Assembly: GCA_964422025.1 (NCBI GenBank) | Contig: CAYQYZ010000005.1 | Coordinates: forward strand, 2,743-66,742 | Length of the DNA stretch: 64,000 bases | Source of the DNA: an uncultured Gammaproteobacteria bacterium | Lineage (GTDB): Bacteria > Patescibacteriota > Microgenomatia > UBA1406 > HO2-37-13b | Direction of reading: 5' to 3' | Shown: positions 1-64,000 of the stretch, one piece after another | How positions within the stretch are numbered: position 1 is the first letter of the stretch | How the letters are laid out: each line of letters starts with the position of its first letter | Notes under the pieces: model-generated | Databases searched by the model: none | Told to the model about the DNA's origin: nothing | Seen by the model: the letters and a program-made list of their open reading frames with translations, nothing else | Program-made: the position numbers and the translations under genes

Positions 1-1
1 C

Positions 2-2734
2 TTGGCTTTCATTGGCTTGGTAAATTACCGTTTTGGAACCTATTTAACCGGCTGGGATAATTTGCAAACTGAACTTGCTCCTGGATTAGCGGTAAAGAGA
101 GCTGTTTTTGCCGTGTGGCAGGAATATCAGAGCTTTGGGCTCGTAGGAGGTATGGCACATGCGAGTGACTTATTGAGAGCGATTGGCGTGTGGGCATTAT
201 CATTTATAATGCCACAGAGCCTAATTCGATATGTGGTTCATATAGGAATGCTGGCTGTTGGAGCACTTGGTATATTTAAGCTATTGAGTCAAACAGAGAG
301 CGACACGAGTCATCCTGAGCCCTTCGATTACTCTCAGGGTAAACTCCGCGAAGGATCTCCGCTACCTTTCCTCGGATCACTCTTTTACATCCTTAACTTC
401 GCCACCATTCAACTCTTTTTCCTTCCCTTTGAGCCGTTCTCAATCTTTTTTGCTTCCCTGCCCTGGCTATTATGGATATTTTTACGCACTTTACTAAACC
501 ACAGTAAATTAACGCTTAAAGCCGCTACACCACTCTTTTTAATCAATCTATTAGCGACCCCAAGCTTTTATGTGCAAACGCTGTTTGTCGTATATATGCT
601 CGTATTGGGAGTGATTGGAGTTTGGAAGTTTCGAGCCCGAACGCTCTTTATTGCCTTCGCACTCATTATCACTGCCAACCTTTTCTGGATTCTTCCCCAA
701 GCGTACTTTCTAATAAATGGAGGATCCCAAACGGTCGCTAATGCCAAAATCAATCAGCTTGCCACGCAAGATGTTCAGATGCAAAACAAAGCTCGAGGAG
801 ATATTTCTTCATTCGCCACGTTTAAAAGCTTTTATTACGACTTAAATGGAACCGATCAAAAACCTCTGTTTGAACCCTGGCACAAACACCTAGAAAATCC
901 CGTCGTCCAGATTGCTTCATGGAGTATTTTTGCAATCATCCTGCTCGGAATAACTCGTAAGAGCGCGTATAGAGCTCCTTTTGTAGGAATATGGCTACTC
1001 TGTGCATTCGCACTACTCTCAAACACACCGGTAATTTCTCAGTTACACGACCTTATTACCCGAAATGGTTTGATCGCTCAAATTTTTCGAGCGCCATTTA
1101 CCAAATTCGCCGTGCCCTGGGCACTGATTTCAAGCTACTTTTTTATGAATGGAGTCTCTGTCATTCTGAACGCAGTGAAGAATCTAGGTGTTAAGCGCTC
1201 ACACCCAGATTCTTCGGCTTCGCCTCAGAATGACAAAGTGCGACAATCAGTAGGATCCATACTCTTAACAATAATCTCTTTGACGCTAATAGCCATCGTC
1301 TCTTTCCCCGTTTTCACCGGGAACTTATTCTCAGATCATGTACGCGTAAAAATTCCTACTGACTATTTCCAAACAATGGAGTATTTCGGTACGCTTCCTA
1401 AGGAGAATCGTATTGCCCTGTTGCCCCAAGATTCATTTTGGGGATGGTATCACTATTCCTGGGGATATTCCGGATCTGGGTTTTTATGGTATGGAATCGA
1501 ACAACCCATTGTGTCGCCCACGTTTGATGTGTGGAGTGCACATAGCGAGAGTTACTTTTGGGAAATGAAGCAGGCACTGGCTCTAGGAGAAGCCTCAAAG
1601 ATAACTGCCGTGCTAAAAAAATACAATATTCACTACGTGCTTGTTGATGAGAGCGTGCTTGCATCATCTACGCACCAGAAGGCATTTTTAGCCGACAAAA
1701 TTAAGGAAGCTTTAGCCAGTAATGAATCAGTACAACTTGAAAAGACATTTGGCACGATCTCGATCTACAAAGTGAAAAACGCCGCTCCCTTTGTAACCCG
1801 TATACAGAGCCTACCTGTGGTTGGACCCGACAGAGCGATTACGAACGATGATTCTGCGTATGCTTCTCTAGGAGATTACCGAAGTCCTCTCTTAGCAGAT
1901 AAGGAGAATTATGACTTCTACTTCCCGTTCTTAGATCTGTTTAGCCAAAAAAAAATATACCCACCCACGTGGAAACTTACTGAAAATCCTAATACATTTT
2001 CGTTGACAACGCAATTACCGTTTAATACAAATAAATACTCTCTGTTTTCGAGCGCCGACACATCCTTACTCCAGGGAGCTACGCAAGAGCGTTCATTGGC
2101 GGTTTCATTCCAAAAAAACTCATACGTAACGATCGATACCACCGGCGCCAAGCCTGAACAATGCCAAAAGCTCACCGTATGCGTTGCCTATTCCCTGCCC
2201 GACATTGCCCACGATCAAGCATATATTGTAAAAATTCATAATGAGAATATTGCTGGTCAGCGATTATTCTTTTACGCACAAAATATAACCACCGGAAGCA
2301 CGGTAATCGAAGACCGTTTGAGTGCGGATGTGCAGTACTTTATTCTGCCTTCAGGTAATCATTTTAGCAAAGGATATACCTTCGGTTTCCAGAATGACTC
2401 CCATGTGGGTCTTGAAAGCGAAAACGCCCTGATAAGCATACGCGTATACCATTTGCCGCTTGAACAACTAAAGGCTCTGTATTTTGCTCCTGCAGGCAAA
2501 GACGGCACAAGTACATTTGTATATAACCAGGCATACGATAGTGGCTGGAAAGCTTACCTAAATGGGCAGGAATTGGAAAATCACGTGAAAGTGAATAACT
2601 GGGCCAACGGATGGGTTATTCCGTCAGGCACTAAAGGAAATGTTCGAGTGTTTTTCTGGCCACAATTATTGGAATATGTTGGATTTGCAGCTATTGCCGT
2701 CATCGGAGTTAGTATAATAATAAAGAAAATATGA
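2..2734 (+). CDS. Large polytopic membrane protein with GT-C-like glycosyltransferase architecture (5' end outside window)
   Basis: ORF is open to the left window edge. Many hydrophobic helices in the N-terminal half, then a large soluble domain. Stop overlaps the def start (ATGA). Family assignment is by architecture only. Carries two in-frame family-1 repeat copies. Confidence 0.6.
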   Translation: MAFIGLVNYRFGTYLTGWDNLQTELAPGLAVKRAVFAVWQEYQSFGLVGGMAHASDLLRAIGVWALSFIMPQSLIRYVVHIGMLAVGALGIFKLLSQTESDTSHPEPFDYSQGKLREGSPLPFLGSLFYILNFATIQLFFLPFEPFSIFFASLPWLLWIFLRTLLNHSKLTLKAATPLFLINLLATPSFYVQTLFVVYMLVLGVIGVWKFRARTLFIAFALIITANLFWILPQAYFLINGGSQTVANAKINQLATQDVQMQNKARGDISSFATFKSFYYDLNGTDQKPLFEPWHKHLENPVVQIASWSIFAIILLGITRKSAYRAPFVGIWLLCAFALLSNTPVISQLHDLITRNGLIAQIFRAPFTKFAVPWALISSYFFMNGVSVILNAVKNLGVKRSHPDSSASPQNDKVRQSVGSILLTIISLTLIAIVSFPVFTGNLFSDHVRVKIPTDYFQTMEYFGTLPKENRIALLPQDSFWGWYHYSWGYSGSGFLWYGIEQPIVSPTFDVWSAHSESYFWEMKQALALGEASKITAVLKKYNIHYVLVDESVLASSTHQKAFLADKIKEALASNESVQLEKTFGTISIYKVKNAAPFVTRIQSLPVVGPDRAITNDDSAYASLGDYRSPLLADKENYDFYFPFLDLFSQKKIYPPTWKLTENPNTFSLTTQLPFNTNKYSLFSSADTSLLQGATQERSLAVSFQKNSYVTIDTTGAKPEQCQKLTVCVAYSLPDIAHDQAYIVKIHNENIAGQRLFFYAQNITTGSTVIEDRLSADVQYFILPSGNHFSKGYTFGFQNDSHVGLESENALISIRVYHLPLEQLKALYFAPAGKDGTSTFVYNQAYDSGWKAYLNGQELENHVKVNNWANGWVIPSGTKGNVRVFFWPQLLEYVGFAAIAVIGVSIIIKKI
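309..360. repeat. Family-1 palindromic repeat, composite variant, in frame inside a CDS
   Basis: gtcatcctgagcccttcg...ctcagggtaaac...cgcgaaggatctcc. Contains CCTGAG/CTCAGG and CCTTCG/CGAAGG inverted pairs. Translated as SHPEPFDYSQGKLREGSP. Confidence 0.6.
1160..1234. repeat. Family-1 palindromic repeat, head-to-head pair, in frame inside a CDS (75 bp = 25 codons)
   Basis: gtcattctgaacgcagtgaagaatct (1160-1185) and its inverted partner agattcttcggcttcgcctcagaatgac (1207-1234). The left half differs by 1 nt from the intergenic copy at 14355-14384. Confidence 0.85.
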
Positions 2735-3264
2735 AAATAATTCATGCCCCCAATACTGTTTTAGCCACGCCATCACGGCCAGTTAAAAAAATCGATGCAA
2801 AAATAAGAACATTAGTTGATGAAATGGTGACCACGCTTCTGGCCCAGCACGACCCGGAAGGAGTCGGCCTTGCAGCACCACAAATTAATCTGGGAATTCA
2901 GCTATTTATTATTAAAAAAGATAAAAAAGCACCCGTAAAAACGTTTATTAATCCAAAGATTGTCTCTTCTACACAGGTCGCACAGAGCGAAACTGCCAAA
3001 AAGCCGAAAAAAGATGAAACGTCGCGCCTGGAAGGCTGTTTATCGATTCCCCGCATTTGGGGAAAGGTAGTTCGCTCAAAAAAGGTCGTATTGGAGTATA
3101 CAGATTTGGAAAATAAAACCCAAACCGAAACGTTTTCCGGCTTTGAAGCAACTATTATTGAGCATGAAATGGATCACTTGAACGGAATTTTATTCACGAG
3201 GCGAGTTCTTGAACAAGGACATATTCTATATCGTGAAGAAGATGGCGAACTGGTTACTTTCTAG
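2731..3264 (+). CDS. def: Peptide deformylase
   Basis: All three deformylase motifs are present: GVGLAAPQI, EGCLS, HEMDHL. Confidence 0.95.
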   Translation: MKIIHAPNTVLATPSRPVKKIDAKIRTLVDEMVTTLLAQHDPEGVGLAAPQINLGIQLFIIKKDKKAPVKTFINPKIVSSTQVAQSETAKKPKKDETSRLEGCLSIPRIWGKVVRSKKVVLEYTDLENKTQTETFSGFEATIIEHEMDHLNGILFTRRVLEQGHILYREEDGELVTF

Positions 3265-3271
3265 AGATATA

Positions 3272-3323
3272 TTTGTCAACCTCCGAGGTTGTACATGCCT
3301 ATTCAACCTGGTAGGTTGTTTTT
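3272..3323. repeat. Family-3 hairpin repeat (CAACCT-nnn-AGGTTG units); the last unit plus a T-run is the likely def terminator
   Basis: caacctccgaggttg and caacctggtaggttg hairpins, the latter followed by ttttt (3304-3323). The same block recurs at 50272-50350. Confidence 0.7.
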
Positions 3324-3331
3324 GGATTGTT

Positions 3332-3982
3332 TTAAAAGGCTAATCGTGGAACCAAGAGGTTATAGAAGTAATTCACTGCCGGATCAAGCACAATGTCAAG
3401 CATTGACCGGTTTCCCATAAGCGGTAAAATGAACGCGAGCAAAAATAACATGCCATATCTTTCAAGTGAATACCATTCTTTTGCCTGATCTTCCGGAATA
3501 ATTCCCGCAACGACTTTGAAACCATCAAGTGGAGCAAATGGGAGTAAATTAAAGAGTCCTAACACTAAATTTATTTGCACAAAAAAAGGCAGCACCAGAA
3601 TCGCCAACGACGATAAAAATCCCGCATCCACACCCATCAATACTCGAAGCAACACCGCCCCCACAATAGCCATAATAAAATTCGATAATGGGCCTACTAA
3701 AGAAATTATCGCGCTGTCTTTTCGAGGATTTTTTAAATTATACGGGTCAAATGGAACCGGTTTTCCCCATCCAAAGCCAACCAGGAGTATCATAAGTGAC
3801 CCGATAGGATCAATGTGGGCAAGTGGATTGAGCGTAAGTCGCCCCATTAATCGAGCCGTTGGATCACCAAGCTCTTCTGCAGCTCGTGCGTGGGCATATT
3901 CGTGAACGGCAAGCGTTATAAGTAGCACGCCTACAAAAATTATGAATGACAGTGGGTTTTGAAAAAGGGTGGAAAGTAACAT
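3332..3982 (-). CDS. Site-2 protease family (M50) membrane zinc metalloprotease
   Basis: HEYAH (HExxH) in a TM helix and NLLPFAPLDG (NxxPxxxLDG); polytopic. Confidence 0.85.
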   Translation of the reverse strand: MLLSTLFQNPLSFIIFVGVLLITLAVHEYAHARAAEELGDPTARLMGRLTLNPLAHIDPIGSLMILLVGFGWGKPVPFDPYNLKNPRKDSAIISLVGPLSNFIMAIVGAVLLRVLMGVDAGFLSSLAILVLPFFVQINLVLGLFNLLPFAPLDGFKVVAGIIPEDQAKEWYSLERYGMLFLLAFILPLMGNRSMLDIVLDPAVNYFYNLLVPRLAF

Positions 3983-3986
3983 TTCA

Positions 3987-4015
3987 TTGATTTACGTGGG
4001 TAATTATGTTATTAT
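3987..4015 (+). promoter_or_regulatory. Sigma70-like promoter of rpmB
   Basis: TTGATT, 17 nt spacer, TATTAT; ATG at 4030. Confidence 0.45.
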
Positions 4016-4029
4016 ACAGTAATCAGATT

Positions 4030-4338
4030 ATGAATAACATTTGTTTCATTTGCGCAAAAGGCACTGTCATGGGACGTTCCCATACTCATCATCGTGGTGT
4101 AGCCGGAGGACGCTGGAAAAAACGTGCTGTTAAAACCCAACGAGCATTCAAACCTAACCTTCAACGGGTAAGTATTTTAGTGGAAGATGTCAAACTATCA
4201 GTCAAAATGTGTACAAAATGTATTAAACGAGTCAAAAAAGACGTTGCCGAAGAAAAGAAACCAATCGTTATGTTAGCGCATATTAAAGCTCCTGCTCCTA
4301 AGTCTTCTGAAGTCACCCCAAACGTCATTTCAGCGTAA
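4030..4338 (+). CDS. rpmB: Ribosomal protein L28 with a C-terminal extension
   Basis: CFICAKG..GRSHTHH......FKPNLQRV matches the L28 core pattern. The start is moved to M9 of the ORF because the first ATG lies inside the promoter. Confidence 0.75.
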   Translation: MNNICFICAKGTVMGRSHTHHRGVAGGRWKKRAVKTQRAFKPNLQRVSILVEDVKLSVKMCTKCIKRVKKDVAEEKKPIVMLAHIKAPAPKSSEVTPNVISA

Positions 4339-4962
4339 CTAATTACTGACTGATTTTCCTGCAGGTGCGTAAAGTGCTCGTACTGCTTTAGCGCAATCAA
4401 GCGCCGTAGTCTGTGCAGAGCTCGCGCAATCCTCCCCATCCTTGAATGTTCCATCACGCAATCGATCCTTAATTTCATCGACGCTCAGTTTTGAAGCAAT
4501 GGTAGGTGCTGGCGTTGATGTGGGTCCGACCGGAGATGTTGTTGGAACAATCGAATCAACGGTCGAGTTTCCCTTAGTACTACATGAATGAACTTCTTCA
4601 GTTGGTTCCCCACCTGCTCCTACCTGAACATCATATGACGTTCCCGGAGTAAGCAAGCTCAACGTAATTTCATGTGAGCTTCCCGAACTTCCTTGTTGTG
4701 GAGTATTCTCTTCAAGGCTAATCAGATTATTCACCGTTCCTGCAGGACGGTAATACGCGACTCCTTTGTCAGATGACGTATCATCCCAGGTTACGAGCAG
4801 TGCATTCTCACCAGTCGGTTCACAGTTGAAGTTTGAAACATTCAAATCGGCTGCTTTTCCAAATCGCTGACTTACCAACGAGAATCCAAACCATACCACC
4901 GCGGCTGAAATGACCAAACCAACCCCGACCGCTGCCCATTTAATTAGTTTTTCGTTGTTCAT
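4339..4962 (-). CDS. Membrane-anchored surface protein with an FN3-like domain
   Basis: N-terminal TM helix. The LLVTWDD...YYRP...TPGTSYDVQV pattern is typical of fibronectin type III. Confidence 0.55.
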   Translation of the reverse strand: MNNEKLIKWAAVGVGLVISAAVVWFGFSLVSQRFGKAADLNVSNFNCEPTGENALLVTWDDTSSDKGVAYYRPAGTVNNLISLEENTPQQGSSGSSHEITLSLLTPGTSYDVQVGAGGEPTEEVHSCSTKGNSTVDSIVPTTSPVGPTSTPAPTIASKLSVDEIKDRLRDGTFKDGEDCASSAQTTALDCAKAVRALYAPAGKSVSN

Positions 4963-5657
4963 AATTTCAAAAGCACCTTACTTACCAAGCCAATGGCAAC
5001 CAGTATAGCACCCGGAACTGCAAATTTCATAAGCTCATCAATAATACCTGTTTTGGGAAGTTGGGTAGGAAGATCACCTGTTCCGCCAATAGTTCCTGAA
5101 GGTGTAGCAGTAGGCGCTCCGCCCAGGCCAGTTCCAGCAGTAATAACCGCAACGCCGTTGTCAGGGCACTGAATTACATCGGTAGCATCGGCATTATTTT
5201 TAGCTACATTAGAATCACTTGCCGTTTCCCCGGGAGTACATGCATACATTACATTGGTTGTCGCATTTCCTTTCACTTTAAACGTACACGTAGCCATAGT
5301 TCCCTTACCCGTTACCGGGCTTCCGGGGTCTTCTACAATTCCTGCAATATAAATTTGGCCCGGTGTTCCAAAATCTTTTCGGGCAACTTTTAGAAATGTG
5401 CCGTCAACACAAGTTTCTACTTCAAGCGTATTTTTATCGTAGCGAATTTGTGCATCCACTGCAAGAATTTCATCGGAGCCTGCGTTAACCACGATACCCA
5501 ATTCAATCGGCGATCCAACGGCAGCGCTTGCACTAGTTGGATCAAATAAAAGTGTGGCAGCATGAACTGAAGTATGGGATCCCGAAACTAAAAATGATCC
5601 GACCATCAGTAAAAATGCAGTTATGAGTTTTGTACTTGTGCATCGTGAAATTCTCAT
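4959..5657 (-). CDS. Secreted cohesin-like protein with an LPXTG sortase sorting signal (candidate anchoring scaffoldin)
   Basis: Signal peptide, one cohesin-like beta-sandwich (IELGIVVNAG..ILAVDAQIRYDKNTLEV...GKGTMATCTFKVKG). C-terminal LPKTG, then a hydrophobic stretch, then KVLLKL. Confidence 0.65.
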   Translation of the reverse strand: MRISRCTSTKLITAFLLMVGSFLVSGSHTSVHAATLLFDPTSASAAVGSPIELGIVVNAGSDEILAVDAQIRYDKNTLEVETCVDGTFLKVARKDFGTPGQIYIAGIVEDPGSPVTGKGTMATCTFKVKGNATTNVMYACTPGETASDSNVAKNNADATDVIQCPDNGVAVITAGTGLGGAPTATPSGTIGGTGDLPTQLPKTGIIDELMKFAVPGAILVAIGLVSKVLLKL

Positions 5658-5667
5658 AGGTATATAT

Positions 5668-6285
5668 TTATCGGACGGTAACAGTTACCCCTTCTACAGA
5701 GCTCAAGACGCTTTCACTCGTGATACTCATTAAATTTGAATGACGGGTTTCGCCCAAAATGAATTTAGGAGTAATAGTCACCGTTCCCGGAGCAGTAGCT
5801 GTAAGCATGATCGTTGCAATTTGACTATCAGCAAGCGTTGTTGGTGTGTTTGACGCCAAATCTTTCAAGCTTGTTAAGTACACGCCACCTTCGCGTGGCG
5901 TTGGGTGCATGTCAAAATCTTCAATGCTTGACTGCGCACTTGCAAATTGGGCTCCTCCGGTAATATCAACATCCAAATCGTATCCTACAATATTCTGGCC
6001 GTCTGAATCAGCAAAAACTTCAACTTCAATCTGATCGCCAACGGAAAATTCTCGAGCATCGTTTGCAATATGCATAAAAAAGGTTCCCTTATATTTAGAT
6101 TGCAAAGGTACAGGAGCATCGGCTGATGAGTCTTGATTAATAGTCTTCGTATCAACGGTGGTTTGCGTACCAGAATTGCCCGTTCGATACGTTACAAAGA
6201 TAACTCCAATGAGAATAATAACCAAAATAAAAATGAGCGATAAAATGCCGGTCATAAAAAGCCGACCGTGATAATTTTCTTGCAT
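5668..6285 (-). CDS. Membrane-anchored cohesin-like domain protein
   Basis: N-terminal TM helix; VGDQIEVEVFADSDGQNIVGYDLDVDI...ATIMLTATAPGTVTI pattern. Confidence 0.5.
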   Translation of the reverse strand: MQENYHGRLFMTGILSLIFILVIILIGVIFVTYRTGNSGTQTTVDTKTINQDSSADAPVPLQSKYKGTFFMHIANDAREFSVGDQIEVEVFADSDGQNIVGYDLDVDITGGAQFASAQSSIEDFDMHPTPREGGVYLTSLKDLASNTPTTLADSQIATIMLTATAPGTVTITPKFILGETRHSNLMSITSESVLSSVEGVTVTVR

Positions 6286-6323
6286 AGTTTGATTATGAAA
6301 AATTTTGCCTTAAATGTCAATGC

Positions 6324-9185
6324 TTACTCATCCGTCTTTATCAAAATTGCCCCGACTACTAAACCCCAGTCGGTACCATTACATGCACCATCATAATTTA
6401 CATCGCAATGATCAATATCGGCTTGATTCGTACTACCAATACTATTTCTAACCGACAGTAAGTCGAATGAATTTACCACTCCGTTCTGATCAATATCTCC
6501 ACTCATCATACTGATTCCGGTAAAGTCAAGTTCGTTTATTCCATTTGTTAATGGAATGGTGGAACTGCCTCGACGATATTCACCTGTTTGCGCTTCCAAA
6601 GGCGTTTTATGACACACTCTACGACGACTATGAAGCGGGCCTTTGATTGATATGCAATAGTTTCCAGCAACAATTGTTGGGAATGATGCCGTACCGATAA
6701 CGACTCCTTGCGCGTTTGCACTAAATTGTACTAGCTGAGTAACAGGTTCTGGTAAATTGTCTCCAGTAATACCGACCTGAATTGGAATTGATCCACCGCT
6801 TCTGCCAAATGCACGATCAACTCCTTGGAAATGAAGCGCCAAATCAAGAATCGTACCCTTTCCAGCAGTAACCGTTGCGGGCACATTGCTTGAACATTGG
6901 ATAATGTCGGCCACCGAGGCACCTGCTTTAAATATATTAGAATCAGTTGTTACTCCTGGGACACAGGTAAAGGTAATGTTGGAAGTTCCATTGCCTATAA
7001 CTTTAAAAACGAGCTGTCCCAAAATACCCGATCCAGAAACAGGGCTTGCCACATCTACCGTAGCAGAAACACTTACTATGCCACGCCTTGAAGCATCCTT
7101 TTTTATTGCCATGTAACTTCCATCAATAAAATCAACTGCTTCAAGCATATCGGGGTCATACGATATTTTTGCGTCAGCAGTTGCAACTTGATCTTGTCCG
7201 GTAGCAAGCACTAAGTCGAGTCGTATTGTTTGGCCAATATCCGTAGTAACTGCGGAAGGATTTAATTGAAAATATGCTCCTGATTTGGCAAAAACCGTTG
7301 GAACTGCAGGCGGTACTGTTGGATTAGTATTTACGCCTCCTTGTGCCGCGGTTGGAGCTACGGTAGCCTGAGCACCCGCAGTAGGCTGTGTAACAGTAGG
7401 TTGTGTTTGACCAACCGTTGGTTGTGTTCCACCAGCACAAATAGGAGTTGATCGACTCTTTCCTGCTCCACAGCGATCTTGATCAAGTTCAGTCGCTTGC
7501 ATAGCAGCAGCAACATTTGCACATTCGGACGATGATGCTCCATATAGTTCTCCACATGCTTGATTTACTTTATTATTAAAATCAAAAAATCCTGAACTTT
7601 GACGCAAATACGTTGTATTTGCTTTATAAATAACTGCTAAACTCTTTTCTTTACCTATTCCGTTGATTGTACAGCCATTAAACGTACCTCCAGCAGTCAT
7701 TAAATTAAATGCTTTATTAGTAGGTCCGTTTATTTTATGTTCTTCTCCGGTACATGAAAAGCGTGAATCGAAAATGCGTTCAGGCTGTCCAAATCGACTC
7801 GGATTAGCAATATCGCGAATTGTTCCGGCACGACTCGTTTCGCCCATTGTCCAGTTTGCGGGATCTACGCCATATGCAAACATATCGGAAATGCTCTCAT
7901 TCAAGCCGCGAGCTTGATATTGTGTTCGCAATGGCCCAAGTCCCGATGTGTGTTGTGTAACTCCATGCATGAGCTCATGAGCCCAAATATCTTTTCCAAT
8001 ATAATTTGCACTTGCCGACATTGCCGTTCCATCCCACTGTGCATTTGCCACAGGAGCGTATACATATCCGATAAGAGCTCCCCCATGATTATCAATACCA
8101 TCGCGAGCAAATGAATTAAAGAAAAAATTATAAACATCTCCCAGAATATCGTAAGAAGCATCGATATTCGACTCTCCTACCGGACCTTGTGATTCTGATC
8201 TGGTCACTGAACCACGTGAAGTTACTCGACCGTATGAATCTTGTGAACAACCAACTGTTTTACAGTTGTATACTTTGCGATTTATCGCTTCATAAATCTG
8301 ATCACCATCAGCCAAAATTGCACCTGTATCGAGCGAAACCAAATATAAATGTCGAAATGTATGATACGCAACATTATTACCATCACATGTCATAACTTCA
8401 AGCACAACATTATTTGTTTCATTACTCGAAATACCTAATATTTTTTCATTGTAAATTTTTTGAGAAACTGGTGTATCGCTACAGACAACTGGCGTAGCTG
8501 CAGGAGTAGTCACACTCATATCTACGCTCGCTTGCTCTAGTGCCTTTTCAATGCCTTGTTGCTCGGTTAGCGTAACTTTCGAAACACTGCTTGATAATGT
8601 ATAATCGCCCTCTACTCCTACAACTTTATCAGTGCCAGCAACATCAAACCGTACCGTTGAGCCAAATACGGGAATATTGTTTACTTTTTGTGAGTAATAG
8701 TAATGTTTAATTTCTTGTTTATTTTTGAACATTTTATCATTGAGTGTGCGAGATAAAACAGAATTTTGCCTAAAGTTAGCCGGAAGCACTCGCTGTTTTG
8801 TTCCATCTGTTGAAACACCTTGTACTTGAGTGTTATTTGAAAGCGCGGATGCGTCAATGAGCGGATTTTTATCCATGAATTCAAATACAGCCGCTTCACC
8901 AGTTGCTGTTGCGTCGTACAATACTTGCGTTCCGTTTTCAGTATTTGAGCGTAAATCAACGCTTACAGACTCTTCCGAAACTTCTACTTCCGAGAGCGGT
9001 GAGAGAGTCTGAATTCCAATTTCAACCGGCGTTTGGGCTTGTGACTTTTGGCGAGTACGGGAATCGCGCAGCGACGTAAGGACCATGAGCATTAATACGC
9101 CGAGCATCAACGAGGCGATAATGAGCAATTCTTTTTTTTCGACTTGTATGTGTTGTTGTGGTTCTTCCATATTACTTTTTTCCAA
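6324..9185 (-). CDS. Thermolysin-family (M4) metalloprotease fused to a cohesin-like module and a C-terminal dockerin
   Basis: HELMHGV plus GLNESISD (M4 zinc ligands). Cohesin-like block IRLDLVLATG..ATADAKISYDPDMLEAV...LGQLVFKVIG. C-terminal duplicated Ca-loop DIDQNGVVNSFDLLSV / DVNYDGACNGTDWGLV. Confidence 0.75.
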   Translation of the reverse strand: MEKSNMEEPQQHIQVEKKELLIIASLMLGVLMLMVLTSLRDSRTRQKSQAQTPVEIGIQTLSPLSEVEVSEESVSVDLRSNTENGTQVLYDATATGEAAVFEFMDKNPLIDASALSNNTQVQGVSTDGTKQRVLPANFRQNSVLSRTLNDKMFKNKQEIKHYYYSQKVNNIPVFGSTVRFDVAGTDKVVGVEGDYTLSSSVSKVTLTEQQGIEKALEQASVDMSVTTPAATPVVCSDTPVSQKIYNEKILGISSNETNNVVLEVMTCDGNNVAYHTFRHLYLVSLDTGAILADGDQIYEAINRKVYNCKTVGCSQDSYGRVTSRGSVTRSESQGPVGESNIDASYDILGDVYNFFFNSFARDGIDNHGGALIGYVYAPVANAQWDGTAMSASANYIGKDIWAHELMHGVTQHTSGLGPLRTQYQARGLNESISDMFAYGVDPANWTMGETSRAGTIRDIANPSRFGQPERIFDSRFSCTGEEHKINGPTNKAFNLMTAGGTFNGCTINGIGKEKSLAVIYKANTTYLRQSSGFFDFNNKVNQACGELYGASSSECANVAAAMQATELDQDRCGAGKSRSTPICAGGTQPTVGQTQPTVTQPTAGAQATVAPTAAQGGVNTNPTVPPAVPTVFAKSGAYFQLNPSAVTTDIGQTIRLDLVLATGQDQVATADAKISYDPDMLEAVDFIDGSYMAIKKDASRRGIVSVSATVDVASPVSGSGILGQLVFKVIGNGTSNITFTCVPGVTTDSNIFKAGASVADIIQCSSNVPATVTAGKGTILDLALHFQGVDRAFGRSGGSIPIQVGITGDNLPEPVTQLVQFSANAQGVVIGTASFPTIVAGNYCISIKGPLHSRRRVCHKTPLEAQTGEYRRGSSTIPLTNGINELDFTGISMMSGDIDQNGVVNSFDLLSVRNSIGSTNQADIDHCDVNYDGACNGTDWGLVVGAILIKTDE

Positions 9186-10023
9186 TAATTATAATCGCTG
9201 CCGATTCATTCGCATCTTCAAGTCGATACACTGTGGTTCCAATGTTTTTTTCACGCTCTGCTAATCCTACAAACCCACCATTTTTATACGTCAACATTTC
9301 GGTCTTTCCATTTTCTTCCACGGCGATCCGAACAAGGCTCTGACAATCATTACACGTTGCTGGGGGAATACTCACTTCAATGAGCGTGAATGTTTTACCT
9401 TCAAATTCAGTTGGCTTGTTAAGTGTGAGGGAGAGTTTTTTACCAACGACGAGTGTCAAATCACTCACCGTTCCCAGAACATCCTTTGTTTTATCCGAAA
9501 GCATGTTTGAATCGGTCGTTGCGTCAAGTTCATACTGAAAATTCATGAGCGTTGTTCCTTCCTTTTTTGTTTTAAAGCGAAGAGTTGCCAATATGGCATC
9601 GGTTAAGGGAGCTGCGCTACTTGTGAGCTTCAAGCTTGCGGTCAGAGAAATTTGATTTGTTTTTTGGGTCGTAAAAAAATCGAAATCATTCATTTCACTT
9701 TTGGCACCTACGAATTCGAGAATAGATGGATCGTAATTAATGACCGCATCATATCCGCCTACGGGAACTTCTTTGGAATCACCGCTTAGAATAATCGAAA
9801 TTTCCTGATTCGGCACAAATGTTGTTGTTCTGGAATCAGTTTCGAGCTTCATTCTGCCAGGGTGAGTAGCGGCAACTAACGGATTGAGTGCATTTTTTGG
9901 CACTTCAGGCAGCGCATGTAGTTGCATATACATATATATTAGCGACAGGGCAAGCGCGCCCAAAAACATGGTTCCCGTTAGCGCCCATACTCGTTTTGTA
10001 ATATGCATAGTGTTAATCGTCAA
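9172..10023 (-). CDS. Membrane-anchored cohesin-like domain protein
   Basis: N-terminal TM helix; ISIILSGDSKEVPVGGYDAVINYDPSILEFV...ATLRFKTKKEGTT pattern. Confidence 0.5.
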   Translation of the reverse strand: MTINTMHITKRVWALTGTMFLGALALSLIYMYMQLHALPEVPKNALNPLVAATHPGRMKLETDSRTTTFVPNQEISIILSGDSKEVPVGGYDAVINYDPSILEFVGAKSEMNDFDFFTTQKTNQISLTASLKLTSSAAPLTDAILATLRFKTKKEGTTLMNFQYELDATTDSNMLSDKTKDVLGTVSDLTLVVGKKLSLTLNKPTEFEGKTFTLIEVSIPPATCNDCQSLVRIAVEENGKTEMLTYKNGGFVGLAEREKNIGTTVYRLEDANESAAIIIIGKK

Positions 10024-11737
10024 CTTTTACTGATAATGATGAAAGAGCCAATCCCCAGTCTGTTCCATTGGTTGTCGTATCTTGATTTAGATCCGAAACC
10101 ATATTGGTTTGTGCATCACTTTCTCCTAACTTCGTACGGATTTTTACTAAATCCTGTGAATTACAAATACCATCTTGCACGGGCAAATCGCAGCTCATTT
10201 GATAGATTTTACTAAAATCAAACGAATTTTCTCCGGCATTAAGTGTAATGGCGCCTCGTTCACCTTTATATGTTCCCGGTGATGTTTCTGTCGGATTCGT
10301 ATCACATATTTTCTTTTGCAATTGAAAGCCACCTTTGACAGTAATACAAAATCCGGTACCAGGCGTTACAGTAAGTCCTACCGAACCCACATAGAATCCA
10401 GAATCATCAGGAGTAAATAACGCAGTTTGAGAAACTGCGCTTTGTTGCCCTGTTGCTTGTACGCCAATCTTGAATTGAATACCCCGTGTTTGTCGAGGTT
10501 TTGCTTGAATACCTTGCAAGCGCAATTTAAGTCGAACCTGCACATTTCCCGAATTTCCCCCGCCTCCACCGCTTCCACCGCTTCCTACCGTAAATGCAAA
10601 CGAGTCTTTAGCTATCGAATAGCCACTTGGGGCCTGAGGTCCAACTACTTCATACTCAGTAATCGAGATTGTTCCGGTAGCGTTACTAACCCCTTTAAGT
10701 GTAATAGGCATAGTAACTGAGCTTAAGAGGGTGGGAGCGGTACACAGCTGAGATAATCGCAGAATTCGCGTCGTAGTATCCCAACTGTTTACTACTGTTG
10801 TACATCCTGAATTATCTACAGCATCAAGCGGTACAGGAGCAAATGGACTGGTCGTTGAGCCTCCTCCTCCTGGTGCTCCTGCCCCTCCACCAGGATTTGC
10901 TGTCGATGAGTTTCCTCCTCCTCCTGGTGCTCCGGGGGCACCTGCCCCTCCACCATTATTCGCTGACGACCCTGGGGTTGCAACAGCGGTTGGCGCAGGC
11001 GCACCCGTAGTTGGTGCCGGATTGCTTCCAGAAAGTATTACGTCTACCCCCGGATCAACCTTCATTTTTACATCAAAACCCGAAACTTTTTGGTCACCTG
11101 TGAATCCATCAATAAGTAAATCTGTTGTAATTTGTTGCCCTACTGTTAATTGTCCTGAAGCAGGTGAAAAATGGGCTCGAATACCGGTTGGAGCACTCGT
11201 TGGATTTGTTCCGCCAGAAGCACAGGTATAACTTCCTTCTTCGATCGAATCCAGTGTATAAGTTTTCCCGGAACCAACGATTTCACTTCCAACGGCTGCA
11301 ATACTAAATGTTCCTGCCCCAGCACCTTCGCAGCGCAATGTAACCGGAACTGAAATACCAACGGGTAAATCAGCATCGGCTTTTAGAACTCCGTAAGAAA
11401 TTTTTTCAGTACTTTTGGTTAACTCGGTAAAAAAACCCGGCTGTGTGCCCGATACACTTCCAAGCACCATCGGTTCCCGTGAACTTTGCACCTTAACGGC
11501 ACCGGTAGTTTTAAACACTAACGTAAACGCAGAAATTTTCTCGGCATTAGCGAATGAAACAGTAATGTCTTTAGTTCCAGAAATAGAACCTGCTTTTTCG
11601 GTAACCCGAATAGGCATGCTCGTTGTAGTTGCTCGTGATCGTAAAACATACGTGTGAATTGCCATTGCAAATACAACAGTACTTACAAACACAAAAATTC
11701 CCAATACTAATAATTTAAATTTCATCGTAAATTCCAT
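10013..11737 (-). CDS. Multi-module cohesin-like surface protein with Gly-rich linker and C-terminal dockerin
   Basis: Signal anchor and several cohesin-like blocks. C-terminal module paralogous to that of 6324-9185, ending in DLNQDTTTNGTDWGLALSSL. Confidence 0.55.
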   Translation of the reverse strand: MEFTMKFKLLVLGIFVFVSTVVFAMAIHTYVLRSRATTTSMPIRVTEKAGSISGTKDITVSFANAEKISAFTLVFKTTGAVKVQSSREPMVLGSVSGTQPGFFTELTKSTEKISYGVLKADADLPVGISVPVTLRCEGAGAGTFSIAAVGSEIVGSGKTYTLDSIEEGSYTCASGGTNPTSAPTGIRAHFSPASGQLTVGQQITTDLLIDGFTGDQKVSGFDVKMKVDPGVDVILSGSNPAPTTGAPAPTAVATPGSSANNGGGAGAPGAPGGGGNSSTANPGGGAGAPGGGGSTTSPFAPVPLDAVDNSGCTTVVNSWDTTTRILRLSQLCTAPTLLSSVTMPITLKGVSNATGTISITEYEVVGPQAPSGYSIAKDSFAFTVGSGGSGGGGGNSGNVQVRLKLRLQGIQAKPRQTRGIQFKIGVQATGQQSAVSQTALFTPDDSGFYVGSVGLTVTPGTGFCITVKGGFQLQKKICDTNPTETSPGTYKGERGAITLNAGENSFDFSKIYQMSCDLPVQDGICNSQDLVKIRTKLGESDAQTNMVSDLNQDTTTNGTDWGLALSSLSVKVDD

Positions 11738-11744
11738 AGTTTAT

Positions 11745-12326
11745 TTATAGTGAACACTTTCCCCACACGCCATTACTTCCTTGTCTTCCCTTTTCAAAAT
11801 CGACAAGCGATACCTTTCCATCTCCTGTAACATCGGATGTTTTTGTGGTCGCTCGGCCGGTAAATTCGCTTATAAAGAGCGTTAAATCAGCGCAATCTGC
11901 AAGTCCATTACAATCAAAGTCACCTTGTGAAGCGGTTGTACACGTTCTTCCCTGTTCAGGTGAGCGAGGAGATTCAGGTGAGCGAGGAGATTCAGGCGAA
12001 CGAGGAGACTCGGGTGAGCCGGCTGACCCAGGCGTAAGTACACACAGCCCAGCGGTACATTCCATTTTCGCACCACTCGGTGGACACGCTTCGCCCGCTC
12101 TACACATACCTTTTGCAATAGCGAAATCTATACAGTCCTGAGGTACGGCACATGAATGGTCGCCTGAAGATGCACCAGGCGTGATTGACGATGGAGTCGA
12201 AGGAGGAATTTGTGCACGGGAAACAACATTTGCGGTCTTTTGAACTGCTACATACCCAACAGCAGAAAAGCCCGTTAATACGGCTATAACCGACAATGCC
12301 ACCAACATTTTTCCCTGAGATTCCAT
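11745..12326 (-). CDS. Small Cys-rich secreted protein with an SPESPR tandem repeat and a dockerin-like C-terminus
   Basis: N-terminal TM/signal; (SPESPR)x3-4; DCNGLADCADLTLF and DVTGDGKVSLVDF loops. Confidence 0.5.
   Translation of the reverse strand: MESQGKMLVALSVIAVLTGFSAVGYVAVQKTANVVSRAQIPPSTPSSITPGASSGDHSCAVPQDCIDFAIAKGMCRAGEACPPSGAKMECTAGLCVLTPGSAGSPESPRSPESPRSPESPRSPEQGRTCTTASQGDFDCNGLADCADLTLFISEFTGRATTKTSDVTGDGKVSLVDFEKGRQGSNGVWGKCSL
11955..12026. repeat. 18-bp tandem repeat (three good units plus one degenerate) encoding SPESPR
   Basis: ttcaggtgagcgaggaga x2, ttcaggcgaacgaggaga, then a degenerate unit. Confidence 0.85.
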
Positions 12327-12370
12327 ATGGTATCTTCAGTGTATTATGCGGGTGGCATTAATGTCAAGTT

Positions 12371-12754
12371 TTACTTAAGTTCCACTTTAGCTCCTGCTTC
12401 TTCGAGCTTAGCCTTAGCGGCTTGTGCTTCTTCTTTCTTAGCTTGAGTCAAAATGGTTTGAGGTGCGCTTTCAACTAATTTCTTCGCATCCATAAGCCCT
12501 AAGTCGGGTTTAAGTTCGCGAACAGCTTTAATCGCTCCTAGTTTATTAGCTCCTCCATCGGTTAGAACAACGTCAAAATTTGTTTTTTCTTCCTCTGCTT
12601 CTCCGGCTGGAGCACCAGCTGCTGGTCCTGCCATCATCATAGGAGCGGCGGTTACACCGAATACATCCTCAAGGTGTTTGGCAAGTTCTGAAAGTTCCAA
12701 CGCGTTCAAACCTTTTATATCTTCTGCAATTTTTTCAATATTTTTTTCTGCCAT
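12371..12754 (-). CDS. rplL: Ribosomal protein L7/L12
   Basis: Ala-rich hinge and conserved C-terminal domain (KLGAIKAVRE...GLMDAKKLVESAP...AKLEEAGAKVELK). Start set at MAEKNIEK. Confidence 0.95.
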   Translation of the reverse strand: MAEKNIEKIAEDIKGLNALELSELAKHLEDVFGVTAAPMMMAGPAAGAPAGEAEEEKTNFDVVLTDGGANKLGAIKAVRELKPDLGLMDAKKLVESAPQTILTQAKKEEAQAAKAKLEEAGAKVELK

Positions 12755-12789
12755 ACATGTCACCACCTTTCGTGTAAATGCTAATCGTA

Positions 12790-13308
12790 TTAGCTTTTGT
12801 TTGCTGCTGCCTGAATAACTTGTATTAATTTTTGAGTGTTAAAGTTAAGGCTTCGTACCAAGCTGGTATGTGAGCTTCGTAGTGAAAGAATGATCTTGAC
12901 AACCAATTCTTCTTTGCTTGGAAGCTGTGCCAATTTCATTAAATCGTCTTTTCCATATGTTTTGCTTTCAATGATTCCCGCTTTGAAACCTACCGTATCG
13001 TGCGCTTTTGCAAACTTGTAGAATGCACTTAAGGCTGCGGTCCAATCCAATGGGAGGGTAATAACGGCTGAAGAGCCTTTTAAATCAGCGGTTTCGAGTA
13101 ATTCAGTGTGTTTGAGTTTTTGGGCAGTGACTTTGAAAAGTGAGTTTTTGACGACCGTCATGCTGCTTCCGGCGGCTCGCAAGTCGCGACGCAATTCTTC
13201 CAAATCTTTATGCGAAGTTTTAGCGAAACCGATAACAACAAAATTCTTAGATTCGTTCAATGTGGAATATAACGAGGATACAAAATCGATTTTAGCTTTA
13301 TTTGGCAT
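12790..13308 (-). CDS. rplJ: Ribosomal protein L10
   Basis: Sits immediately upstream of rplL, with L10-like length and sequence pattern. Confidence 0.85.
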   Translation of the reverse strand: MPNKAKIDFVSSLYSTLNESKNFVVIGFAKTSHKDLEELRRDLRAAGSSMTVVKNSLFKVTAQKLKHTELLETADLKGSSAVITLPLDWTAALSAFYKFAKAHDTVGFKAGIIESKTYGKDDLMKLAQLPSKEELVVKIILSLRSSHTSLVRSLNFNTQKLIQVIQAAANKS

Positions 13309-13363
13309 GATGTTTCTCTCGCAGTGGACTTAACTGTTGCCACTGGTCTATGAGAATAGAAGT

Positions 13364-13392
13364 ATTATAACGAACGGTGAAGAAATTTACAA
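13364..13392 (-). promoter_or_regulatory. Candidate rplJ promoter followed by a ~55-nt leader containing a hairpin
   Basis: Minus strand TTGTAA, 17 nt spacer, TATAAT. The leader contains a CAGTGG...CCACTG hairpin (13322-13345). Confidence 0.4.
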
Positions 13393-13399
13393 GTACATT

Positions 13400-13440
13400 G
13401 TCATTCTGAATCTCGCAGAGAGAGATGAAGAATCTCCGTC
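13400..13440. repeat. Family-1 palindromic repeat (intergenic)
   Basis: gtcattctgaatctcgcagagagagatgaagaatctccgtc. Confidence 0.8.
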
Positions 13441-13484
13441 AAATTTAATAAGAATTTAATAATTGGGTGATATTATGCGAGGAT

Positions 13485-13553
13485 GGGCCGGTCGCTGGTG
13501 CGACTTCCGGACTGTCAATTCGGGTAGCGGGGGTTCGATTCCCCTCCGGTCCA
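13485..13553 (+). tRNA. tRNA-Asp(GTC)-like gene with a reduced D-arm (69 nt, no encoded CCA)
   Basis: Acceptor GGGCCGG/CCGGTCC (one G-U). Anticodon stem CCGGA/TTCGG with loop CTGTCAA. T-arm GGGGG-TTCGATT-CCCCT. The D region is only TCGC-TGGT-GCGA. Confidence 0.55.
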
Positions 13554-13567
13554 CACCCTTTTATAAC

Positions 13568-13596
13568 TTGACATTTAGGAGTAAAAGAGGTATTAT
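13568..13596 (+). promoter_or_regulatory. Near-consensus promoter driving a short non-coding transcript
   Basis: TTGACA, 17 nt spacer, TATTAT. Confidence 0.55.
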
Positions 13597-13602
13597 TATG
13601 AT

Positions 13603-13668
13603 GACAGTCCGGGAGTCAAGCACTAGTGGTGCTATCCGTCAAAGAATCCACCTTCGGGTGGGTTTTTT
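13603..13668 (+). ncRNA. Candidate small RNA of unknown family (~65 nt)
   Basis: Bounded by its own promoter and an intrinsic terminator. Internal hairpins TGAC-n9-GTCA and AGCAC-TAGTG-GTGCT. The only ORF here runs through the terminator and is implausible. Confidence 0.4.
13646..13668 (+). terminator. Rho-independent terminator
   Basis: ATCCACC-TTCG-GGTGGGT followed by TTTTT. Confidence 0.8.
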
Positions 13669-13673
13669 GTTTC

Positions 13674-13970
13674 TCAAATCACTCGAAAGATCTTCAAGAA
13701 CAAAAACGTGAATAAATAAAATAACAACACCTGAGGTAGTGAGAGATATAAGGTCGCACATAACGCTACAATCGACACTACAAAAAACGCCTGATTATGT
13801 ATTGATGGCACGAGTCCCTTCACTATTATAATGAGGAGCAAGAGCGTCAGTAGCTTATCCGCATCAAACCACACCGGCGACCACCCCACAAAACGCGCCA
13901 CAAATAAAATTGCTGCCGCAAACATCAAAAACAGCTCTTTTGAATCAAAATAAAATGGTCCAACAAACAT
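13674..13970 (-). CDS. Small integral membrane protein (three predicted TM helices)
   Basis: 98-aa hydrophobic ORF with a -10-like TATACT 8 nt upstream of the ATG. Confidence 0.5.
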   Translation of the reverse strand: MFVGPFYFDSKELFLMFAAAILFVARFVGWSPVWFDADKLLTLLLLIIIVKGLVPSIHNQAFFVVSIVALCATLYLSLPQVLLFYLFTFLFLKIFRVI

Positions 13971-14069
13971 ATTCTAATAGTATAGTACATTCTTACTTTT
14001 TTCACCCGTAGCCATCAAATTCCCCTCTCTGCGCACCGAGCACCCCTTCTTTAGCGCCTCATATTCTTC

Positions 14070-14098
14070 TTGACATCAACAACTACATACTTTATAAT
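14070..14098 (+). promoter_or_regulatory. Perfect-consensus promoter; the predicted TSS coincides with the ATG at 14106 (leaderless)
   Basis: TTGACA (14070-14075), 17 nt spacer, TATAAT (14093-14098), 7 nt, ATG. Confidence 0.65.
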
Positions 14099-14105
14099 TC
14101 CCACC

Positions 14106-14327
14106 ATGTCGATATCAAACAAAAGTAATAACAAGGTATCACTTACCGACTTACCAGATCTGTTAACAATCCGCGAAGTTGCCGATATTTTGCGCGTTTC
14201 CCCGCTTACTATTAAGCGTTGGGGCAAACGAGGCAAACTTCCTGCTATTCGAATTAATTCCCGCGGCGACCGCCGCTACAAAAAAGAAGTCATCCAACGA
14301 TTGTTGGGAGTTGAGATTGAGGAATAA
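14106..14327 (+). CDS. Excisionase/MerR-type helix-turn-helix DNA-binding protein
   Basis: LLTIREVADILRVSPLTIKRWGKRGKLPAIRI...RRY is the excisionase-family HTH pattern. Start set at MSISNK, downstream of the promoter. Confidence 0.7.
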   Translation: MSISNKSNNKVSLTDLPDLLTIREVADILRVSPLTIKRWGKRGKLPAIRINSRGDRRYKKEVIQRLLGVEIEE

Positions 14328-14354
14328 TCTCTCAAGTCATTCAGATCTACCTTT

Positions 14355-14384
14355 GTCATTCTGAACGCAGCGAAGAATCTCCGT
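14355..14384. repeat. Family-1 palindromic repeat (intergenic, between convergent genes)
   Basis: gtcattctgaacgcagcgaagaatctccgt. Confidence 0.85.
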
Positions 14385-14386
14385 AA

Positions 14387-14743
14387 TTACTGAGAAGCAA
14401 CCGATAAACTCTGAATTTTTTGTTGCAATGCTTTGATTTCTTGATTATCTTGATGCTTGCCCGATAAAATTTCCCTCAAGTCTTCATGCGCAACTTGATA
14501 CGCCTGTTGCATCATATCATTTGATAATTGTCGCGTACCAGCGGAGACTTCTTCCATAAATTGTTCGTATTTGATAATAGCGAGGTCGTCAAATAATGTA
14601 GAATACTGTTCGGTAATAATTTTAATAACATCTGACTTGCGCACTTCGTCATACTTTGGATATTCTAAAAGAAGCGCATCCCTCACAGCAGGTTTATTTT
14701 GGAATATGATTTTGATTTTTTCTTCAATAGTAAAAGGCTTCAT
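14387..14743 (-). CDS. Hypothetical protein (118 aa, helical)
   Basis: Start overlaps the stop of the upstream 900-aa gene by 4 nt. No recognisable motif. Confidence 0.55.
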   Translation of the reverse strand: MKPFTIEEKIKIIFQNKPAVRDALLLEYPKYDEVRKSDVIKIITEQYSTLFDDLAIIKYEQFMEEVSAGTRQLSNDMMQQAYQVAHEDLREILSGKHQDNQEIKALQQKIQSLSVASQ

Positions 14744-17442
14744 GGTGTTGGTGTCGCTGGTACTTGAGCAGGTTCTGTATTTCCGTACGATTGCTCCAGT
14801 CTCCTTCTTCTAAGTCTATCTACTTCTTGCGCCATTAATGCAGCTTTTTGTATGCGCTCTCTATTAATCTTTGTATTCGTTTTATAATAGTCTTCTGGCG
14901 CCATTCCAGCGGCTTCCGCCCATCCTGCTAATATTCTGAGCTGTAAATCTGCTACATCACGATAATAAAAATTATACTGCTCTAAAACCTGCGCATCTGA
15001 TTCTTTCGGCTTAGGAGTTGTAGCATCGGGCTTAATTTGAGTAACATCTTGTAAATATCTTTGTATATCTTGTGGGACTAATCCCAAATCAGCAGTACCA
15101 ACCACGCTCTCATGTATCGAATCCCACATAAATTGCAGGTCTTGGGCAGATATTGCGGCTTGTGTCAATGCCATAAGACTTGCTCTATCAGTAATAGCTC
15201 CGGGGTGTCTCAAATTATAAAGTTCCTTGAATCTTTCAGGAGAAAGGAGCTTAGTAACTTCTGCTAGTTTCGCTGGAGCTATAATTGCTTCCCGACCAAA
15301 TAATCCCTGGATTGCTTGTAAATGGGCTTGAGGCCAATTATCATAAAATTTTATTGCAGGAAGCTGCAATAAACCAGCCTTAACAAGATCTAACCGCTCA
15401 CTAAATTCCCTTCGCTTATCCGAAGTTAACATGCTATTTCGATATTCTATCCAGGCTTCCTTTGTAATCTGAGCAAATTTATCCGGGTCAGCTGCGCGAT
15501 TAATCTGCTTTGTTAAATCATCAATTTTCTTTTGAATTTCTTCCGGCGACTCAGCAGGATATCCACCCGACGAAATTCTGCCATTAAGACGAGTAATTTC
15601 GTCTTTAGCGTCCTTTCTGGACTTAACACGAGCAATCTTCGCATCATCCCAATCTTCAGGTCCGTTTCTAATCCTTTCTAATGCAGCCCGCTTTTTTACT
15701 AATTCTTCACCTATTTCTCCCATTCTAATATCTATGTCGGGCACAGTAATGGAAATCAAGATGCCCTCCTTCTTTTGGAGCTCTTTCTCCTTTGCTTTTA
15801 TTTGGCGACTAATTTCTTTAGCTGCCAATTCAGTAACAGAAGTACTAGGAGCCGTCGCGCCTTTTGGAGGATTGGATGCTTTAATTTGAACTAAATTATC
15901 ATTAAGCTTAGCTAATTCCGCTCGCAGCCGAGTCAGAGTGGCTGCAGGAGCTTCGTATTTTGCTTTTTCAGCTTCTAAAGCAGTGATTTCTCCTTCAAGG
16001 GTTTTCTTTTCAGAGGGCCAAGTGTCATAAGCAGCAAAGTCAGCCGTAGTATCAGCACCGCTATCTTCAACTTCTTTCACTCTCTTGTCTGCTTCTTTTT
16101 TTTGTTTTTCTAGCTCTTTTTTCTCATTTGCTCTTTCAAGATTTTCTTCCTCAATTTTTTTAAGCTTTTCAATTCGTTCCTTCTCTAACTTGATAGTCGC
16201 TTCACTTTTTGGTTTTTCCAAATCTGCAATCCTGTTTTGGACCTGTTCGGTTACGCTAGTGTCTCCAGTTCTTTTTACTTCTTCTCGTTCGGCTTTTACT
16301 CGAAGGTTATATGCTGTCACAGCATCAGCAGCTGCTTCAGAAATTGCAAGCCGAACATCTTCAGCATCTGCGCCTGGTGCCAAACCCCTAATTGCTTCTC
16401 GCTCTCGGAGTGTATGACCTGGTTGAATTTGAGTTGTATCGCGGAAATTGATTTTAATTAGTGAAATATCGAGCCCTGTTGAGGTATAAAAGTCAACCCG
16501 TGCTCGAGTCAATGTCTTAAGTTTATTACGCATGAAGGTTGTCATTGATTCATTGGAGTTATTCGGATTAGAACGACTTCCATAATTTTCTCCATCTTCT
16601 AAGCCGAGCGATTGAAGATAAATTATTTGAGCATCTGAAAGACCAGTAAAGTCAGCCACTTGACCGGCTGGTGGAGGAAAATCAACATTGTAATCGCTTG
16701 CTTTATTTGTTGCATTCTTAACCTGTCTTGAATGCACTTCGGATATATAGCGCGATCTTTCACTTGCGGTTAGGTGCTGTAAAATAGCTGGACGAACCGC
16801 TCCCGGAAATTGGTCGATAATTTCGTTTATTTTCTCCGGCAATGTAATTGCTTTATTGCCGATGATTCTTCTTACAATGTTGCCGGTAATTGTATTTATA
16901 GGCGTAGTACCCCTGTATCGATCTACTTTTGGACCACCCGCGATCTCGTCTGGCGTTGGAGTATCTATATTTGGATCCAATATATCAGTAGCAGTAATAT
17001 CTACTTGCAAGGCCTCTTGAAGAGTGCGTAAACTAAAATCATGCATTTTTACTATTAATTCTAGATTTTTATTATCTTTATTAAAATCGGCGGCAACACG
17101 TCTAATCAAAGGCAACAATTCTTCTTCAGGTATTGTACTTATCGGTCTTTGTCCAGCAACAGTCTCAACCTGTTTACGCATCGTATCTACAAATTGAGCT
17201 TGCCATGGCTCCATACGCGCAGGAGAGATATTATAGTACGTCGAAAAAAAGTCAACAACCTGCAGCTCATCTGTTTGTTCGGTGGTAGATTTAAGCTCAA
17301 ATGTTTTTGTACCCACGATACTTCCCTCATGAAGATCCACTGACAGTCTTTGTTCACCTTTGCTCTCAGTAGTTGGCACACTAGAAACTTCCTGGGGTGC
17401 AGGTTGTGGATCGCCAGCCAAAGTATTTATATCAACAGACAT
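14740..17442 (-). CDS. Hypothetical 900-aa cytoplasmic protein with a long central coiled-coil
   Basis: Long ORF with Glu/Lys-rich heptad-like central third. No signal peptide and no catalytic motif recognised. Confidence 0.7.
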   Translation of the reverse strand: MSVDINTLAGDPQPAPQEVSSVPTTESKGEQRLSVDLHEGSIVGTKTFELKSTTEQTDELQVVDFFSTYYNISPARMEPWQAQFVDTMRKQVETVAGQRPISTIPEEELLPLIRRVAADFNKDNKNLELIVKMHDFSLRTLQEALQVDITATDILDPNIDTPTPDEIAGGPKVDRYRGTTPINTITGNIVRRIIGNKAITLPEKINEIIDQFPGAVRPAILQHLTASERSRYISEVHSRQVKNATNKASDYNVDFPPPAGQVADFTGLSDAQIIYLQSLGLEDGENYGSRSNPNNSNESMTTFMRNKLKTLTRARVDFYTSTGLDISLIKINFRDTTQIQPGHTLREREAIRGLAPGADAEDVRLAISEAAADAVTAYNLRVKAEREEVKRTGDTSVTEQVQNRIADLEKPKSEATIKLEKERIEKLKKIEEENLERANEKKELEKQKKEADKRVKEVEDSGADTTADFAAYDTWPSEKKTLEGEITALEAEKAKYEAPAATLTRLRAELAKLNDNLVQIKASNPPKGATAPSTSVTELAAKEISRQIKAKEKELQKKEGILISITVPDIDIRMGEIGEELVKKRAALERIRNGPEDWDDAKIARVKSRKDAKDEITRLNGRISSGGYPAESPEEIQKKIDDLTKQINRAADPDKFAQITKEAWIEYRNSMLTSDKRREFSERLDLVKAGLLQLPAIKFYDNWPQAHLQAIQGLFGREAIIAPAKLAEVTKLLSPERFKELYNLRHPGAITDRASLMALTQAAISAQDLQFMWDSIHESVVGTADLGLVPQDIQRYLQDVTQIKPDATTPKPKESDAQVLEQYNFYYRDVADLQLRILAGWAEAAGMAPEDYYKTNTKINRERIQKAALMAQEVDRLRRRRLEQSYGNTEPAQVPATPTP

Positions 17443-17471
17443 AGTAAAAAAACTTTATAGCTTCATATTAC

Positions 17472-17500
17472 TTGTAACTATTTTTAAATTCAAGTATTAT
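17472..17500 (+). promoter_or_regulatory. Promoter; the predicted TSS coincides with the ATG at 17508
   Basis: TTGTAA, 17 nt spacer, TATTAT, 7 nt, ATG. The first ATG of the ORF (17499) lies inside the -10 box. Confidence 0.5.
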
Positions 17501-17507
17501 GAAATGC

Positions 17508-18899
17508 ATGGATAACCCTGAAACTAGCGGAGTACCGGTAGATGTTGCCGCAGCTCCCGTTATCGCCGTTGAACCTGCTCTTGATTCTGGAGCTGCTTCC
17601 CAGATCGAACTACCAGATGCTGACGATATTCCACAACCAGACGATGCTCCGCCATCCCCTTCGGCCACACCTGTCGATGCCGAGGCAGCTGCACAAGCGG
17701 CAAAAGATGCTGAAAAAAGTGATCGAGAAAAACAACTTCGTACAGGCATGTCGCGTGCTTCAAATGCGACATTAAACAGGAAAACGCGCGAAACAGTGGA
17801 TCATCTTGCTACGCTCGATGTAGCAGGAAAAAAAGAGTATTTAGAAAAAAATCCTCATGCCAAAATTCTAAGCGAAATTGATTATTTACGCAATTTATCG
17901 GCCGAGCGTTTACTCAAAGAAGGACCTGTGGCATTAGATAAATCGGATCCTCCCTATGTATTTAATGGCAAAACACTTGGTTCAATAACAGCGGTAGACG
18001 GTTCTAATTTTACTTGCACCATATCGGGATCAACAGAAACCATCCCGTTAACGCGTGATCAACTAGTTGCTATTGCGATTGGAACTAATATCACTGATGT
18101 TATAGCAAATTTTCCAGATGGATCACCCCAACGCAAGTTAATCCAAACATATTTCGACACAAGTGCACCAGGAACAGAATTGACTAAAGAACAAATTGAC
18201 AACCTCCCCGATCTAATCACCGAAGTCGCTTCTGCGAATGGCCAATTTACAACCGGCGATCTTGTGAAGACACTCGAAACCCATATAGTTCCTATTGAAA
18301 TTCCAGCTGACGCTTCAGCTGAAGATCAAGCTCGACTTACCGAGCAAAATGCTCAGCGAGCCCTACAACTAGAAACTGCACGAACGGAGCTGCAAAAAAT
18401 AATTCTTCCTACGGGTGAAGATATTAGACATACCTTCGATACAGTTGGATTAACGAGCGAAAATGCTCATAAACAAGTTGCAGCAATACGTGAACGGATT
18501 CCTGAATTAAAAAAAGAAATTGACGCTGCTCAAAGTGGAGAGATTAGAGACAAGCTTAAAGCGCAACTTGACACAATTGAGGCGCAATCTCAAGTTTACA
18601 ATGAAATGTTAAAGTTGTTCAATGATGGTTCAATTGATGCCTTTGTCGAAAGCCAAGAGGAGGGCAATGTTCCACCAGATCTAGGAAAAAAGATTGTTGG
18701 TCATGCAATTAAAAACGAGATTGATGCATTGGCGTATATAGTATCACCAGAAACATCAGTAAAAGCTACCGCCGAACAGAAAACTAAGGCCCGCTTGGAT
18801 CGAGAAAAAAATGACAAAATCCTCAAAGGTGTTGGAATTGCCGCCGCCCTCGCCGCCCTACTCCTCGCCCTCGGGATCTCACAAGGGACAAAAGCGTAA
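17508..18899 (+). CDS. Hypothetical tail-anchored coiled-coil protein
   Basis: Acidic Pro/Ala-rich N-terminus, coiled-coil segments and a single C-terminal TM helix (GVGIAAALAALLLALGI). Confidence 0.65.
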   Translation: MDNPETSGVPVDVAAAPVIAVEPALDSGAASQIELPDADDIPQPDDAPPSPSATPVDAEAAAQAAKDAEKSDREKQLRTGMSRASNATLNRKTRETVDHLATLDVAGKKEYLEKNPHAKILSEIDYLRNLSAERLLKEGPVALDKSDPPYVFNGKTLGSITAVDGSNFTCTISGSTETIPLTRDQLVAIAIGTNITDVIANFPDGSPQRKLIQTYFDTSAPGTELTKEQIDNLPDLITEVASANGQFTTGDLVKTLETHIVPIEIPADASAEDQARLTEQNAQRALQLETARTELQKIILPTGEDIRHTFDTVGLTSENAHKQVAAIRERIPELKKEIDAAQSGEIRDKLKAQLDTIEAQSQVYNEMLKLFNDGSIDAFVESQEEGNVPPDLGKKIVGHAIKNEIDALAYIVSPETSVKATAEQKTKARLDREKNDKILKGVGIAAALAALLLALGISQGTKA

Positions 18900-18949
18900 A
18901 AAAACTCAGGAAATACTTCAAATAGGAGTCTTCACTCTATTGTAGAGCC

Positions 18950-19864
18950 TTACTTCTGTGGAAAATCTGGAACTGAAGGCATGTCGCTTATTGGTGCAAC
19001 GGGTTCTGGAGTTACAGCTGGTTCACTACTCCATGCCGGTGCTACGGGAGCGGAAGCCGGTTGGTTGGCCCATGTTGATGGCTCTGGAACTGCAGGTGCA
19101 GGAGTTACTACTGGAGCAATGGGTTCTGGATTTACAGCAGGAGCAGTAAACTCGCTGGGGGCAGAAACTGGTTCAACAGCGGCTGGCTCAACGGCTGGAG
19201 TCGACGGCATACCATTTTGTGATAGCGTATCCATAATTCCTTTTAACTCATCATCATGAGCTGGCTCGACGGGTGTAACAGGAGCAGCAGGTTCATTATT
19301 CCAGGCTGGTGCCGAAGGCTCGACTGGCGCTGTTAAAGGCTCGACTGGAGTAACGGGTTCCGTTGTTGCTGGTTCATTGTTCCATGCGGGTGCAGCTGGC
19401 ATTTCAGATTGTACAGGGGTGAGTGGTTCGACTGGTGTAGGTGGGGTTACCGAAGCAACTGGTGGCATTACGGGTGCTGCGGCTGGCATAGCTGCGTTTT
19501 GATCTACTTGTGCAATATTTTGATCTAGTTTTTGTTCTCCTGTTGGCCATTGTGTTGGAGCAGGTACCGAATCTTGCACAATCGGTGCAACCGGAGCAAC
19601 TTCAGGCTGTACTGAAAGTCCAAGTGCCTGTTCAAATTCTTCTTGAGTAAATCCTTTTACTACTTTCTGGTCTGCGCCTTCGCCAACTACCATAACCGGA
19701 ACGCCTGAAAAGTTGTCCGAAATAGCCAACATGGCTGAAAGTGCTGTTCTATCGTGCTCAACGTCTTTATTTTCAAATGGAATATTGTGCGCAGTTAAGA
19801 AGTCTTTAGCCTGCTTACAAAAATCTGATTCTGTGTCATTAATTGTATAGAGTATTACATTCAT
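18950..19864 (-). CDS. Glutaredoxin/NrdH-fold protein lacking the CxxC site, with a long Pro-rich repetitive tail
   Basis: VILYT....ESDFC.QAKDFL...IPFENKDV......SGVPVMVV matches the Grx fold pattern, but the first active-site Cys is replaced. The tail repeats PVTPVEP / APAWNNEPA. Confidence 0.55.
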   Translation of the reverse strand: MNVILYTINDTESDFCKQAKDFLTAHNIPFENKDVEHDRTALSAMLAISDNFSGVPVMVVGEGADQKVVKGFTQEEFEQALGLSVQPEVAPVAPIVQDSVPAPTQWPTGEQKLDQNIAQVDQNAAMPAAAPVMPPVASVTPPTPVEPLTPVQSEMPAAPAWNNEPATTEPVTPVEPLTAPVEPSAPAWNNEPAAPVTPVEPAHDDELKGIMDTLSQNGMPSTPAVEPAAVEPVSAPSEFTAPAVNPEPIAPVVTPAPAVPEPSTWANQPASAPVAPAWSSEPAVTPEPVAPISDMPSVPDFPQK

Positions 19865-19943
19865 ATATATATTGTAGATTCAAACTTACGAATCCTACTA
19901 TCACTATAAAAGAATCAATAATATGTTGTCAAGGAGGAAATAT

Positions 19944-19971
19944 GGAGAACCTTCGACAAGCTCAGGGTGAC
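19944..19971. repeat. Family-1 repeat, divergent variant (reverse orientation)
   Basis: ggagaaccttcgacaagctcagggtgac. Confidence 0.55.
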
Positions 19972-20036
19972 ATAAGATATGGGGTACGGGGGTACCGTAT
20001 ATTAGGCACAAAAAGCCGCATCAGATATATTTAAAA

Positions 20037-20120
20037 ACGGCGCGAGATATCTGTTTGGAGACGAGTTGAAGCGTGAAGCAACTCTTCACTCGAGTCGACA
20101 AACACGATATCGAGCGGAGT
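20037..20120. repeat. Family-2 MITE-like element, 84 bp, identical to 52557-52640
   Basis: acggcgcgagatatctg...gatatcgagcggagt. The ends form an imperfect 15-bp inverted repeat (11/15). The interior folds as a long imperfect hairpin (CGAGTTGAAG / CTTCACTCG). Confidence 0.85.
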
Positions 20121-20144
20121 TATCAAATATATCCATTTTCCCAC

Positions 20145-20174
20145 TTGACATTGTTTGCAATACTTTTCTACAAT
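20145..20174 (+). promoter_or_regulatory. Promoter; the predicted TSS is at or next to the ATG at 20183
   Basis: TTGACA, 18 nt spacer, TACAAT, 8 nt, ATG. Confidence 0.55.
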
Positions 20175-20182
20175 CAATTAAT

Positions 20183-20779
20183 ATGACAAATCTATCAAGC
20201 ACGATCAAACAAGACCTTGCCGAGTTCAACAAACTCGACCAAAACCGAAAAATGGCCGTAATTGCCATTATTTTCGGCCTTTTCATTATTAGTATTATTG
20301 TCGGAGCAAACGTAACCAAAAAATCCGACACCGATACACAAACAGCCACTCCAACAACCGGTGCGCTTGAAAATGCAAAACCATCAACAACCATTGCCCT
20401 ATCCCCTGCTAAGCAGACTATTAAAGTAGGAGAGGCAACAAAAATTGACGTCATGCTTTCTAAACTACCCGTAACTGCTGCTGATGTAATATTGACTTAC
20501 GACGCAAAACAGGTTACCGTTTCAGCCCTTACGAATGGAACCGTGTTCCCCCGAGTAATTGGCATGAAGAATGAAACCGGAAAAATTACCTACAATGGCT
20601 CACTTTCTGAAGAAAGCCCAACCGATCGAAAAGAAGGGGTCATTTTCAGCTTCACCGTGACACCAAAAGCGGGTGCCAAATCAGTCGTAATTGACTTTGA
20701 TCATACCAAAACGCTTACTGCGATCAACGGCGAAAACACGCTGGGTAGCACAGTCGGAGGAATTTACACCATACAATGA
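20183..20779 (+). CDS. Membrane-anchored cohesin-like domain protein
   Basis: TM helix, then VGEATKIDVMLSKLPVTAADVILTYDAKQVTV...GVIFSFTVTPKAGA. Start moved from 20066, because the upstream part of the ORF is repeat and promoter sequence. Confidence 0.55.
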   Translation: MTNLSSTIKQDLAEFNKLDQNRKMAVIAIIFGLFIISIIVGANVTKKSDTDTQTATPTTGALENAKPSTTIALSPAKQTIKVGEATKIDVMLSKLPVTAADVILTYDAKQVTVSALTNGTVFPRVIGMKNETGKITYNGSLSEESPTDRKEGVIFSFTVTPKAGAKSVVIDFDHTKTLTAINGENTLGSTVGGIYTIQ

Positions 20780-23700
20780 ATATATCGCAATTAAAAAATT
20801 GGAAACAACGCGGAGAAGTTGCCACCCTATTTACGGTGGCGGCTTTGGTGTTAATGGCCGCAGGCACTTTGTTGGGTTCAGCGCGCGTTGTTCAAGATAA
20901 TGTTTTAAAACTGGGAAGCTTTGCGTACGACAATACATATCGCGCACATTTCTATAAAGGCCCAACATTCGAAGAAAAAGATCGTATCCCAGGCCAACCA
21001 AATTCAGGATACACATTAATTCGAGGATCACTTTGTTTTACTGGTACTAGGATTCCTTCACAATTACAACAATTCTGGGTTCACACTCCTCAAGACCCAA
21101 ATCGAGGATATCCACAAAAGGCATGTGACAATACTAATACCGATACCAAAGATGATTGTATTGTACATGAAGGAAGAACCGTTAAATACATCGCTCCACA
21201 AACTTCACGTCCGTATTGTGATAGCCCCGATGTAGGAAAAGCAAACTGGAGAGCCTGGGATTTTACGTTAAAATTACAAGCACCATATTCTAAGGATTTG
21301 TGTTCAGGGTTATTTGTAAGCTCAAGCTCAAGTTTTGTTTCTCGTGATCCAATTGAAATCGACATGAATGCATGGCATCGTTATTTGGGTCAACATGGTG
21401 TTGATTGTGGACCAACCCCAACCGTGCCAGTAAATCCAACAAATACACCAATCCCAACTGACCAACCACCAGTTACAGAGCAGCCTACTATTAAGGTACC
21501 AACCGCTAGACCAACCATTGACAATCGTATTACTGCAGGACCTACCGTAAGAATTAGTATTCGACCTACCGATAAGCCACGATGCCCTGATCCTAAAAGA
21601 CCATGTCCTTCTATCACTCCTGTTGGTGAATGTAGAACAGACATAACGTGCTCATCGAAATCAAAACCATGTCCGTCCGGATATTCATGCCTATTCTTAA
21701 ATGAAGATCTAAATGCCGATAATCCAGGCACATGTGTGAGTAACGACCGAAAATGTAATCCAACAACAACGCCAACGCCTCCACGAGCTACAATTTCCCC
21801 GCAACCTTCATGTAATGATTGTGTTTCACAAGGAAAAGCATACCGATGTACCGGAGATGTAGCATTCCCAGGCCAATCACCTGCCGTTTACTGTAGTAAT
21901 ACCGACACTGGTCGTCCGGCTTCATGCCAACTCTGTACACCAGTTTCAGTTACCAGCAGTCCTGAACAAGCAAAGATTCGCGGAGATATTATTGTAAATT
22001 CATGTAAAAAACCAGATAGCGTTGATACGAGAATTTGTAGTAAAACAAATCCATCCACCTGTTTGCGCGGAAATACCCCAGTAACATTCATCGGTCAAGA
22101 CCCTACAAATCCTAATAAATGGGTATATTCCTATGAACATACTGTCGCTCCTATTGATGGCACCACTTCATACGAGCCTATTGAGCGAGGTCTTTTATAC
22201 GCCGAGATGCAAGCATATGCACATTACAGCGTAAACGGACTTATTACTGACTATGGCATCGTGACATATCCACCATTCCAAGCCAATCAGAAACCAAAGG
22301 TTGGTTATACAACAATTCCAGCAAGTGATAGTGAGTCTATAATTAACTATGAAGTTCTACAGAATAGTATTGTATGTCCACCGGTGAGTCCAAGTGTTAA
22401 ACCGTCGGAAGCACCAACAGCTATTCCTTCACCGAGCATGTGTAAATTTAGCGCAACACTTGAAGTACGTGATGAAGCAACTAACTTACCAATCCCTGTT
22501 TCACAAATGGGCGATGTAAATAAATGGGGAGTAGCAAATGACAAGCAAACAAACAAACCAAACACCCTATTTAGCATTTCAGGTGATGTAGTAAACGGCG
22601 AACGCGTATCGCGTTACAATCTTAAAACTGACACTTTGACGTTTAGACCACAAGATTCAAAAGCCCTATATCAGGAAGGAGATAAGGCACAAGCAGGATT
22701 GTATATTGATACAAATAAATGGAAAATTACCCGAAAAATTCCATGTAACGGTAATGGGTGTCCTATTCCTAACGAACCGGGTAACAATCCAATACTTGAC
22801 CAATATGGATCAACAACAACGGGGTTCAAGATGAACTGTGATCAGTCAAGCAGTTATGGTTGGTACGTACAAAAACTTCCTCCAACCAGCCCAGAAAATC
22901 CTGGACAACCAGGTCAACCCGCTGGCCAATGTGTATTGCGTGACCCAGTGAATGCAGTCAAGTGTTCACCTAAGAATGTAAAAGCCGTTCGAAAGTCAAC
23001 AAGCACCGTTGCAGTTAGCTGGACTGCACCAGATGCATCATGCAACTTTACCCCTGGCTCAAATGGTGATTTCTATCGAATTGATTTGATCGACATGACT
23101 GAAAATCCACGCTCAGTAATTACCACCTGTGATAAAATCACCAATACCAGTAAAGAATGCACTCTTTCCCCAACCTATCATCCAAATAGCTCAGGTCAAA
23201 AAGGAACATTCCAGGCTGGTCATGACTACGTTGCAAGTGTATATGCATTCAAAGAAATTCCTGGCTCTGTCGATATGTGTGTAAGCAATAATGGAAATGC
23301 TTCTTTTGACCGACCTGCAAAAGACAACGGATCAGGCGATGCTCCTGAACCAACAACCGCTCCAATCGGTGGAAGTGATAGTAATGGTAACGAATTATTA
23401 ACTAGACAACTTGATTGGATGGTTAATAATGTAGGCGTGTGTTGGGCTGGATGGAGCCATGGTAAGTGTAGCTTGGCATACAATGGAACAAATAAATGGG
23501 CGCAAAGCATAACTGATGGTCGTTTCAAATGTTTTGCTCCATATGGAGCAGATAAAGCTGTGCCCGGTCAGGAAACGGTGGTAATTGGACTCATGGATGG
23601 AGTGGAACAAATTAACGGTGTTCAAACAAAACGAGTTGACTGTATAGGAAATAAAGAGAACGCGTGCATTGCTGCAAAAGATACAAAAGTTTCTCAATGT

Positions 23701-25485
23701 GAATCGGATCTTTCAGTCGCTAACACAACAAATGGGCAACCTATTAACCTAAAGCCAAATGAATGTTGGTCGTTGGATGCGAATTTAGGAGTCACAAAAT
23801 TACCATCGTGTCCCGTAGATCCAAAAGATGTTTCAAATCAACCGCCGCGACGAGTTCCTGGCGAACCACAACCTACTGCTAAACCCGGAGAAACACAACC
23901 CCAACCAGGGCCTGGTCAAACTACTCCAAAAGGTCCAGGGTCAGGCATAATAACCACTATCAGTGATAATGAAAGTGCTTTGAATGCAGACGCAACTATT
24001 GCTGCCTCCTATCGCACAACAAGCAGTGCTGAAAATATCCCCGCCACTATTGTTCCAAACGAAGATGGCTCGGTCACATATTCGGTTCCAAATTTCGATT
24101 CTGAACAGGATGAATACTTTATCGATATATATATAAACTACGCACTACCTGAAACTCCTTTAAAAACTCAGCGCGCCACTGCAAAACTACACATAAATAA
24201 AAACGAATACAACAATACCGGTGTTTGGGACACGGAAATCATATTGGATCCAGCTAACGATCCTGAATTTGATTCCACAATACCTACCCCTCAACCAGGA
24301 GATACATGGATGAAACCTACTGATGACAAGAAATATGTGCGTAGTTGTGTGAGTAATGAGAGACTATGTATCAGCGAAGGCGGAACTGTTTTTAGAGGCA
24401 CAACGAATCTAACATGCGCAAACCGTAATGCAGTAAAATGTTTATTCCCAATAATAGCTCCACGAGATTCAACACCAAGGACTCCTGCTCCAAGAACACC
24501 AGCACCGGATGCTAAACCATGGCTAGGACTCACTAATGATAAGCAAAGGTACAGAAGATGCTTGGCAGATGTCGGTGTTTGTAAGTCAAGGGCTGGTAAA
24601 GTGATTACAAGCACTGGTTGGAAATGTGAAACAGAATCCTTGACAAAATGCGAAATTCCAATCAGCAAAAGTACTATCATTATTGACGGAATAACAAATT
24701 TCAAAGGTGACGATAGACGCGATGCAATAGTTGTTCTTGATATCAGAACACTTGCCTCGGGTAGGGTTATTGATACAGATTCTTATGATGAAGATGATTT
24801 CCGCGGTTCATTGAATATGGCAAGCTTCACAAACACAATTCCTGTCAAAGATCATTTAGATTATCAAGTCGACTTTAAAGTAGTGAACAAGAGAACACGA
24901 GAAAAAGTTACTGGGTATGAATTTAAAAGCGTAGGAGGCCAAATGACGTGCAATGGGAAAACATGTACATCAAGTAAGGGCGGAGGGTACATAAAAGTAG
25001 AAATAAATAAAACTGAGGCTGATAGCTCATCAGTTCTTTCTTCCATATCTTTGAATAATGCTAGTGACCAAGCTATCACTTCCTTTTCTATAGCCTCATG
25101 CGATTCGTCCAATAAATGTACGTCAAACACAGTTCCCATAGGACTCGCCGCTGGAGCAAATACAAAATTCAAGCCAACATTCTCAGTACCTAGTACCACT
25201 CGACGATTGAGCTGTGTGGTTACGTTTGGCAATGGAACACGCAAACAATGCACTCCACAACTGGTCACCGGAAGTAATGGATTGCAATTTACTATTACTG
25301 CACAAGCAAATAATACGGTTAGTACAACCGTTCTCTCCCCACTTAAAACTGCCGACACTAATCGTGACTGTAAAGTGACAAGTGCCGATGCAGTAGGTTT
25401 GAGAGATCTGGACGGTAATGGAAGTGTAAATGCGGCCGACACGTCACTTTTCTTCAGCTACATTGGCCAGAATGCGTGCAACTGA
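20776..25485 (+). CDS. Giant Cys-rich surface protein (1569 aa): signal anchor, PT linkers, YGW module, FN3-like domain, C-terminal dockerin
   Basis: ATGA overlap with the upstream gene. YGW module at 22441-22875. FN3-like VAVSWTAP...HDYVASVYAF. C-terminal DTNRDCKVTSADAVGL / DLDGNGSVNAADTSLFFSYIG. Confidence 0.75.
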   Translation: MNISQLKNWKQRGEVATLFTVAALVLMAAGTLLGSARVVQDNVLKLGSFAYDNTYRAHFYKGPTFEEKDRIPGQPNSGYTLIRGSLCFTGTRIPSQLQQFWVHTPQDPNRGYPQKACDNTNTDTKDDCIVHEGRTVKYIAPQTSRPYCDSPDVGKANWRAWDFTLKLQAPYSKDLCSGLFVSSSSSFVSRDPIEIDMNAWHRYLGQHGVDCGPTPTVPVNPTNTPIPTDQPPVTEQPTIKVPTARPTIDNRITAGPTVRISIRPTDKPRCPDPKRPCPSITPVGECRTDITCSSKSKPCPSGYSCLFLNEDLNADNPGTCVSNDRKCNPTTTPTPPRATISPQPSCNDCVSQGKAYRCTGDVAFPGQSPAVYCSNTDTGRPASCQLCTPVSVTSSPEQAKIRGDIIVNSCKKPDSVDTRICSKTNPSTCLRGNTPVTFIGQDPTNPNKWVYSYEHTVAPIDGTTSYEPIERGLLYAEMQAYAHYSVNGLITDYGIVTYPPFQANQKPKVGYTTIPASDSESIINYEVLQNSIVCPPVSPSVKPSEAPTAIPSPSMCKFSATLEVRDEATNLPIPVSQMGDVNKWGVANDKQTNKPNTLFSISGDVVNGERVSRYNLKTDTLTFRPQDSKALYQEGDKAQAGLYIDTNKWKITRKIPCNGNGCPIPNEPGNNPILDQYGSTTTGFKMNCDQSSSYGWYVQKLPPTSPENPGQPGQPAGQCVLRDPVNAVKCSPKNVKAVRKSTSTVAVSWTAPDASCNFTPGSNGDFYRIDLIDMTENPRSVITTCDKITNTSKECTLSPTYHPNSSGQKGTFQAGHDYVASVYAFKEIPGSVDMCVSNNGNASFDRPAKDNGSGDAPEPTTAPIGGSDSNGNELLTRQLDWMVNNVGVCWAGWSHGKCSLAYNGTNKWAQSITDGRFKCFAPYGADKAVPGQETVVIGLMDGVEQINGVQTKRVDCIGNKENACIAAKDTKVSQCESDLSVANTTNGQPINLKPNECWSLDANLGVTKLPSCPVDPKDVSNQPPRRVPGEPQPTAKPGETQPQPGPGQTTPKGPGSGIITTISDNESALNADATIAASYRTTSSAENIPATIVPNEDGSVTYSVPNFDSEQDEYFIDIYINYALPETPLKTQRATAKLHINKNEYNNTGVWDTEIILDPANDPEFDSTIPTPQPGDTWMKPTDDKKYVRSCVSNERLCISEGGTVFRGTTNLTCANRNAVKCLFPIIAPRDSTPRTPAPRTPAPDAKPWLGLTNDKQRYRRCLADVGVCKSRAGKVITSTGWKCETESLTKCEIPISKSTIIIDGITNFKGDDRRDAIVVLDIRTLASGRVIDTDSYDEDDFRGSLNMASFTNTIPVKDHLDYQVDFKVVNKRTREKVTGYEFKSVGGQMTCNGKTCTSSKGGGYIKVEINKTEADSSSVLSSISLNNASDQAITSFSIASCDSSNKCTSNTVPIGLAAGANTKFKPTFSVPSTTRRLSCVVTFGNGTRKQCTPQLVTGSNGLQFTITAQANNTVSTTVLSPLKTADTNRDCKVTSADAVGLRDLDGNGSVNAADTSLFFSYIGQNACN

Positions 25486-25511
25486 GATTCTTCGCTCACG
25501 CTCAGAATGAC
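25484..25511. repeat. Family-1 repeat (reverse orientation), overlapping the stop codon of the 1569-aa gene
   Basis: gagattcttcgctcacgctcagaatgac. Confidence 0.8.
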
Positions 25512-25525
25512 CGTCTACTCATCGC

Positions 25526-25555
25526 TTGACTAATACAAAGCGTTTATCTTAGAAT
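25526..25555 (+). promoter_or_regulatory. Promoter; the predicted TSS coincides with the ATG at 25562
   Basis: TTGACT, 18 nt spacer, TAGAAT, 6 nt, ATG. Confidence 0.5.
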
Positions 25556-25561
25556 GAATCT

Positions 25562-28500
25562 ATGTACTCTGCCAAGCGCAATTCCGGTGAAATTTTGTCT
25601 ACCCTCCTTATCGTTTCTGCCCTTGTTATTACGTTTGGAAGCTTGCTGGGAGCCGGTAGCCGAATCTTAAAGAGTGATGCTTACGCGCCCGTGCCTCGAA
25701 TCGAGCGTACTGAAGAGAAAACCACACTTAAAGTTCTTGTTGATCCTACATTTACACAGTTAACGATTACAGGTGGCTTGTGTTTTGGAGCAGGACTCGG
25801 AAGCGGTATTGAAAAAACAACATTCTGGGCAAGCAATGATCCTCCAGGAAAAAATGTCATTTCTAATGTACTTGCGCAAACATTTAATGGCGGTTCCGGA
25901 GATTACCCTGCACCCTGTATTAGACCCGACTTTGAAGGAGACGCAATATTAACGAACAAAAATGCGACTTCTGCTCGAAATTTCGCGCTAACAGCCAAAA
26001 TGAGTCAGCCTCTAACCGATGCGTGTGTCGATGTATATTTGCATTTATACAGTAATCGACAAGGTCGCTGGCCAAATTTTAGAAGATTTAAGGTAAATAA
26101 GAATGGAATTTGTTTGCCATCGACTCCTACTGCGCAAGCAACGACTATTCCAACAGTGACTGGTGGACCAACCACTCAGCCAACCGTTACGGGAGCACCT
26201 ACAGTTGGACCAACCACCCGACCAACGATTCGCCCAACTGGAGGATTAACCGTTGTTCCTACAGCGCGAGTAACCCAAGAACCAACATTGCAACCAGGTA
26301 AGCCCGGTGCTTGTTGGCAACCATGTACGCAGCCAGGAAATAAGTGTGAACCCGGACTACAGTGTTTAACCAAAACATGTCTTCCCGGAACTCCAAATTG
26401 TGAAGATGGAACGGTGTGTTTGTCGCTTGGATTTCCTACTGACCCACGCTGTGTCAGACCAATTACACCAACAGCACAACCAACTAGAATGCCATGTAGT
26501 AACCCCACCAATACTGGAGGATGTGTACGGTTGACGATTACGCCAAAACCAACCGACGCAGCTTGTGTGCAAAATGCTCCCGGCTGGCTTGATAACGATC
26601 GTACCCGATTCATAAATTCTACGTGGGCTAAAAAGCATGCTTACGCTGATTGTCCAAGCGATAATAATGGTGGATGGCCAACATCGGCACTTGATTGTTT
26701 GATCGATGATCAGGCTTCGGGACCATCGGCCGCCGATAAACGCATTGTGAACGATCCGGCGTCACTGTACTACAAACATTTAACACCGACTGATCTGTTT
26801 ACGATCATTCCCCTCGGTTCTGTACGCTCACTTACCCAAGCTGTTGACGATGAGGTTAAGCGAGTCATTCGAGAAGCAATTGTAAATGCCGTTAAGAAAA
26901 ATCCAGAACGTTTTTCTGATATTTCATTCGATAGCATAAATGCCGGCATGGAAGGCGGACGCGATGGTGTTACTATGCGTTCCATTTCGCTGTGGGTTCA
27001 CCCAGTTGTTGAAACTATTATTACCGACGCTATTGGAATACGAGAACGTGCACGTCTCTTTGTAGAGCCGTATATCGAAGGTGCTATTGGAACAGATATC
27101 TCTACTGACGACGCCGAAATGCTCTACGCAGCAGCACTGAATAATTGTGGTGCAAGTGCCCAAGGCGGCGTTCAAAGCGGCCTGGGTGTTCGCAAGGTAT
27201 TTGGAGAGTACACAGCAGTTGTACAAAACTGGACCGATGGGGCCACAGCAGACGATATTTTCTCCGAGTACCGAGACTGTAACATTCATATCGTTCGAAC
27301 CATGATGTGTGAACCCACAACAACCCCCGTAAAACCAACCGGATCGGAAAAACCACATATTTCTGGGAAAATTACCGTAAGAAGCTGTAAAGAACCTGAA
27401 AGCATGCGCGTTTCGCGCTGTGAAAAAGGCGGAACCCGAGCGGATTGTAAGGATTTAGTACAAGAAGATCTGAGCAAAACCACCCCAGCTGACAACCGCA
27501 TTTGGGTAAATGAAGATGAAAGCGATCCAGAAAATGACCTGTTCGTATTCAACTACCGTTTGGTGACTGACAGCCAGAATGCAGCCATAGAGGAAGGTGA
27601 AGAATATCAGCTACCTAATAGTTCGATGAAGAATGACCTAACCGCCTATTATTCCGAACATCATGCAGACACCGTAATAGCCACTGGCGAGCGCGACTTT
27701 ATTATAAATGTTCCAGCGAGTGAATGCGGACCGGTTCCAACCGTCGAACCAACAGATGCTCCGAGTTGTATTTTTAACCCGGTCGCGTACGTAAAGATCC
27801 GAGAAAATGGGCAAGATACCCTGTTCCCTGAAGTTGGAAATGATGCCGAAGAATGGAGTACCACAAACGACAAACGACTTAAGAAGTATGGAGATGAGGT
27901 ATTCTACCGAGCTCCGTTTGATGAAGACGGTCAACTACAACCATGTGGACCTGACGGGTGTGATTTGACCGGAGAAAAATACTGCTGTGTTGATGACAAT
28001 AATACGCCTGCCGACTCGTACAATCTACGCAAAAAACCATACGACATTGCTAGTGTGTTCTTGTACTATCCAAAAGACAAATTCAGAATTGTCGCTAAAT
28101 GCGATCATACAGGAAAGTGTACAGAAATAGGAGAAGGAGATAGTCAAGCCGCTGCTCGACGAGTCGATAAACTTCCCGTTGGCTGTGGTCAGGAATATTC
28201 ATATGGCTGGGTAGTAGAGCGAAAGCCGCAAGCCATGTGTACGCTTACCGACCGATGTGCGCCTTCGATCGAGGACATTAAGCGTGACGATATTTCTGCT
28301 TCATCAGTCAAGCTTCGTTGGAATCAGCCTGAAGATGTTGATTGTAAATTCAATTCGTATGACTTAGATATCGTAGAGCCAACTGACGGTGGAATAGTTG
28401 TGTGTTCACTTCACGATATTGATCCAAGCGAAACTGAGGGTCGATGTAACCTACGATATAATCGTCCGACTGATGAGAGTCGCAAAGATGCGCTTACCAA

Positions 28501-29686
28501 AAATACGTGGCTCCGCGACGTTCCTTACGCCGTTAATTTATATGCACGCGATGATGAAGTTCCTGACTGTCGTTCAGAAGCTGGGCAAATCGAATTCACT
28601 CGTGACAGCGGATCAAATGATGCTGAATTTAACACATTCGCCCTCAATTTGTACGACGTCGACGAATTCGAAGAAGGTGGCGATAGCAATTTATGTTGGT
28701 CTGTCGCAAATAATGACGGTAAGCGCAATATCCGATCAGAACTTCCAGGCTCATTCTCATGCGCTGGCGATGTAGATCGAGATTCTAAAGGAAATGTACA
28801 GCGAGTATCAGTTTGTTACCACAATAAAAAAGGTGATCCAGCCAAAATTCGATGGCAGATGAGTCGATGTGAAGCAACAGATGACAATTGTCAGCAAGAT
28901 CCATTCGGCGCTAACGGTGACCGAACGGGCGATGATGGTTTGGAAACAGTAGCAGACGGTAATGCGAGCGTAGTAACCTGGGAAGTTTCTAAGTTTAAAC
29001 CGAATGATCCGATTGTTTCATGGAAAACTGATTTAGATGAATGCCCACGCGACTTTGAAGGAATTGATCCGTCAAACGGAATTAGTCGCCAGGTCATTCC
29101 CCCATTCCCACCAAGTAAAACGATTGCTCCACAAGGAGTTGCACCGGTTGGATTTGCTGCAGCATTCCCTGATTACCAAAAAACCGATGACGGCAAATTG
29201 CTCCTTAATGGCATTTACCTTAATGATATAACCATCGATCCATTATCGACTGATTCTGAAGGTAATATGGTGATTGCACAAGAAGAAGACTATCGTATTT
29301 CATTCATGCCAAAGTATGACAATCAGCTATTAATCGACATTTTAGCTGCGCCATTTGAAGAAGTTCGTGTCCGTGCAGAATCTCACTTGTTACAACTATT
29401 AGGATCCGAAGAGGCTGACGCATGTTGGTTAAATACTGTTGAATCTACAACCGATACCGCCAATCCTGCTGAGGCTGGTAAAAATTACATGCTATCATTC
29501 TGCGAATACCGCCTAGGAGCTGATATTAACGACGATGGCGTTATAAATGGTATAGACTTCGGCATATATGCATTTGCGGTCAATACCGAAGGCTACACGG
29601 GCCCTGCGGACATAAATAGTGATGGAGTAGTAGATGCTCGAGATGGATCAATAATCGCCGACAACTTCGGAAGGAAAACGAAATAA
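25562..29686 (+). CDS. Giant Cys-rich surface protein (1374 aa), paralog of 20776-25485, with C-terminal dockerin
   Basis: Same order of modules as its paralog: signal anchor, PT linker, Cys-rich region, GKITVRSCKEPES block, YGW module (27767-28222), FN3-like domain. Ends in DINDDGVINGIDFGIYAF / DINSDGVVDARDGSIIADNFG. Confidence 0.75.
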   Translation: MYSAKRNSGEILSTLLIVSALVITFGSLLGAGSRILKSDAYAPVPRIERTEEKTTLKVLVDPTFTQLTITGGLCFGAGLGSGIEKTTFWASNDPPGKNVISNVLAQTFNGGSGDYPAPCIRPDFEGDAILTNKNATSARNFALTAKMSQPLTDACVDVYLHLYSNRQGRWPNFRRFKVNKNGICLPSTPTAQATTIPTVTGGPTTQPTVTGAPTVGPTTRPTIRPTGGLTVVPTARVTQEPTLQPGKPGACWQPCTQPGNKCEPGLQCLTKTCLPGTPNCEDGTVCLSLGFPTDPRCVRPITPTAQPTRMPCSNPTNTGGCVRLTITPKPTDAACVQNAPGWLDNDRTRFINSTWAKKHAYADCPSDNNGGWPTSALDCLIDDQASGPSAADKRIVNDPASLYYKHLTPTDLFTIIPLGSVRSLTQAVDDEVKRVIREAIVNAVKKNPERFSDISFDSINAGMEGGRDGVTMRSISLWVHPVVETIITDAIGIRERARLFVEPYIEGAIGTDISTDDAEMLYAAALNNCGASAQGGVQSGLGVRKVFGEYTAVVQNWTDGATADDIFSEYRDCNIHIVRTMMCEPTTTPVKPTGSEKPHISGKITVRSCKEPESMRVSRCEKGGTRADCKDLVQEDLSKTTPADNRIWVNEDESDPENDLFVFNYRLVTDSQNAAIEEGEEYQLPNSSMKNDLTAYYSEHHADTVIATGERDFIINVPASECGPVPTVEPTDAPSCIFNPVAYVKIRENGQDTLFPEVGNDAEEWSTTNDKRLKKYGDEVFYRAPFDEDGQLQPCGPDGCDLTGEKYCCVDDNNTPADSYNLRKKPYDIASVFLYYPKDKFRIVAKCDHTGKCTEIGEGDSQAAARRVDKLPVGCGQEYSYGWVVERKPQAMCTLTDRCAPSIEDIKRDDISASSVKLRWNQPEDVDCKFNSYDLDIVEPTDGGIVVCSLHDIDPSETEGRCNLRYNRPTDESRKDALTKNTWLRDVPYAVNLYARDDEVPDCRSEAGQIEFTRDSGSNDAEFNTFALNLYDVDEFEEGGDSNLCWSVANNDGKRNIRSELPGSFSCAGDVDRDSKGNVQRVSVCYHNKKGDPAKIRWQMSRCEATDDNCQQDPFGANGDRTGDDGLETVADGNASVVTWEVSKFKPNDPIVSWKTDLDECPRDFEGIDPSNGISRQVIPPFPPSKTIAPQGVAPVGFAAAFPDYQKTDDGKLLLNGIYLNDITIDPLSTDSEGNMVIAQEEDYRISFMPKYDNQLLIDILAAPFEEVRVRAESHLLQLLGSEEADACWLNTVESTTDTANPAEAGKNYMLSFCEYRLGADINDDGVINGIDFGIYAFAVNTEGYTGPADINSDGVVDARDGSIIADNFGRKTK

Positions 29687-29693
29687 GATTCCT

Positions 29694-29774
29694 GTCATTT
29701 TGAATAGCACTGTCATTCTGAGCTCCGCCAGCTGGCGGAAGCGAAGAATCTCCGTATATACTCCGCTCGAGATC
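29694..29774. repeat. Composite repeat: family-1 with duplicated head and inner palindrome, joined to a family-2 terminal fragment
   Basis: gtcattttgaatagcactgtcattctgagc-TCCGCCAGCTGGCGGA-agcgaagaatctccgt, then actccgctcgagatc (13/15 to the reverse complement of the family-2 right end). Confidence 0.75.
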
Positions 29775-29814
29775 ATGATTCTCAGCTTGAAGCAGGAATA
29801 GTAATTAAGAAGAC

Positions 29815-30933
29815 CTATATAGAAAGCAAATCAAGCGCTTTTGAAAATAGTGACTGTTCTCGCCCACAGGGATTCATTGTGGTAGCCGACATACAAAAAT
29901 CTATATTAATCGGAACTGGAACTACTGCAAATAAGTACTGTTCAGATCGCCCCTTCAATTTATAAATCACTTCGGACGGTGTATTAATCACCTGAATCGG
30001 TGCTCGTACATCGCTAATAACATTAAGGTCCATCACATAGTCGGCAACTCGCTTAGGTAAATATGACAATGCTTTAAAGCCCGTTGGGGTATTGATCAAA
30101 AATTCCATTCGCGATAAATTCACCGCGATTTTACCATCAGTAGGCGTTACAATTGCGACAATATCTCCTTTAGTAATACTGAATGACCCATCTCCTAACG
30201 AAGCTAGCTTAATATTATTAAAGCCCAACCACTGATTCAATGCCGAAATTGTTTCCGTGGCATCTGTTTCTTGCACTCGTGAGTTTATGTCCGACGTATA
30301 TACTTGCTGATAAGCTATGCCGTCCGGTTTTGTTATGTCATTTGAAACCGGTTCACTTCTTGAAAAAAAAGCGAGCAGTCGGTCGACAGATGAGGTCGTA
30401 GTACTTGTATTCGCTGTAGACTGGCCTGTTTGTGCCGTAATAACGGTTGTGGTAACTACTTCTGTTTTGGGAGTAAGTTCTTGTGTTGTCGTTGTAACTC
30501 CTCCAGGAGTATTTTCTACCACTACCGTTACTGTTTTACCGCCTATATCGATTTCAGTTGTTGGCGTTCCGCCAGGAATTCCGACACCCGGTACATATAC
30601 TGGCTCATCAGGCACTATAAATGTTGGTGTTGGAATAGGATTCTGCACCGTTTGTGTGGGTTCGATAGGTATTGCAGTTACCAGTGCAACTGTAGGCTGC
30701 ATGGTAGGTGCGATACTTGGCACAATAGAAATGGGAATAATTGCCTGAGTAGGTTGCGGTTCAGTTTTTCCTGGAATCTCACCGCTGCCTGTTTCTAAAC
30801 CCAAAACACGTGGTCGGCTGTGGTTATACCACACGGTGGCAGCGAGCATAAAGAGAATTAAAGAATAAAGAACTACATTTGGAATCTGTTTTTTACTGCG
30901 TTTAATTTTTGCATGCTTGCGATATTTGCGCAT
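29815..30933 (-). CDS. Hypothetical membrane-anchored protein with a Thr/Pro-rich linker
   Basis: Basic N-terminus plus TM helix, low-complexity linker and a C-terminal globular domain of about 190 aa with no recognised motif. Confidence 0.6.
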   Translation of the reverse strand: MRKYRKHAKIKRSKKQIPNVVLYSLILFMLAATVWYNHSRPRVLGLETGSGEIPGKTEPQPTQAIIPISIVPSIAPTMQPTVALVTAIPIEPTQTVQNPIPTPTFIVPDEPVYVPGVGIPGGTPTTEIDIGGKTVTVVVENTPGGVTTTTQELTPKTEVVTTTVITAQTGQSTANTSTTTSSVDRLLAFFSRSEPVSNDITKPDGIAYQQVYTSDINSRVQETDATETISALNQWLGFNNIKLASLGDGSFSITKGDIVAIVTPTDGKIAVNLSRMEFLINTPTGFKALSYLPKRVADYVMDLNVISDVRAPIQVINTPSEVIYKLKGRSEQYLFAVVPVPINIDFCMSATTMNPCGREQSLFSKALDLLSI

Positions 30934-30939
30934 ATATTA

Positions 30940-30968
30940 GTATTACATGAATTACTAATAAGAGTCAA
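30940..30968 (-). promoter_or_regulatory. Promoter; the predicted TSS coincides with the ATG at 30933
   Basis: Minus strand TTGACT, 17 nt spacer, TAATAC, 6 nt, ATG. Confidence 0.45.
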
Positions 30969-30983
30969 TACTTATCGCTCTCG

Positions 30984-31010
30984 GTCATCCTGAACTTGTT
31001 TCAGGATCTC
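30984..31010. repeat. Family-1 repeat, CTGAA/TTCAG variant
   Basis: gtcatcctgaacttgtttcaggatctc (8-bp stem ATCCTGAA/TTCAGGAT). Confidence 0.7.
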
Positions 31011-31035
31011 ACTGTTAACTCTGTATAATACTCAT

Positions 31036-31305
31036 ATGGATTCCATAAAAACAGTGCTTACAAAATACAATCCAAAGGTTGATAAATACGTTTCTCGGGA
31101 ATTTCAATCGTACGGCGTTCATTTAGCAGCAAAGTTGGAAGATGAAAAGCACAAAAGCTTATACATAAAAATGTCAAAAACAGTCCCCCGCCCTATTCTA
31201 GAAAAAGCCTTGAGCTTTGTAATCGATTCCGGTGCCCGAAAAAAGGGTGCGCTGTTTATGTGGAAGCTGAAAGAACTGGGGGCAGTTGGGAAAAAATCTG
31301 TGTAA
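31036..31305 (+). CDS. Hypothetical small protein (89 aa)
   Basis: TATAAT (31024-31029) lies 6 nt upstream of the ATG. The 3' end overlaps the convergent pth gene by 50 nt. Confidence 0.45.
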   Translation: MDSIKTVLTKYNPKVDKYVSREFQSYGVHLAAKLEDEKHKSLYIKMSKTVPRPILEKALSFVIDSGARKKGALFMWKLKELGAVGKKSV

Positions 31306-31774
31306 ACACCTTTTCTATTGTGACAAACTCTTCGGACGTGAAATTTTGCAGCGTATATTCCACACCCGCTACCCTGTTTTCCGAATCTCGGTTTTCAATT
31401 CCAATCCGAACCCGGGTAAAATCCTTTGTGCCCAGTTCGCGCTCTATAGAAAGTATTCCATTGTGCCCATACGGACCTTTTCCGTGTTGAATCTTGAATT
31501 CACCGAGCTTTATATCTAAATCATCGTGCACAATTATAAGGTCGTTTGAATCGACTTTATAAAAGTTCATTGCCTGACGAACTTCTATACCTGAATCGTT
31601 CATAAAACATTTGAGTTTTAAGGCTTTCCACCCAGACTTGTCATTCAGAGCAACATTGTCATGCTGAACTTGTTTCAGCATCTCCTCCGCCCTATCCACC
31701 AACATAACTCCCACATTATGACGAGTCTTTTCATATTTTTCTCCGGGATTTCCCAGGCCAATCAGTAGCTTCAT
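31256..31774 (-). CDS. pth: Peptidyl-tRNA hydrolase
   Basis: LIGLGNPG..Y..TRHNVG, FMNDSG, HDDLD and GHNG motifs. Start set at MKLLIGLGNPG, because the longer ORF would run into tRNA-Leu. Confidence 0.9.
   Translation of the reverse strand: MKLLIGLGNPGEKYEKTRHNVGVMLVDRAEEMLKQVQHDNVALNDKSGWKALKLKCFMNDSGIEVRQAMNFYKVDSNDLIIVHDDLDIKLGEFKIQHGKGPYGHNGILSIERELGTKDFTRVRIGIENRDSENRVAGVEYTLQNFTSEEFVTIEKVFTQIFSQLPPVLSAST
31640..31685. repeat. Family-1-like sequence (duplicated head plus CTGAA/TTCAG hairpin) embedded in the pth coding sequence
   Basis: gtcattcagagcaacattgtcatgctgaacttgtttcagcatctcc. Same layout as 29694-29725 and same hairpin as 30984-31010. Confidence 0.6.
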
Positions 31775-31799
31775 GTGTACAGTATAATATATAAACACA

Positions 31800-31883
31800 G
31801 CCAGGGTGGCGGAATTGGCATACGCGCACGGTTCAGAACCGTGTCTCAGCAATGAGGTGAGGGTTCAAGTCCCTCCCCTGGCA
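31800..31883 (+). tRNA. tRNA-Leu(CAG)
   Basis: Acceptor GCCAGGG/CCCTGGC. Anticodon arm CACGG-TTCAGAA-CCGTG. Long variable arm. T-arm GAGGG-TTCAAGT-CCCTC. TATAAT at 31783-31788. Confidence 0.9.
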
Positions 31884-31904
31884 CATACGACATAGTCCAT
31901 CTGA

Positions 31905-31934
31905 TTGACAACACCTGCCTAATTTAGCTATCAT
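31905..31934 (+). promoter_or_regulatory. Promoter of the pectate lyase gene
   Basis: TTGACA, 18 nt spacer, TATCAT, 8 nt, ATG at 31943. Confidence 0.5.
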
Positions 31935-31942
31935 AGGTATGA

Positions 31943-50414: not shown

Positions 50415-51151
50415 AATCTTTCTTTCCCTACCAACCACATGAACTTCACCAACCGCAGTTGTCGCCAAATTCTTCTGGGCTGGCGCACAAGCCGGAATAA
50501 CCACTCAAATCCGGCCTTCTGTATCCACTTGGGTGCACGGGCAATATTTCCCGATAAAAAGTCAAAAGCTCCCCCAACCCCCATTACTACCATTCCAGCA
50601 AATAGCTTGCTATGACGTTCTATCCATAATTCTTGGGCTGGGGAGCCGTAGGCCACGAATACCATATGTGGCTTTGTAGCAGCAACTATAGAAGCAATCT
50701 CAGCTTCTTCCACATCCGTTGGTCGTGCGATATTAGCAATTCCTGTTGTGCCTGTAAATTCAATGCCTGAAAAAGCTTCCTTTTGGCACTCAATTACCTT
50801 GTCTGCTACTTTATCACCTCCACCGATTAGTAGTACTCGTAAGCGTCTGTTGTGAGCCTCTTTGAGCAAGTCCGACATCAAATCAACCCCACTGTACCGG
50901 TCACCAACGGGAATTGAGCACAGTTTTGCAGCAACGATAACTCCTATACCATCAAGAATACGCATTTGGGCCTCTGTGGCGACCTTTTTAAACTCCCAAT
51001 TAGTCGTTGTGAGCACAAAATTCTCGGGATTTAACGATACTACATGGAAAAATCTTTTGGTTTCAAAAATGTTTTTAATAATTTTCTCTCGGATAGCGCT
51101 TTTTGACTCGGTTGGAATTGGTATCCCGAGGAGATGATTTTTAGATTGCAT
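50405..51151 (-). CDS. WecB/TagA/CpsF-family glycosyltransferase
   Basis: GVDLM..L...A..........LLGG......A, VFVAYGSPAQELWI and EWLFRL..QPRR.WR patterns. Confidence 0.8.
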   Translation of the reverse strand: MQSKNHLLGIPIPTESKSAIREKIIKNIFETKRFFHVVSLNPENFVLTTTNWEFKKVATEAQMRILDGIGVIVAAKLCSIPVGDRYSGVDLMSDLLKEAHNRRLRVLLIGGGDKVADKVIECQKEAFSGIEFTGTTGIANIARPTDVEEAEIASIVAATKPHMVFVAYGSPAQELWIERHSKLFAGMVVMGVGGAFDFLSGNIARAPKWIQKAGFEWLFRLVRQPRRIWRQLRLVKFMWLVGKERLSF

Positions 51152-51400
51152 AAAGTTTATTTGTATAGGTTTATATTAAACACAAGGGCTTCCTGATATT
51201 TGGGTACTTTGTTCAACTTATTTGAACACTATTGTTTTACTTTTATCTTGTCTTAAAAGGTTGATACTACTATTAACTTAATATGAAGGATTTTTCAACC
51301 TTACATATATATTATACTCTACGGCTATTTCCAGTTTACTCATTTACACCTCTATCCGAGCGCTTTTAAAACGCCTTCAAGGACGTTGCTTTCTTATAAG

Positions 51401-52408
51401 CTATCTTACAGCATCTCTAAAGCTATCTAGGTTCTCAATTGCCATTCCAACCCCTCGAATTACGCAAAATAATGGCTCTTCGGCGACAAAAGCAGCTACT
51501 CCAATTTTATTTGTAAAGTATTTGTCAATGTTGTGTAAAAGTGACGTTCCTCCGGAAAGCACGATTCCACGATCGACAATGTCGGAAGCTAGTTCCGGCG
51601 GCGTTTGGGAGAGAACTTCTTTCACTCCATCAAGGATATTTTTGAGCGGTTTTTGAAGTGCTTCTGAAAGATCAGCCTCGCTAATATCAACAATCCGTGG
51701 CAAACCCGACTGAAAGTCGCGACCGCGGACTTCATACATACGAGTATCTTTTGCTTCGTCTAGGTATGCATTCCCTATTTTCATTTTCACTTCTTCAGCA
51801 GTTCGTTCCCCGATAATCAGATTGTGCGTTTTACGCAGATGATTAATAATTGCTTCGTCGATCTTGGTGCCGGCTCCTCGGACGCTTTTATACACCACGA
51901 GCTGACCAAGGGATATAATGGCGATTTCAGCCGTACCACCGCCCAAGTTAATAATCATATTGCCCGAAGCCTGAGAAATAGGCACCTTGGCTCCTATGGC
52001 CGCAGCCAGAGGCTCTTCCATAAGATATACTTCAGATGCCCCAGCATTTTTACAGGCACTTACCACCGCTCGCTTTTCAACTTGCGTCGATCCTCCGGGA
52101 ATTGAAATCATCAAATCAATGCCGCCCCAGCTGGTACCACCAATGGCTTTCTTAATAAAGTAGCTTATCATGGCCTCAGTCACTGTGTAATCAGCAATAA
52201 CGCCTTCCCTAAGCGGGCGAGCAGCTACAATGGTTCCTGGAGTTCGGCCCAGCATTTCACGCGCATCTTCGCCTACTGCCAAAATTTGTTTGCTTTGCAG
52301 CGAATACGCAACAACCGTGGGCTCATTCAGAACGATTCCTTTTCCCACTACATATACTAATGTGTTTGCGGTCCCTAAATCGATGCCAATTTTCTTGCGA
52401 AAGTTCAT
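51401..52408 (-). CDS. mreB: Rod-shape-determining actin homolog MreB
   Basis: IGIDLGTANTLVYV, PLREGVIAD, NLGGGTAEIAIISLG and LSGGTSLL motifs. Confidence 0.95.
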   Translation of the reverse strand: MNFRKKIGIDLGTANTLVYVVGKGIVLNEPTVVAYSLQSKQILAVGEDAREMLGRTPGTIVAARPLREGVIADYTVTEAMISYFIKKAIGGTSWGGIDLMISIPGGSTQVEKRAVVSACKNAGASEVYLMEEPLAAAIGAKVPISQASGNMIINLGGGTAEIAIISLGQLVVYKSVRGAGTKIDEAIINHLRKTHNLIIGERTAEEVKMKIGNAYLDEAKDTRMYEVRGRDFQSGLPRIVDISEADLSEALQKPLKNILDGVKEVLSQTPPELASDIVDRGIVLSGGTSLLHNIDKYFTNKIGVAAFVAEEPLFCVIRGVGMAIENLDSFRDAVR

Positions 52409-52556
52409 AAAACGTTAGATGATATCTTATGATACATTTATATTATAATAAGATAGGTTAAAAAGAGCTAATTTAGACCATTATACCATGCCGGAATGGG
52501 TATTTTTAGCGAACTATGGACAATACTTAAAGCATGCGAATCATATTCAACCTAGT

Positions 52557-52640
52557 ACGGCGCGAGATATCTGTTTGGAGACGAGTTGAAGCGTGAAGCA
52601 ACTCTTCACTCGAGTCGACAAACACGATATCGAGCGGAGT
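52557..52640. repeat. Family-2 MITE-like element, identical to 20037-20120
   Basis: 84/84 identity by direct comparison. Followed 7 nt later by a family-1 copy. Confidence 0.9.
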
Positions 52641-52647
52641 AAAGGAT

Positions 52648-52675
52648 GGAGATTCTTCGCTGCGCTCAGAATGAC
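52648..52675. repeat. Family-1 repeat (reverse orientation)
   Basis: ggagattcttcgctgcgctcagaatgac. Confidence 0.85.
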
Positions 52676-52679
52676 ACTA

Positions 52680-52688
52680 TGATACAAT
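52680..52688 (+). promoter_or_regulatory. Extended -10 promoter; the predicted TSS coincides with the ATG at 52695
   Basis: TGATACAAT, 6 nt, ATG. No good -35. Confidence 0.45.
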
Positions 52689-52694
52689 TAGTAC

Positions 52695-53999
52695 ATGTTC
52701 TCGAAAGTTGTGATACGGTTTATTTTAGCCATCGTCTTCGGCATCGCCTTTATTCTTATTGTCGGTTATGCCCGTGGGTATCGTCTTAATTTCGGCAAAC
52801 AAGAAGTTACTTCTACGGGAATTTTAGTTGCTACTTCTTCACCGGACGCTGCCAAGATATATATTAATGGAGAATTATACGGTGTAACGAATTCCAATAT
52901 TACCCTCCCCCCGGGCGATTACCATGTAGAGCTTAAAAAAGAAGGGTATTCCACATGGGGTACTGATTTAAAGTTGAAAGGAGAACTGGTTATGCGAGCA
53001 GACGGCATTTTGTTTCCCCAAAACCCTTCACTCTCGCCGCTTACCTCACTTGGGATAGTAAAAGCTTTCTATTACGAGAAATCAAATAATGTCATTTTAC
53101 TTGCCGACTCCGGAGAAGCCACCGATGTTCCGGCTGAGCTTGCAAAAGATGGCATATACTTCCTCGATAACGCTCGACGCCAACTTTCACTCTTCAACCC
53201 ACTTAAGTTGCTTGTGGCTAAGAAATTATTTCCCGCAGGGGTTGATTTTGCTAATGCTACAATTTCAATGTCACCTGACCAAAAAGAGATGCTGTTTGAA
53301 GTAGGGACTCGAACCTATTTGCTCTCAACAACCGAAGAGACTACCGATCTTATTGATGTAACTCGGTCCCGAGAAGCCGTGCTCGCTGTATGGAAAACAA
53401 AGCGGGAAGCAGACTTGAAAAAGGTGCTAGAAACGTTCAAAAAGCCATTCCCACTAATCGCAAGTACATCATTTGACATCATTAGCTTCTCGCCCGACGA
53501 AATCAAAATTTTGTACGTTGCTAAGCAAGATGTGAGTATTCCGAAGATCTTGAACCCCGGCTTGGTTTCCATAAATCAACGTCCACAGACACGCGACATT
53601 AAAGTCGGGCATGTGTATATTTATGACAAAAAGGAAGACACGAATTATGAACTGACCCCGCCCCAATCGATTGCTGATCTAATAACAAACGTTCCGGTCA
53701 ATCTGATTCCTTCACCGGCTACAACAATTGCGGTACCTTTGGATCTGGGAACGAGCCAAAATATAACCGCGCTTGCTTCGAAATTAATCTGGTACCCCGA
53801 TAGCAAGCATATCATTATGAGAGAAACAAACAAAATTACGATTGTTGACTACGACAATTCAAATAAACAGACAGTGTATTCAGGTCCAATCGTAAGCGAT
53901 TTCATTAGCATAACAACCGATGGTCGCCTGCTTATTTTAGCCAATTTGAACCCTCAAACGAATAAACTTCCGGACGTGTACGCAGTGGGAATTCGATAA
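52695..53999 (+). CDS. PEGA-domain membrane-anchored protein with a large C-terminal domain
   Basis: TM helix; SSPDAAKIYINGELYGVTNSNITLPPGDYHVELKKEGYSTW is a PEGA pattern. Confidence 0.65.
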   Translation: MFSKVVIRFILAIVFGIAFILIVGYARGYRLNFGKQEVTSTGILVATSSPDAAKIYINGELYGVTNSNITLPPGDYHVELKKEGYSTWGTDLKLKGELVMRADGILFPQNPSLSPLTSLGIVKAFYYEKSNNVILLADSGEATDVPAELAKDGIYFLDNARRQLSLFNPLKLLVAKKLFPAGVDFANATISMSPDQKEMLFEVGTRTYLLSTTEETTDLIDVTRSREAVLAVWKTKREADLKKVLETFKKPFPLIASTSFDIISFSPDEIKILYVAKQDVSIPKILNPGLVSINQRPQTRDIKVGHVYIYDKKEDTNYELTPPQSIADLITNVPVNLIPSPATTIAVPLDLGTSQNITALASKLIWYPDSKHIIMRETNKITIVDYDNSNKQTVYSGPIVSDFISITTDGRLLILANLNPQTNKLPDVYAVGIR

Positions 54000-54695
54000 T
54001 TATTCAACCTCACGCTTTGCGAATATCAAGAGTCTTTGGAGTGTGGTTCCCGGAGGCCAACATGTTTGAAGCGTTAAGAATTCCCCATCGGTCTTGCGCG
54101 TTAGGTACTCAACTTCTGAAGGATCAACTACTTGTTGCCCAACAACTTTGTATGTAAAACGCTTGCCCTTATAAAAAACATTTACTTCGTCGTCATTCCT
54201 AAGCTTGTAAAGTAGATAGAAGACCGCATTGTACTGAGAGACGTTCCAGAAATAATCGGTTGAATGAGCAAACAAGAATATGTGCCCGTTTTCTCCCGGG
54301 AAACTACTGTTGGCCGCATGAGCCACTCCCCTCTTTAATACTTCCAGGTATTCTTCTTCATCAGCAGCATTCACGTTCGGTAAAATTCTTGCATTTGCTG
54401 CAATTGCTGGAATAACAATGCTAAAGTCCGGATCTTTCGGTTGAATAAGCTGCACCTTGTTATTACGAACCAGATCCGCAAGTTTTCCTTTGGCTGAAAG
54501 GTCTCGAGCTTCTGGTGAATCGGACAGCAAGTACTGTTTGCCGCTCAATTTATCGAAATAATACGCAATTTCTCCTCGAACAGGCTCGTAAAAAGTCTTT
54601 ATCATAGTAAAGAGCGAGAAAAGTATGAGGAAATTTCCAATTGTACGCAGCGTGAGCACCCGCAAAAAATCAGGGTGTTTATGAGGATATTGCAT
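54000..54695 (-). CDS. Sortase family transpeptidase
   Basis: TLQTCWPPG (TLxTC) and upstream LFAHS histidine. N-terminal TM anchor. Confidence 0.85.
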   Translation of the reverse strand: MQYPHKHPDFLRVLTLRTIGNFLILFSLFTMIKTFYEPVRGEIAYYFDKLSGKQYLLSDSPEARDLSAKGKLADLVRNNKVQLIQPKDPDFSIVIPAIAANARILPNVNAADEEEYLEVLKRGVAHAANSSFPGENGHIFLFAHSTDYFWNVSQYNAVFYLLYKLRNDDEVNVFYKGKRFTYKVVGQQVVDPSEVEYLTRKTDGEFLTLQTCWPPGTTLQRLLIFAKREVE

Positions 54696-54763
54696 GAGAA
54701 TTAGTATACAGGATTTGCAGGAAAAAATTCGATTTTGGTGTGATATAATAAACCGATAATAAT

Positions 54764-56173
54764 ATGCCTAATCCGAACGAATCTTTTAAAAATGCCTCTA
54801 TGGAAGTGCTCGCGCGCGAAATGAGTAACGCTTATCCCTGGTATCCTTTAAGACCTATAGATAGGCAACCAGGTTTATTTGAAGCTCACCCTCGATTACT
54901 AGGAGCATCTGAGATTGACGATGTAATTAATTCGATAGTATCGAAAGATTTACGAAATGGAGTTTTTGCAAACGATTTGAGAGAACGAAATCAAAGTATG
55001 ATTGACGCTTCTGGAGGAAATATATCTATCGTGCTTGATGGAAGATCCGGAAGTATTTATGAGGGCTCAGCCCCAACAGAAGGATATTTAGGAGACGTCG
55101 TGGAAGGTGCGAGCGTTATTAGCGCGCTATCAGATTTAGGTGCAAATGTTACTGTTTTTACCCCTCATATTGGTACCATAACTTCTGACGAGTCTCGAGG
55201 AATCCATGTAGAAGGCCTCCCTATTGATATGCCACATCAGCCTCATTATCCTTGGACTCCACAGACATTGAAGTTCATACATGACACAAATCCCGATTCG
55301 GCAATTTTCTTTCCACTAAACGCAGCTTTGCCAAACTTAATATCTACCAATGATCGTGGTGAAATACTGAATATAAGAGATTTACAAGAAATAAGATTGG
55401 CCATATTTGGAAAGACAGGAGTATTTGACGCCGATCAAGAACGACTTCGAACGATAATAAAAGAATCGGTATGGTCGAAAAGGGGCTTGCACCAACTACA
55501 AGCCTTGCAAGTTTCGCTACATCTTCTTGGATTTGATTTAGATGCTCACGTGCAAACTCTGCCCGAGTCCTATCTTCGCCCGAGTCCTCAAGCTCAGCAA
55601 CACGCCAGAGCTCTTAGTCAAGAACTTTTTAGAGATAGAACCTCGTCAGAAGACGGAGTTCCCTTATTTGTTCACATTGGAGTTGCTACTGGAAGCCATA
55701 AAGTGGACTCGAAATATTATCCAATGAAGCACTGGAAGGAAGTGATGGGACAATTAAGCACAGAAGGACTCCCAATAAGCGGCACCATTTTCTTTATTCC
55801 AAGTGATAAAAAACAAGCCCAAGACACTATGGAAATAGCGCAAATAGCTCAAGCAAATGGCCAACGAGTTGCGTATATGCCCGAGCAGGCATTGGCATCA
55901 CGATATGGATGGTCGCTAGGTACATTTATATCGTTCCTTCAACAACTCTCTGCCCATGAAGGAGTAGTGCTCGGCTGTGACAGTATGCCTGTTCACGCCG
56001 CCGCAGCAACAGGTAATCGAACTGTGGTAATAGGTAATCGTGCTTTTAATCCGGCCTTTTACGCGCCACGCGCTGCTACTATGGTACTTCCTAGCGAATC
56101 ATTATTCACAAGCAGTATAGAACCAAGTCAAGTAGTAAGAGCTGTTGCACATTCAGTTTATAACAAAAAATAA
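54764..56173 (+). CDS. Glycosyltransferase family 9-like protein with an unassigned N-terminal half
   Basis: C-terminal GCDSMPVHAAAATGNRTVVIG resembles the heptosyltransferase (GT9) signature. Confidence 0.5.
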   Translation: MPNPNESFKNASMEVLAREMSNAYPWYPLRPIDRQPGLFEAHPRLLGASEIDDVINSIVSKDLRNGVFANDLRERNQSMIDASGGNISIVLDGRSGSIYEGSAPTEGYLGDVVEGASVISALSDLGANVTVFTPHIGTITSDESRGIHVEGLPIDMPHQPHYPWTPQTLKFIHDTNPDSAIFFPLNAALPNLISTNDRGEILNIRDLQEIRLAIFGKTGVFDADQERLRTIIKESVWSKRGLHQLQALQVSLHLLGFDLDAHVQTLPESYLRPSPQAQQHARALSQELFRDRTSSEDGVPLFVHIGVATGSHKVDSKYYPMKHWKEVMGQLSTEGLPISGTIFFIPSDKKQAQDTMEIAQIAQANGQRVAYMPEQALASRYGWSLGTFISFLQQLSAHEGVVLGCDSMPVHAAAATGNRTVVIGNRAFNPAFYAPRAATMVLPSESLFTSSIEPSQVVRAVAHSVYNKK

Positions 56174-56178
56174 GAATA

Positions 56179-57345
56179 CTATATCGTCTTATTAACAATA
56201 ATTATTTTGGACACCGCTGCTTCTAGATCTTCTTTCGTATGACTTGCAGATGGAATCAGCCGAATTCGTGCAGTTCCCTGTGGAACCATAGGAAATTTAA
56301 TTGCACTTGCAAAGATTCCTTCATTAAAAAGCTCGGACGCGAATTTTACTGCACGATCTTCGTCACCCAACATGATTGGAGTTATGGGTGATTCAGATTT
56401 ACCTGTGTCAAAGCCGGCATCTTTAAGAGCAGATTTTAGATAATTGGCATTTTCCCACAGTTTCTTTACTAGCTCATCGGATTCACTCAGGATTTTTACT
56501 CCTTCAAGAACGGCAGCTGTATCAGGAATCGTTAGCGCATTCGAAAAAAGAAACTGACGTGCCTTTTGTCGGTATAAGCTAATAAGAGATTTATTTCCTG
56601 CAACGAATCCTCCCATTACTGAAAATGCTTTAGAAAGGGTGCCGACTTCAATATCTACACGTCCGTGGAGTTTGAAATGATCCACAATTCCCCGCCCGCC
56701 GTTACCAAGAACTCCTTCTCCATGAGCATCGTCGACCATGACGATTGCATCAAATTTCTCTGCGAGCTCGACTATTTGTGGAAGCGGTGCCAAATCACCA
56801 TCCATTGAAAACACGCCATCAGTAACAATGAGGATTTTTTGATTAGCACCTAGATCCTTCACTTCGTTCAGGATGACTTCGAGATGTTTCATGTCACCAT
56901 GCTTGTAAATAAACTTATTTTTAACGCCCGACAATTTTACCGCGTCAATAATTGACGCATGATTGAGTTCATCGGAAATTATGACATCGTCTTTTGCCAT
57001 AATCGTTTGAATGGCAGCACAATTTGCCATGTACCCACCGGTGAAAATGACTGCATCTTCGGTTCCTTTAAAGTCGGCAAGAGCTCGCTCGAGTTGTACG
57101 TGGAGAGTATGGGTACCAGCAAGCGTTCGGTAACCAGTAGCGATTCCATATTGATCTATAGCCGCTTTTGCAGCAGCAGTCACACGCGGGTTTACTCCTA
57201 GTCCAAGGTAATGGCTGGAGCATAAATTGAGGAGTTTTTTTCCATCAACGGTTAAATATGCACCCTGGCTGGAATCAATAATCCTGGGCGCAGGAGCAGC
57301 AGCATTAAAATTTTCCTCTAAGAATGTTGCTAGTTTGTTGTTCAT
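56179..57345 (-). CDS. kbl: 2-amino-3-ketobutyrate CoA ligase (glycine C-acetyltransferase)
   Basis: Alpha-oxoamine synthase patterns (NHASIID, DDAHGEG, TLSKAF). ATGA start/stop overlap with tdh. Start set at MNNKLATF. Confidence 0.85.
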   Translation of the reverse strand: MNNKLATFLEENFNAAAPAPRIIDSSQGAYLTVDGKKLLNLCSSHYLGLGVNPRVTAAAKAAIDQYGIATGYRTLAGTHTLHVQLERALADFKGTEDAVIFTGGYMANCAAIQTIMAKDDVIISDELNHASIIDAVKLSGVKNKFIYKHGDMKHLEVILNEVKDLGANQKILIVTDGVFSMDGDLAPLPQIVELAEKFDAIVMVDDAHGEGVLGNGGRGIVDHFKLHGRVDIEVGTLSKAFSVMGGFVAGNKSLISLYRQKARQFLFSNALTIPDTAAVLEGVKILSESDELVKKLWENANYLKSALKDAGFDTGKSESPITPIMLGDEDRAVKFASELFNEGIFASAIKFPMVPQGTARIRLIPSASHTKEDLEAAVSKIIIVNKTI

Positions 57346-58370
57346 ACTTCCAAAAGTACCTTTCCACATTCTCCGCTCATCATCACCTTCATCGCTTCTT
57401 CAAAATCAGCCAACTTAAACCGATGTGTAATAATTTTTGTTAAGTCAATTTTACCGGACGTGAGTAAATCAGATGTCTGATACCACGTTTCCCAAATTCG
57501 ACGGCCGAATACAGAATCAATCGAAAGTTCTTTATTGATCAAATATTTACCCCAATTTAACGTTATATCAGCTTTGGGAATACCAAACGCAATTATCTTT
57601 CCGGCAATACGAGCAGCATCGAACGCAATTTGGATACCTGCCTGCGAGCCACTCATTTCAGCAACGACGTCGAACGTGTCGTTTTCTGCATCAGGAAGTT
57701 TTTCAAGAACCCGATCAAATCCAACGTTTTTTGCTAGCTCTCTACGGTATTCTCCACGATTAATTCCCACAACCTCGCTTGCTCCATATGCCTTTGCAAC
57801 CATTCCCGCACATAACCCGGTTGGTCCAAGCCCAATTACCAATACTTTTTTACCCGCAACGTTTCCCTTAGTAATTACATGTACCGCATTTCCTAGTGGT
57901 TCGGCTACGCTCATGGCTTCAACAGGAATAGAAGGGTCATTTTTCCAGGTAGTTCGAATAGGAATCGTTGCATATTCTGCAAATCCCCCATTTCGTCCAA
58001 TACCAAAAAGTTCCATTTTTTCACAGACGTGAAGATTCCCTACTTTACATTGATAACAGTTTCCGCAATAAATATGTGTTTCTGAGGAAACAATGTCGCC
58101 AATACTCAGACCCTGTGATGTTTTTGTAGAAACAGAGTCGCCAATTTGAATAATTTTCCCAACTACTTCATGTCCGATGACAATAGGAGGAGTAATGTGC
58201 CCTGCTGCCCAGGGAGTCCAATTATAAATACCAATGTCAGTTCCACAAATCGAAGCATTTAAGACCTTAATAAGTACTTCATCATTTTTGGGAATCGGCA
58301 CGGGAATTTGTTTAATAACTACACCTGCTTCGGGCTTTTCTTTCACTACCGCTAACATAGTTTTTTGCAT
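57342..58370 (-). CDS. tdh: L-threonine 3-dehydrogenase (Zn-dependent MDR family)
   Basis: CGTD, GHEVVG and CGNCYQCKVGNLHVC structural-zinc motifs. Translationally coupled to kbl. Confidence 0.85.
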   Translation of the reverse strand: MQKTMLAVVKEKPEAGVVIKQIPVPIPKNDEVLIKVLNASICGTDIGIYNWTPWAAGHITPPIVIGHEVVGKIIQIGDSVSTKTSQGLSIGDIVSSETHIYCGNCYQCKVGNLHVCEKMELFGIGRNGGFAEYATIPIRTTWKNDPSIPVEAMSVAEPLGNAVHVITKGNVAGKKVLVIGLGPTGLCAGMVAKAYGASEVVGINRGEYRRELAKNVGFDRVLEKLPDAENDTFDVVAEMSGSQAGIQIAFDAARIAGKIIAFGIPKADITLNWGKYLINKELSIDSVFGRRIWETWYQTSDLLTSGKIDLTKIITHRFKLADFEEAMKVMMSGECGKVLLEV

Positions 58371-58376
58371 AGAGCG

Positions 58377-58416
58377 ATTGTAAACCGTTTACAACAAAGT
58401 GTCAATATAGTATAGT
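58377..58416. promoter_or_regulatory. Interleaved divergent promoters in a 53-bp intergenic region; both appear leaderless
   Basis: Minus strand: TTGACA (58405-400), 17 nt, TACAAT (58382-377), 6 nt, ATG 58370. Plus strand: TTTACA (58388-93), 17 nt, TATAGT (58411-16), 7 nt, ATG 58424. Confidence 0.6.
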
Positions 58417-58423
58417 TATATCC

Positions 58424-59197
58424 ATGGTGAAAATGCCCTCTTTGAAACTTGATCAAAAATACCTGGTTCCTGTAAGTATTGGACTTGTTCTGCTTGTCGC
58501 ACTGGGTGTTTCGGGATTTTTTGTGTATCGATACAATTCGTTGAGAAATAATCTGACCATGGGTCAAAAAGCCACAGAAAAAGAAATTTCCGAGCTCGTT
58601 GAAACAGTGGGTAAAATCTATGAACTTCCCAAAGGAGAAACACCAACAGTTGCAACAGTAACTGATCCGGTTCAGTTAAAAAGCCAGCCATTCTTTGCAA
58701 GTGCCCAAATTGGCGACAAAGTATTGGTTTACATTAATGCTCGAAAAGGCGTGTTGTATCGACCAAGCACCAATCGGATTATTAACGTGTCCCCGATTAA
58801 TGTAAATAAGCAGGCAGTAACGCCGAGTCCGAGTGAAACTTCAAATCAAATTCCACAAACGGTACGAGTAGCCTTATACAATGGAACGGCAAAAAGTGGA
58901 TTGGCCAATCAGTTCGAAAAAACGCTTAAAGAAAAAGTTACAGACGTGCAATTTAATGTGGTAGCAAAAAGTAACGCTCAAAAAAGCGATTACAAACTTA
59001 CACAGGTTATCGATTTGAAAGGTGACTTAGATGAACAGGTCGTGCGTATTGCGGCTGCTATGGATGGTGAGAACTCAAAGTTACCTGCCGGTGAAACTGC
59101 CCCAAGTGTAGATGCTGATATTCTGATTATTATCGGCAGCGATTATACAAGCGCCACTTCTACTCCGAAAGCACTCCCAACCGCTTCTGCATTCTGA
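58424..59197 (+). CDS. Membrane-anchored protein with a LytR_C-like C-terminal domain
   Basis: TM helix; N-terminal module paralogous to 44052-44489; VRVALYNGTAKSGLANQFEKTL...VIDLKG resembles LytR_C. Confidence 0.6.
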   Translation: MVKMPSLKLDQKYLVPVSIGLVLLVALGVSGFFVYRYNSLRNNLTMGQKATEKEISELVETVGKIYELPKGETPTVATVTDPVQLKSQPFFASAQIGDKVLVYINARKGVLYRPSTNRIINVSPINVNKQAVTPSPSETSNQIPQTVRVALYNGTAKSGLANQFEKTLKEKVTDVQFNVVAKSNAQKSDYKLTQVIDLKGDLDEQVVRIAAAMDGENSKLPAGETAPSVDADILIIIGSDYTSATSTPKALPTASAF

Positions 59198-59219
59198 TTA
59201 GAATGCTATAATAATGCAA

Positions 59220-59291
59220 GTCCCGATAGTTCAACGGATAGAACAAGCCCGTCCTAAGGGTTAGATGGGGGTTCGATTCCCTCTCGGGACA
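59220..59291 (+). tRNA. tRNA-Arg(CCT)
   Basis: Acceptor GTCCCGA/TCGGGAC. Anticodon arm AGCCC-GTCCTAA-GGGTT. T-arm GGGGG-TTCGATT-CCCTC. TATAAT at 59207-59212. Confidence 0.85.
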
Positions 59292-59298
59292 CACCTTA

Positions 59299-64000: not shown

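What the first reader, a model, noticed from the sequence alone, without database searches (positions are those of the whole stretch)
1160..1234. Intergenic palindromic repeat inserted in frame within a membrane-protein gene (analogous to Rickettsia RPEs)
The family-1 motif gtcattctga...gaagaatct(ccgt) occurs at least 11 times in the window. Most copies are intergenic: 13400, 14355, 19944, 25484, 29694, 30984, 50385 and 52648.

Inside the first gene, a head-to-head pair of this motif occupies exactly 75 bp (25 codons). It reads through as VILNAVKNLGVKRSHPDSSASPQNDK, a hydrophilic loop between hydrophobic segments. Its left half differs from the intergenic copy at 14355 by a single base, which argues for a recent insertion rather than convergent coding sequence. 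A second, composite copy sits in frame at 309-360 of the same gene (SHPEPFDYSQGKLREGSP).

In-frame palindromic elements that add peptide segments are established for Rickettsia palindromic elements. I do not know of a description for this motif or lineage.
Basis: partly seen in the sequence, partly recalled or inferred. Interest (0 to 1): 0.7.

Follow-up and report, generated by a model that had tools for sequence, protein, structure and literature searches.

The report
Ssn-type hairpin repeats inserted inside genes
A 75-bp pair of hairpin repeats really is inserted in frame in a membrane-protein gene of a candidate-phyla-radiation bacterium, but the repeat belongs to an already described pan-bacterial family (CGTC-tagged REPs / Ssn-related motifs, which also includes some Rickettsia palindromic elements), so this is a new example rather than a new kind of thing.

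Summary
Window 1160-1234 is a 75-bp head-to-head pair of a hairpin repeat with 13 copies in the window. It reads through in frame in an intact 910-aa membrane-protein ORF. A second, composite copy sits in frame at 309-360.

Ortholog alignment shows both segments are lineage-specific additions to hypervariable loops. Distant homologs lack them. Close relatives carry the same unit, a different one or a nested one at the same two sites, always in frame.

The repeat is neither lineage-specific nor undescribed. The same 26-mer occurs in nearly every bacterial phylum. It has the (C/T)GTC-AT...AT-C signature of the "CGTC-tagged REPs" (Di Nocera 2013), a class that includes Neisseria dRS3 and Rickettsia RPE-4/-6. 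It also matches the "Ssn-related motifs" (Chenal 2025).

I found independently that these units bracket about 93-aa GIY-YIG genes in inverted orientation. Those genes are 42-46% identical to the NTS-flanked gonococcal SsnA ortholog.

The near-identity to the copy at 14355 reflects family-wide conservation, not recency, because the insert is shared by orthologs at 75-92% identity.

What is new: the host lineage (Microgenomates), a high intragenic fraction, a G·A-mismatch/GNA-loop variant that the published SRM pattern misses, and signs of nesting in the apical loop.

The parts
2..2734 (+). Host gene. Intact ORF of 910 aa shown, with the N-terminus cut by the window edge (= P0001, 927 aa). It is a large polytopic membrane protein of Microgenomates with weak similarity to GT-C glycosyltransferases.
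   Evidence: ORF. 703 homologs were found and the query is 100% identical to P0001. Only 1 of 22 family members hits PF11847, at E=2e-4. Hydrophobic segments were mapped. AlphaFold2 model: pLDDT 73.5, helical N-terminal half.
1160..1234 (+). Head-to-head dimer of the hairpin repeat, 75 bp, in frame. It encodes VILNAVKNLGVKRSHPDSSASPQND.
   Evidence: As ssDNA it folds to -21.6 kcal/mol (top strand) and -23.9 kcal/mol (bottom strand), z = -6.5 and -7.4. It is absent from P0008 and distant homologs, present in P0002, P0004 and P0006, and replaced by another dimer in P0003 and P0005.
1160..1185 (+). Left unit. Layout: GTC tag, 5-bp stem ATTCT/AGAAT, tandem G·A, apical AC-GCA-GT (a GNA loop), then CT tail.
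   Evidence: CM hit of 44.5 bits, E=3e-8. One mismatch to 14355-14380. Modelled as an extension of helix 382-414 of P0001.
1186..1206 (+). Spacer AGGTGTTAAGCGCTCACACCC, itself palindromic at its ends (GGTGT/ACACC).
   Evidence: The same spacer type occurs in a dimer at loop 1 of the ortholog in L124. Its start is also found after the 56877 unit.
1207..1234 (-). Right unit in inverted orientation, with a 3-bp apical stem GGC-GAA-GCC. The 2 extra bases shift the frame and so avoid the unit's TGA.
   Evidence: CM hit of 34 bits, E=1e-5. Frame analysis is read directly from the sequence.
309..360 (+). Composite unit in frame (SHPEPFDYSQGKLREGSP). It is an ATCCT-type unit with a net 24-nt (8-codon) addition after position 12, in its apical loop. 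The added sequence is a reversed ACCCT-type unit.
   Evidence: The closest relative, L121 (94% nt identity), has the simple unit GTCATCCTGAGCAGCGCGAAGGATCT at the same site. The insert resembles the unit at 19946-19971. It coincides with low-pLDDT coil 120-134 of P0001.
13400..13435 (+). Intergenic unit with a longer apical stem.
   Evidence: E=7e-5.
14355..14380 (+). Intergenic unit between convergent genes. A truncated left half lies at 14336-14347.
19946..19971 (-). Intergenic unit of the GTCAC/ACCCT type.
   Evidence: E=2e-5.
25485..25511 (-). Unit abutting the stop codon of ORF 20776..25485.
29712..29751 (+). Intergenic unit with a long apical hairpin. A truncated left half lies at 29694-29705.
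30984..31009 (+). Intergenic unit of the fully Watson-Crick variant (8-bp stem, 5-nt loop).
   Evidence: (z=-3.6).
31640..31683 (+). A truncated half plus a full unit (ATGCT type). They lie antisense and in frame inside the peptidyl-tRNA hydrolase gene, where they encode EEMLKQVQHDNVALNDK.
50387..50414 (-). Unit whose TGA supplies the stop codon of the WecG/TagA-family gene 50405..51151(-).
52650..52675 (-). Intergenic unit. This is the best CM hit in the window.
   Evidence: 47.9 bits.
56852..56877 (-). Unit in frame (VILNEVKDL) inside the KBL/AONS-like aminotransferase gene. It shares 32 of 37 nt with the 1160 unit, counting the start of the spacer.
   Evidence: E=7e-7.

Best explanation
The 75-bp segment is a head-to-head dimer of a short hairpin repeat of the CGTC/TGTC-tagged REP class, also called Ssn-related motifs (SRM).

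Each unit has five parts:
- an unpaired (T/C)GTC tag;
- a 5-bp stem that begins with AT;
- two sheared G·A pairs in a 5'-YGAR-3' context;
- a 2-3-bp apical stem closed by a GNA or GNRA loop;
- a C-T tail.

In other bacteria such hairpins, as single-stranded DNA, are bound by a small single-domain GIY-YIG nuclease (Ssn). Ssn cuts a few nucleotides upstream of the tag, and its gene is typically bracketed by inverted units. Dimers with a short spacer are the gene-less, REPIN/MITE-like form.

Copies land anywhere. Inside genes, only those that keep the frame, avoid the unit's TGA (4 of 6 frames are open) and fall in tolerant loops survive. In this membrane protein two loops have repeatedly accepted, exchanged and nested such units. 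In this genome they add 25 aa and 17 aa that are probably neutral linker or loop sequence.

Shown here: the identity and structure of the unit, its pan-phylum distribution, its association with Ssn-like genes, and the lineage-specific in-frame insertions.

Taken from the literature: ssDNA binding and cleavage by Ssn.

Inferred: that an Ssn of this lineage acts on these units, and how units spread.
For: Structure:
- At two positions left free by the search pattern, 144/150 and 143/150 cross-phylum copies are Watson-Crick paired. The loop N takes all four bases.
- The apical pairs, which I did not select on, covary (GC 52, AU 11).

Distribution:
They came from Nitrospirota, Chloroflexota, Acidobacteriota, Bacteroidota, Clostridia, Planctomycetota, Omnitrophota, Proteobacteria, Saccharibacteria and others, often as head-to-head dimers.

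Ssn link:
- In L122, a relative of this genome, a 93-aa GIY-YIG gene is bracketed by arrays of units. The same arrangement is seen in L002, L012, L081 and L104.
- Among 80 metagenomic loci with homologs, 54/75 have a forward unit upstream and 52/71 a reverse unit downstream. The background is 0.04 per equal-sized stretch.
- These proteins hit PF01541. They are 46% and 42% identical to the NTS-flanked N. gonorrhoeae GIY-YIG.
- Chenal 2025 reports the same architecture and similar percentages (71% with at least one flank, 42% with both), and shows ssDNA-specific cleavage.
- Di Nocera 2013 describes the TGTC/CGTC tag, AT-starting stems, head-to-head dimers and intragenic units.

Insertion:
- The ortholog alignment and DNA comparison show presence/absence and replacement at both loops, always in frame.
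- The inserts fall between hydrophobic segments and in low-pLDDT coils.
Against: - No ssn/GIY-YIG gene lies in the 64-kb window. Whether this genome encodes one is unknown.
- The published SRM search pattern does not match these units and finds none in the window. Only 1 of 80 GIY-YIG loci carries a pattern-conforming SRM. Membership therefore rests on shared signature and protein homology, not on the published definition.
- Single units are not predicted to be unusually stable by nearest-neighbour parameters, with z between +1.0 and -1.0. The claimed extra stability of GNA loops and sheared G·A pairs is from my own knowledge.
- No target-site duplication or other insertion footprint was found, and the mechanism of spread is not known for any SRM.
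- For the copies in the aminotransferase and pth genes there is no net gain in length, so 'insertion' there is less clear-cut.
Confidence: 0.8

Rival explanations
1. The segments are native coding sequence that merely resembles the intergenic repeat, by chance or by convergence on a useful peptide.
For: In the aminotransferase, VILNEVKDLGA occupies the place of a native helix (LEEKLKEA..) with almost no change in length. The left unit of the dimer is modelled as part of a helix.
Against: 0 of 100 shuffles give any match. The 1160 and 56877 copies share 32 of 37 nt. Distant homologs lack the segments, and different orthologs carry different units at the same site. A 24-nt nested unit is present or absent between genomes that are 94% identical.
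Confidence: 0.03
2. The ORF is a pseudogene or an assembly artefact interrupted by repeat DNA.
For: Repeats can cause misassembly in metagenome bins. No expression data are available.
Against: The ORF is open for 910 codons and aligns over 97-100% of its length with hundreds of homologs. The same in-frame insert is present in independently assembled contigs from ENA and NCBI. All indels at the two loops are multiples of 3.
Confidence: 0.03
3. The units are REP/REPIN elements mobilised by a RAYT (HUH Y1 transposase), or classical MITEs mobilised by a DDE transposase. They would then have nothing to do with a GIY-YIG nuclease.
For: The architecture is REPIN-like: inverted pairs forming a long hairpin, and a nuclease gene bracketed by inverted units. 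Chenal 2025 themselves note the parallel with IS200/IS605 and REP/BIME.
Against: The tag is (T/C)GTC, not GTAG. Di Nocera 2013 found no transposase associated with the CGTC class. No transposase or Y1 domain occurs in about 50 ORFs of the window. No terminal duplications flank the dimer. The gene actually bracketed by the units is a GIY-YIG.
Confidence: 0.07
4. The units function mainly as RNA elements (terminators, mRNA stabilisers or protein-binding hairpins), and their abundance reflects selection for regulation rather than selfish spread or Ssn targeting.
For: Several copies lie directly after stop codons or between convergent genes (14355, 25485, 29712, 50387). Di Nocera 2013 argues that many REPs are transcribed. 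Tandem G·A pairs and GNRA-like loops are also stable in RNA.
Against: No T-run follows the hairpins. Copies occur in both orientations relative to genes, and inside coding regions. The near-identical 26-mer across phyla, together with the tight link to a nuclease gene that acts on ssDNA but not RNA, points to a DNA-level partner. Nothing excludes a secondary RNA role.
Confidence: 0.07

Closest known systems
Ssn-related motifs (SRM), including the Neisseria NTS, with the SsnA GIY-YIG ssDNA nuclease (Chenal et al., Nat Commun 2025, PMC11893778)
   Same: Both have a (C/T)GTCAT tag, a hairpin whose stem starts with AT, and an ATC tail. Compare NTS CGTCATTCCCGCGMAVGCGGGAATCYRG with TGTCATTCTGAGCGNAGCGAAGAATCTC here. 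Both show inverted units bracketing a single-domain GIY-YIG gene of about 93 aa. The share of such genes flanked by units is similar. The associated proteins are 42-46% identical to the gonococcal NTS-flanked protein. Both are widely distributed across phyla.
   Different: In place of the G+C-rich perfect stem, the stem interior carries tandem G·A mismatches and a GNA triloop. The published degenerate SRM pattern does not match it. In N. meningitidis only 2% of NTS are intragenic, whereas here 5 of 13 full units lie inside CDS. No ssn gene is in the window. Cleavage was not tested for this variant. The paper does not mention Patescibacteria.
CGTC-tagged REP superfamily (Di Nocera, De Gregorio, Rocco, BMC Genomics 2013, PMC3733652), including Neisseria dRS3 and R. 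conorii RPE-4/RPE-6
   Same: Both have an unpaired CGTC tag that is often TGTC, and stems with A and T in first and second position. Both have a short unpaired tail and predominantly head-to-head dimers. Intragenic single units and dimers encoding 20-30 aa occur in both. The 30984 and 31658 variants (8-bp stem, 5-nt loop) fit the description closely.
   Different: Most units here have a 5-bp stem, G·A mismatches and a 3-nt loop, rather than an 8-9-bp stem with a 4-5-nt loop. The tail is CTC(C) rather than CCA. The 2013 survey covered 5 phyla and did not include CPR. It found no associated enzyme.
Rickettsia palindromic elements (RPE; Ogata et al. 2000/2002; Claverie & Ogata 2003), recalled from memory
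   Same: Palindromic repeats are inserted in frame into many unrelated protein genes. They add hydrophilic peptide segments at tolerant sites. Intergenic copies of the same families exist.
   Different: RPE-1 is 100-150 bp and unrelated in sequence. Only RPE-4 and RPE-6 are assigned to the CGTC class. The host here is a free-living or epibiotic CPR bacterium, not an obligate intracellular alphaproteobacterium. I could not align RPE consensus sequences because none were available to the tools.
REP/REPIN-RAYT systems (Nunvar 2010; Bertels & Rainey 2011)
   Same: Short hairpin repeats form inverted doublets that fold into long hairpins. A small nuclease gene, single-copy in Neisseria, is bracketed by the repeats. 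The two probably co-evolve.
   Different: The tag differs (GTAG in REPs) and so does the enzyme fold (HUH Y1 versus GIY-YIG). REP sequences are lineage-specific, whereas this 26-mer is nearly identical across phyla.
Intragenic enterobacterial and Neisseria MITEs (ERIC/RU elements, Correia elements; Delihas 2007-2011)
   Same: These are small non-autonomous repeats that are occasionally found inside ORFs and contribute peptide segments.
   Different: Those elements are 100-170 bp with terminal inverted repeats and target-site duplications. No such duplications or long terminal repeats are seen here.

Membership tests
Ssn-related motif (SRM) / NTS class | Directional hairpin repeat with a conserved unpaired 5' (C/T)GTC tag, a stem beginning with AT, and an ATC-type 3' end | tested here: met
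   All 13 window units carry GTC, a stem starting A[T/C] and a C(T) tail. 8 of 13 have TGTC. By inspection they line up with NTS and NTSvar as quoted.
Ssn-related motif (SRM) / NTS class | Matches the published degenerate search sequence HGTCWYN(0-2)YYVSBRHN(0-5)WNVSBRGN(0-2)RNCYNB | tested here: not met
   There are 0 matches in the window (shuffles give 0.1). The explicit units at 1160, 14355 and 30984 and the cross-phylum consensus all fail, while NTS passes.
Ssn-related motif (SRM) / NTS class | Units flank genes for single-domain GIY-YIG proteins of about 94 aa, in inverted orientation | tested here: met
   Seen in L122, L002, L012, L081 and L104. In 80 metagenome loci, 54/75 have a forward unit upstream and 52/71 a reverse unit downstream, against a background of 0.04. 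This was not observable in the window itself, which has no such gene.
Ssn-related motif (SRM) / NTS class | The associated protein belongs to the Ssn family (homolog of Neisseria SsnA; CDD cd10448) | tested here: met
   PF01541 hit at E=3e-13 to 5e-17. 46% identity, E=4e-16, to the only hit in the N. gonorrhoeae record, which lies among canonical NTS repeats. 42% identity for the L122 protein. The cd10448 assignment itself could not be run.
Ssn-related motif (SRM) / NTS class | Bound and cleaved as ssDNA, one strand only, by the cognate Ssn | not testable with these tools
   This needs a biochemical assay. Strand asymmetry (G·A pairs and the GNA loop on the tagged strand only) is consistent with it, but that is inference.
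CGTC-tagged REP superfamily (Di Nocera 2013) | Unpaired terminal CGTC (or TGTC/CCTC) followed by a stem with A,T in positions 1-2 | tested here: met
   compared with the description.
CGTC-tagged REP superfamily (Di Nocera 2013) | Stem of 8-9 bp, loop of 4-5 nt, 3-nt tail (consensus CCA) | tested here: inconclusive
   The units at 30984 and 31658 have an 8-bp stem and a 5-nt loop. The majority have 5 bp, then 2 G·A pairs, then 2-3 bp, with a 3-nt loop. The tail is CTC or CTCC.
CGTC-tagged REP superfamily (Di Nocera 2013) | Predominantly head-to-head dimers; intragenic units occur | tested here: met
   Head-to-head dimers are common in cross-phylum loci. There is one such dimer in the window (1160-1234). 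Intragenic units are shown.
Rickettsia palindromic elements | Sequence membership in one of the RPE families | not tested
The only link is the literature statement that RPE-4 and RPE-6 are CGTC elements.
Rickettsia palindromic elements | In-frame insertion in functional genes, adding a peptide at a tolerant site | tested here: met
REP/REPIN-RAYT | GTAG tag and an associated Y1 (HUH) transposase gene | tested here: not met
   The tag is GTC. No Y1_Tnp or other transposase domain occurs in the window ORFs. The bracketed gene is a GIY-YIG.

The most novel reading that the evidence does not exclude
The G·A-mismatch/GNA-loop unit would be a distinct, pan-bacterial SRM class with its own Ssn subfamily, missed by the published SRM definition. 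On this reading its preferred integration point is the single-stranded apical loop of a pre-existing unit, after position 12 (GTCATYCTGAGC|).

That would explain three observations: the nested 24-nt unit at 309-360, the replacement of one dimer by another at the same codon in orthologs, and the truncated left halves found 18-23 nt upstream of full units in many phyla.

In Microgenomates this self-targeted turnover would act as a recurrent generator of length and sequence diversity in loops of envelope and housekeeping proteins. Localised recombination tracts might accompany it, since identity to L122 is 94-96% around the dimer against 80% gene-wide.
Probability: 0.3. Interest if true: 0.6.

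Novelty: new member of a known kind. Interest (0 to 1): 0.4.

Why it matters
The finding shows that Ssn-type hairpin repeats are abundant and actively turning over in a candidate-phyla-radiation lineage. Density reaches up to about 0.9 units per kb in relatives. Insertions into coding sequence are tolerated there far more often than in Neisseria, as they are in Rickettsia.

It links three literatures that are usually kept apart: RPEs, CGTC-REPs/dRS3, and Ssn/SRM.

It also flags a practical gap. The published SRM pattern misses a variant that is found, almost letter for letter, in nearly every phylum and on many viral contigs. These units generate many spurious or extended ORFs and peptide segments (VILSEAKDL, HPERSEGS, LRSE*, FAQNDK types) in MAG annotations.

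For Ssn biotechnology, this variant and its nucleases would be a ready source of new ssDNA specificities.

For the protein itself the inserts are most likely neutral loop additions.

Tried and rejected
- Rfam at gathering thresholds found only 4 tRNAs.
- Literature searches by exact DNA or peptide words and by GIY-YIG/MITE/UPF0213 terms found nothing relevant. The relevant papers surfaced only through 'palindromic element' and 'CGTC/dRS3'.
- I first suspected the UPF0213/YhbQ family. PDB hits to BH0048 and EF2693 are weak (E=2e-7), NCBIfam has no model, and Ssn is the better match.
- I considered hammerhead, K-turn and C/D-box readings of CUGA...GAAG. I dropped them because the spacing does not fit the core motifs and because the partner enzyme acts on DNA.
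- I looked for target-site duplications at the dimer borders using the 94%-identical relative. None were found, and the junction codons are in fact the most divergent positions.
- P0001 could not be located in the contig index, so the rest of this genome could not be searched for ssn.
- Thermodynamic folding of single units was uninformative.
- Ogata 2002 is not held, and the supplements of the Ssn paper are not held.
- The covariance counts on A3 are partly circular for the basal stem, because I selected on pairing. I therefore rely (apical pairs) for unbiased covariation.


Full report
**What is in the sequence**

Window 1160-1234 reads GTCATTCTGAACGCAGTGAAGAATCT, then AGGTGTTAAGCGCTCACACCC, then AGATTCTTCGGCTTCGCCTCAGAATGAC. 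The two outer parts are the same unit in opposite orientation. The whole is 75 bp and lies in frame in ORF 2..2734 (+), which is open for 910 codons and runs off the left edge of the window.

The left unit differs by one base from 14355-14380. A 26-mer search with up to 3 mismatches finds 4 copies, against none in 100 dinucleotide shuffles. A looser scan and a covariance model find the following:
- 12 units with E<0.05;
- the composite unit at 309-360;
- three truncated left halves at 14336, 29694 and 31640.

19944 is a GTCAC-type variant on the minus strand.

**Anatomy of the unit**

Comparing copies gives this layout: an unpaired GTC (usually TGTC), a 5-bp stem A-Y-N-N-T, GA, an apical mini-hairpin, GA, the complementary arm, then C-T.

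At two positions that my cross-phylum search pattern left free, 144/150 and 143/150 copies are Watson-Crick paired (Fisher p of about 1e-34 and 1e-24). The central loop base takes all four values. In an alignment of 68 diverse units the two apical pairs, which I did not select on, also covary (GC 52, AU 11, CG 2). The basal-stem counts in that alignment are circular and I do not use them.

The two GA dinucleotides face each other in a 5'-YGAR-3' context, and the apical part is typically GCGNAGC. From my own knowledge these are the sheared tandem G·A motif and the very stable GNA-loop DNA mini-hairpin. They exist only on the tagged strand.

Nearest-neighbour folding does not capture this, and single units score no better than shuffles. 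The 75-nt dimer does fold into a long hairpin on either strand, at -21.6 and -23.9 kcal/mol with z of -6.5 and -7.4.

**Is it an insertion?**

The protein has 703 detectable homologs, mostly from Microgenomates/Roizmanbacteria-type CPR bacteria. Only one of 22 aligned members weakly hits the GT-C AftD domain, so I call it a GT-C-like polytopic membrane protein with low confidence.

In the alignment the 25-aa segment is distributed as follows:
- present in P0001, P0002 (92% identity), P0004 (77%) and P0006 (75%);
- replaced by a different repeat-derived segment in P0003 and P0005;
- absent from P0008 (56%) and from the more distant homologs.

The 309-360 segment lies in a second hypervariable loop. 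There, relatives carry other repeat-derived peptides (HSERSEES, IPQNDK, CHCEKRSDEAI), and the same loops have been hit independently in homologs of only 37-44% identity.

DNA of four syntenic relatives (L121-L124) makes this concrete:
- **L121**, 94% identical over 12.7 kb, has the dimer with 3 substitutions. At 309 it has the simple unit GTCATCCTGAGCAGCGCGAAGGATCT, so the window carries a net extra 24 nt (8 codons) in the apical loop. That addition is itself a reversed ACCCT-type unit, like the one at 19946-19971.
- **L121** also has an in-frame net 36-nt (12-codon) addition containing a unit near window 620. The window lacks it.
- **L123** has the orthologous 309 unit with both arms changed (ATCCT/AGGAT to ACCCT/AGGGT). 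The two substitutions are synonymous and compensatory.
- **L124 and L122** show a 12-nt truncated left half of the old unit, followed by a complete new dimer.

All length differences at the two loops are multiples of three.

The inserts lie between hydrophobic segments. They coincide with two of the ten low-confidence stretches of an AlphaFold2 model, residues 120-134 and 415-428 in P0001 numbering. The peptide of the left unit is modelled as an extension of a helix.

The gene is therefore intact, and the segments are lineage-specific in-frame additions.

The 'recent insertion' inference does not hold. The dimer predates the split of genomes that are only about 77-80% identical at the nucleotide level across this gene.

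**The repeat is not lineage-specific**

The hits came from Nitrospirota, Chloroflexota, Acidobacteriota, Bacteroidota, Clostridia, Planctomycetota, Omnitrophota, Gemmatimonadota, Proteobacteria, Verrucomicrobiota, Fibrobacter, Saccharibacteria and Patescibacteria, including the isolate Mucilaginibacter sp. L196. Many are head-to-head dimers with 10-60-nt spacers. The same pattern also hits the limit of 120 loci in IMG/VR viral contigs.

**The associated gene**

In L122 a 93-aa GIY-YIG ORF lies between arrays of forward units upstream and reverse units downstream. Four of the 120 random genome loci encode a homolog. In three of them a pattern hit lies within about 30 nt of the ORF, and all five ORFs (these four plus L122) have units close by on both sides.

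I then fetched 80 metagenomic loci encoding homologs:
- With a strict definition, 57 of 71 have a correctly oriented unit within 150 nt on at least one side, and 30 of 71 have one on both sides.
- With a slightly broader definition, forward units lie upstream in 54/75 and reverse units downstream in 52/71. The wrong orientation gives 32/75 and 30/71. The background is 0.04 per equal-sized stretch more than 400 nt away.
- The apparent negatives mostly carry variant units such as GTCACCCTGA...GAAGGGTCT.

**Comparison with what is known**

Two papers describe this class.

Di Nocera et al. 2013 (PMC3733652) defined 'CGTC-tagged' REPs with these features:
- an unpaired CGTC tag, often TGTC;
- stems with A,T in the first two positions;
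- a short tail;
- mainly head-to-head dimers;
- presence in five phyla;
- intragenic single units and dimers encoding 20-30 aa;
- no associated transposase.

They equate their CGTC-1 with Neisseria dRS3, and CGTC-1 and CGTC-4 with R. conorii RPE-6 and RPE-4.

Chenal et al. 2025 (PMC11893778) showed the following:
- Neisseria NTS (CGTCATTCCCGCGMAVGCGGGAATCYRG) and related 'Ssn-related motifs' flank ssnA, a 94-aa single-domain GIY-YIG gene of CDD family cd10448.
- 71% of homologs have at least one motif nearby and 42% have motifs on both sides.
- SsnA binds the hairpin only as ssDNA, on one strand only, and cuts a few nt upstream.
- It modulates natural transformation.
- Rickettsia and Wolbachia are among the genomes richest in these motifs.
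- NTS are rarely intragenic in N. meningitidis (2%).

My units share the GTCAT...ATC signature. The bracketed proteins are 46% identical (tblastn E=4e-16) and 42% identical to the single GIY-YIG in a N. gonorrhoeae chromosome record, which sits among canonical NTS copies.

However, the published degenerate SRM pattern matches none of the window units, and only 1 of the 80 GIY-YIG loci has a conforming motif. Canonical NTS-like units co-occur with the G·A variant in some Nitrospirales and Dehalococcoidia genomes.

I therefore file the repeat as a member of the CGTC-REP/SRM kind, in a variant that the published pattern does not capture.

**How it most likely works**

Shown here: the units are structured, directional hairpins. 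They co-occur with and bracket Ssn-like genes. They are polymorphic between close relatives. Inside genes they persist only in frame.

Read directly from the sequence, the unit is open in 4 of 6 frames. Forward frame 2 and reverse frame 2 hit TGA. The right unit of the dimer avoids its TGA because its apical stem is 2 nt longer. The same TGA ends the WecG/TagA-family gene at 50405.

From the literature: Ssn recognises the tagged strand as ssDNA.

Inferred: an Ssn of this lineage acts on these units, and Ssn-dependent breaks or repair drive their spread and turnover.

No ssn gene is in the window, and no transposase is present either.

The peptide additions themselves are most simply neutral passengers in tolerant loops.

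**Further genic copies and turnover**

Three more observations extend the finding:
- The unit at 56852-56877(-) is in frame in a KBL/AONS-like aminotransferase. It shares 32 of 37 nt with the 1160 unit, including the start of the spacer. The same loop carries repeat-derived inserts of various lengths in other Microgenomates.
- A unit and a truncated half lie antisense and in frame in pth.
- In total 5 of 13 full units lie inside CDS.

Relatives are rich in units, with 37 CM hits in 87 kb.

Across all loci, truncated 12-nt left halves lie preferentially 18-23 nt upstream of full units. Together with the nested unit at 309 and the replacements in L122 and L124, this suggests integration into the apical loop after position 12. 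That is a hypothesis, not a result.

Identity between the window and L122 rises from 80% gene-wide to 94-96% across 1143-1270. This could reflect a recombination tract or nucleotide-level constraint.

**Verdict**

The element belongs to an already described class, and in-frame REP insertions are already documented. It is a new member in a new lineage, with some features worth a specialist's follow-up, so interest is moderate.

Noticed in passing
window 56852-56877 (-), gene 56179..57369 (-): A unit lies in frame (VILNEVKDLGA) in a KBL/8-amino-7-oxononanoate-synthase-like aminotransferase. It shares 32 of 37 nt with the 1160 unit including the spacer start, with almost no net length change against E. 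coli Kbl-like homologs. The same loop carries repeat-derived inserts of different lengths in other Microgenomates (P0125, P0132, P0137, P0170).
   Followed up: yes
window 31640-31683 (+), inside pth ORF 31256..31852 (-): A truncated left half plus a full ATGCT-type unit lie antisense and in frame in the peptidyl-tRNA hydrolase gene (EEMLKQVQHDNVALNDK). They sit in a region that is variable among CPR homologs, some of which also show repeat-like peptides.
   Followed up: partly
window 50387-50414 (-): The TGA inside the unit's GTCATTCTGA serves as the stop codon of the WecG/TagA-family glycosyltransferase gene 50405..51151 (-), whose last residues (..LSF*) are repeat-encoded. The unit at 25485-25511 likewise abuts the stop of ORF 20776..25485.
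   Followed up: partly
window 20037-20120 and 52557-52640: Two 100% identical copies of an 84-nt palindromic element (RNA fold -35.5 kcal/mol). Its ends, ACGGCGCGAGATATC and GATATCGAGCGGAGT, are imperfect inverted repeats. Related ends occur at 50238-50264, 50356-50382 and 29758-29790, each time next to a family-1 unit, giving BIME-like mosaics. No copy was found in L121-L124.
   Followed up: partly
window 3272-3319 and 50272-50346; L121 12433-12520: Tandem hairpin repeats CAACCTnnnnAGGTTG with a period of about 27 nt lie after the def gene. The copy number differs between the window (2) and its 94%-identical relative (3).
   Followed up: partly
window about 620-640 versus L121 9748-9800: The closest relative carries an in-frame net 36-nt (12-codon) addition in the gene-1 ortholog that the window lacks. 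It contains a reversed unit (GTCATCCCGAACTTGTTTCGGGATC). Other orthologs have a loop of similar length there, so the window may have lost it.
   Followed up: partly
L123 10353-10384 versus window 309-360: The orthologous intragenic unit shows a double change, ATCCT/AGGAT to ACCCT/AGGGT. It keeps the pairing, and both substitutions are synonymous (cat to cac, gga to ggg). It could reflect selection on the hairpin inside a CDS, or conversion from another copy.
   Followed up: no
window 1093-1290 versus L122: Nucleotide identity is 94-96% around the dimer and the following transmembrane segment, against 80% for the whole gene. It could be a recombination or co-conversion tract, or a nucleotide-level constraint.
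   Followed up: no
many loci, e.g. L050, L090, L102, L113, L189; window 14336, 29694, 31640: Arrays of truncated left halves (GTCATYCTGAGC plus 6-10 nt) lie directly upstream of full units in several phyla, with a start-to-start peak at 18-23 nt. No comparable pattern exists for right halves.
   Followed up: partly
L006, L025, L043, L086, L164: Canonical Neisseria-type NTS units (CGTCATTCCCGCGAAGGCGGGAATCCAG) occur in Nitrospirales and Dehalococcoidia genomes alongside the G·A-variant units.
   Followed up: no
Only one of them (L325) encodes an Ssn-like GIY-YIG. Phages or prophages may help spread the units, but host flanks in prophage calls were not excluded.
   Followed up: partly
L206 (Planktothrix agardhii plasmid p1, 18847-19131): An Ssn-like GIY-YIG gene (68% identical to the Saccharibacteria one) sits between an MmeI-type restriction-modification gene and DISARM drmA, that is, inside a defence island.
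   Followed up: no
window 4339-11737, 20066-29686, 37748-43975, 59299-63888: This CPR window encodes several cohesin/dockerin-domain proteins and a thermolysin-like peptidase carrying cohesin and dockerin domains. It also encodes a 2075-aa RHS-repeat protein, a 1529-aa protein with seven Laminin_G_3 domains, and very large ORFs without Pfam hits (1569 and 1374 aa). Three tandem paralogous genes at 33628-37782 share 300-nt repeats that are 92% identical.
   Followed up: no
L009, L018, L022, L073, L082, L099, L119 (Acidobacteriota): A second conserved motif, CAGGCTGCGGAAAAA, lies 12-16 nt upstream of the units in Acidobacteriota. This suggests a larger lineage-specific composite element.
   Followed up: no

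What the first reader, a model, noticed from the sequence alone, without database searches (positions are those of the whole stretch)
14070..14108. Promoters placed so that transcription should start at the ATG: widespread leaderless mRNAs
At 17 gene starts, a -10-like hexamer lies 5-8 nt upstream of the ATG, often with a -35 at 17-18 nt.

Plus strand (-10 hexamer, then ATG):
- TATAAT 14093, ATG 14106
- TATTAT 17495, ATG 17508
- TACAAT 20169, ATG 20183
- TAGAAT 25550, ATG 25562
- TATAAT 31024, ATG 31036
- TATCCT 44543, ATG 44555
- TACAAT 52683, ATG 52695
- TATAGT 58411, ATG 58424

Minus strand (-10 hexamer, then ATG):
- TACAAT 58382, ATG 58370
- TAATAT 44503, ATG 44489
- TAATAC 30945, ATG 30933
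- TATACT 46053, ATG 46040
- TATACT 54708, ATG 54695
- TACAAT 19876, ATG 19864
- TATACT 13984, ATG 13970
- TATACT 31786, ATG 31774
- TATAAT 50231, ATG 50220

With the usual 6-7 nt from the -10 hexamer to the TSS, there is no room for a Shine-Dalgarno sequence. Exceptions with real leaders are rplJ, the Rhs operon, the 900-aa gene, rpmB and the GT9-like gene. Leaderless initiation is established in several phyla. Its dominance at operon-first genes here would matter for gene calling, and several first ATGs in the ORF track lie inside promoters.
Basis: partly seen in the sequence, partly recalled or inferred. Interest (0 to 1): 0.55.

Follow-up and report, generated by a model that had tools for sequence, protein, structure and literature searches.

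The report
Leaderless gene starts in a CPR bacterium
In this 64-kb piece of an uncultured ultrasmall (CPR, Microgenomates-type) bacterium, about two thirds of transcription units have a standard promoter placed so that the mRNA should begin at the ATG itself; this way of starting genes is well known elsewhere but I found no report of it for this group, and it affects how their genes should be called.

Summary
All 17 hexamer/ATG pairs sit at the stated coordinates with 5-8 nt between them. It is far beyond chance. Of 27 operon-first genes, 18 have TANNNT at gap 5-8, against 5.3±2.0 in dinucleotide shuffles and 6.5-6.7% at other ATGs; internal genes score 0/16.

These are promoters, not ribosome-binding motifs:
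- Eight of the 17 have a ≥5/6 TTGACA match at 16-19 bp (null 0.45).
- Four more have a TGn extended -10.
- 16/18 have a pyrimidine at -1, giving the Y-A-T start element.
- In two syntenic relatives the -35, the -10 and the gap to ATG are conserved while the spacer diverges, and the proteins align from residue 1.

SD-like motifs are almost absent. Internal genes mostly overlap their upstream gene (ATGA).

The organism is a CPR/Patescibacteria bacterium near Roizmanbacteria. The same peak at gap 6-7 appears in two independent sets of Microgenomates-type loci. It is absent from Parcubacteria, Berkelbacteria and non-CPR loci.

The mechanism is the known leaderless type (GeneMarkS-2 "group C"). No searchable paper links it to CPR. 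No TSS data exist, so leaderless status is inferred. Verdict: supported; a new member of a known kind.

The parts
14070..14108 (+). Perfect promoter TTGACA(14070)-17-TATAAT(14093)-7-ATG(14106) of a MerR/HTH gene (73 aa)
   Evidence: (12/12 match)
17472..17510 (+). TTGTAA-17-TATTAT(17495)-7-ATG(17508), 463-aa gene. An in-frame ATG at 17499 overlaps the -10.
20145..20185 (+). TTGACA-18-TACAAT(20169)-8-ATG(20183), first gene (cohesin-like) of the operon with the 1569-aa gene
25526..25564 (+). TTGACT-18-TAGAAT(25550)-6-ATG(25562), 1374-aa surface protein. The -35, the -10 and the gap are conserved in L002 and L003 while the spacer diverges.
31024..31038 (+). TATAAT(31024)-6-ATG(31036), 89-aa gene. 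No -35. The -10 and the gap are conserved in L002 and L003.
31905..31945 (+).
44520..44557 (+). TTGTCA-17-(TG)TATCCT(44543)-6-ATG(44555), DUF2061 gene. Its -35 shares the same 7 bp with the divergent promoter.
52680..52697 (+). Extended -10 TGaTACAAT(52683)-6-ATG(52695), PEGA-domain gene
58388..58426 (+). TTTACA-17-TATAGT(58411)-7-ATG(58424), LytR_C gene. The orthologue in L082 has TTGACT-17-TATATT-6-ATG.
58368..58405 (-). TTGACA(58405)-17-TACAAT(58382)-6-ATG(58370), alcohol dehydrogenase. It overlaps the 58424 promoter face to face in a 53-bp intergenic region. L082/L083 have TTGACT-18-TACAAT-6-ATG.
44487..44526 (-). TTGACA(44526)-17-TAATAT(44503)-8-ATG(44489), 145-aa membrane protein
30931..30968 (-). 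TTGACT(30968)-18-TGtAATACT(30947-30939)-5-ATG(30933), 372-aa gene. Conserved in L002 and L003.
46038..46076 (-). TTTACT(46076)-17-TGgTATACT(46053)-7-ATG(46040), 367-aa gene, 47 nt downstream of the preceding gene
54693..54708 (-). TATACT(54708)-7-ATG(54695), sortase. No -35. The orthologue in L082 has TGgTATACT-6-ATG.
19862..19932 (-). Ambiguous: TACAAT(19876)-6-ATG(19864) with no -35, plus a strong upstream promoter TTGACA(19932)-18-TATAGT(19908) that would give a leader of about 31 nt
13968..13984 (-). TATACT(13984)-8-ATG(13970), 98-aa membrane protein; -10 only
31772..31786 (-). TATACT(31786)-6-ATG(31774), peptidyl-tRNA hydrolase. The -35 region lies inside tRNA-Leu on the other strand. The -10 and the gap are conserved in L002 and L003. 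The Pfam domain starts at residue 3.
50218..50231 (-). TATAAT(50231)-5-ATG(50220), 287-aa gene; -10 only; not conserved in L082
6283..6320 (-). Extra candidate inside an apparent operon: TTGACA(6320)-17-CATAAT(6297)-6-ATG(6285)
11735..11749 (-). Weak extra candidate: TATAAA(11749)-6-ATG(11737); the true start may be the second Met
13306..13392 (-). Leadered contrast: rplJ promoter TTGTAA(13392)-17-TATAAT(13369), with 55 nt to ATG 13308

Best explanation
These are ordinary housekeeping (sigma-70-type) promoters placed directly against the coding sequence.

**Proposed mechanism**
- RNA polymerase binds a -35 TTGACA-like hexamer, or instead a TGn extended -10. It also binds a TAnAAT -10 box 17-18 bp downstream of the -35.
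- It melts the DNA and starts at the purine 7-8 nt (range 6-9) after the -10.
- In about 18 of about 27 transcription units here, that purine is the A of the ATG. It is preceded by a pyrimidine, so Y-A-T forms the conserved 'start' element.
- The mRNA therefore begins with 5'-AUG and has no 5' UTR and no Shine-Dalgarno site.
- Translation must begin by direct binding of a ribosome carrying initiator tRNA to the 5'-terminal AUG, which is the leaderless pathway.
- Downstream genes in operons are mostly translated by stop/start overlap (ATGA), that is, termination-reinitiation coupling.

**Shown here**
- The motifs, their positions, their statistics and their conservation.
- The correctness of the ATG starts.
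- The scarcity of SD motifs.
- The recurrence of the signature in Microgenomates-type relatives.

**Inferred**
- The actual TSS.
- The mode of ribosome recruitment.
For: **Positions and chance**
- The positions are exact.
- TANNNT at gap 5-8 occurs at 18/27 first genes, against 5.25+-1.97 in shuffles, 6.5-6.7% at other ATGs and 0/16 at internal genes.
- A blind gene caller gives 14/26, against 4/26 and 3/26 at control offsets.
- Eight of 24 strong promoter matches abut a long-ORF ATG, against 1.1% background (p=2e-10).

**Promoter features**
- -35 matches of >=5/6 occur at 8/17 sites, against a null of 0.45.
- A pyrimidine is at -1 in 16/18, against 43% background (p=7e-5).
- This matches the rule of a YRY start element with the TSS 7-8 nt after the -10, seen across 49 bacteria (PMC12641261).

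**Conservation**
- Orthologues in L002 (81% Pth identity) and L003 (Roizmanbacteria) align from residue 1.
- They keep the -35, the -10 and the gap while the spacer diverges.
- L082/L083 do the same for the ADH, sortase and LytR_C genes.

**Relatives (158 sites, window excluded)**
- The unconstrained hexamer positions give TAtAAT.
- A TGn extended -10 emerges.
- TTG peaks at spacer 17 (23 sites) and 18 (14 sites), against 1-6 elsewhere.
- A pyrimidine is at -1 in 79%.

**SD and start codons**
- The SD core at -15..-7 is found in 1.3% of signature genes, against 36% in the non-CPR/Berkelbacteria control loci.
- The N-termini show signal anchors or domains right after the Met, with in-frame stops just upstream.
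Against: - No transcription start site has been mapped for this organism or any close relative.
- Five or six of the 17 sites have only a -10 box. One of them (19864) has a better promoter upstream.
- Gaps of 5 and 8 could give a TSS 1-2 nt off the A.
- In more distant relatives (67-72% ADH identity), the same gene often has the -10 box 11-19 nt from the ATG. The arrangement is therefore not fixed for each gene.
- In the ADH-neighbourhood set, the gap-6 peak sits on a broad shoulder of short leaders.
- The 5'-end folding energy does not distinguish these genes from the others.
- The 16S anti-SD tail could not be examined.
Confidence: 0.8

Rival explanations
1. The promoters are real, but most transcripts carry very short leaders (1-10 nt), or the 5'-proximal ATG is not the start used. 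Initiation would then be 'short-leader, SD-independent' rather than strictly leaderless.
For: - Gaps of 5 and 8 nt occur.
- Gene 12326 has a gap of 11, and the GT9-like gene 54764 has a gap of 14.
- ADH orthologues in more distant relatives have gaps of 11-19 nt.
- There is a broad shoulder of TANNNT at gaps 9-22 in the ADH-neighbourhood loci.
- For 11737 the second Met looks like the signal-peptide start.
Against: - The mode is sharply at gap 6-7, where RNAP starts on the 7th-8th nt.
- Y-A-T sits exactly there in 16/18 sites.
- The proteins of relatives align from residue 1, and signal anchors follow the first Met.
- Leaders of 5 nt or less are functionally classed as leaderless anyway.
Confidence: 0.12
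2. The TAnnnT box at -12 is an AT-rich, non-Shine-Dalgarno translation signal, like the group B motif of Bacteroidota. It would act on leadered mRNAs made from promoters elsewhere.
For: - SD motifs are rare throughout.
- In Levybacteria-type relatives the box also occurs before genes only 1-20 nt from the upstream gene (12/33).
Against: - In the window it is absent from internal genes (0/16).
- In relatives it is absent from overlapping genes (3/30).
- It co-occurs with TTGACA at exactly 17-18 bp, with a TGn extended -10, and with a pyrimidine at -1. These are properties of promoters, not of ribosome-binding sites.
- In orthologues the -35 and -10 are conserved while the spacer drifts.
Confidence: 0.04
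3. It is a chance or composition artefact. AT-rich intergenic DNA, or in-frame TAA/TAG stops just upstream of ORF-initial ATGs, would mimic TANNNT.
For: - Low-stringency promoter-like matches are no more frequent than in shuffles: 45 against 42.4, and 34 against 36.4.
- Some -10 boxes contain the in-frame stop, for example TAG at 25550.
Against: - Dinucleotide shuffles give 5.25+-1.97 against 18 observed.
- Spurious ORF-initial ATGs give 6.5% with a flat profile.
- Non-CPR loci run through the same pipeline show no peak.
- There are independent -35, TGn and Y(-1) signals.
Confidence: 0.01

Closest known systems
Bacterial 'group C' genomes of GeneMarkS-2 (Actinobacteria such as Mycobacterium tuberculosis and Streptomyces; Deinococcus-Thermus such as Deinococcus deserti)
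   Same: - A Pribnow box (TANNNT) lies 6-8 nt upstream of the start codon of first genes in operons.
- There is no SD at those genes.
- A large share of transcription units is affected: 25-50% predicted, 167/262 measured in D. deserti (PMC6028130).
   Different: - The lineage here is CPR/Patescibacteria, Microgenomates type. This group is not named in the text of that paper, and I could not see its supplementary tables.
- The GC content is low (about 42-43%), whereas code-11 group C genomes are reported as almost all high-GC (MetaGeneMark-2 preprint).
- Many promoters here have a full TTGACA -35 or a TGn extended -10.
- The remaining genes show almost no SD signal, whereas group C genomes use SD sites for leadered and internal genes.
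- The leaderless share in this window (about 67% of first genes) is above the 25-50% quoted.
Mycoplasma and other genetic-code-4 genomes classed as group C
   Same: Low GC content, small genomes, and 30-60% of genes with transcripts predicted to be leaderless.
   Different: The genetic code differs: this window reads well with TGA as a stop. The phylum differs. No experimental TSS maps exist here.
Archaeal leaderless transcriptomes (Haloferax volcanii, Saccharolobus solfataricus; group D)
   Same: Leaderless transcripts are the majority mode. Internal genes rely on other mechanisms, including coupling.
   Different: The archaeal promoter is a TATA box about 26 nt upstream, used with TBP/TFB. 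Here the promoter is a bacterial -35/-10 with the -10 at 6-8 nt.
Group B non-SD initiation of Bacteroidota
   Same: SD motifs are scarce.
   Different: In group B the upstream motif precedes all genes, including internal ones, on leadered mRNAs. Here the motif has promoter architecture and is absent before overlapping internal genes.

Membership tests
Leaderless-transcription genome organisation (GeneMarkS-2 group C) | -10 Pribnow box (TANNNT) localised about 6-8 nt upstream of the start codon of first genes in operons | tested here: met
   - 18/27 first genes, with the peak at gap 6-7.
- Relatives show a peak of 22 and 12 per 100 genes, against about 2.6 background.
- An independent set shows 26/140 at gap 6.
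Leaderless-transcription genome organisation (GeneMarkS-2 group C) | The signal is absent at internal operon genes, which use an RBS instead | tested here: inconclusive
   - It is absent at internal genes in the window (0/16) and at overlapping genes in relatives (3/30).
- It is present before genes with 1-20 nt gaps in Levybacteria-type loci (12/33).
- Internal genes show hardly any SD (8.5% against 5.3% background). They appear to rely on stop/start overlap rather than an RBS.
Leaderless-transcription genome organisation (GeneMarkS-2 group C) | No Shine-Dalgarno sequence upstream of the leaderless genes | tested here: met
   An SD-like motif occurs at 1/26 first genes in the window. The SD core occurs in 1.3% of signature genes, against 36% in control loci.
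Leaderless-transcription genome organisation (GeneMarkS-2 group C) | The experimentally mapped TSS coincides with the start codon (5' UTR of 0-5 nt) | not testable with these tools
   No RNA 5'-end data are available. This is inferred from the -10 to ATG distance and the Y-A-T start element.
Leaderless-transcription genome organisation (GeneMarkS-2 group C) | 5'-terminal AUG as the start codon, correctly assigned | tested here: met
   - All candidates are ATG.
- 12 of 17 are the first start codon after an in-frame stop.
- Orthologues align from residue 1.
- The Pth domain starts at residue 3 and the MerR, ADH and sortase domains fit.
Sigma-70 (housekeeping) promoter | -35 TTGACA-like hexamer 16-19 bp upstream of a TATAAT-like -10, or a TGn extended -10 | tested here: met
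   - 10/17 sites have >=4/6 and 8/17 have >=5/6, against nulls of 3.3 and 0.45.
- TG is present at four further sites.
- In relatives TTG peaks at spacer 17-18 and TGn emerges.
Sigma-70 (housekeeping) promoter | Start element Y(-1)R(+1)Y(+2) centred 7-8 nt downstream of the -10 | tested here: met
   A pyrimidine precedes ATG at 16/18 sites in the window (p=7e-5) and at 125/158 sites in relatives. The rule is from PMC12641261.
Group B non-SD RBS (Bacteroidota type) | The same upstream motif before first and internal genes alike, on leadered mRNAs | tested here: not met
   0/16 internal genes in the window and 3/30 overlapping genes in relatives carry it. The motif carries -35 and TGn companions.
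Candidate Phyla Radiation / Microgenomates (source organism) | Closest relatives by conserved protein and by synteny are CPR Microgenomates genomes | tested here: met
   - The top Pth hits are a syntenic MAG (L002, 81%) and a Candidatus Roizmanbacteria MAG (L003, 59%, syntenic over about 20 kb).
- Next come Levybacteria, Microgenomates and other Patescibacteria.
- No rRNA or ribosomal-protein phylogeny was done.

The most novel reading that the evidence does not exclude
Leaderless initiation together with stop/start coupling may be the default way of starting translation across a whole CPR class (Microgenomates/Microgenomatia, and possibly Saccharibacteria-type lineages), with Shine-Dalgarno pairing almost unused. 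That would make this the first low-GC, standard-code bacterial lineage with an archaeal-level share (60% or more) of leaderless transcription units. It may be linked to the reduced CPR ribosome, which has a short bS1 and lacks uL30 and bL9. It would also allow extreme promoter compaction: face-to-face divergent promoters in 53-65 bp, and promoters embedded in the 3' end of the upstream gene.
Probability: 0.45. Interest if true: 0.65.

Novelty: new member of a known kind. Interest (0 to 1): 0.5.

Why it matters
**Gene calling.** CPR genomes are known almost only from metagenome bins annotated automatically. If first genes are leaderless, start-codon models that expect an RBS will misplace starts. 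In this window the longest-ORF starts at 14070 and 17499 lie inside the promoter. The -10 box at 6-7 nt can serve as a start-site signal instead.

**Biology.** The finding extends leaderless-dominated expression to a deep, very large and poorly understood bacterial radiation with reduced ribosomes, and to a low-GC genome. It also yields concrete near-consensus promoters, for example 14070-14108, which are useful for the genetic tools now being developed for Patescibacteria.

**Evolution.** It adds a data point to the debate on whether leaderless initiation is ancestral or repeatedly derived. The contrast within CPR makes that comparison tractable: the Berkelbacteria locus is SD-rich, the Parcubacteria loci show no peak, and the Microgenomates loci show a strong peak.

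Tried and rejected
- **Low-stringency promoter counts.** Matches at 9/12 are not above shuffles. Only the position relative to ATGs and the high-scoring matches are informative.
- **5'-end folding energy.** For the first 36 nt, leaderless candidates (mean -2.5 kcal/mol) are no less structured than other gene starts (-1.4). Both are less structured than random 36-mers (-3.8). This is not discriminating.
- **16S 3' tail.** No 16S rRNA is present in the window or in any of the 130 fetched loci. The anti-SD sequence could not be read. I rely on PMC9297842, which reports anti-SD loss only in a Parcubacteria subgroup.
- **Literature.** Searches combining 'leaderless' with Candidate Phyla Radiation, Patescibacteria, Saccharibacteria, TM7x, Nanosynbacter or Microgenomates found no paper making the link. 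The GeneMarkS-2 supplementary genome lists are not held. The Nanosynbacter TSS paper (PMID 35975994) is not held. An unseen prior mention therefore cannot be excluded.
- **ORF-definition artefact.** The idea that an in-frame TAA/TAG at -12 produces the signal was considered and rejected by the spurious-ORF control and the non-CPR control.
- **Rhs gene 43975.** TACATT at gap 5 has no -35, and a better promoter lies 35 nt upstream.
- **Taxon labels.** Labels of many MAG loci are unreliable. L002 is labelled Gammaproteobacteria but is syntenic with the window. The group-level comparisons by label are indicative only.
Full report
**1. The observation**

The gaps are 5 (x1), 6 (x8), 7 (x5) and 8 (x3) nt (parts re-verified). 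Several sites are textbook promoters, for example cTTGACAtcaacaactacatactttTATAATtcccaccATG at 14070-14108.

Corrections to the list:
- 30945 'TAATAC' is better read as the extended -10 TGtAATACT with gap 5.
- The gene at 19864 has a much stronger promoter further upstream, TTGACA-18-TATAGT at 19932-19903, which would give a leader of about 31 nt.
- One clear case was missed: 31905-31945, TTGACA-18-TATCAT-8-ATG.
- Two likely internal promoters were also missed, at 6320-6283 and 11749-11735.

**2. Is it more than chance?**

I used a curated list of 27 operon-first and 16 internal genes.
- TANNNT at gap 5-8 occurs at 18/27 first genes and 0/16 internal genes.
- Dinucleotide shuffles of the 40-nt upstream regions give 5.25±1.97, with a maximum of 13 in 2000.
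- All other ATGs in the window give 6.7% (binomial p=2e-15).
- ORF-initial ATGs are preceded by an in-frame stop that could mimic 'TA'. I therefore tested 554 spurious ORF-initial ATGs. They give 6.5% with a flat positional profile.

It gives 14/26 at gap 5-8, against 4/26 and 3/26 at control offsets.

Working from the promoter side gives the same answer. Of 7 sites matching TTGACA-16..18-TATAAT at ≥11/12, 5 have the ATG of a long ORF at gap 5-8. Of 24 sites at ≥10/12, 8 do. The positional background is 1.1% (p=2e-10). The built-in scanner lists the same top sites. It also shows that low-stringency matches are not above shuffles, so position is what carries the signal.

**3. Promoter or translation signal?**

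Four independent features point to promoters.
- **A -35 element.** Eight of the 17 sites have a ≥5/6 TTGACA match 16-19 bp upstream of the -10 (null mean 0.45, maximum 4 in 2000). Ten have ≥4/6 (null 3.3). Four more carry TG at -15/-14, an extended -10.
- **The start element.** The base before the ATG is a pyrimidine in 16/18 sites, against 43% at all ATGs (p=7e-5). Y-A-T is the Y(-1)R(+1)Y(+2) 'start' element that fixes the TSS 7-8 nt after the -10 across 49 bacteria (PMC12641261). A gap of 6-7 nt puts the A of the ATG exactly there.
- **Gene class.** The motif is missing before genes that overlap their upstream gene: 0/16 in the window and 3/30 in relatives.
- **Phylogenetic footprint.** Two syntenic relatives were compared: L002 (Pth 81% identical) and L003 (a Roizmanbacteria MAG). 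Both are 65-85% identical in DNA over about 20 kb. For the 1374-aa gene, TTGACT and TAGAAT and the 6-nt gap are invariant while the spacer and everything upstream have diverged. The same holds for 30933, 31036 and pth. L082/L083 keep TTGACT-18-TACAAT-6-ATG at the ADH gene, TGgTATACT-6-ATG at the sortase gene and TTGACT-17-TATATT-6-ATG at the LytR_C gene.

**4. Are the ATGs the real starts?**

- Twelve of the 17 are the first start codon after an in-frame stop.
- Orthologous proteins align from residue 1.
- The Pth domain begins at residue 3, and the ADH, MerR and sortase domains fit.
- Most of the membrane or secreted proteins show a signal anchor within the first 10-35 residues.

**5. The rest of the translation picture**

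SD-like motifs are nearly absent, at 1/26 first genes in the window. Across Microgenomates-type loci, the SD core at -15..-7 is found in:
- 1.3% of signature genes;
- 8.5% of other non-overlapping genes, against a 5.3% positional background;
- 36% of genes in the non-CPR and Berkelbacteria loci processed identically.

Seven of the 16 internal genes in the window overlap the upstream gene by ATGA, and 36 of 70 overlaps in relatives are of this -4 type. This fits termination-reinitiation coupling.

Leadered exceptions exist:
- rplJ, 55 nt from TATAAT at 13369;
- Rhs;
- the 900-aa gene;
- the GT9-like gene, with a gap of 14;
- MreB.

None of these has an obvious SD.

**6. Who is it, and how far does the trait extend?**

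The gene content fits a CPR bacterium: many proteins without Pfam hits, cohesin/dockerin and PEGA surface proteins, a sortase, and a compact layout. The closest genomes are a syntenic MAG and a Candidatus Roizmanbacteria MAG, followed by Levybacteria, Microgenomates and other Patescibacteria.

I ran the blind pipeline on the 80 Pth neighbourhoods.

| Group (by record label) | First genes | TANNNT at gap 6 / gap 7 | Notes |
|---|---|---|---|
| Microgenomates | 100 | 22 / 12 | about 2.6 per position background |
| Saccharibacteria | 61 | 10 / 7 | smaller peak |
| Parcubacteria | 64 | 4 / 4 | no peak |
| Berkelbacteria/Peregrinibacteria/Gracilibacteria | 36 | 1 / 2 | no peak |
| Non-CPR | 146 | 5 / 4 | no peak; 37-46% SD-like |

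An independent set of 38 metagenome loci around ADH orthologues (335 kb) again peaks at gap 6, at 26/140. That peak sits on a shoulder of short leaders.

In 158 signature sites from relatives, with the window excluded:
- the unconstrained hexamer positions give TAtAAT;
- TGn emerges;
- TTG peaks at spacers 17 (23 sites) and 18 (14 sites), against 1-6 elsewhere;
- 79% have a pyrimidine at -1.

MAG labels are partly unreliable, so the group boundaries are indicative only.

**7. Comparison with what is known**

This is the architecture of GeneMarkS-2 'group C' genomes. That paper describes a Pribnow box 6-8 nt from the start of first genes. It reports the pattern for 90% of Actinobacteria and 97% of Deinococcus-Thermus, with 25-50% of transcripts leaderless (PMC6028130). 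The MetaGeneMark-2 preprint states that code-11 group C genomes are almost all high-GC, while low-GC group C genomes are code-4 Mycoplasma-like.

The present case differs in four ways:
- the lineage is CPR;
- the GC content is low (42-43%) with the standard code;
- the -35 elements are frequently strong;
- SD is almost absent at the remaining genes.

Work on CPR ribosomes reports short bS1, missing uL30 and bL9, and anti-SD loss only in some Parcubacteria. It says nothing about leaderless mRNAs (PMC9297842). Five literature searches found no paper linking leaderless initiation with CPR.

**8. Verdict**

The mechanism is a known one, so this is a new member of a known kind.

It has practical weight for start-codon calling in CPR bins. 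It has some evolutionary interest if the trait proves class-wide and SD-independent. TSS mapping is the decisive missing experiment.

Noticed in passing
window 13568-13672 (+): A near-consensus promoter, TTGACA-17-TATTAT, lies just after tRNA-Asp. About 70 nt downstream is a strong hairpin plus U-run terminator. The fold is -26.1 kcal/mol with z=-3.75, and there is no Rfam family. It is a candidate small RNA of about 70 nt. A leaderless 37-aa ORF is less likely.
   Followed up: partly
window 58377-58416 and 44498-44548: Divergent leaderless gene pairs are separated by only 53 and 65 bp, so their promoters overlap face to face. At 44520-44526 the two -35 hexamers (TTGTCA on +, TTGACA on -) occupy the same 7 bp. 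This suggests mutually exclusive RNAP binding.
   Followed up: partly
window, internal genes (e.g. 2731, 4962, 14743, 20776, 34860, 46636, 49360): Seven of the 16 internal operon genes start with an ATGA stop/start overlap. SD-like motifs are at or near background throughout the window and in Microgenomates-type relatives.
   Followed up: partly
L023, L033, L062, L048 (Levybacteria-type loci): A -10-like box at gap 6-7 also precedes genes only 1-20 nt, or -4 nt, from the upstream gene. One example is the conserved ...GCGCAAAGTATATAATG.ATAAT-ATG. Promoters therefore seem to be embedded in the 3' end of the upstream coding sequence (12/33, against 4/33 at the control offset).
   Followed up: partly
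L059 (Berkelbacteria CP011213.1) versus Microgenomates loci: CPR is not uniform. The Berkelbacteria locus has SD-like motifs at 9/11 first genes and no -10 peak. Parcubacteria-labelled loci show neither a peak nor SD enrichment.
   Followed up: partly
L002 (CAYPSA010000003.1) and several 'binchicken' MAG loci: The record titles say 'uncultured Gammaproteobacteria'. However, L002 is syntenic with this window and with a Roizmanbacteria MAG (65-85% DNA identity). The taxonomic label is evidently wrong.
   Followed up: partly
window 4959-10023 and 20183-29686: These are clusters of large surface proteins with cohesin and dockerin domains. They include an M4 thermolysin-like protease with cohesin plus dockerin, and proteins of 1569 and 1374 aa with no other Pfam hit. 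This suggests a cellulosome-like attachment scaffold in a CPR bacterium.
   Followed up: no
window 46088-48787: A lipid gene cluster contains a CarS-like (CDP-archaeol synthase family) protein, a diacylglycerol-kinase-like protein, a PHP-domain protein and a CDP-alcohol phosphatidyltransferase.
   Followed up: no
window 19862-19932 (-): Tandem promoter candidates precede the glutaredoxin-like gene: a strong distal one giving a leader of about 31 nt, and a proximal -10-only one that would be leaderless. The gene may produce two transcript forms.
   Followed up: no

What the first reader, a model, noticed from the sequence alone, without database searches (positions are those of the whole stretch)
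52557..52640. MITE-like 84-bp element present in two identical copies, with a mosaic third copy
20037-20120 and 52557-52640 are identical over 84 bp. The ends (ACGGCGCGAGATATC / GATATCGAGCGGAGT) form an imperfect inverted repeat (11 of 15), and the interior folds into a long imperfect hairpin.

A third copy (50245-50380) keeps both ends, but its interior is replaced by three family-3 CAACCT-nnn-AGGTTG hairpins. Two copies are followed within 4-7 nt by a family-1 repeat. The same junction (family-1, a few nt, then the family-2 end) recurs as a truncated fragment at 29694-29774.

No transposase is present in the window and I see no target-site duplication. Perfect identity of copies 32 kb apart implies recent mobility or gene conversion.
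Basis: seen in the sequence. Interest (0 to 1): 0.55.

Follow-up and report, generated by a model that had tools for sequence, protein, structure and literature searches.

The report
Palindromic repeat family in Roizmanbacteria
The 84-bp repeat is real and belongs to a hairpin-forming, non-coding repeat family, with fixed ends and a swappable middle, that is scattered between genes in one group of uncultured ultra-small bacteria; it behaves like the small "selfish" palindromic repeats known from other bacteria, not like a gene or a classical transposon.

Summary
20037-20120 and 52557-52640 are identical over 84 bp and their flanks are unrelated. 50245-50380 has the same ends around three CAACCT/AGGTTG hairpins. 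A right-half fragment lies at 29757-29792(-).

The window is from a Candidatus Roizmanbacteria (CPR) genome. A covariance model finds the family at about 14 loci in six related genomes (about 70-94% nucleotide identity to the window) and nowhere in 690 kb of unrelated DNA.

The ends pair into a stem with conserved G·A/G·A mismatches. Covariation is strong: 17 of 26 pairs show compensatory changes. The interior is modular and turns over fast. At one orthologous site with near-identical flanks, a 93%-identical relative has a completely different interior. An 88%-identical relative carries the exact 84-mer in the same spacer with different flanks. Other sites are occupied in some genomes and absent in others, and some copies are ancient and decaying.

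I found no target-site duplication, no transposase, no Rfam match, no consistent orientation and no fixed gene neighbour.

Best reading: a REPIN/BOX-like non-autonomous palindromic repeat, moved and reshuffled in trans. Its mobilising enzyme is unknown and it does not meet the classical MITE definition. Interest is moderate.

The parts
20037..20120 (+). Family-2 copy 1, the 84-bp 'w84' variant. It lies in the untranscribed spacer between two divergent promoter-like sites.
   Evidence: 87.7 bits. Promoter-like sites at 19903-19932(-) and 20145-20174(+). The orthologous site is occupied in L027, L028 and L030 with different interiors.
52557..52640 (+). Family-2 copy 2, identical to copy 1. It lies in the PEGA-MreB divergent spacer.
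   Evidence: 86.2 bits. The same 84-mer is in the same spacer of L016 with unrelated immediate flanks.
50245..50380 (+). Family-2 copy 3. It has the canonical ends, and its interior is three family-3 hairpin units. It lies between two minus-strand genes, so it is antisense to them.
   Evidence: D4, D8; 42.9 bits, E 1e-7. L016 has a different family-2 variant at this site, and L018 has no spacer there.
29757..29792 (-). Right half of an 'L003-type' family-2 copy; the left half is deleted.
   Evidence: (97% over 35 nt to L003). A full-length copy sits at the same site in L030.
52648..52676 (-). Family-1 hairpin (GTCATTCTGAGC-loop-GCGAAGAATCTC) 7 nt after copy 2. It abuts the -10 box of the PEGA gene.
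50385..50416 (-). Family-1 hairpin 4 nt after copy 3.
   Evidence: (D19).
29712..29752 (+). Family-1 hairpin carrying the nested palindrome TCCGCCAGCTGGCGGA in its loop. It is 6 nt from the family-2 fragment.
19946..19971 (-). Divergent family-1 copy 65 nt upstream of copy 1.
50272..50346 (+). Three family-3 units (27-bp period) forming the interior of copy 3.
   Evidence: (D4).
3272..3319 (+). Free-standing family-3 array of two units. The relative L026 has three units here.
   Evidence: (D4).
20024..20032 (.). GATATATTT, the left arm of a 9-bp inverted repeat that brackets copy 1. The right arm, AAATATATC, is at 20125-20133.
   Evidence: duplex -7.3 kcal/mol, p=0.002 against shuffled flanks. 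Conserved in L027.

Best explanation
Family-2 is a lineage-specific family of non-autonomous palindromic interspersed repeats in Candidatus Roizmanbacteria.

Shown:
- Each copy is one long imperfect hairpin.
- The roughly 20-nt ends, (T/A)ACGGCGCGAGATATCTG ... CAYGATATCGAGCGGAGT(A/T), pair with each other.
- The stem keeps fixed purine-purine mismatches (GG/GA, then tandem GA/GA, and a further GA/GA deeper in the stem).
- The stems co-vary across genomes, so pairing itself is maintained by selection.
- The interior is modular and exchangeable. It can be small GC-rich palindromes, family-3 hairpin arrays or a ~90-nt module.

Inferred:
- Copies are placed and removed in trans by an enzyme encoded elsewhere that recognises the folded ends. 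A RAYT or IS200/IS605-like single-strand transposase, or another structure-specific recombinase, is the type that leaves no target duplication.
- The conserved ends and shared inner palindromes also serve as short homology for conversion, cassette swapping and deletion between copies.
- The two identical 84-bp copies are products of recent copying or conversion from one 'master' sequence that is also present unchanged in a sister species.
- Any effect on the host is secondary. Candidates are hairpins in transcripts, or cruciform-prone DNA between divergent promoters.
For: - Multi-copy with sharp boundaries and unrelated flanks.
- Short-read contigs of the same organism break inside these repeats.
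- Family census: canonical ends in the window, L016, L027, L028, L030 and four loci of MAG CAYPSA01. Divergent copies are in L017 and at three loci of L018. There are no hits in 690 kb of unrelated loci.
- CAYPSA01 is syntenic with the window at about 76% identity.
- Covariation: 91% of cells are paired against 79% in shuffles, and 17 of 26 pairs have double changes. The covariation score is 0.381 against 0.198 (0 of 500 shuffles reach it), and slid controls give 23-43% paired.
- Turnover at site A: L027 (93% identical, flanks nearly identical) keeps the ends but has a wholly different 139-nt interior. L028 has the w84 type with 6 substitutions.
- Turnover at site B: L016 is 88% identical overall but carries the 84-mer at 84/84, with unrelated 31/33-nt and 9/18-nt flanks. 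By my arithmetic 0.88^84 is about 2e-5.
- Site B in other relatives: no copy was found in the 90% relative L017, neither in the spacer alignment nor by the model. In L018 a divergent copy sits there in the opposite orientation.
- Site C: a different variant in L016 and no spacer in L018.
- Site E: present in L017 and L018, absent from the window, where the two genes overlap.
- Site D: a full copy in L030, the right half only in the window and L027, and in L028 the left end fused to a family-1 half through the shared CCGCCAGCTGGCGG module.
- No transposase, no fixed neighbour and no fixed orientation.
- No Rfam family matches.
Against: - No mobilising enzyme has been identified. Only 64 kb of the source genome and about 20-kb pieces of relatives could be read.
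- No clean empty site with intact flanks was recovered, so insertion has not been seen directly.
- Long persistence at orthologous sites, strong covariation and conserved G·A mismatches would also fit a host-selected hairpin.
- G·U outnumbers A·C in paired columns 17 to 8, and RNA-parameter folds favour one strand in 7 of 7 copies. This hints at a single-stranded functional form, but with DNA parameters the two strands are equal.
- The perfect 84/84 identity across species could reflect selection rather than recent spread.
Confidence: 0.6

Rival explanations
1. Host-selected RNA hairpin. The element acts in transcripts as a stabiliser, processing site, attenuator or protein-binding site (for example through the tandem G·A motifs). 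It is kept because the hairpin is useful, and its multiplicity reflects repeated recruitment.
For: - Strong stem covariation.
- G·A/G·A loops are conserved even in the most divergent copies.
- RNA-parameter folds favour the same strand in 7 of 7 copies.
- G·U outnumbers A·C, 17 to 8.
- In L018, copies fill whole intercistronic or convergent spacers.
- Copies are retained at sites A, D and E across 70-76% identical genomes.
Against: - Copies 1 and 2 lie between divergent promoter-like sites, outside the predicted transcripts.
- In co-directional spacers the orientation is sense at 2 loci and antisense at 4.
- Neighbours are unrelated housekeeping genes.
- The interior can be replaced by sequence that folds no better than shuffles (L027a, z -0.25).
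- Half-copies persist.
- There is no Rfam match.
- With DNA parameters the two strands fold equally well.
Confidence: 0.2
2. DNA-level host element: a binding site or cruciform-prone palindrome for a nucleoid, topology or regulatory protein, placed in spacers such as those between divergent promoters. Each end contains an 8-bp perfect palindrome (AGATATCT and CGATATCG).
For: - Copies 1 and 2, and L018 9894-9986, sit in divergent-promoter spacers.
- The palindromic cores at both ends can be read directly in the sequence.
- DNA-parameter folds are equal for both strands.
- REP/BIME elements are known binding sites for several proteins (abstract of PMC2817692, seen).
Against: - Other copies are in convergent or co-directional spacers.
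- The GATATC core itself co-varies (GATACC/GGTATC, AATATC/GATATT) rather than being fixed. This argues for pairing, not for a duplex sequence read-out.
- GATATC is neither depleted nor enriched in the window: 15 observed against 17.6 expected.
Confidence: 0.1
3. Classical MITE: an internally deleted derivative of an IS element, cut and pasted by that IS's DDE transposase through its terminal inverted repeats.
For: Small size, multiple copies and imperfect terminal inverted repeats of 11 of 15. Six of nine full copies read T|element|A.
Against: - There is no target-site duplication. The three w84-type copies with independent flanks read a|..|t, t|..|a and t|..|a.
- No IS or transposase was found in the window or in about 175 kb of related loci.
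- The end mismatches are conserved as purine-purine pairs.
- Copies have been retained at orthologous sites for a long time.
Confidence: 0.05

Closest known systems
REPINs / REP-BIME elements mobilised by RAYT transposases (PMC3116915; PMC2817692; bioRxiv 10.1101/2021.07.10.451892)
   Same: - Roughly 100-nt units made of two conserved end sequences in inverted orientation that form one long hairpin with a less conserved middle.
- No target duplication.
- No transposase inside the element.
- Lineage-specific families that are inherited vertically and persist at loci for long periods.
- Clustering into mosaics with other repeats.
   Different: - No RAYT has been found so far.
- The ends are not themselves REP-like stem-loops with a 5' GTAG.
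- Copy density seen here is modest: 3 in 64 kb, and 3 in 4 kb in L018.
- The interior is a swappable cassette rather than a simple spacer.
- The host is a CPR bacterium.
Pneumococcal BOX elements, with RUP and SPRITE (as summarised in PMC10969869)
   Same: - Modular build: conserved end modules with a variable number and kind of internal modules. Copy 3 equals the ends plus three family-3 units.
- Stable secondary structure.
- The mobilising enzyme is unknown.
- Different repeat families bunch together and insert into one another.
   Different: No sequence relationship, a different phylum, and the two ends here pair directly with conserved G·A mismatches.
Bacterial MITEs such as Correia and ERIC (PMC10969869)
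   Same: Short, non-coding, palindromic, intergenic, multi-copy and polymorphic between strains. Internal insertions or deletions create size classes.
   Different: No target-site duplication and no parent IS. The terminal repeats are imperfect in a conserved way.
Rickettsia palindromic elements (RPEs; PMC10969869)
   Same: The companion family-1 repeat of this window sits in frame inside a conserved membrane-protein gene and is polymorphic among orthologues, as RPEs are. Both hosts are reduced-genome bacteria.
   Different: That behaviour is shown here for family-1, not for the 84-bp family-2 element. All family-2 copies seen are intergenic.

Membership tests
MITE (classical, IS-derived) | Short non-coding multi-copy element | tested here: met
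   84-145 nt, with 3 full copies plus 1 fragment in the window and more in relatives.
MITE (classical, IS-derived) | Terminal inverted repeats | tested here: inconclusive
   The ends match at 11 of 15 positions. The four mismatches are conserved purine-purine positions, and the whole element is one hairpin.
MITE (classical, IS-derived) | Target-site duplication flanking each copy | tested here: not met
   The flanks of about 10 independent copies show no direct repeat.
MITE (classical, IS-derived) | A parent IS or transposase with matching ends in the genome | tested here: not met
   None in 56 window ORFs or in the genes called or scanned on related loci. Whole genomes could not be read.
MITE (classical, IS-derived) | Presence/absence polymorphism between related genomes | tested here: met
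   Sites B, C and E differ among the window, L016, L017 and L018. No clean empty site with conserved flanks was recovered.
REPIN / REP-RAYT system | Two conserved short sequences in inverted orientation forming a long hairpin with a less conserved middle | tested here: met
REPIN / REP-RAYT system | Each REP unit is itself an imperfect palindrome with a conserved 5' tetranucleotide (GTAG-like) | tested here: not met
   The ends contain only 8-bp perfect palindromes without a loop (AGATATCT, CGATATCG) and no GTAG.
REPIN / REP-RAYT system | A single-copy RAYT (Y1/HUH) gene flanked by the repeats | not testable with these tools
   None in the window or the loci held.
REPIN / REP-RAYT system | Vertical inheritance and long persistence at loci | tested here: met
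   Sites A and D are occupied in genomes about 74% identical to the window. Site E is shared by the relatives L017 and L018 and is absent from the window.
BOX-type modular repeat | Conserved end modules with variable internal modules | tested here: met
   Same ends with at least 5 different interiors, including 3 tandem family-3 units.
BOX-type modular repeat | Sequence homology to boxA/boxB/boxC | not tested
   No BOX sequences were compared. None is expected across phyla.
Curated structured RNA family (Rfam 15) | Match to a covariance model | tested here: not met
   Only 4 tRNAs reach the gathering score. Nothing relevant appears at E up to 10 over 49900-52900.
Cis-regulatory or small RNA gene (generic) | Constant orientation and context relative to genes | tested here: not met
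   Sense, antisense, divergent and convergent placements all occur, and the neighbours are unrelated.
Integron attC site | R''/L''...L'/R' boxes with AAC/GTT cores, arranged in cassette arrays next to intI | tested here: not met
   The ends are ACGGCGCG.../...GAGCGGAGT. Copies are 2-30 kb apart and there is no integrase.

The most novel reading that the evidence does not exclude
The conserved, G·A-mismatched hairpin ends may be recognition sites for a structure-specific, single-strand recombination system. This would be attC-like in logic but unrelated in sequence. It would insert, excise and swap interior 'cassettes' at fixed chromosomal sites in CPR bacteria. It would work together with the cosmopolitan family-1 hairpin that follows the right end at 6 of about 11 loci with canonical ends. 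That would be a new kind of hairpin-defined mobile or recombination system, rather than one more REP/MITE family.
Probability: 0.1. Interest if true: 0.8.

Novelty: new member of a known kind. Interest (0 to 1): 0.42.

Why it matters
CPR/Patescibacteria genomes are small and streamlined, and my literature searches found no description of interspersed palindromic repeats in them.

This window shows a layered repeat ecosystem:
- a clade-specific hairpin family with swappable interiors;
- a cosmopolitan 27-nt hairpin that even sits in frame inside a conserved membrane-protein gene;
- a 27-bp-period hairpin array;
- small GC-rich palindromes that nest inside the others.

These repeats break short-read assemblies of the same organism. 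They generate strain-level differences in spacers next to promoter-like sites. They are natural markers for strain typing and for finding the still unknown enzyme that handles them.

If that enzyme is a structure-specific single-strand recombinase, the system would be of mechanistic interest. If not, this is an ordinary but previously unrecorded repeat family.

Tried and rejected
1. **Segmental duplication.** Rejected, because identity ends at the 84-bp borders.
2. **Known RNA family or ribozyme.** There is no Rfam hit, even at E up to 10.
3. **Wide distribution of the exact ends.** The whole-collection scans found true copies only in one MAG (CAYPSA01). Every other hit was a chance match in high-GC or phage coding sequence. 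The phage hit scores only E 0.1 with the model.
4. **TA target-site duplication.** Six of nine copies read T|element|A, but copy 1 reads A|..|T. The outer base simply extends the stem, so this is not a duplication.
5. **Rule of insertion into hairpin loops.** Flank pairing is significant only at site A (p 0.002) and marginal in L016 (p 0.05). It is absent elsewhere, so this is kept only as a lead.
6. **Restriction-site link (EcoRV GATATC).** The site is neither avoided nor enriched.
7. **5'-UTR regulatory element.** Orientation and neighbours are inconsistent, and copies 1 and 2 lie upstream of the promoter-like sites.
8. **Strand asymmetry as proof of an RNA.** The asymmetry disappears with DNA energy parameters.
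9. **Literature search by sequence string.** It returned only unrelated primers.
10. **Exact-protein look-ups for strain variants of the window.** They returned only broken contigs of the same sample, and the source contig itself is not in the index.

Full report
**1. The observation**

Window 20037-20120 and 52557-52640 are identical over 84 bp, and the sequences diverge immediately outside (family D5). The left end ACGGCGCGAGATATC and the right end GATATCGAGCGGAGT each occur three times without mismatch. A pattern requiring both ends finds exactly the three reported loci, against 0 expected.

The third locus (50245-50380) has the same ends. Its interior is three CAACCTnnnAGGTTG units with a 27-bp period.

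Family-1 (GTCATTCTGAGC-loop-GCGAAGAATCTC, read on the other strand) starts 7 nt after copy 2 and 4 nt after copy 3.

The truncated junction near 29.7 kb is real. The family-2 part runs to 29792 on the minus strand. It is the right half of a variant that is full length in other genomes.

The 84-mer folds into one long imperfect hairpin (-35.5 kcal/mol, z -4.3).

**2. Source organism and setting**

The flanking genes are MreB, a PEGA-domain protein, WecG, cohesin/dockerin proteins, sortase and ribosomal proteins. GC content is 0.42. The best MreB and membrane-protein matches place the window in Candidatus Roizmanbacteria (Microgenomates, CPR).

Pfam finds no transposase, integrase or HUH domain in 56 window ORFs.

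Short-read (Logan) contigs of the same organism end inside family-2, family-1 or family-3 copies. This is the usual signature of multi-copy repeats.

Copy 1 lies between two strong divergent promoter-like sites (19903-19932 on the minus strand and 20145-20174 on the plus strand, each 11 of 12). Copy 2 lies between the conserved extended -10 box of MreB and that of the PEGA gene. The two identical copies are therefore probably outside the neighbouring transcripts. Copy 3 lies between two minus-strand genes and is antisense to them.

**3. Distribution**

Exact-ends scans of the genome, metagenome and viral collections returned true copies only from one MAG, CAYPSA01 (four loci). All other hits were chance matches in high-GC or phage coding sequence.

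CAYPSA01 is labelled Gammaproteobacteria. It is in fact syntenic with the window at about 76% nucleotide identity.

Contigs of graded relatives were fetched through flanking proteins:

| Locus | Source | Nucleotide identity to window |
|---|---|---|
| L026/L027 | ENA ERZ27275293 | 93-94% |
| L016, L028 | SRR27787827 | 83-88% |
| L017 | SRR31239915 | MreB protein 90% identical |
| L031 | CAYPSA01 | 76% |
| L030 | GCA_038127095.1 | 74% |
| L018-L023 | RIFCSPHIGHO2_02_FULL_40_13b | about 70% |

A covariance model built from eight copies recovers every known copy. It finds nothing below E 0.01 in 690 kb of unrelated loci (the only matches below E 1 are cut-off copies at the ends of the window organism's own contigs, at E 0.014-0.19, and the phage hit at E 0.1). 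It detects three divergent copies in L018 with E-values from 1e-7 to 1e-10. The family is therefore clade-wide in these Roizmanbacteria, and the exact ends define only one subfamily.

**4. Anatomy**

All full copies share one architecture:
- an outer stem (T/A)AC | GG/GA | CGC | GA/GA | GAUAUC;
- a second stem (UGAUUC/GAAUCA, which is UGUUUG/CAAACA in the 84-mer) with a one-base bulge;
- another GA/GA loop;
- stem P2 (GACGAG, GACCAG, GACCAU or AAGCUUG with matching partners);
- stem P3, which ends in a conserved YYCAC.

On 15 aligned copies, 91% of cells form pairs against 79% in shuffles. Seventeen of 26 pairs show changes on both sides. The covariation score is 0.381 against 0.198 (0 of 500 shuffles reach it), and slid controls give 23-43% paired. 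This alignment was fitted to the model, which favours the structure. An independent MAFFT/RNAalifold run still gives 12 of 26 pairs with compensatory changes.

The G·A/G·A loops are kept even in the most divergent copies.

With RNA parameters the plus strand folds better in 7 of 7 copies. G·U outnumbers A·C by 17 to 8. With DNA parameters the two strands fold equally well. The data therefore do not decide between an RNA form and a single-stranded DNA form.

**5. The interior is modular and turns over quickly**

Interiors seen between the same ends include:
- the w84 hairpin;
- three family-3 units;
- the palindromes TCCGCCAGCTGGCGGA and CCTGCCTGCCGGCAGGCAGG inserted into an otherwise shared core (L007 against L002; L017c against L003);
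- a ~90-nt module shared by L027, L030 and L016.

Site by site:
- **Site A (glutaredoxin-like / cohesin spacer).** The flanks are nearly identical between the window and L027, and the ~20-nt ends are kept. The interior, however, is completely different: 139 nt that folds no better than shuffles (z -0.25). The more distant L028 has the w84 type with 6 substitutions.
- **Site B (PEGA-MreB spacer).** L016, which is 88% identical overall, carries the 84-mer at 84/84, yet the 31/33 nt on one side and the 9/18 nt on the other are unrelated. Under neutral divergence at 88% identity, 84 unchanged positions have a probability of about 2e-5 (my arithmetic). No copy was found in L017. L018 has a divergent copy there in the opposite orientation.
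- **Site C (WecG spacer).** The window has the family-3 mosaic. L016 has another variant with ends GATACCGAGCAGAGT. In L018 the two genes overlap by 4 bp.
- **Site D.** L030 has a full copy followed by family-1. The window and L027 retain only the right half. In L028 the left end is fused to a family-1 half through the shared CCGCCAGCTGGCGG palindrome.
- **Site E (ADH / aminotransferase).** Occupied in L017 and L018. Absent in the window, where the genes overlap.

**6. What it is not**

- There is no target-site duplication. The outer T...A or A...T base simply extends the stem.
- There is no cognate IS.
- There is no Rfam family.
- Orientation to transcription is not constant. In co-directional spacers, 2 loci are sense and 4 are antisense. 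The rest are divergent or convergent spacers.
- There is no common neighbour. Neighbours include Dus, EF-P, DnaJ, KhpB, a P-type ATPase and MreB.
- GATATC is neither avoided nor enriched.
- Pairing of the immediate flanks, which would suggest insertion into the loop of a host hairpin, is significant only at site A and marginal in L016.

**7. Interpretation**

The best-supported reading is a non-autonomous palindromic interspersed repeat of the REPIN/BIME/BOX kind. The conserved, mutually pairing ends are what is recognised. The middle is free to vary. Copies are moved or converted in trans. Short shared palindromes mediate swaps and deletions.

What is shown: multiplicity, sharp borders, clade-wide distribution, stem covariation, interior replacement at orthologous sites, differential occupancy, decay products, and the absence of a target duplication or transposase nearby.

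What is inferred: the mobilising enzyme (a single-strand, structure-specific type such as a RAYT or IS200/IS605 TnpA would fit the absence of target duplication) and recent copying of the w84 master.

The main rival is a host-selected hairpin acting in RNA or DNA. It is favoured by covariation, the conserved G·A loops and long retention. It is weakened by placement outside predicted transcripts, inconsistent orientation, unstructured replacement interiors and surviving half-copies.

**8. Comparison with known systems**

REPINs share the two inverted conserved ends forming a hairpin, the lack of a target duplication, vertical persistence and trans mobilisation (PMC3116915; bioRxiv 10.1101/2021.07.10.451892; PMC2817692). 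No RAYT has been found here, and the ends are not REP-like stem-loops.

Pneumococcal BOX elements share the modular build and the habit of clustering with, and inserting into, other repeats (PMC10969869).

The classical MITE definition fails on target duplication and on a parent IS.

I found no description of such repeats in CPR bacteria. Absence from the searchable library is not proof.

**9. Verdict**

The MITE label is only partly right. This is a new member of a known kind of bacterial repeat, in a phylum where such repeats have not been catalogued. It has some unusual features: conserved tandem G·A mismatches, cassette-like interiors, and a fixed partnership with a cosmopolitan hairpin. 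Interest is moderate.

Noticed in passing
window 309-358 and 1160-1234, inside ORF 2-2734(+): Family-1 hairpins lie IN FRAME inside a conserved ~900-aa membrane-protein gene. One is a single copy and one is an inverted doublet. They encode SHPEPFDYSQGKLREGS and SVILNAVKNLGVKRSHPDSSASPQNDK. Orthologues carry different repeat-derived peptides, or none (P0128), at the same loops. The 94%-identical relative L026 lacks a 24-nt apical insertion present in the window copy. This resembles Rickettsia palindromic elements.
   Followed up: partly
window, about 13 copies (e.g. 14355-14381, 25484-25511, 52649-52675); loci L033-L105: Family-1 (GTCATTCTGAGC-loop-GCGAAGAATCTC) is cosmopolitan. An exact pattern with 24 specified bases hits 73 IMG/VR contig stretches whose GC content ranges from 0.37 to 0.66. 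Hits are often inverted doublets and loop lengths vary. It also has a tandem GA/GA internal loop. There is no Rfam match. None of these loci contains family-2.
   Followed up: partly
window 3272-3319; L026 12443-12511; window 50272-50346: Family-3 is a 27-bp-period tandem array of CAACCTnnnAGGTTG hairpins. Copy number varies between near relatives: 2 units in the window and 3 in L026. A 3-unit block forms the interior of family-2 copy 3.
   Followed up: partly
window 29724-29739; L002, L003, L007; L028 9805-9836: The small GC-rich palindrome TCCGCCAGCTGGCGGA nests in the loop of family-1 and inside family-2. In L028 it joins a family-2 left end directly to a family-1 half, which suggests recombination through the shared palindrome. 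A second palindrome, CCTGCCTGCCGGCAGGCAGG, behaves similarly in CAYPSA01.
   Followed up: partly
L027 9240-9330; L030 9240-9340; L016 3990-4062: A ~90-nt module (GCGAGYGGGTG...CCGGAGGGAGTCC...GCTTTTTGC..GCAAAAAACG..GGGACGAGGG...CCTCCGCGAGC) recurs as the interior of family-2-like elements in three genomes. In L030 it is joined directly to the outermost ends without the GATATC arms.
   Followed up: no
window 20145-20183 and 52678-52697: The -10 boxes end 7-9 nt before the ATG of the cohesin-domain gene and the PEGA gene (TACAAT at 20169-20174 with ATG at 20183; TGATACAAT at 52678-52686 with ATG at 52695). This suggests leaderless mRNAs, and the arrangement is conserved in relatives.
   Followed up: no
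loci L002, L003, L005, L007, L031 (GCA_964413645.1, CAYPSA01): This MAG is titled 'uncultured Gammaproteobacteria'. It is in fact syntenic with this Roizmanbacteria window (rplJ/rplL, MerR-like, glutaredoxin-like, cohesin and giant surface proteins) at about 76% nucleotide identity, so the label appears wrong.
   Followed up: partly
window 33628-37782(-): Three tandem paralogous genes of 410-464 aa (repeat families D1 and D2, spacing 1412-1471 bp). They have no Pfam family apart from a weak HMG-box hit.
   Followed up: no
L017 3732-3898: In the 90% relative, the PEGA-MreB spacer holds a different purine-rich/pyrimidine-rich imperfect palindrome (AGAGGGATAAGAGGGAGAGGAGGGAGTGG...CCCTCATCCCCCTCACTCCCTTCTCTCCCTC) instead of family-2 and family-1.
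   Followed up: no
L010/L014/L015 (IMGVR_UViG_3300031993_002622) 7410-7510(-): A phage-like contig contains GCGCGAGATATCCG...CGGATATCGAGCGGAGA. It scores only E 0.1 with the family model and is probably a chance match forced by the search pattern.
   Followed up: partly
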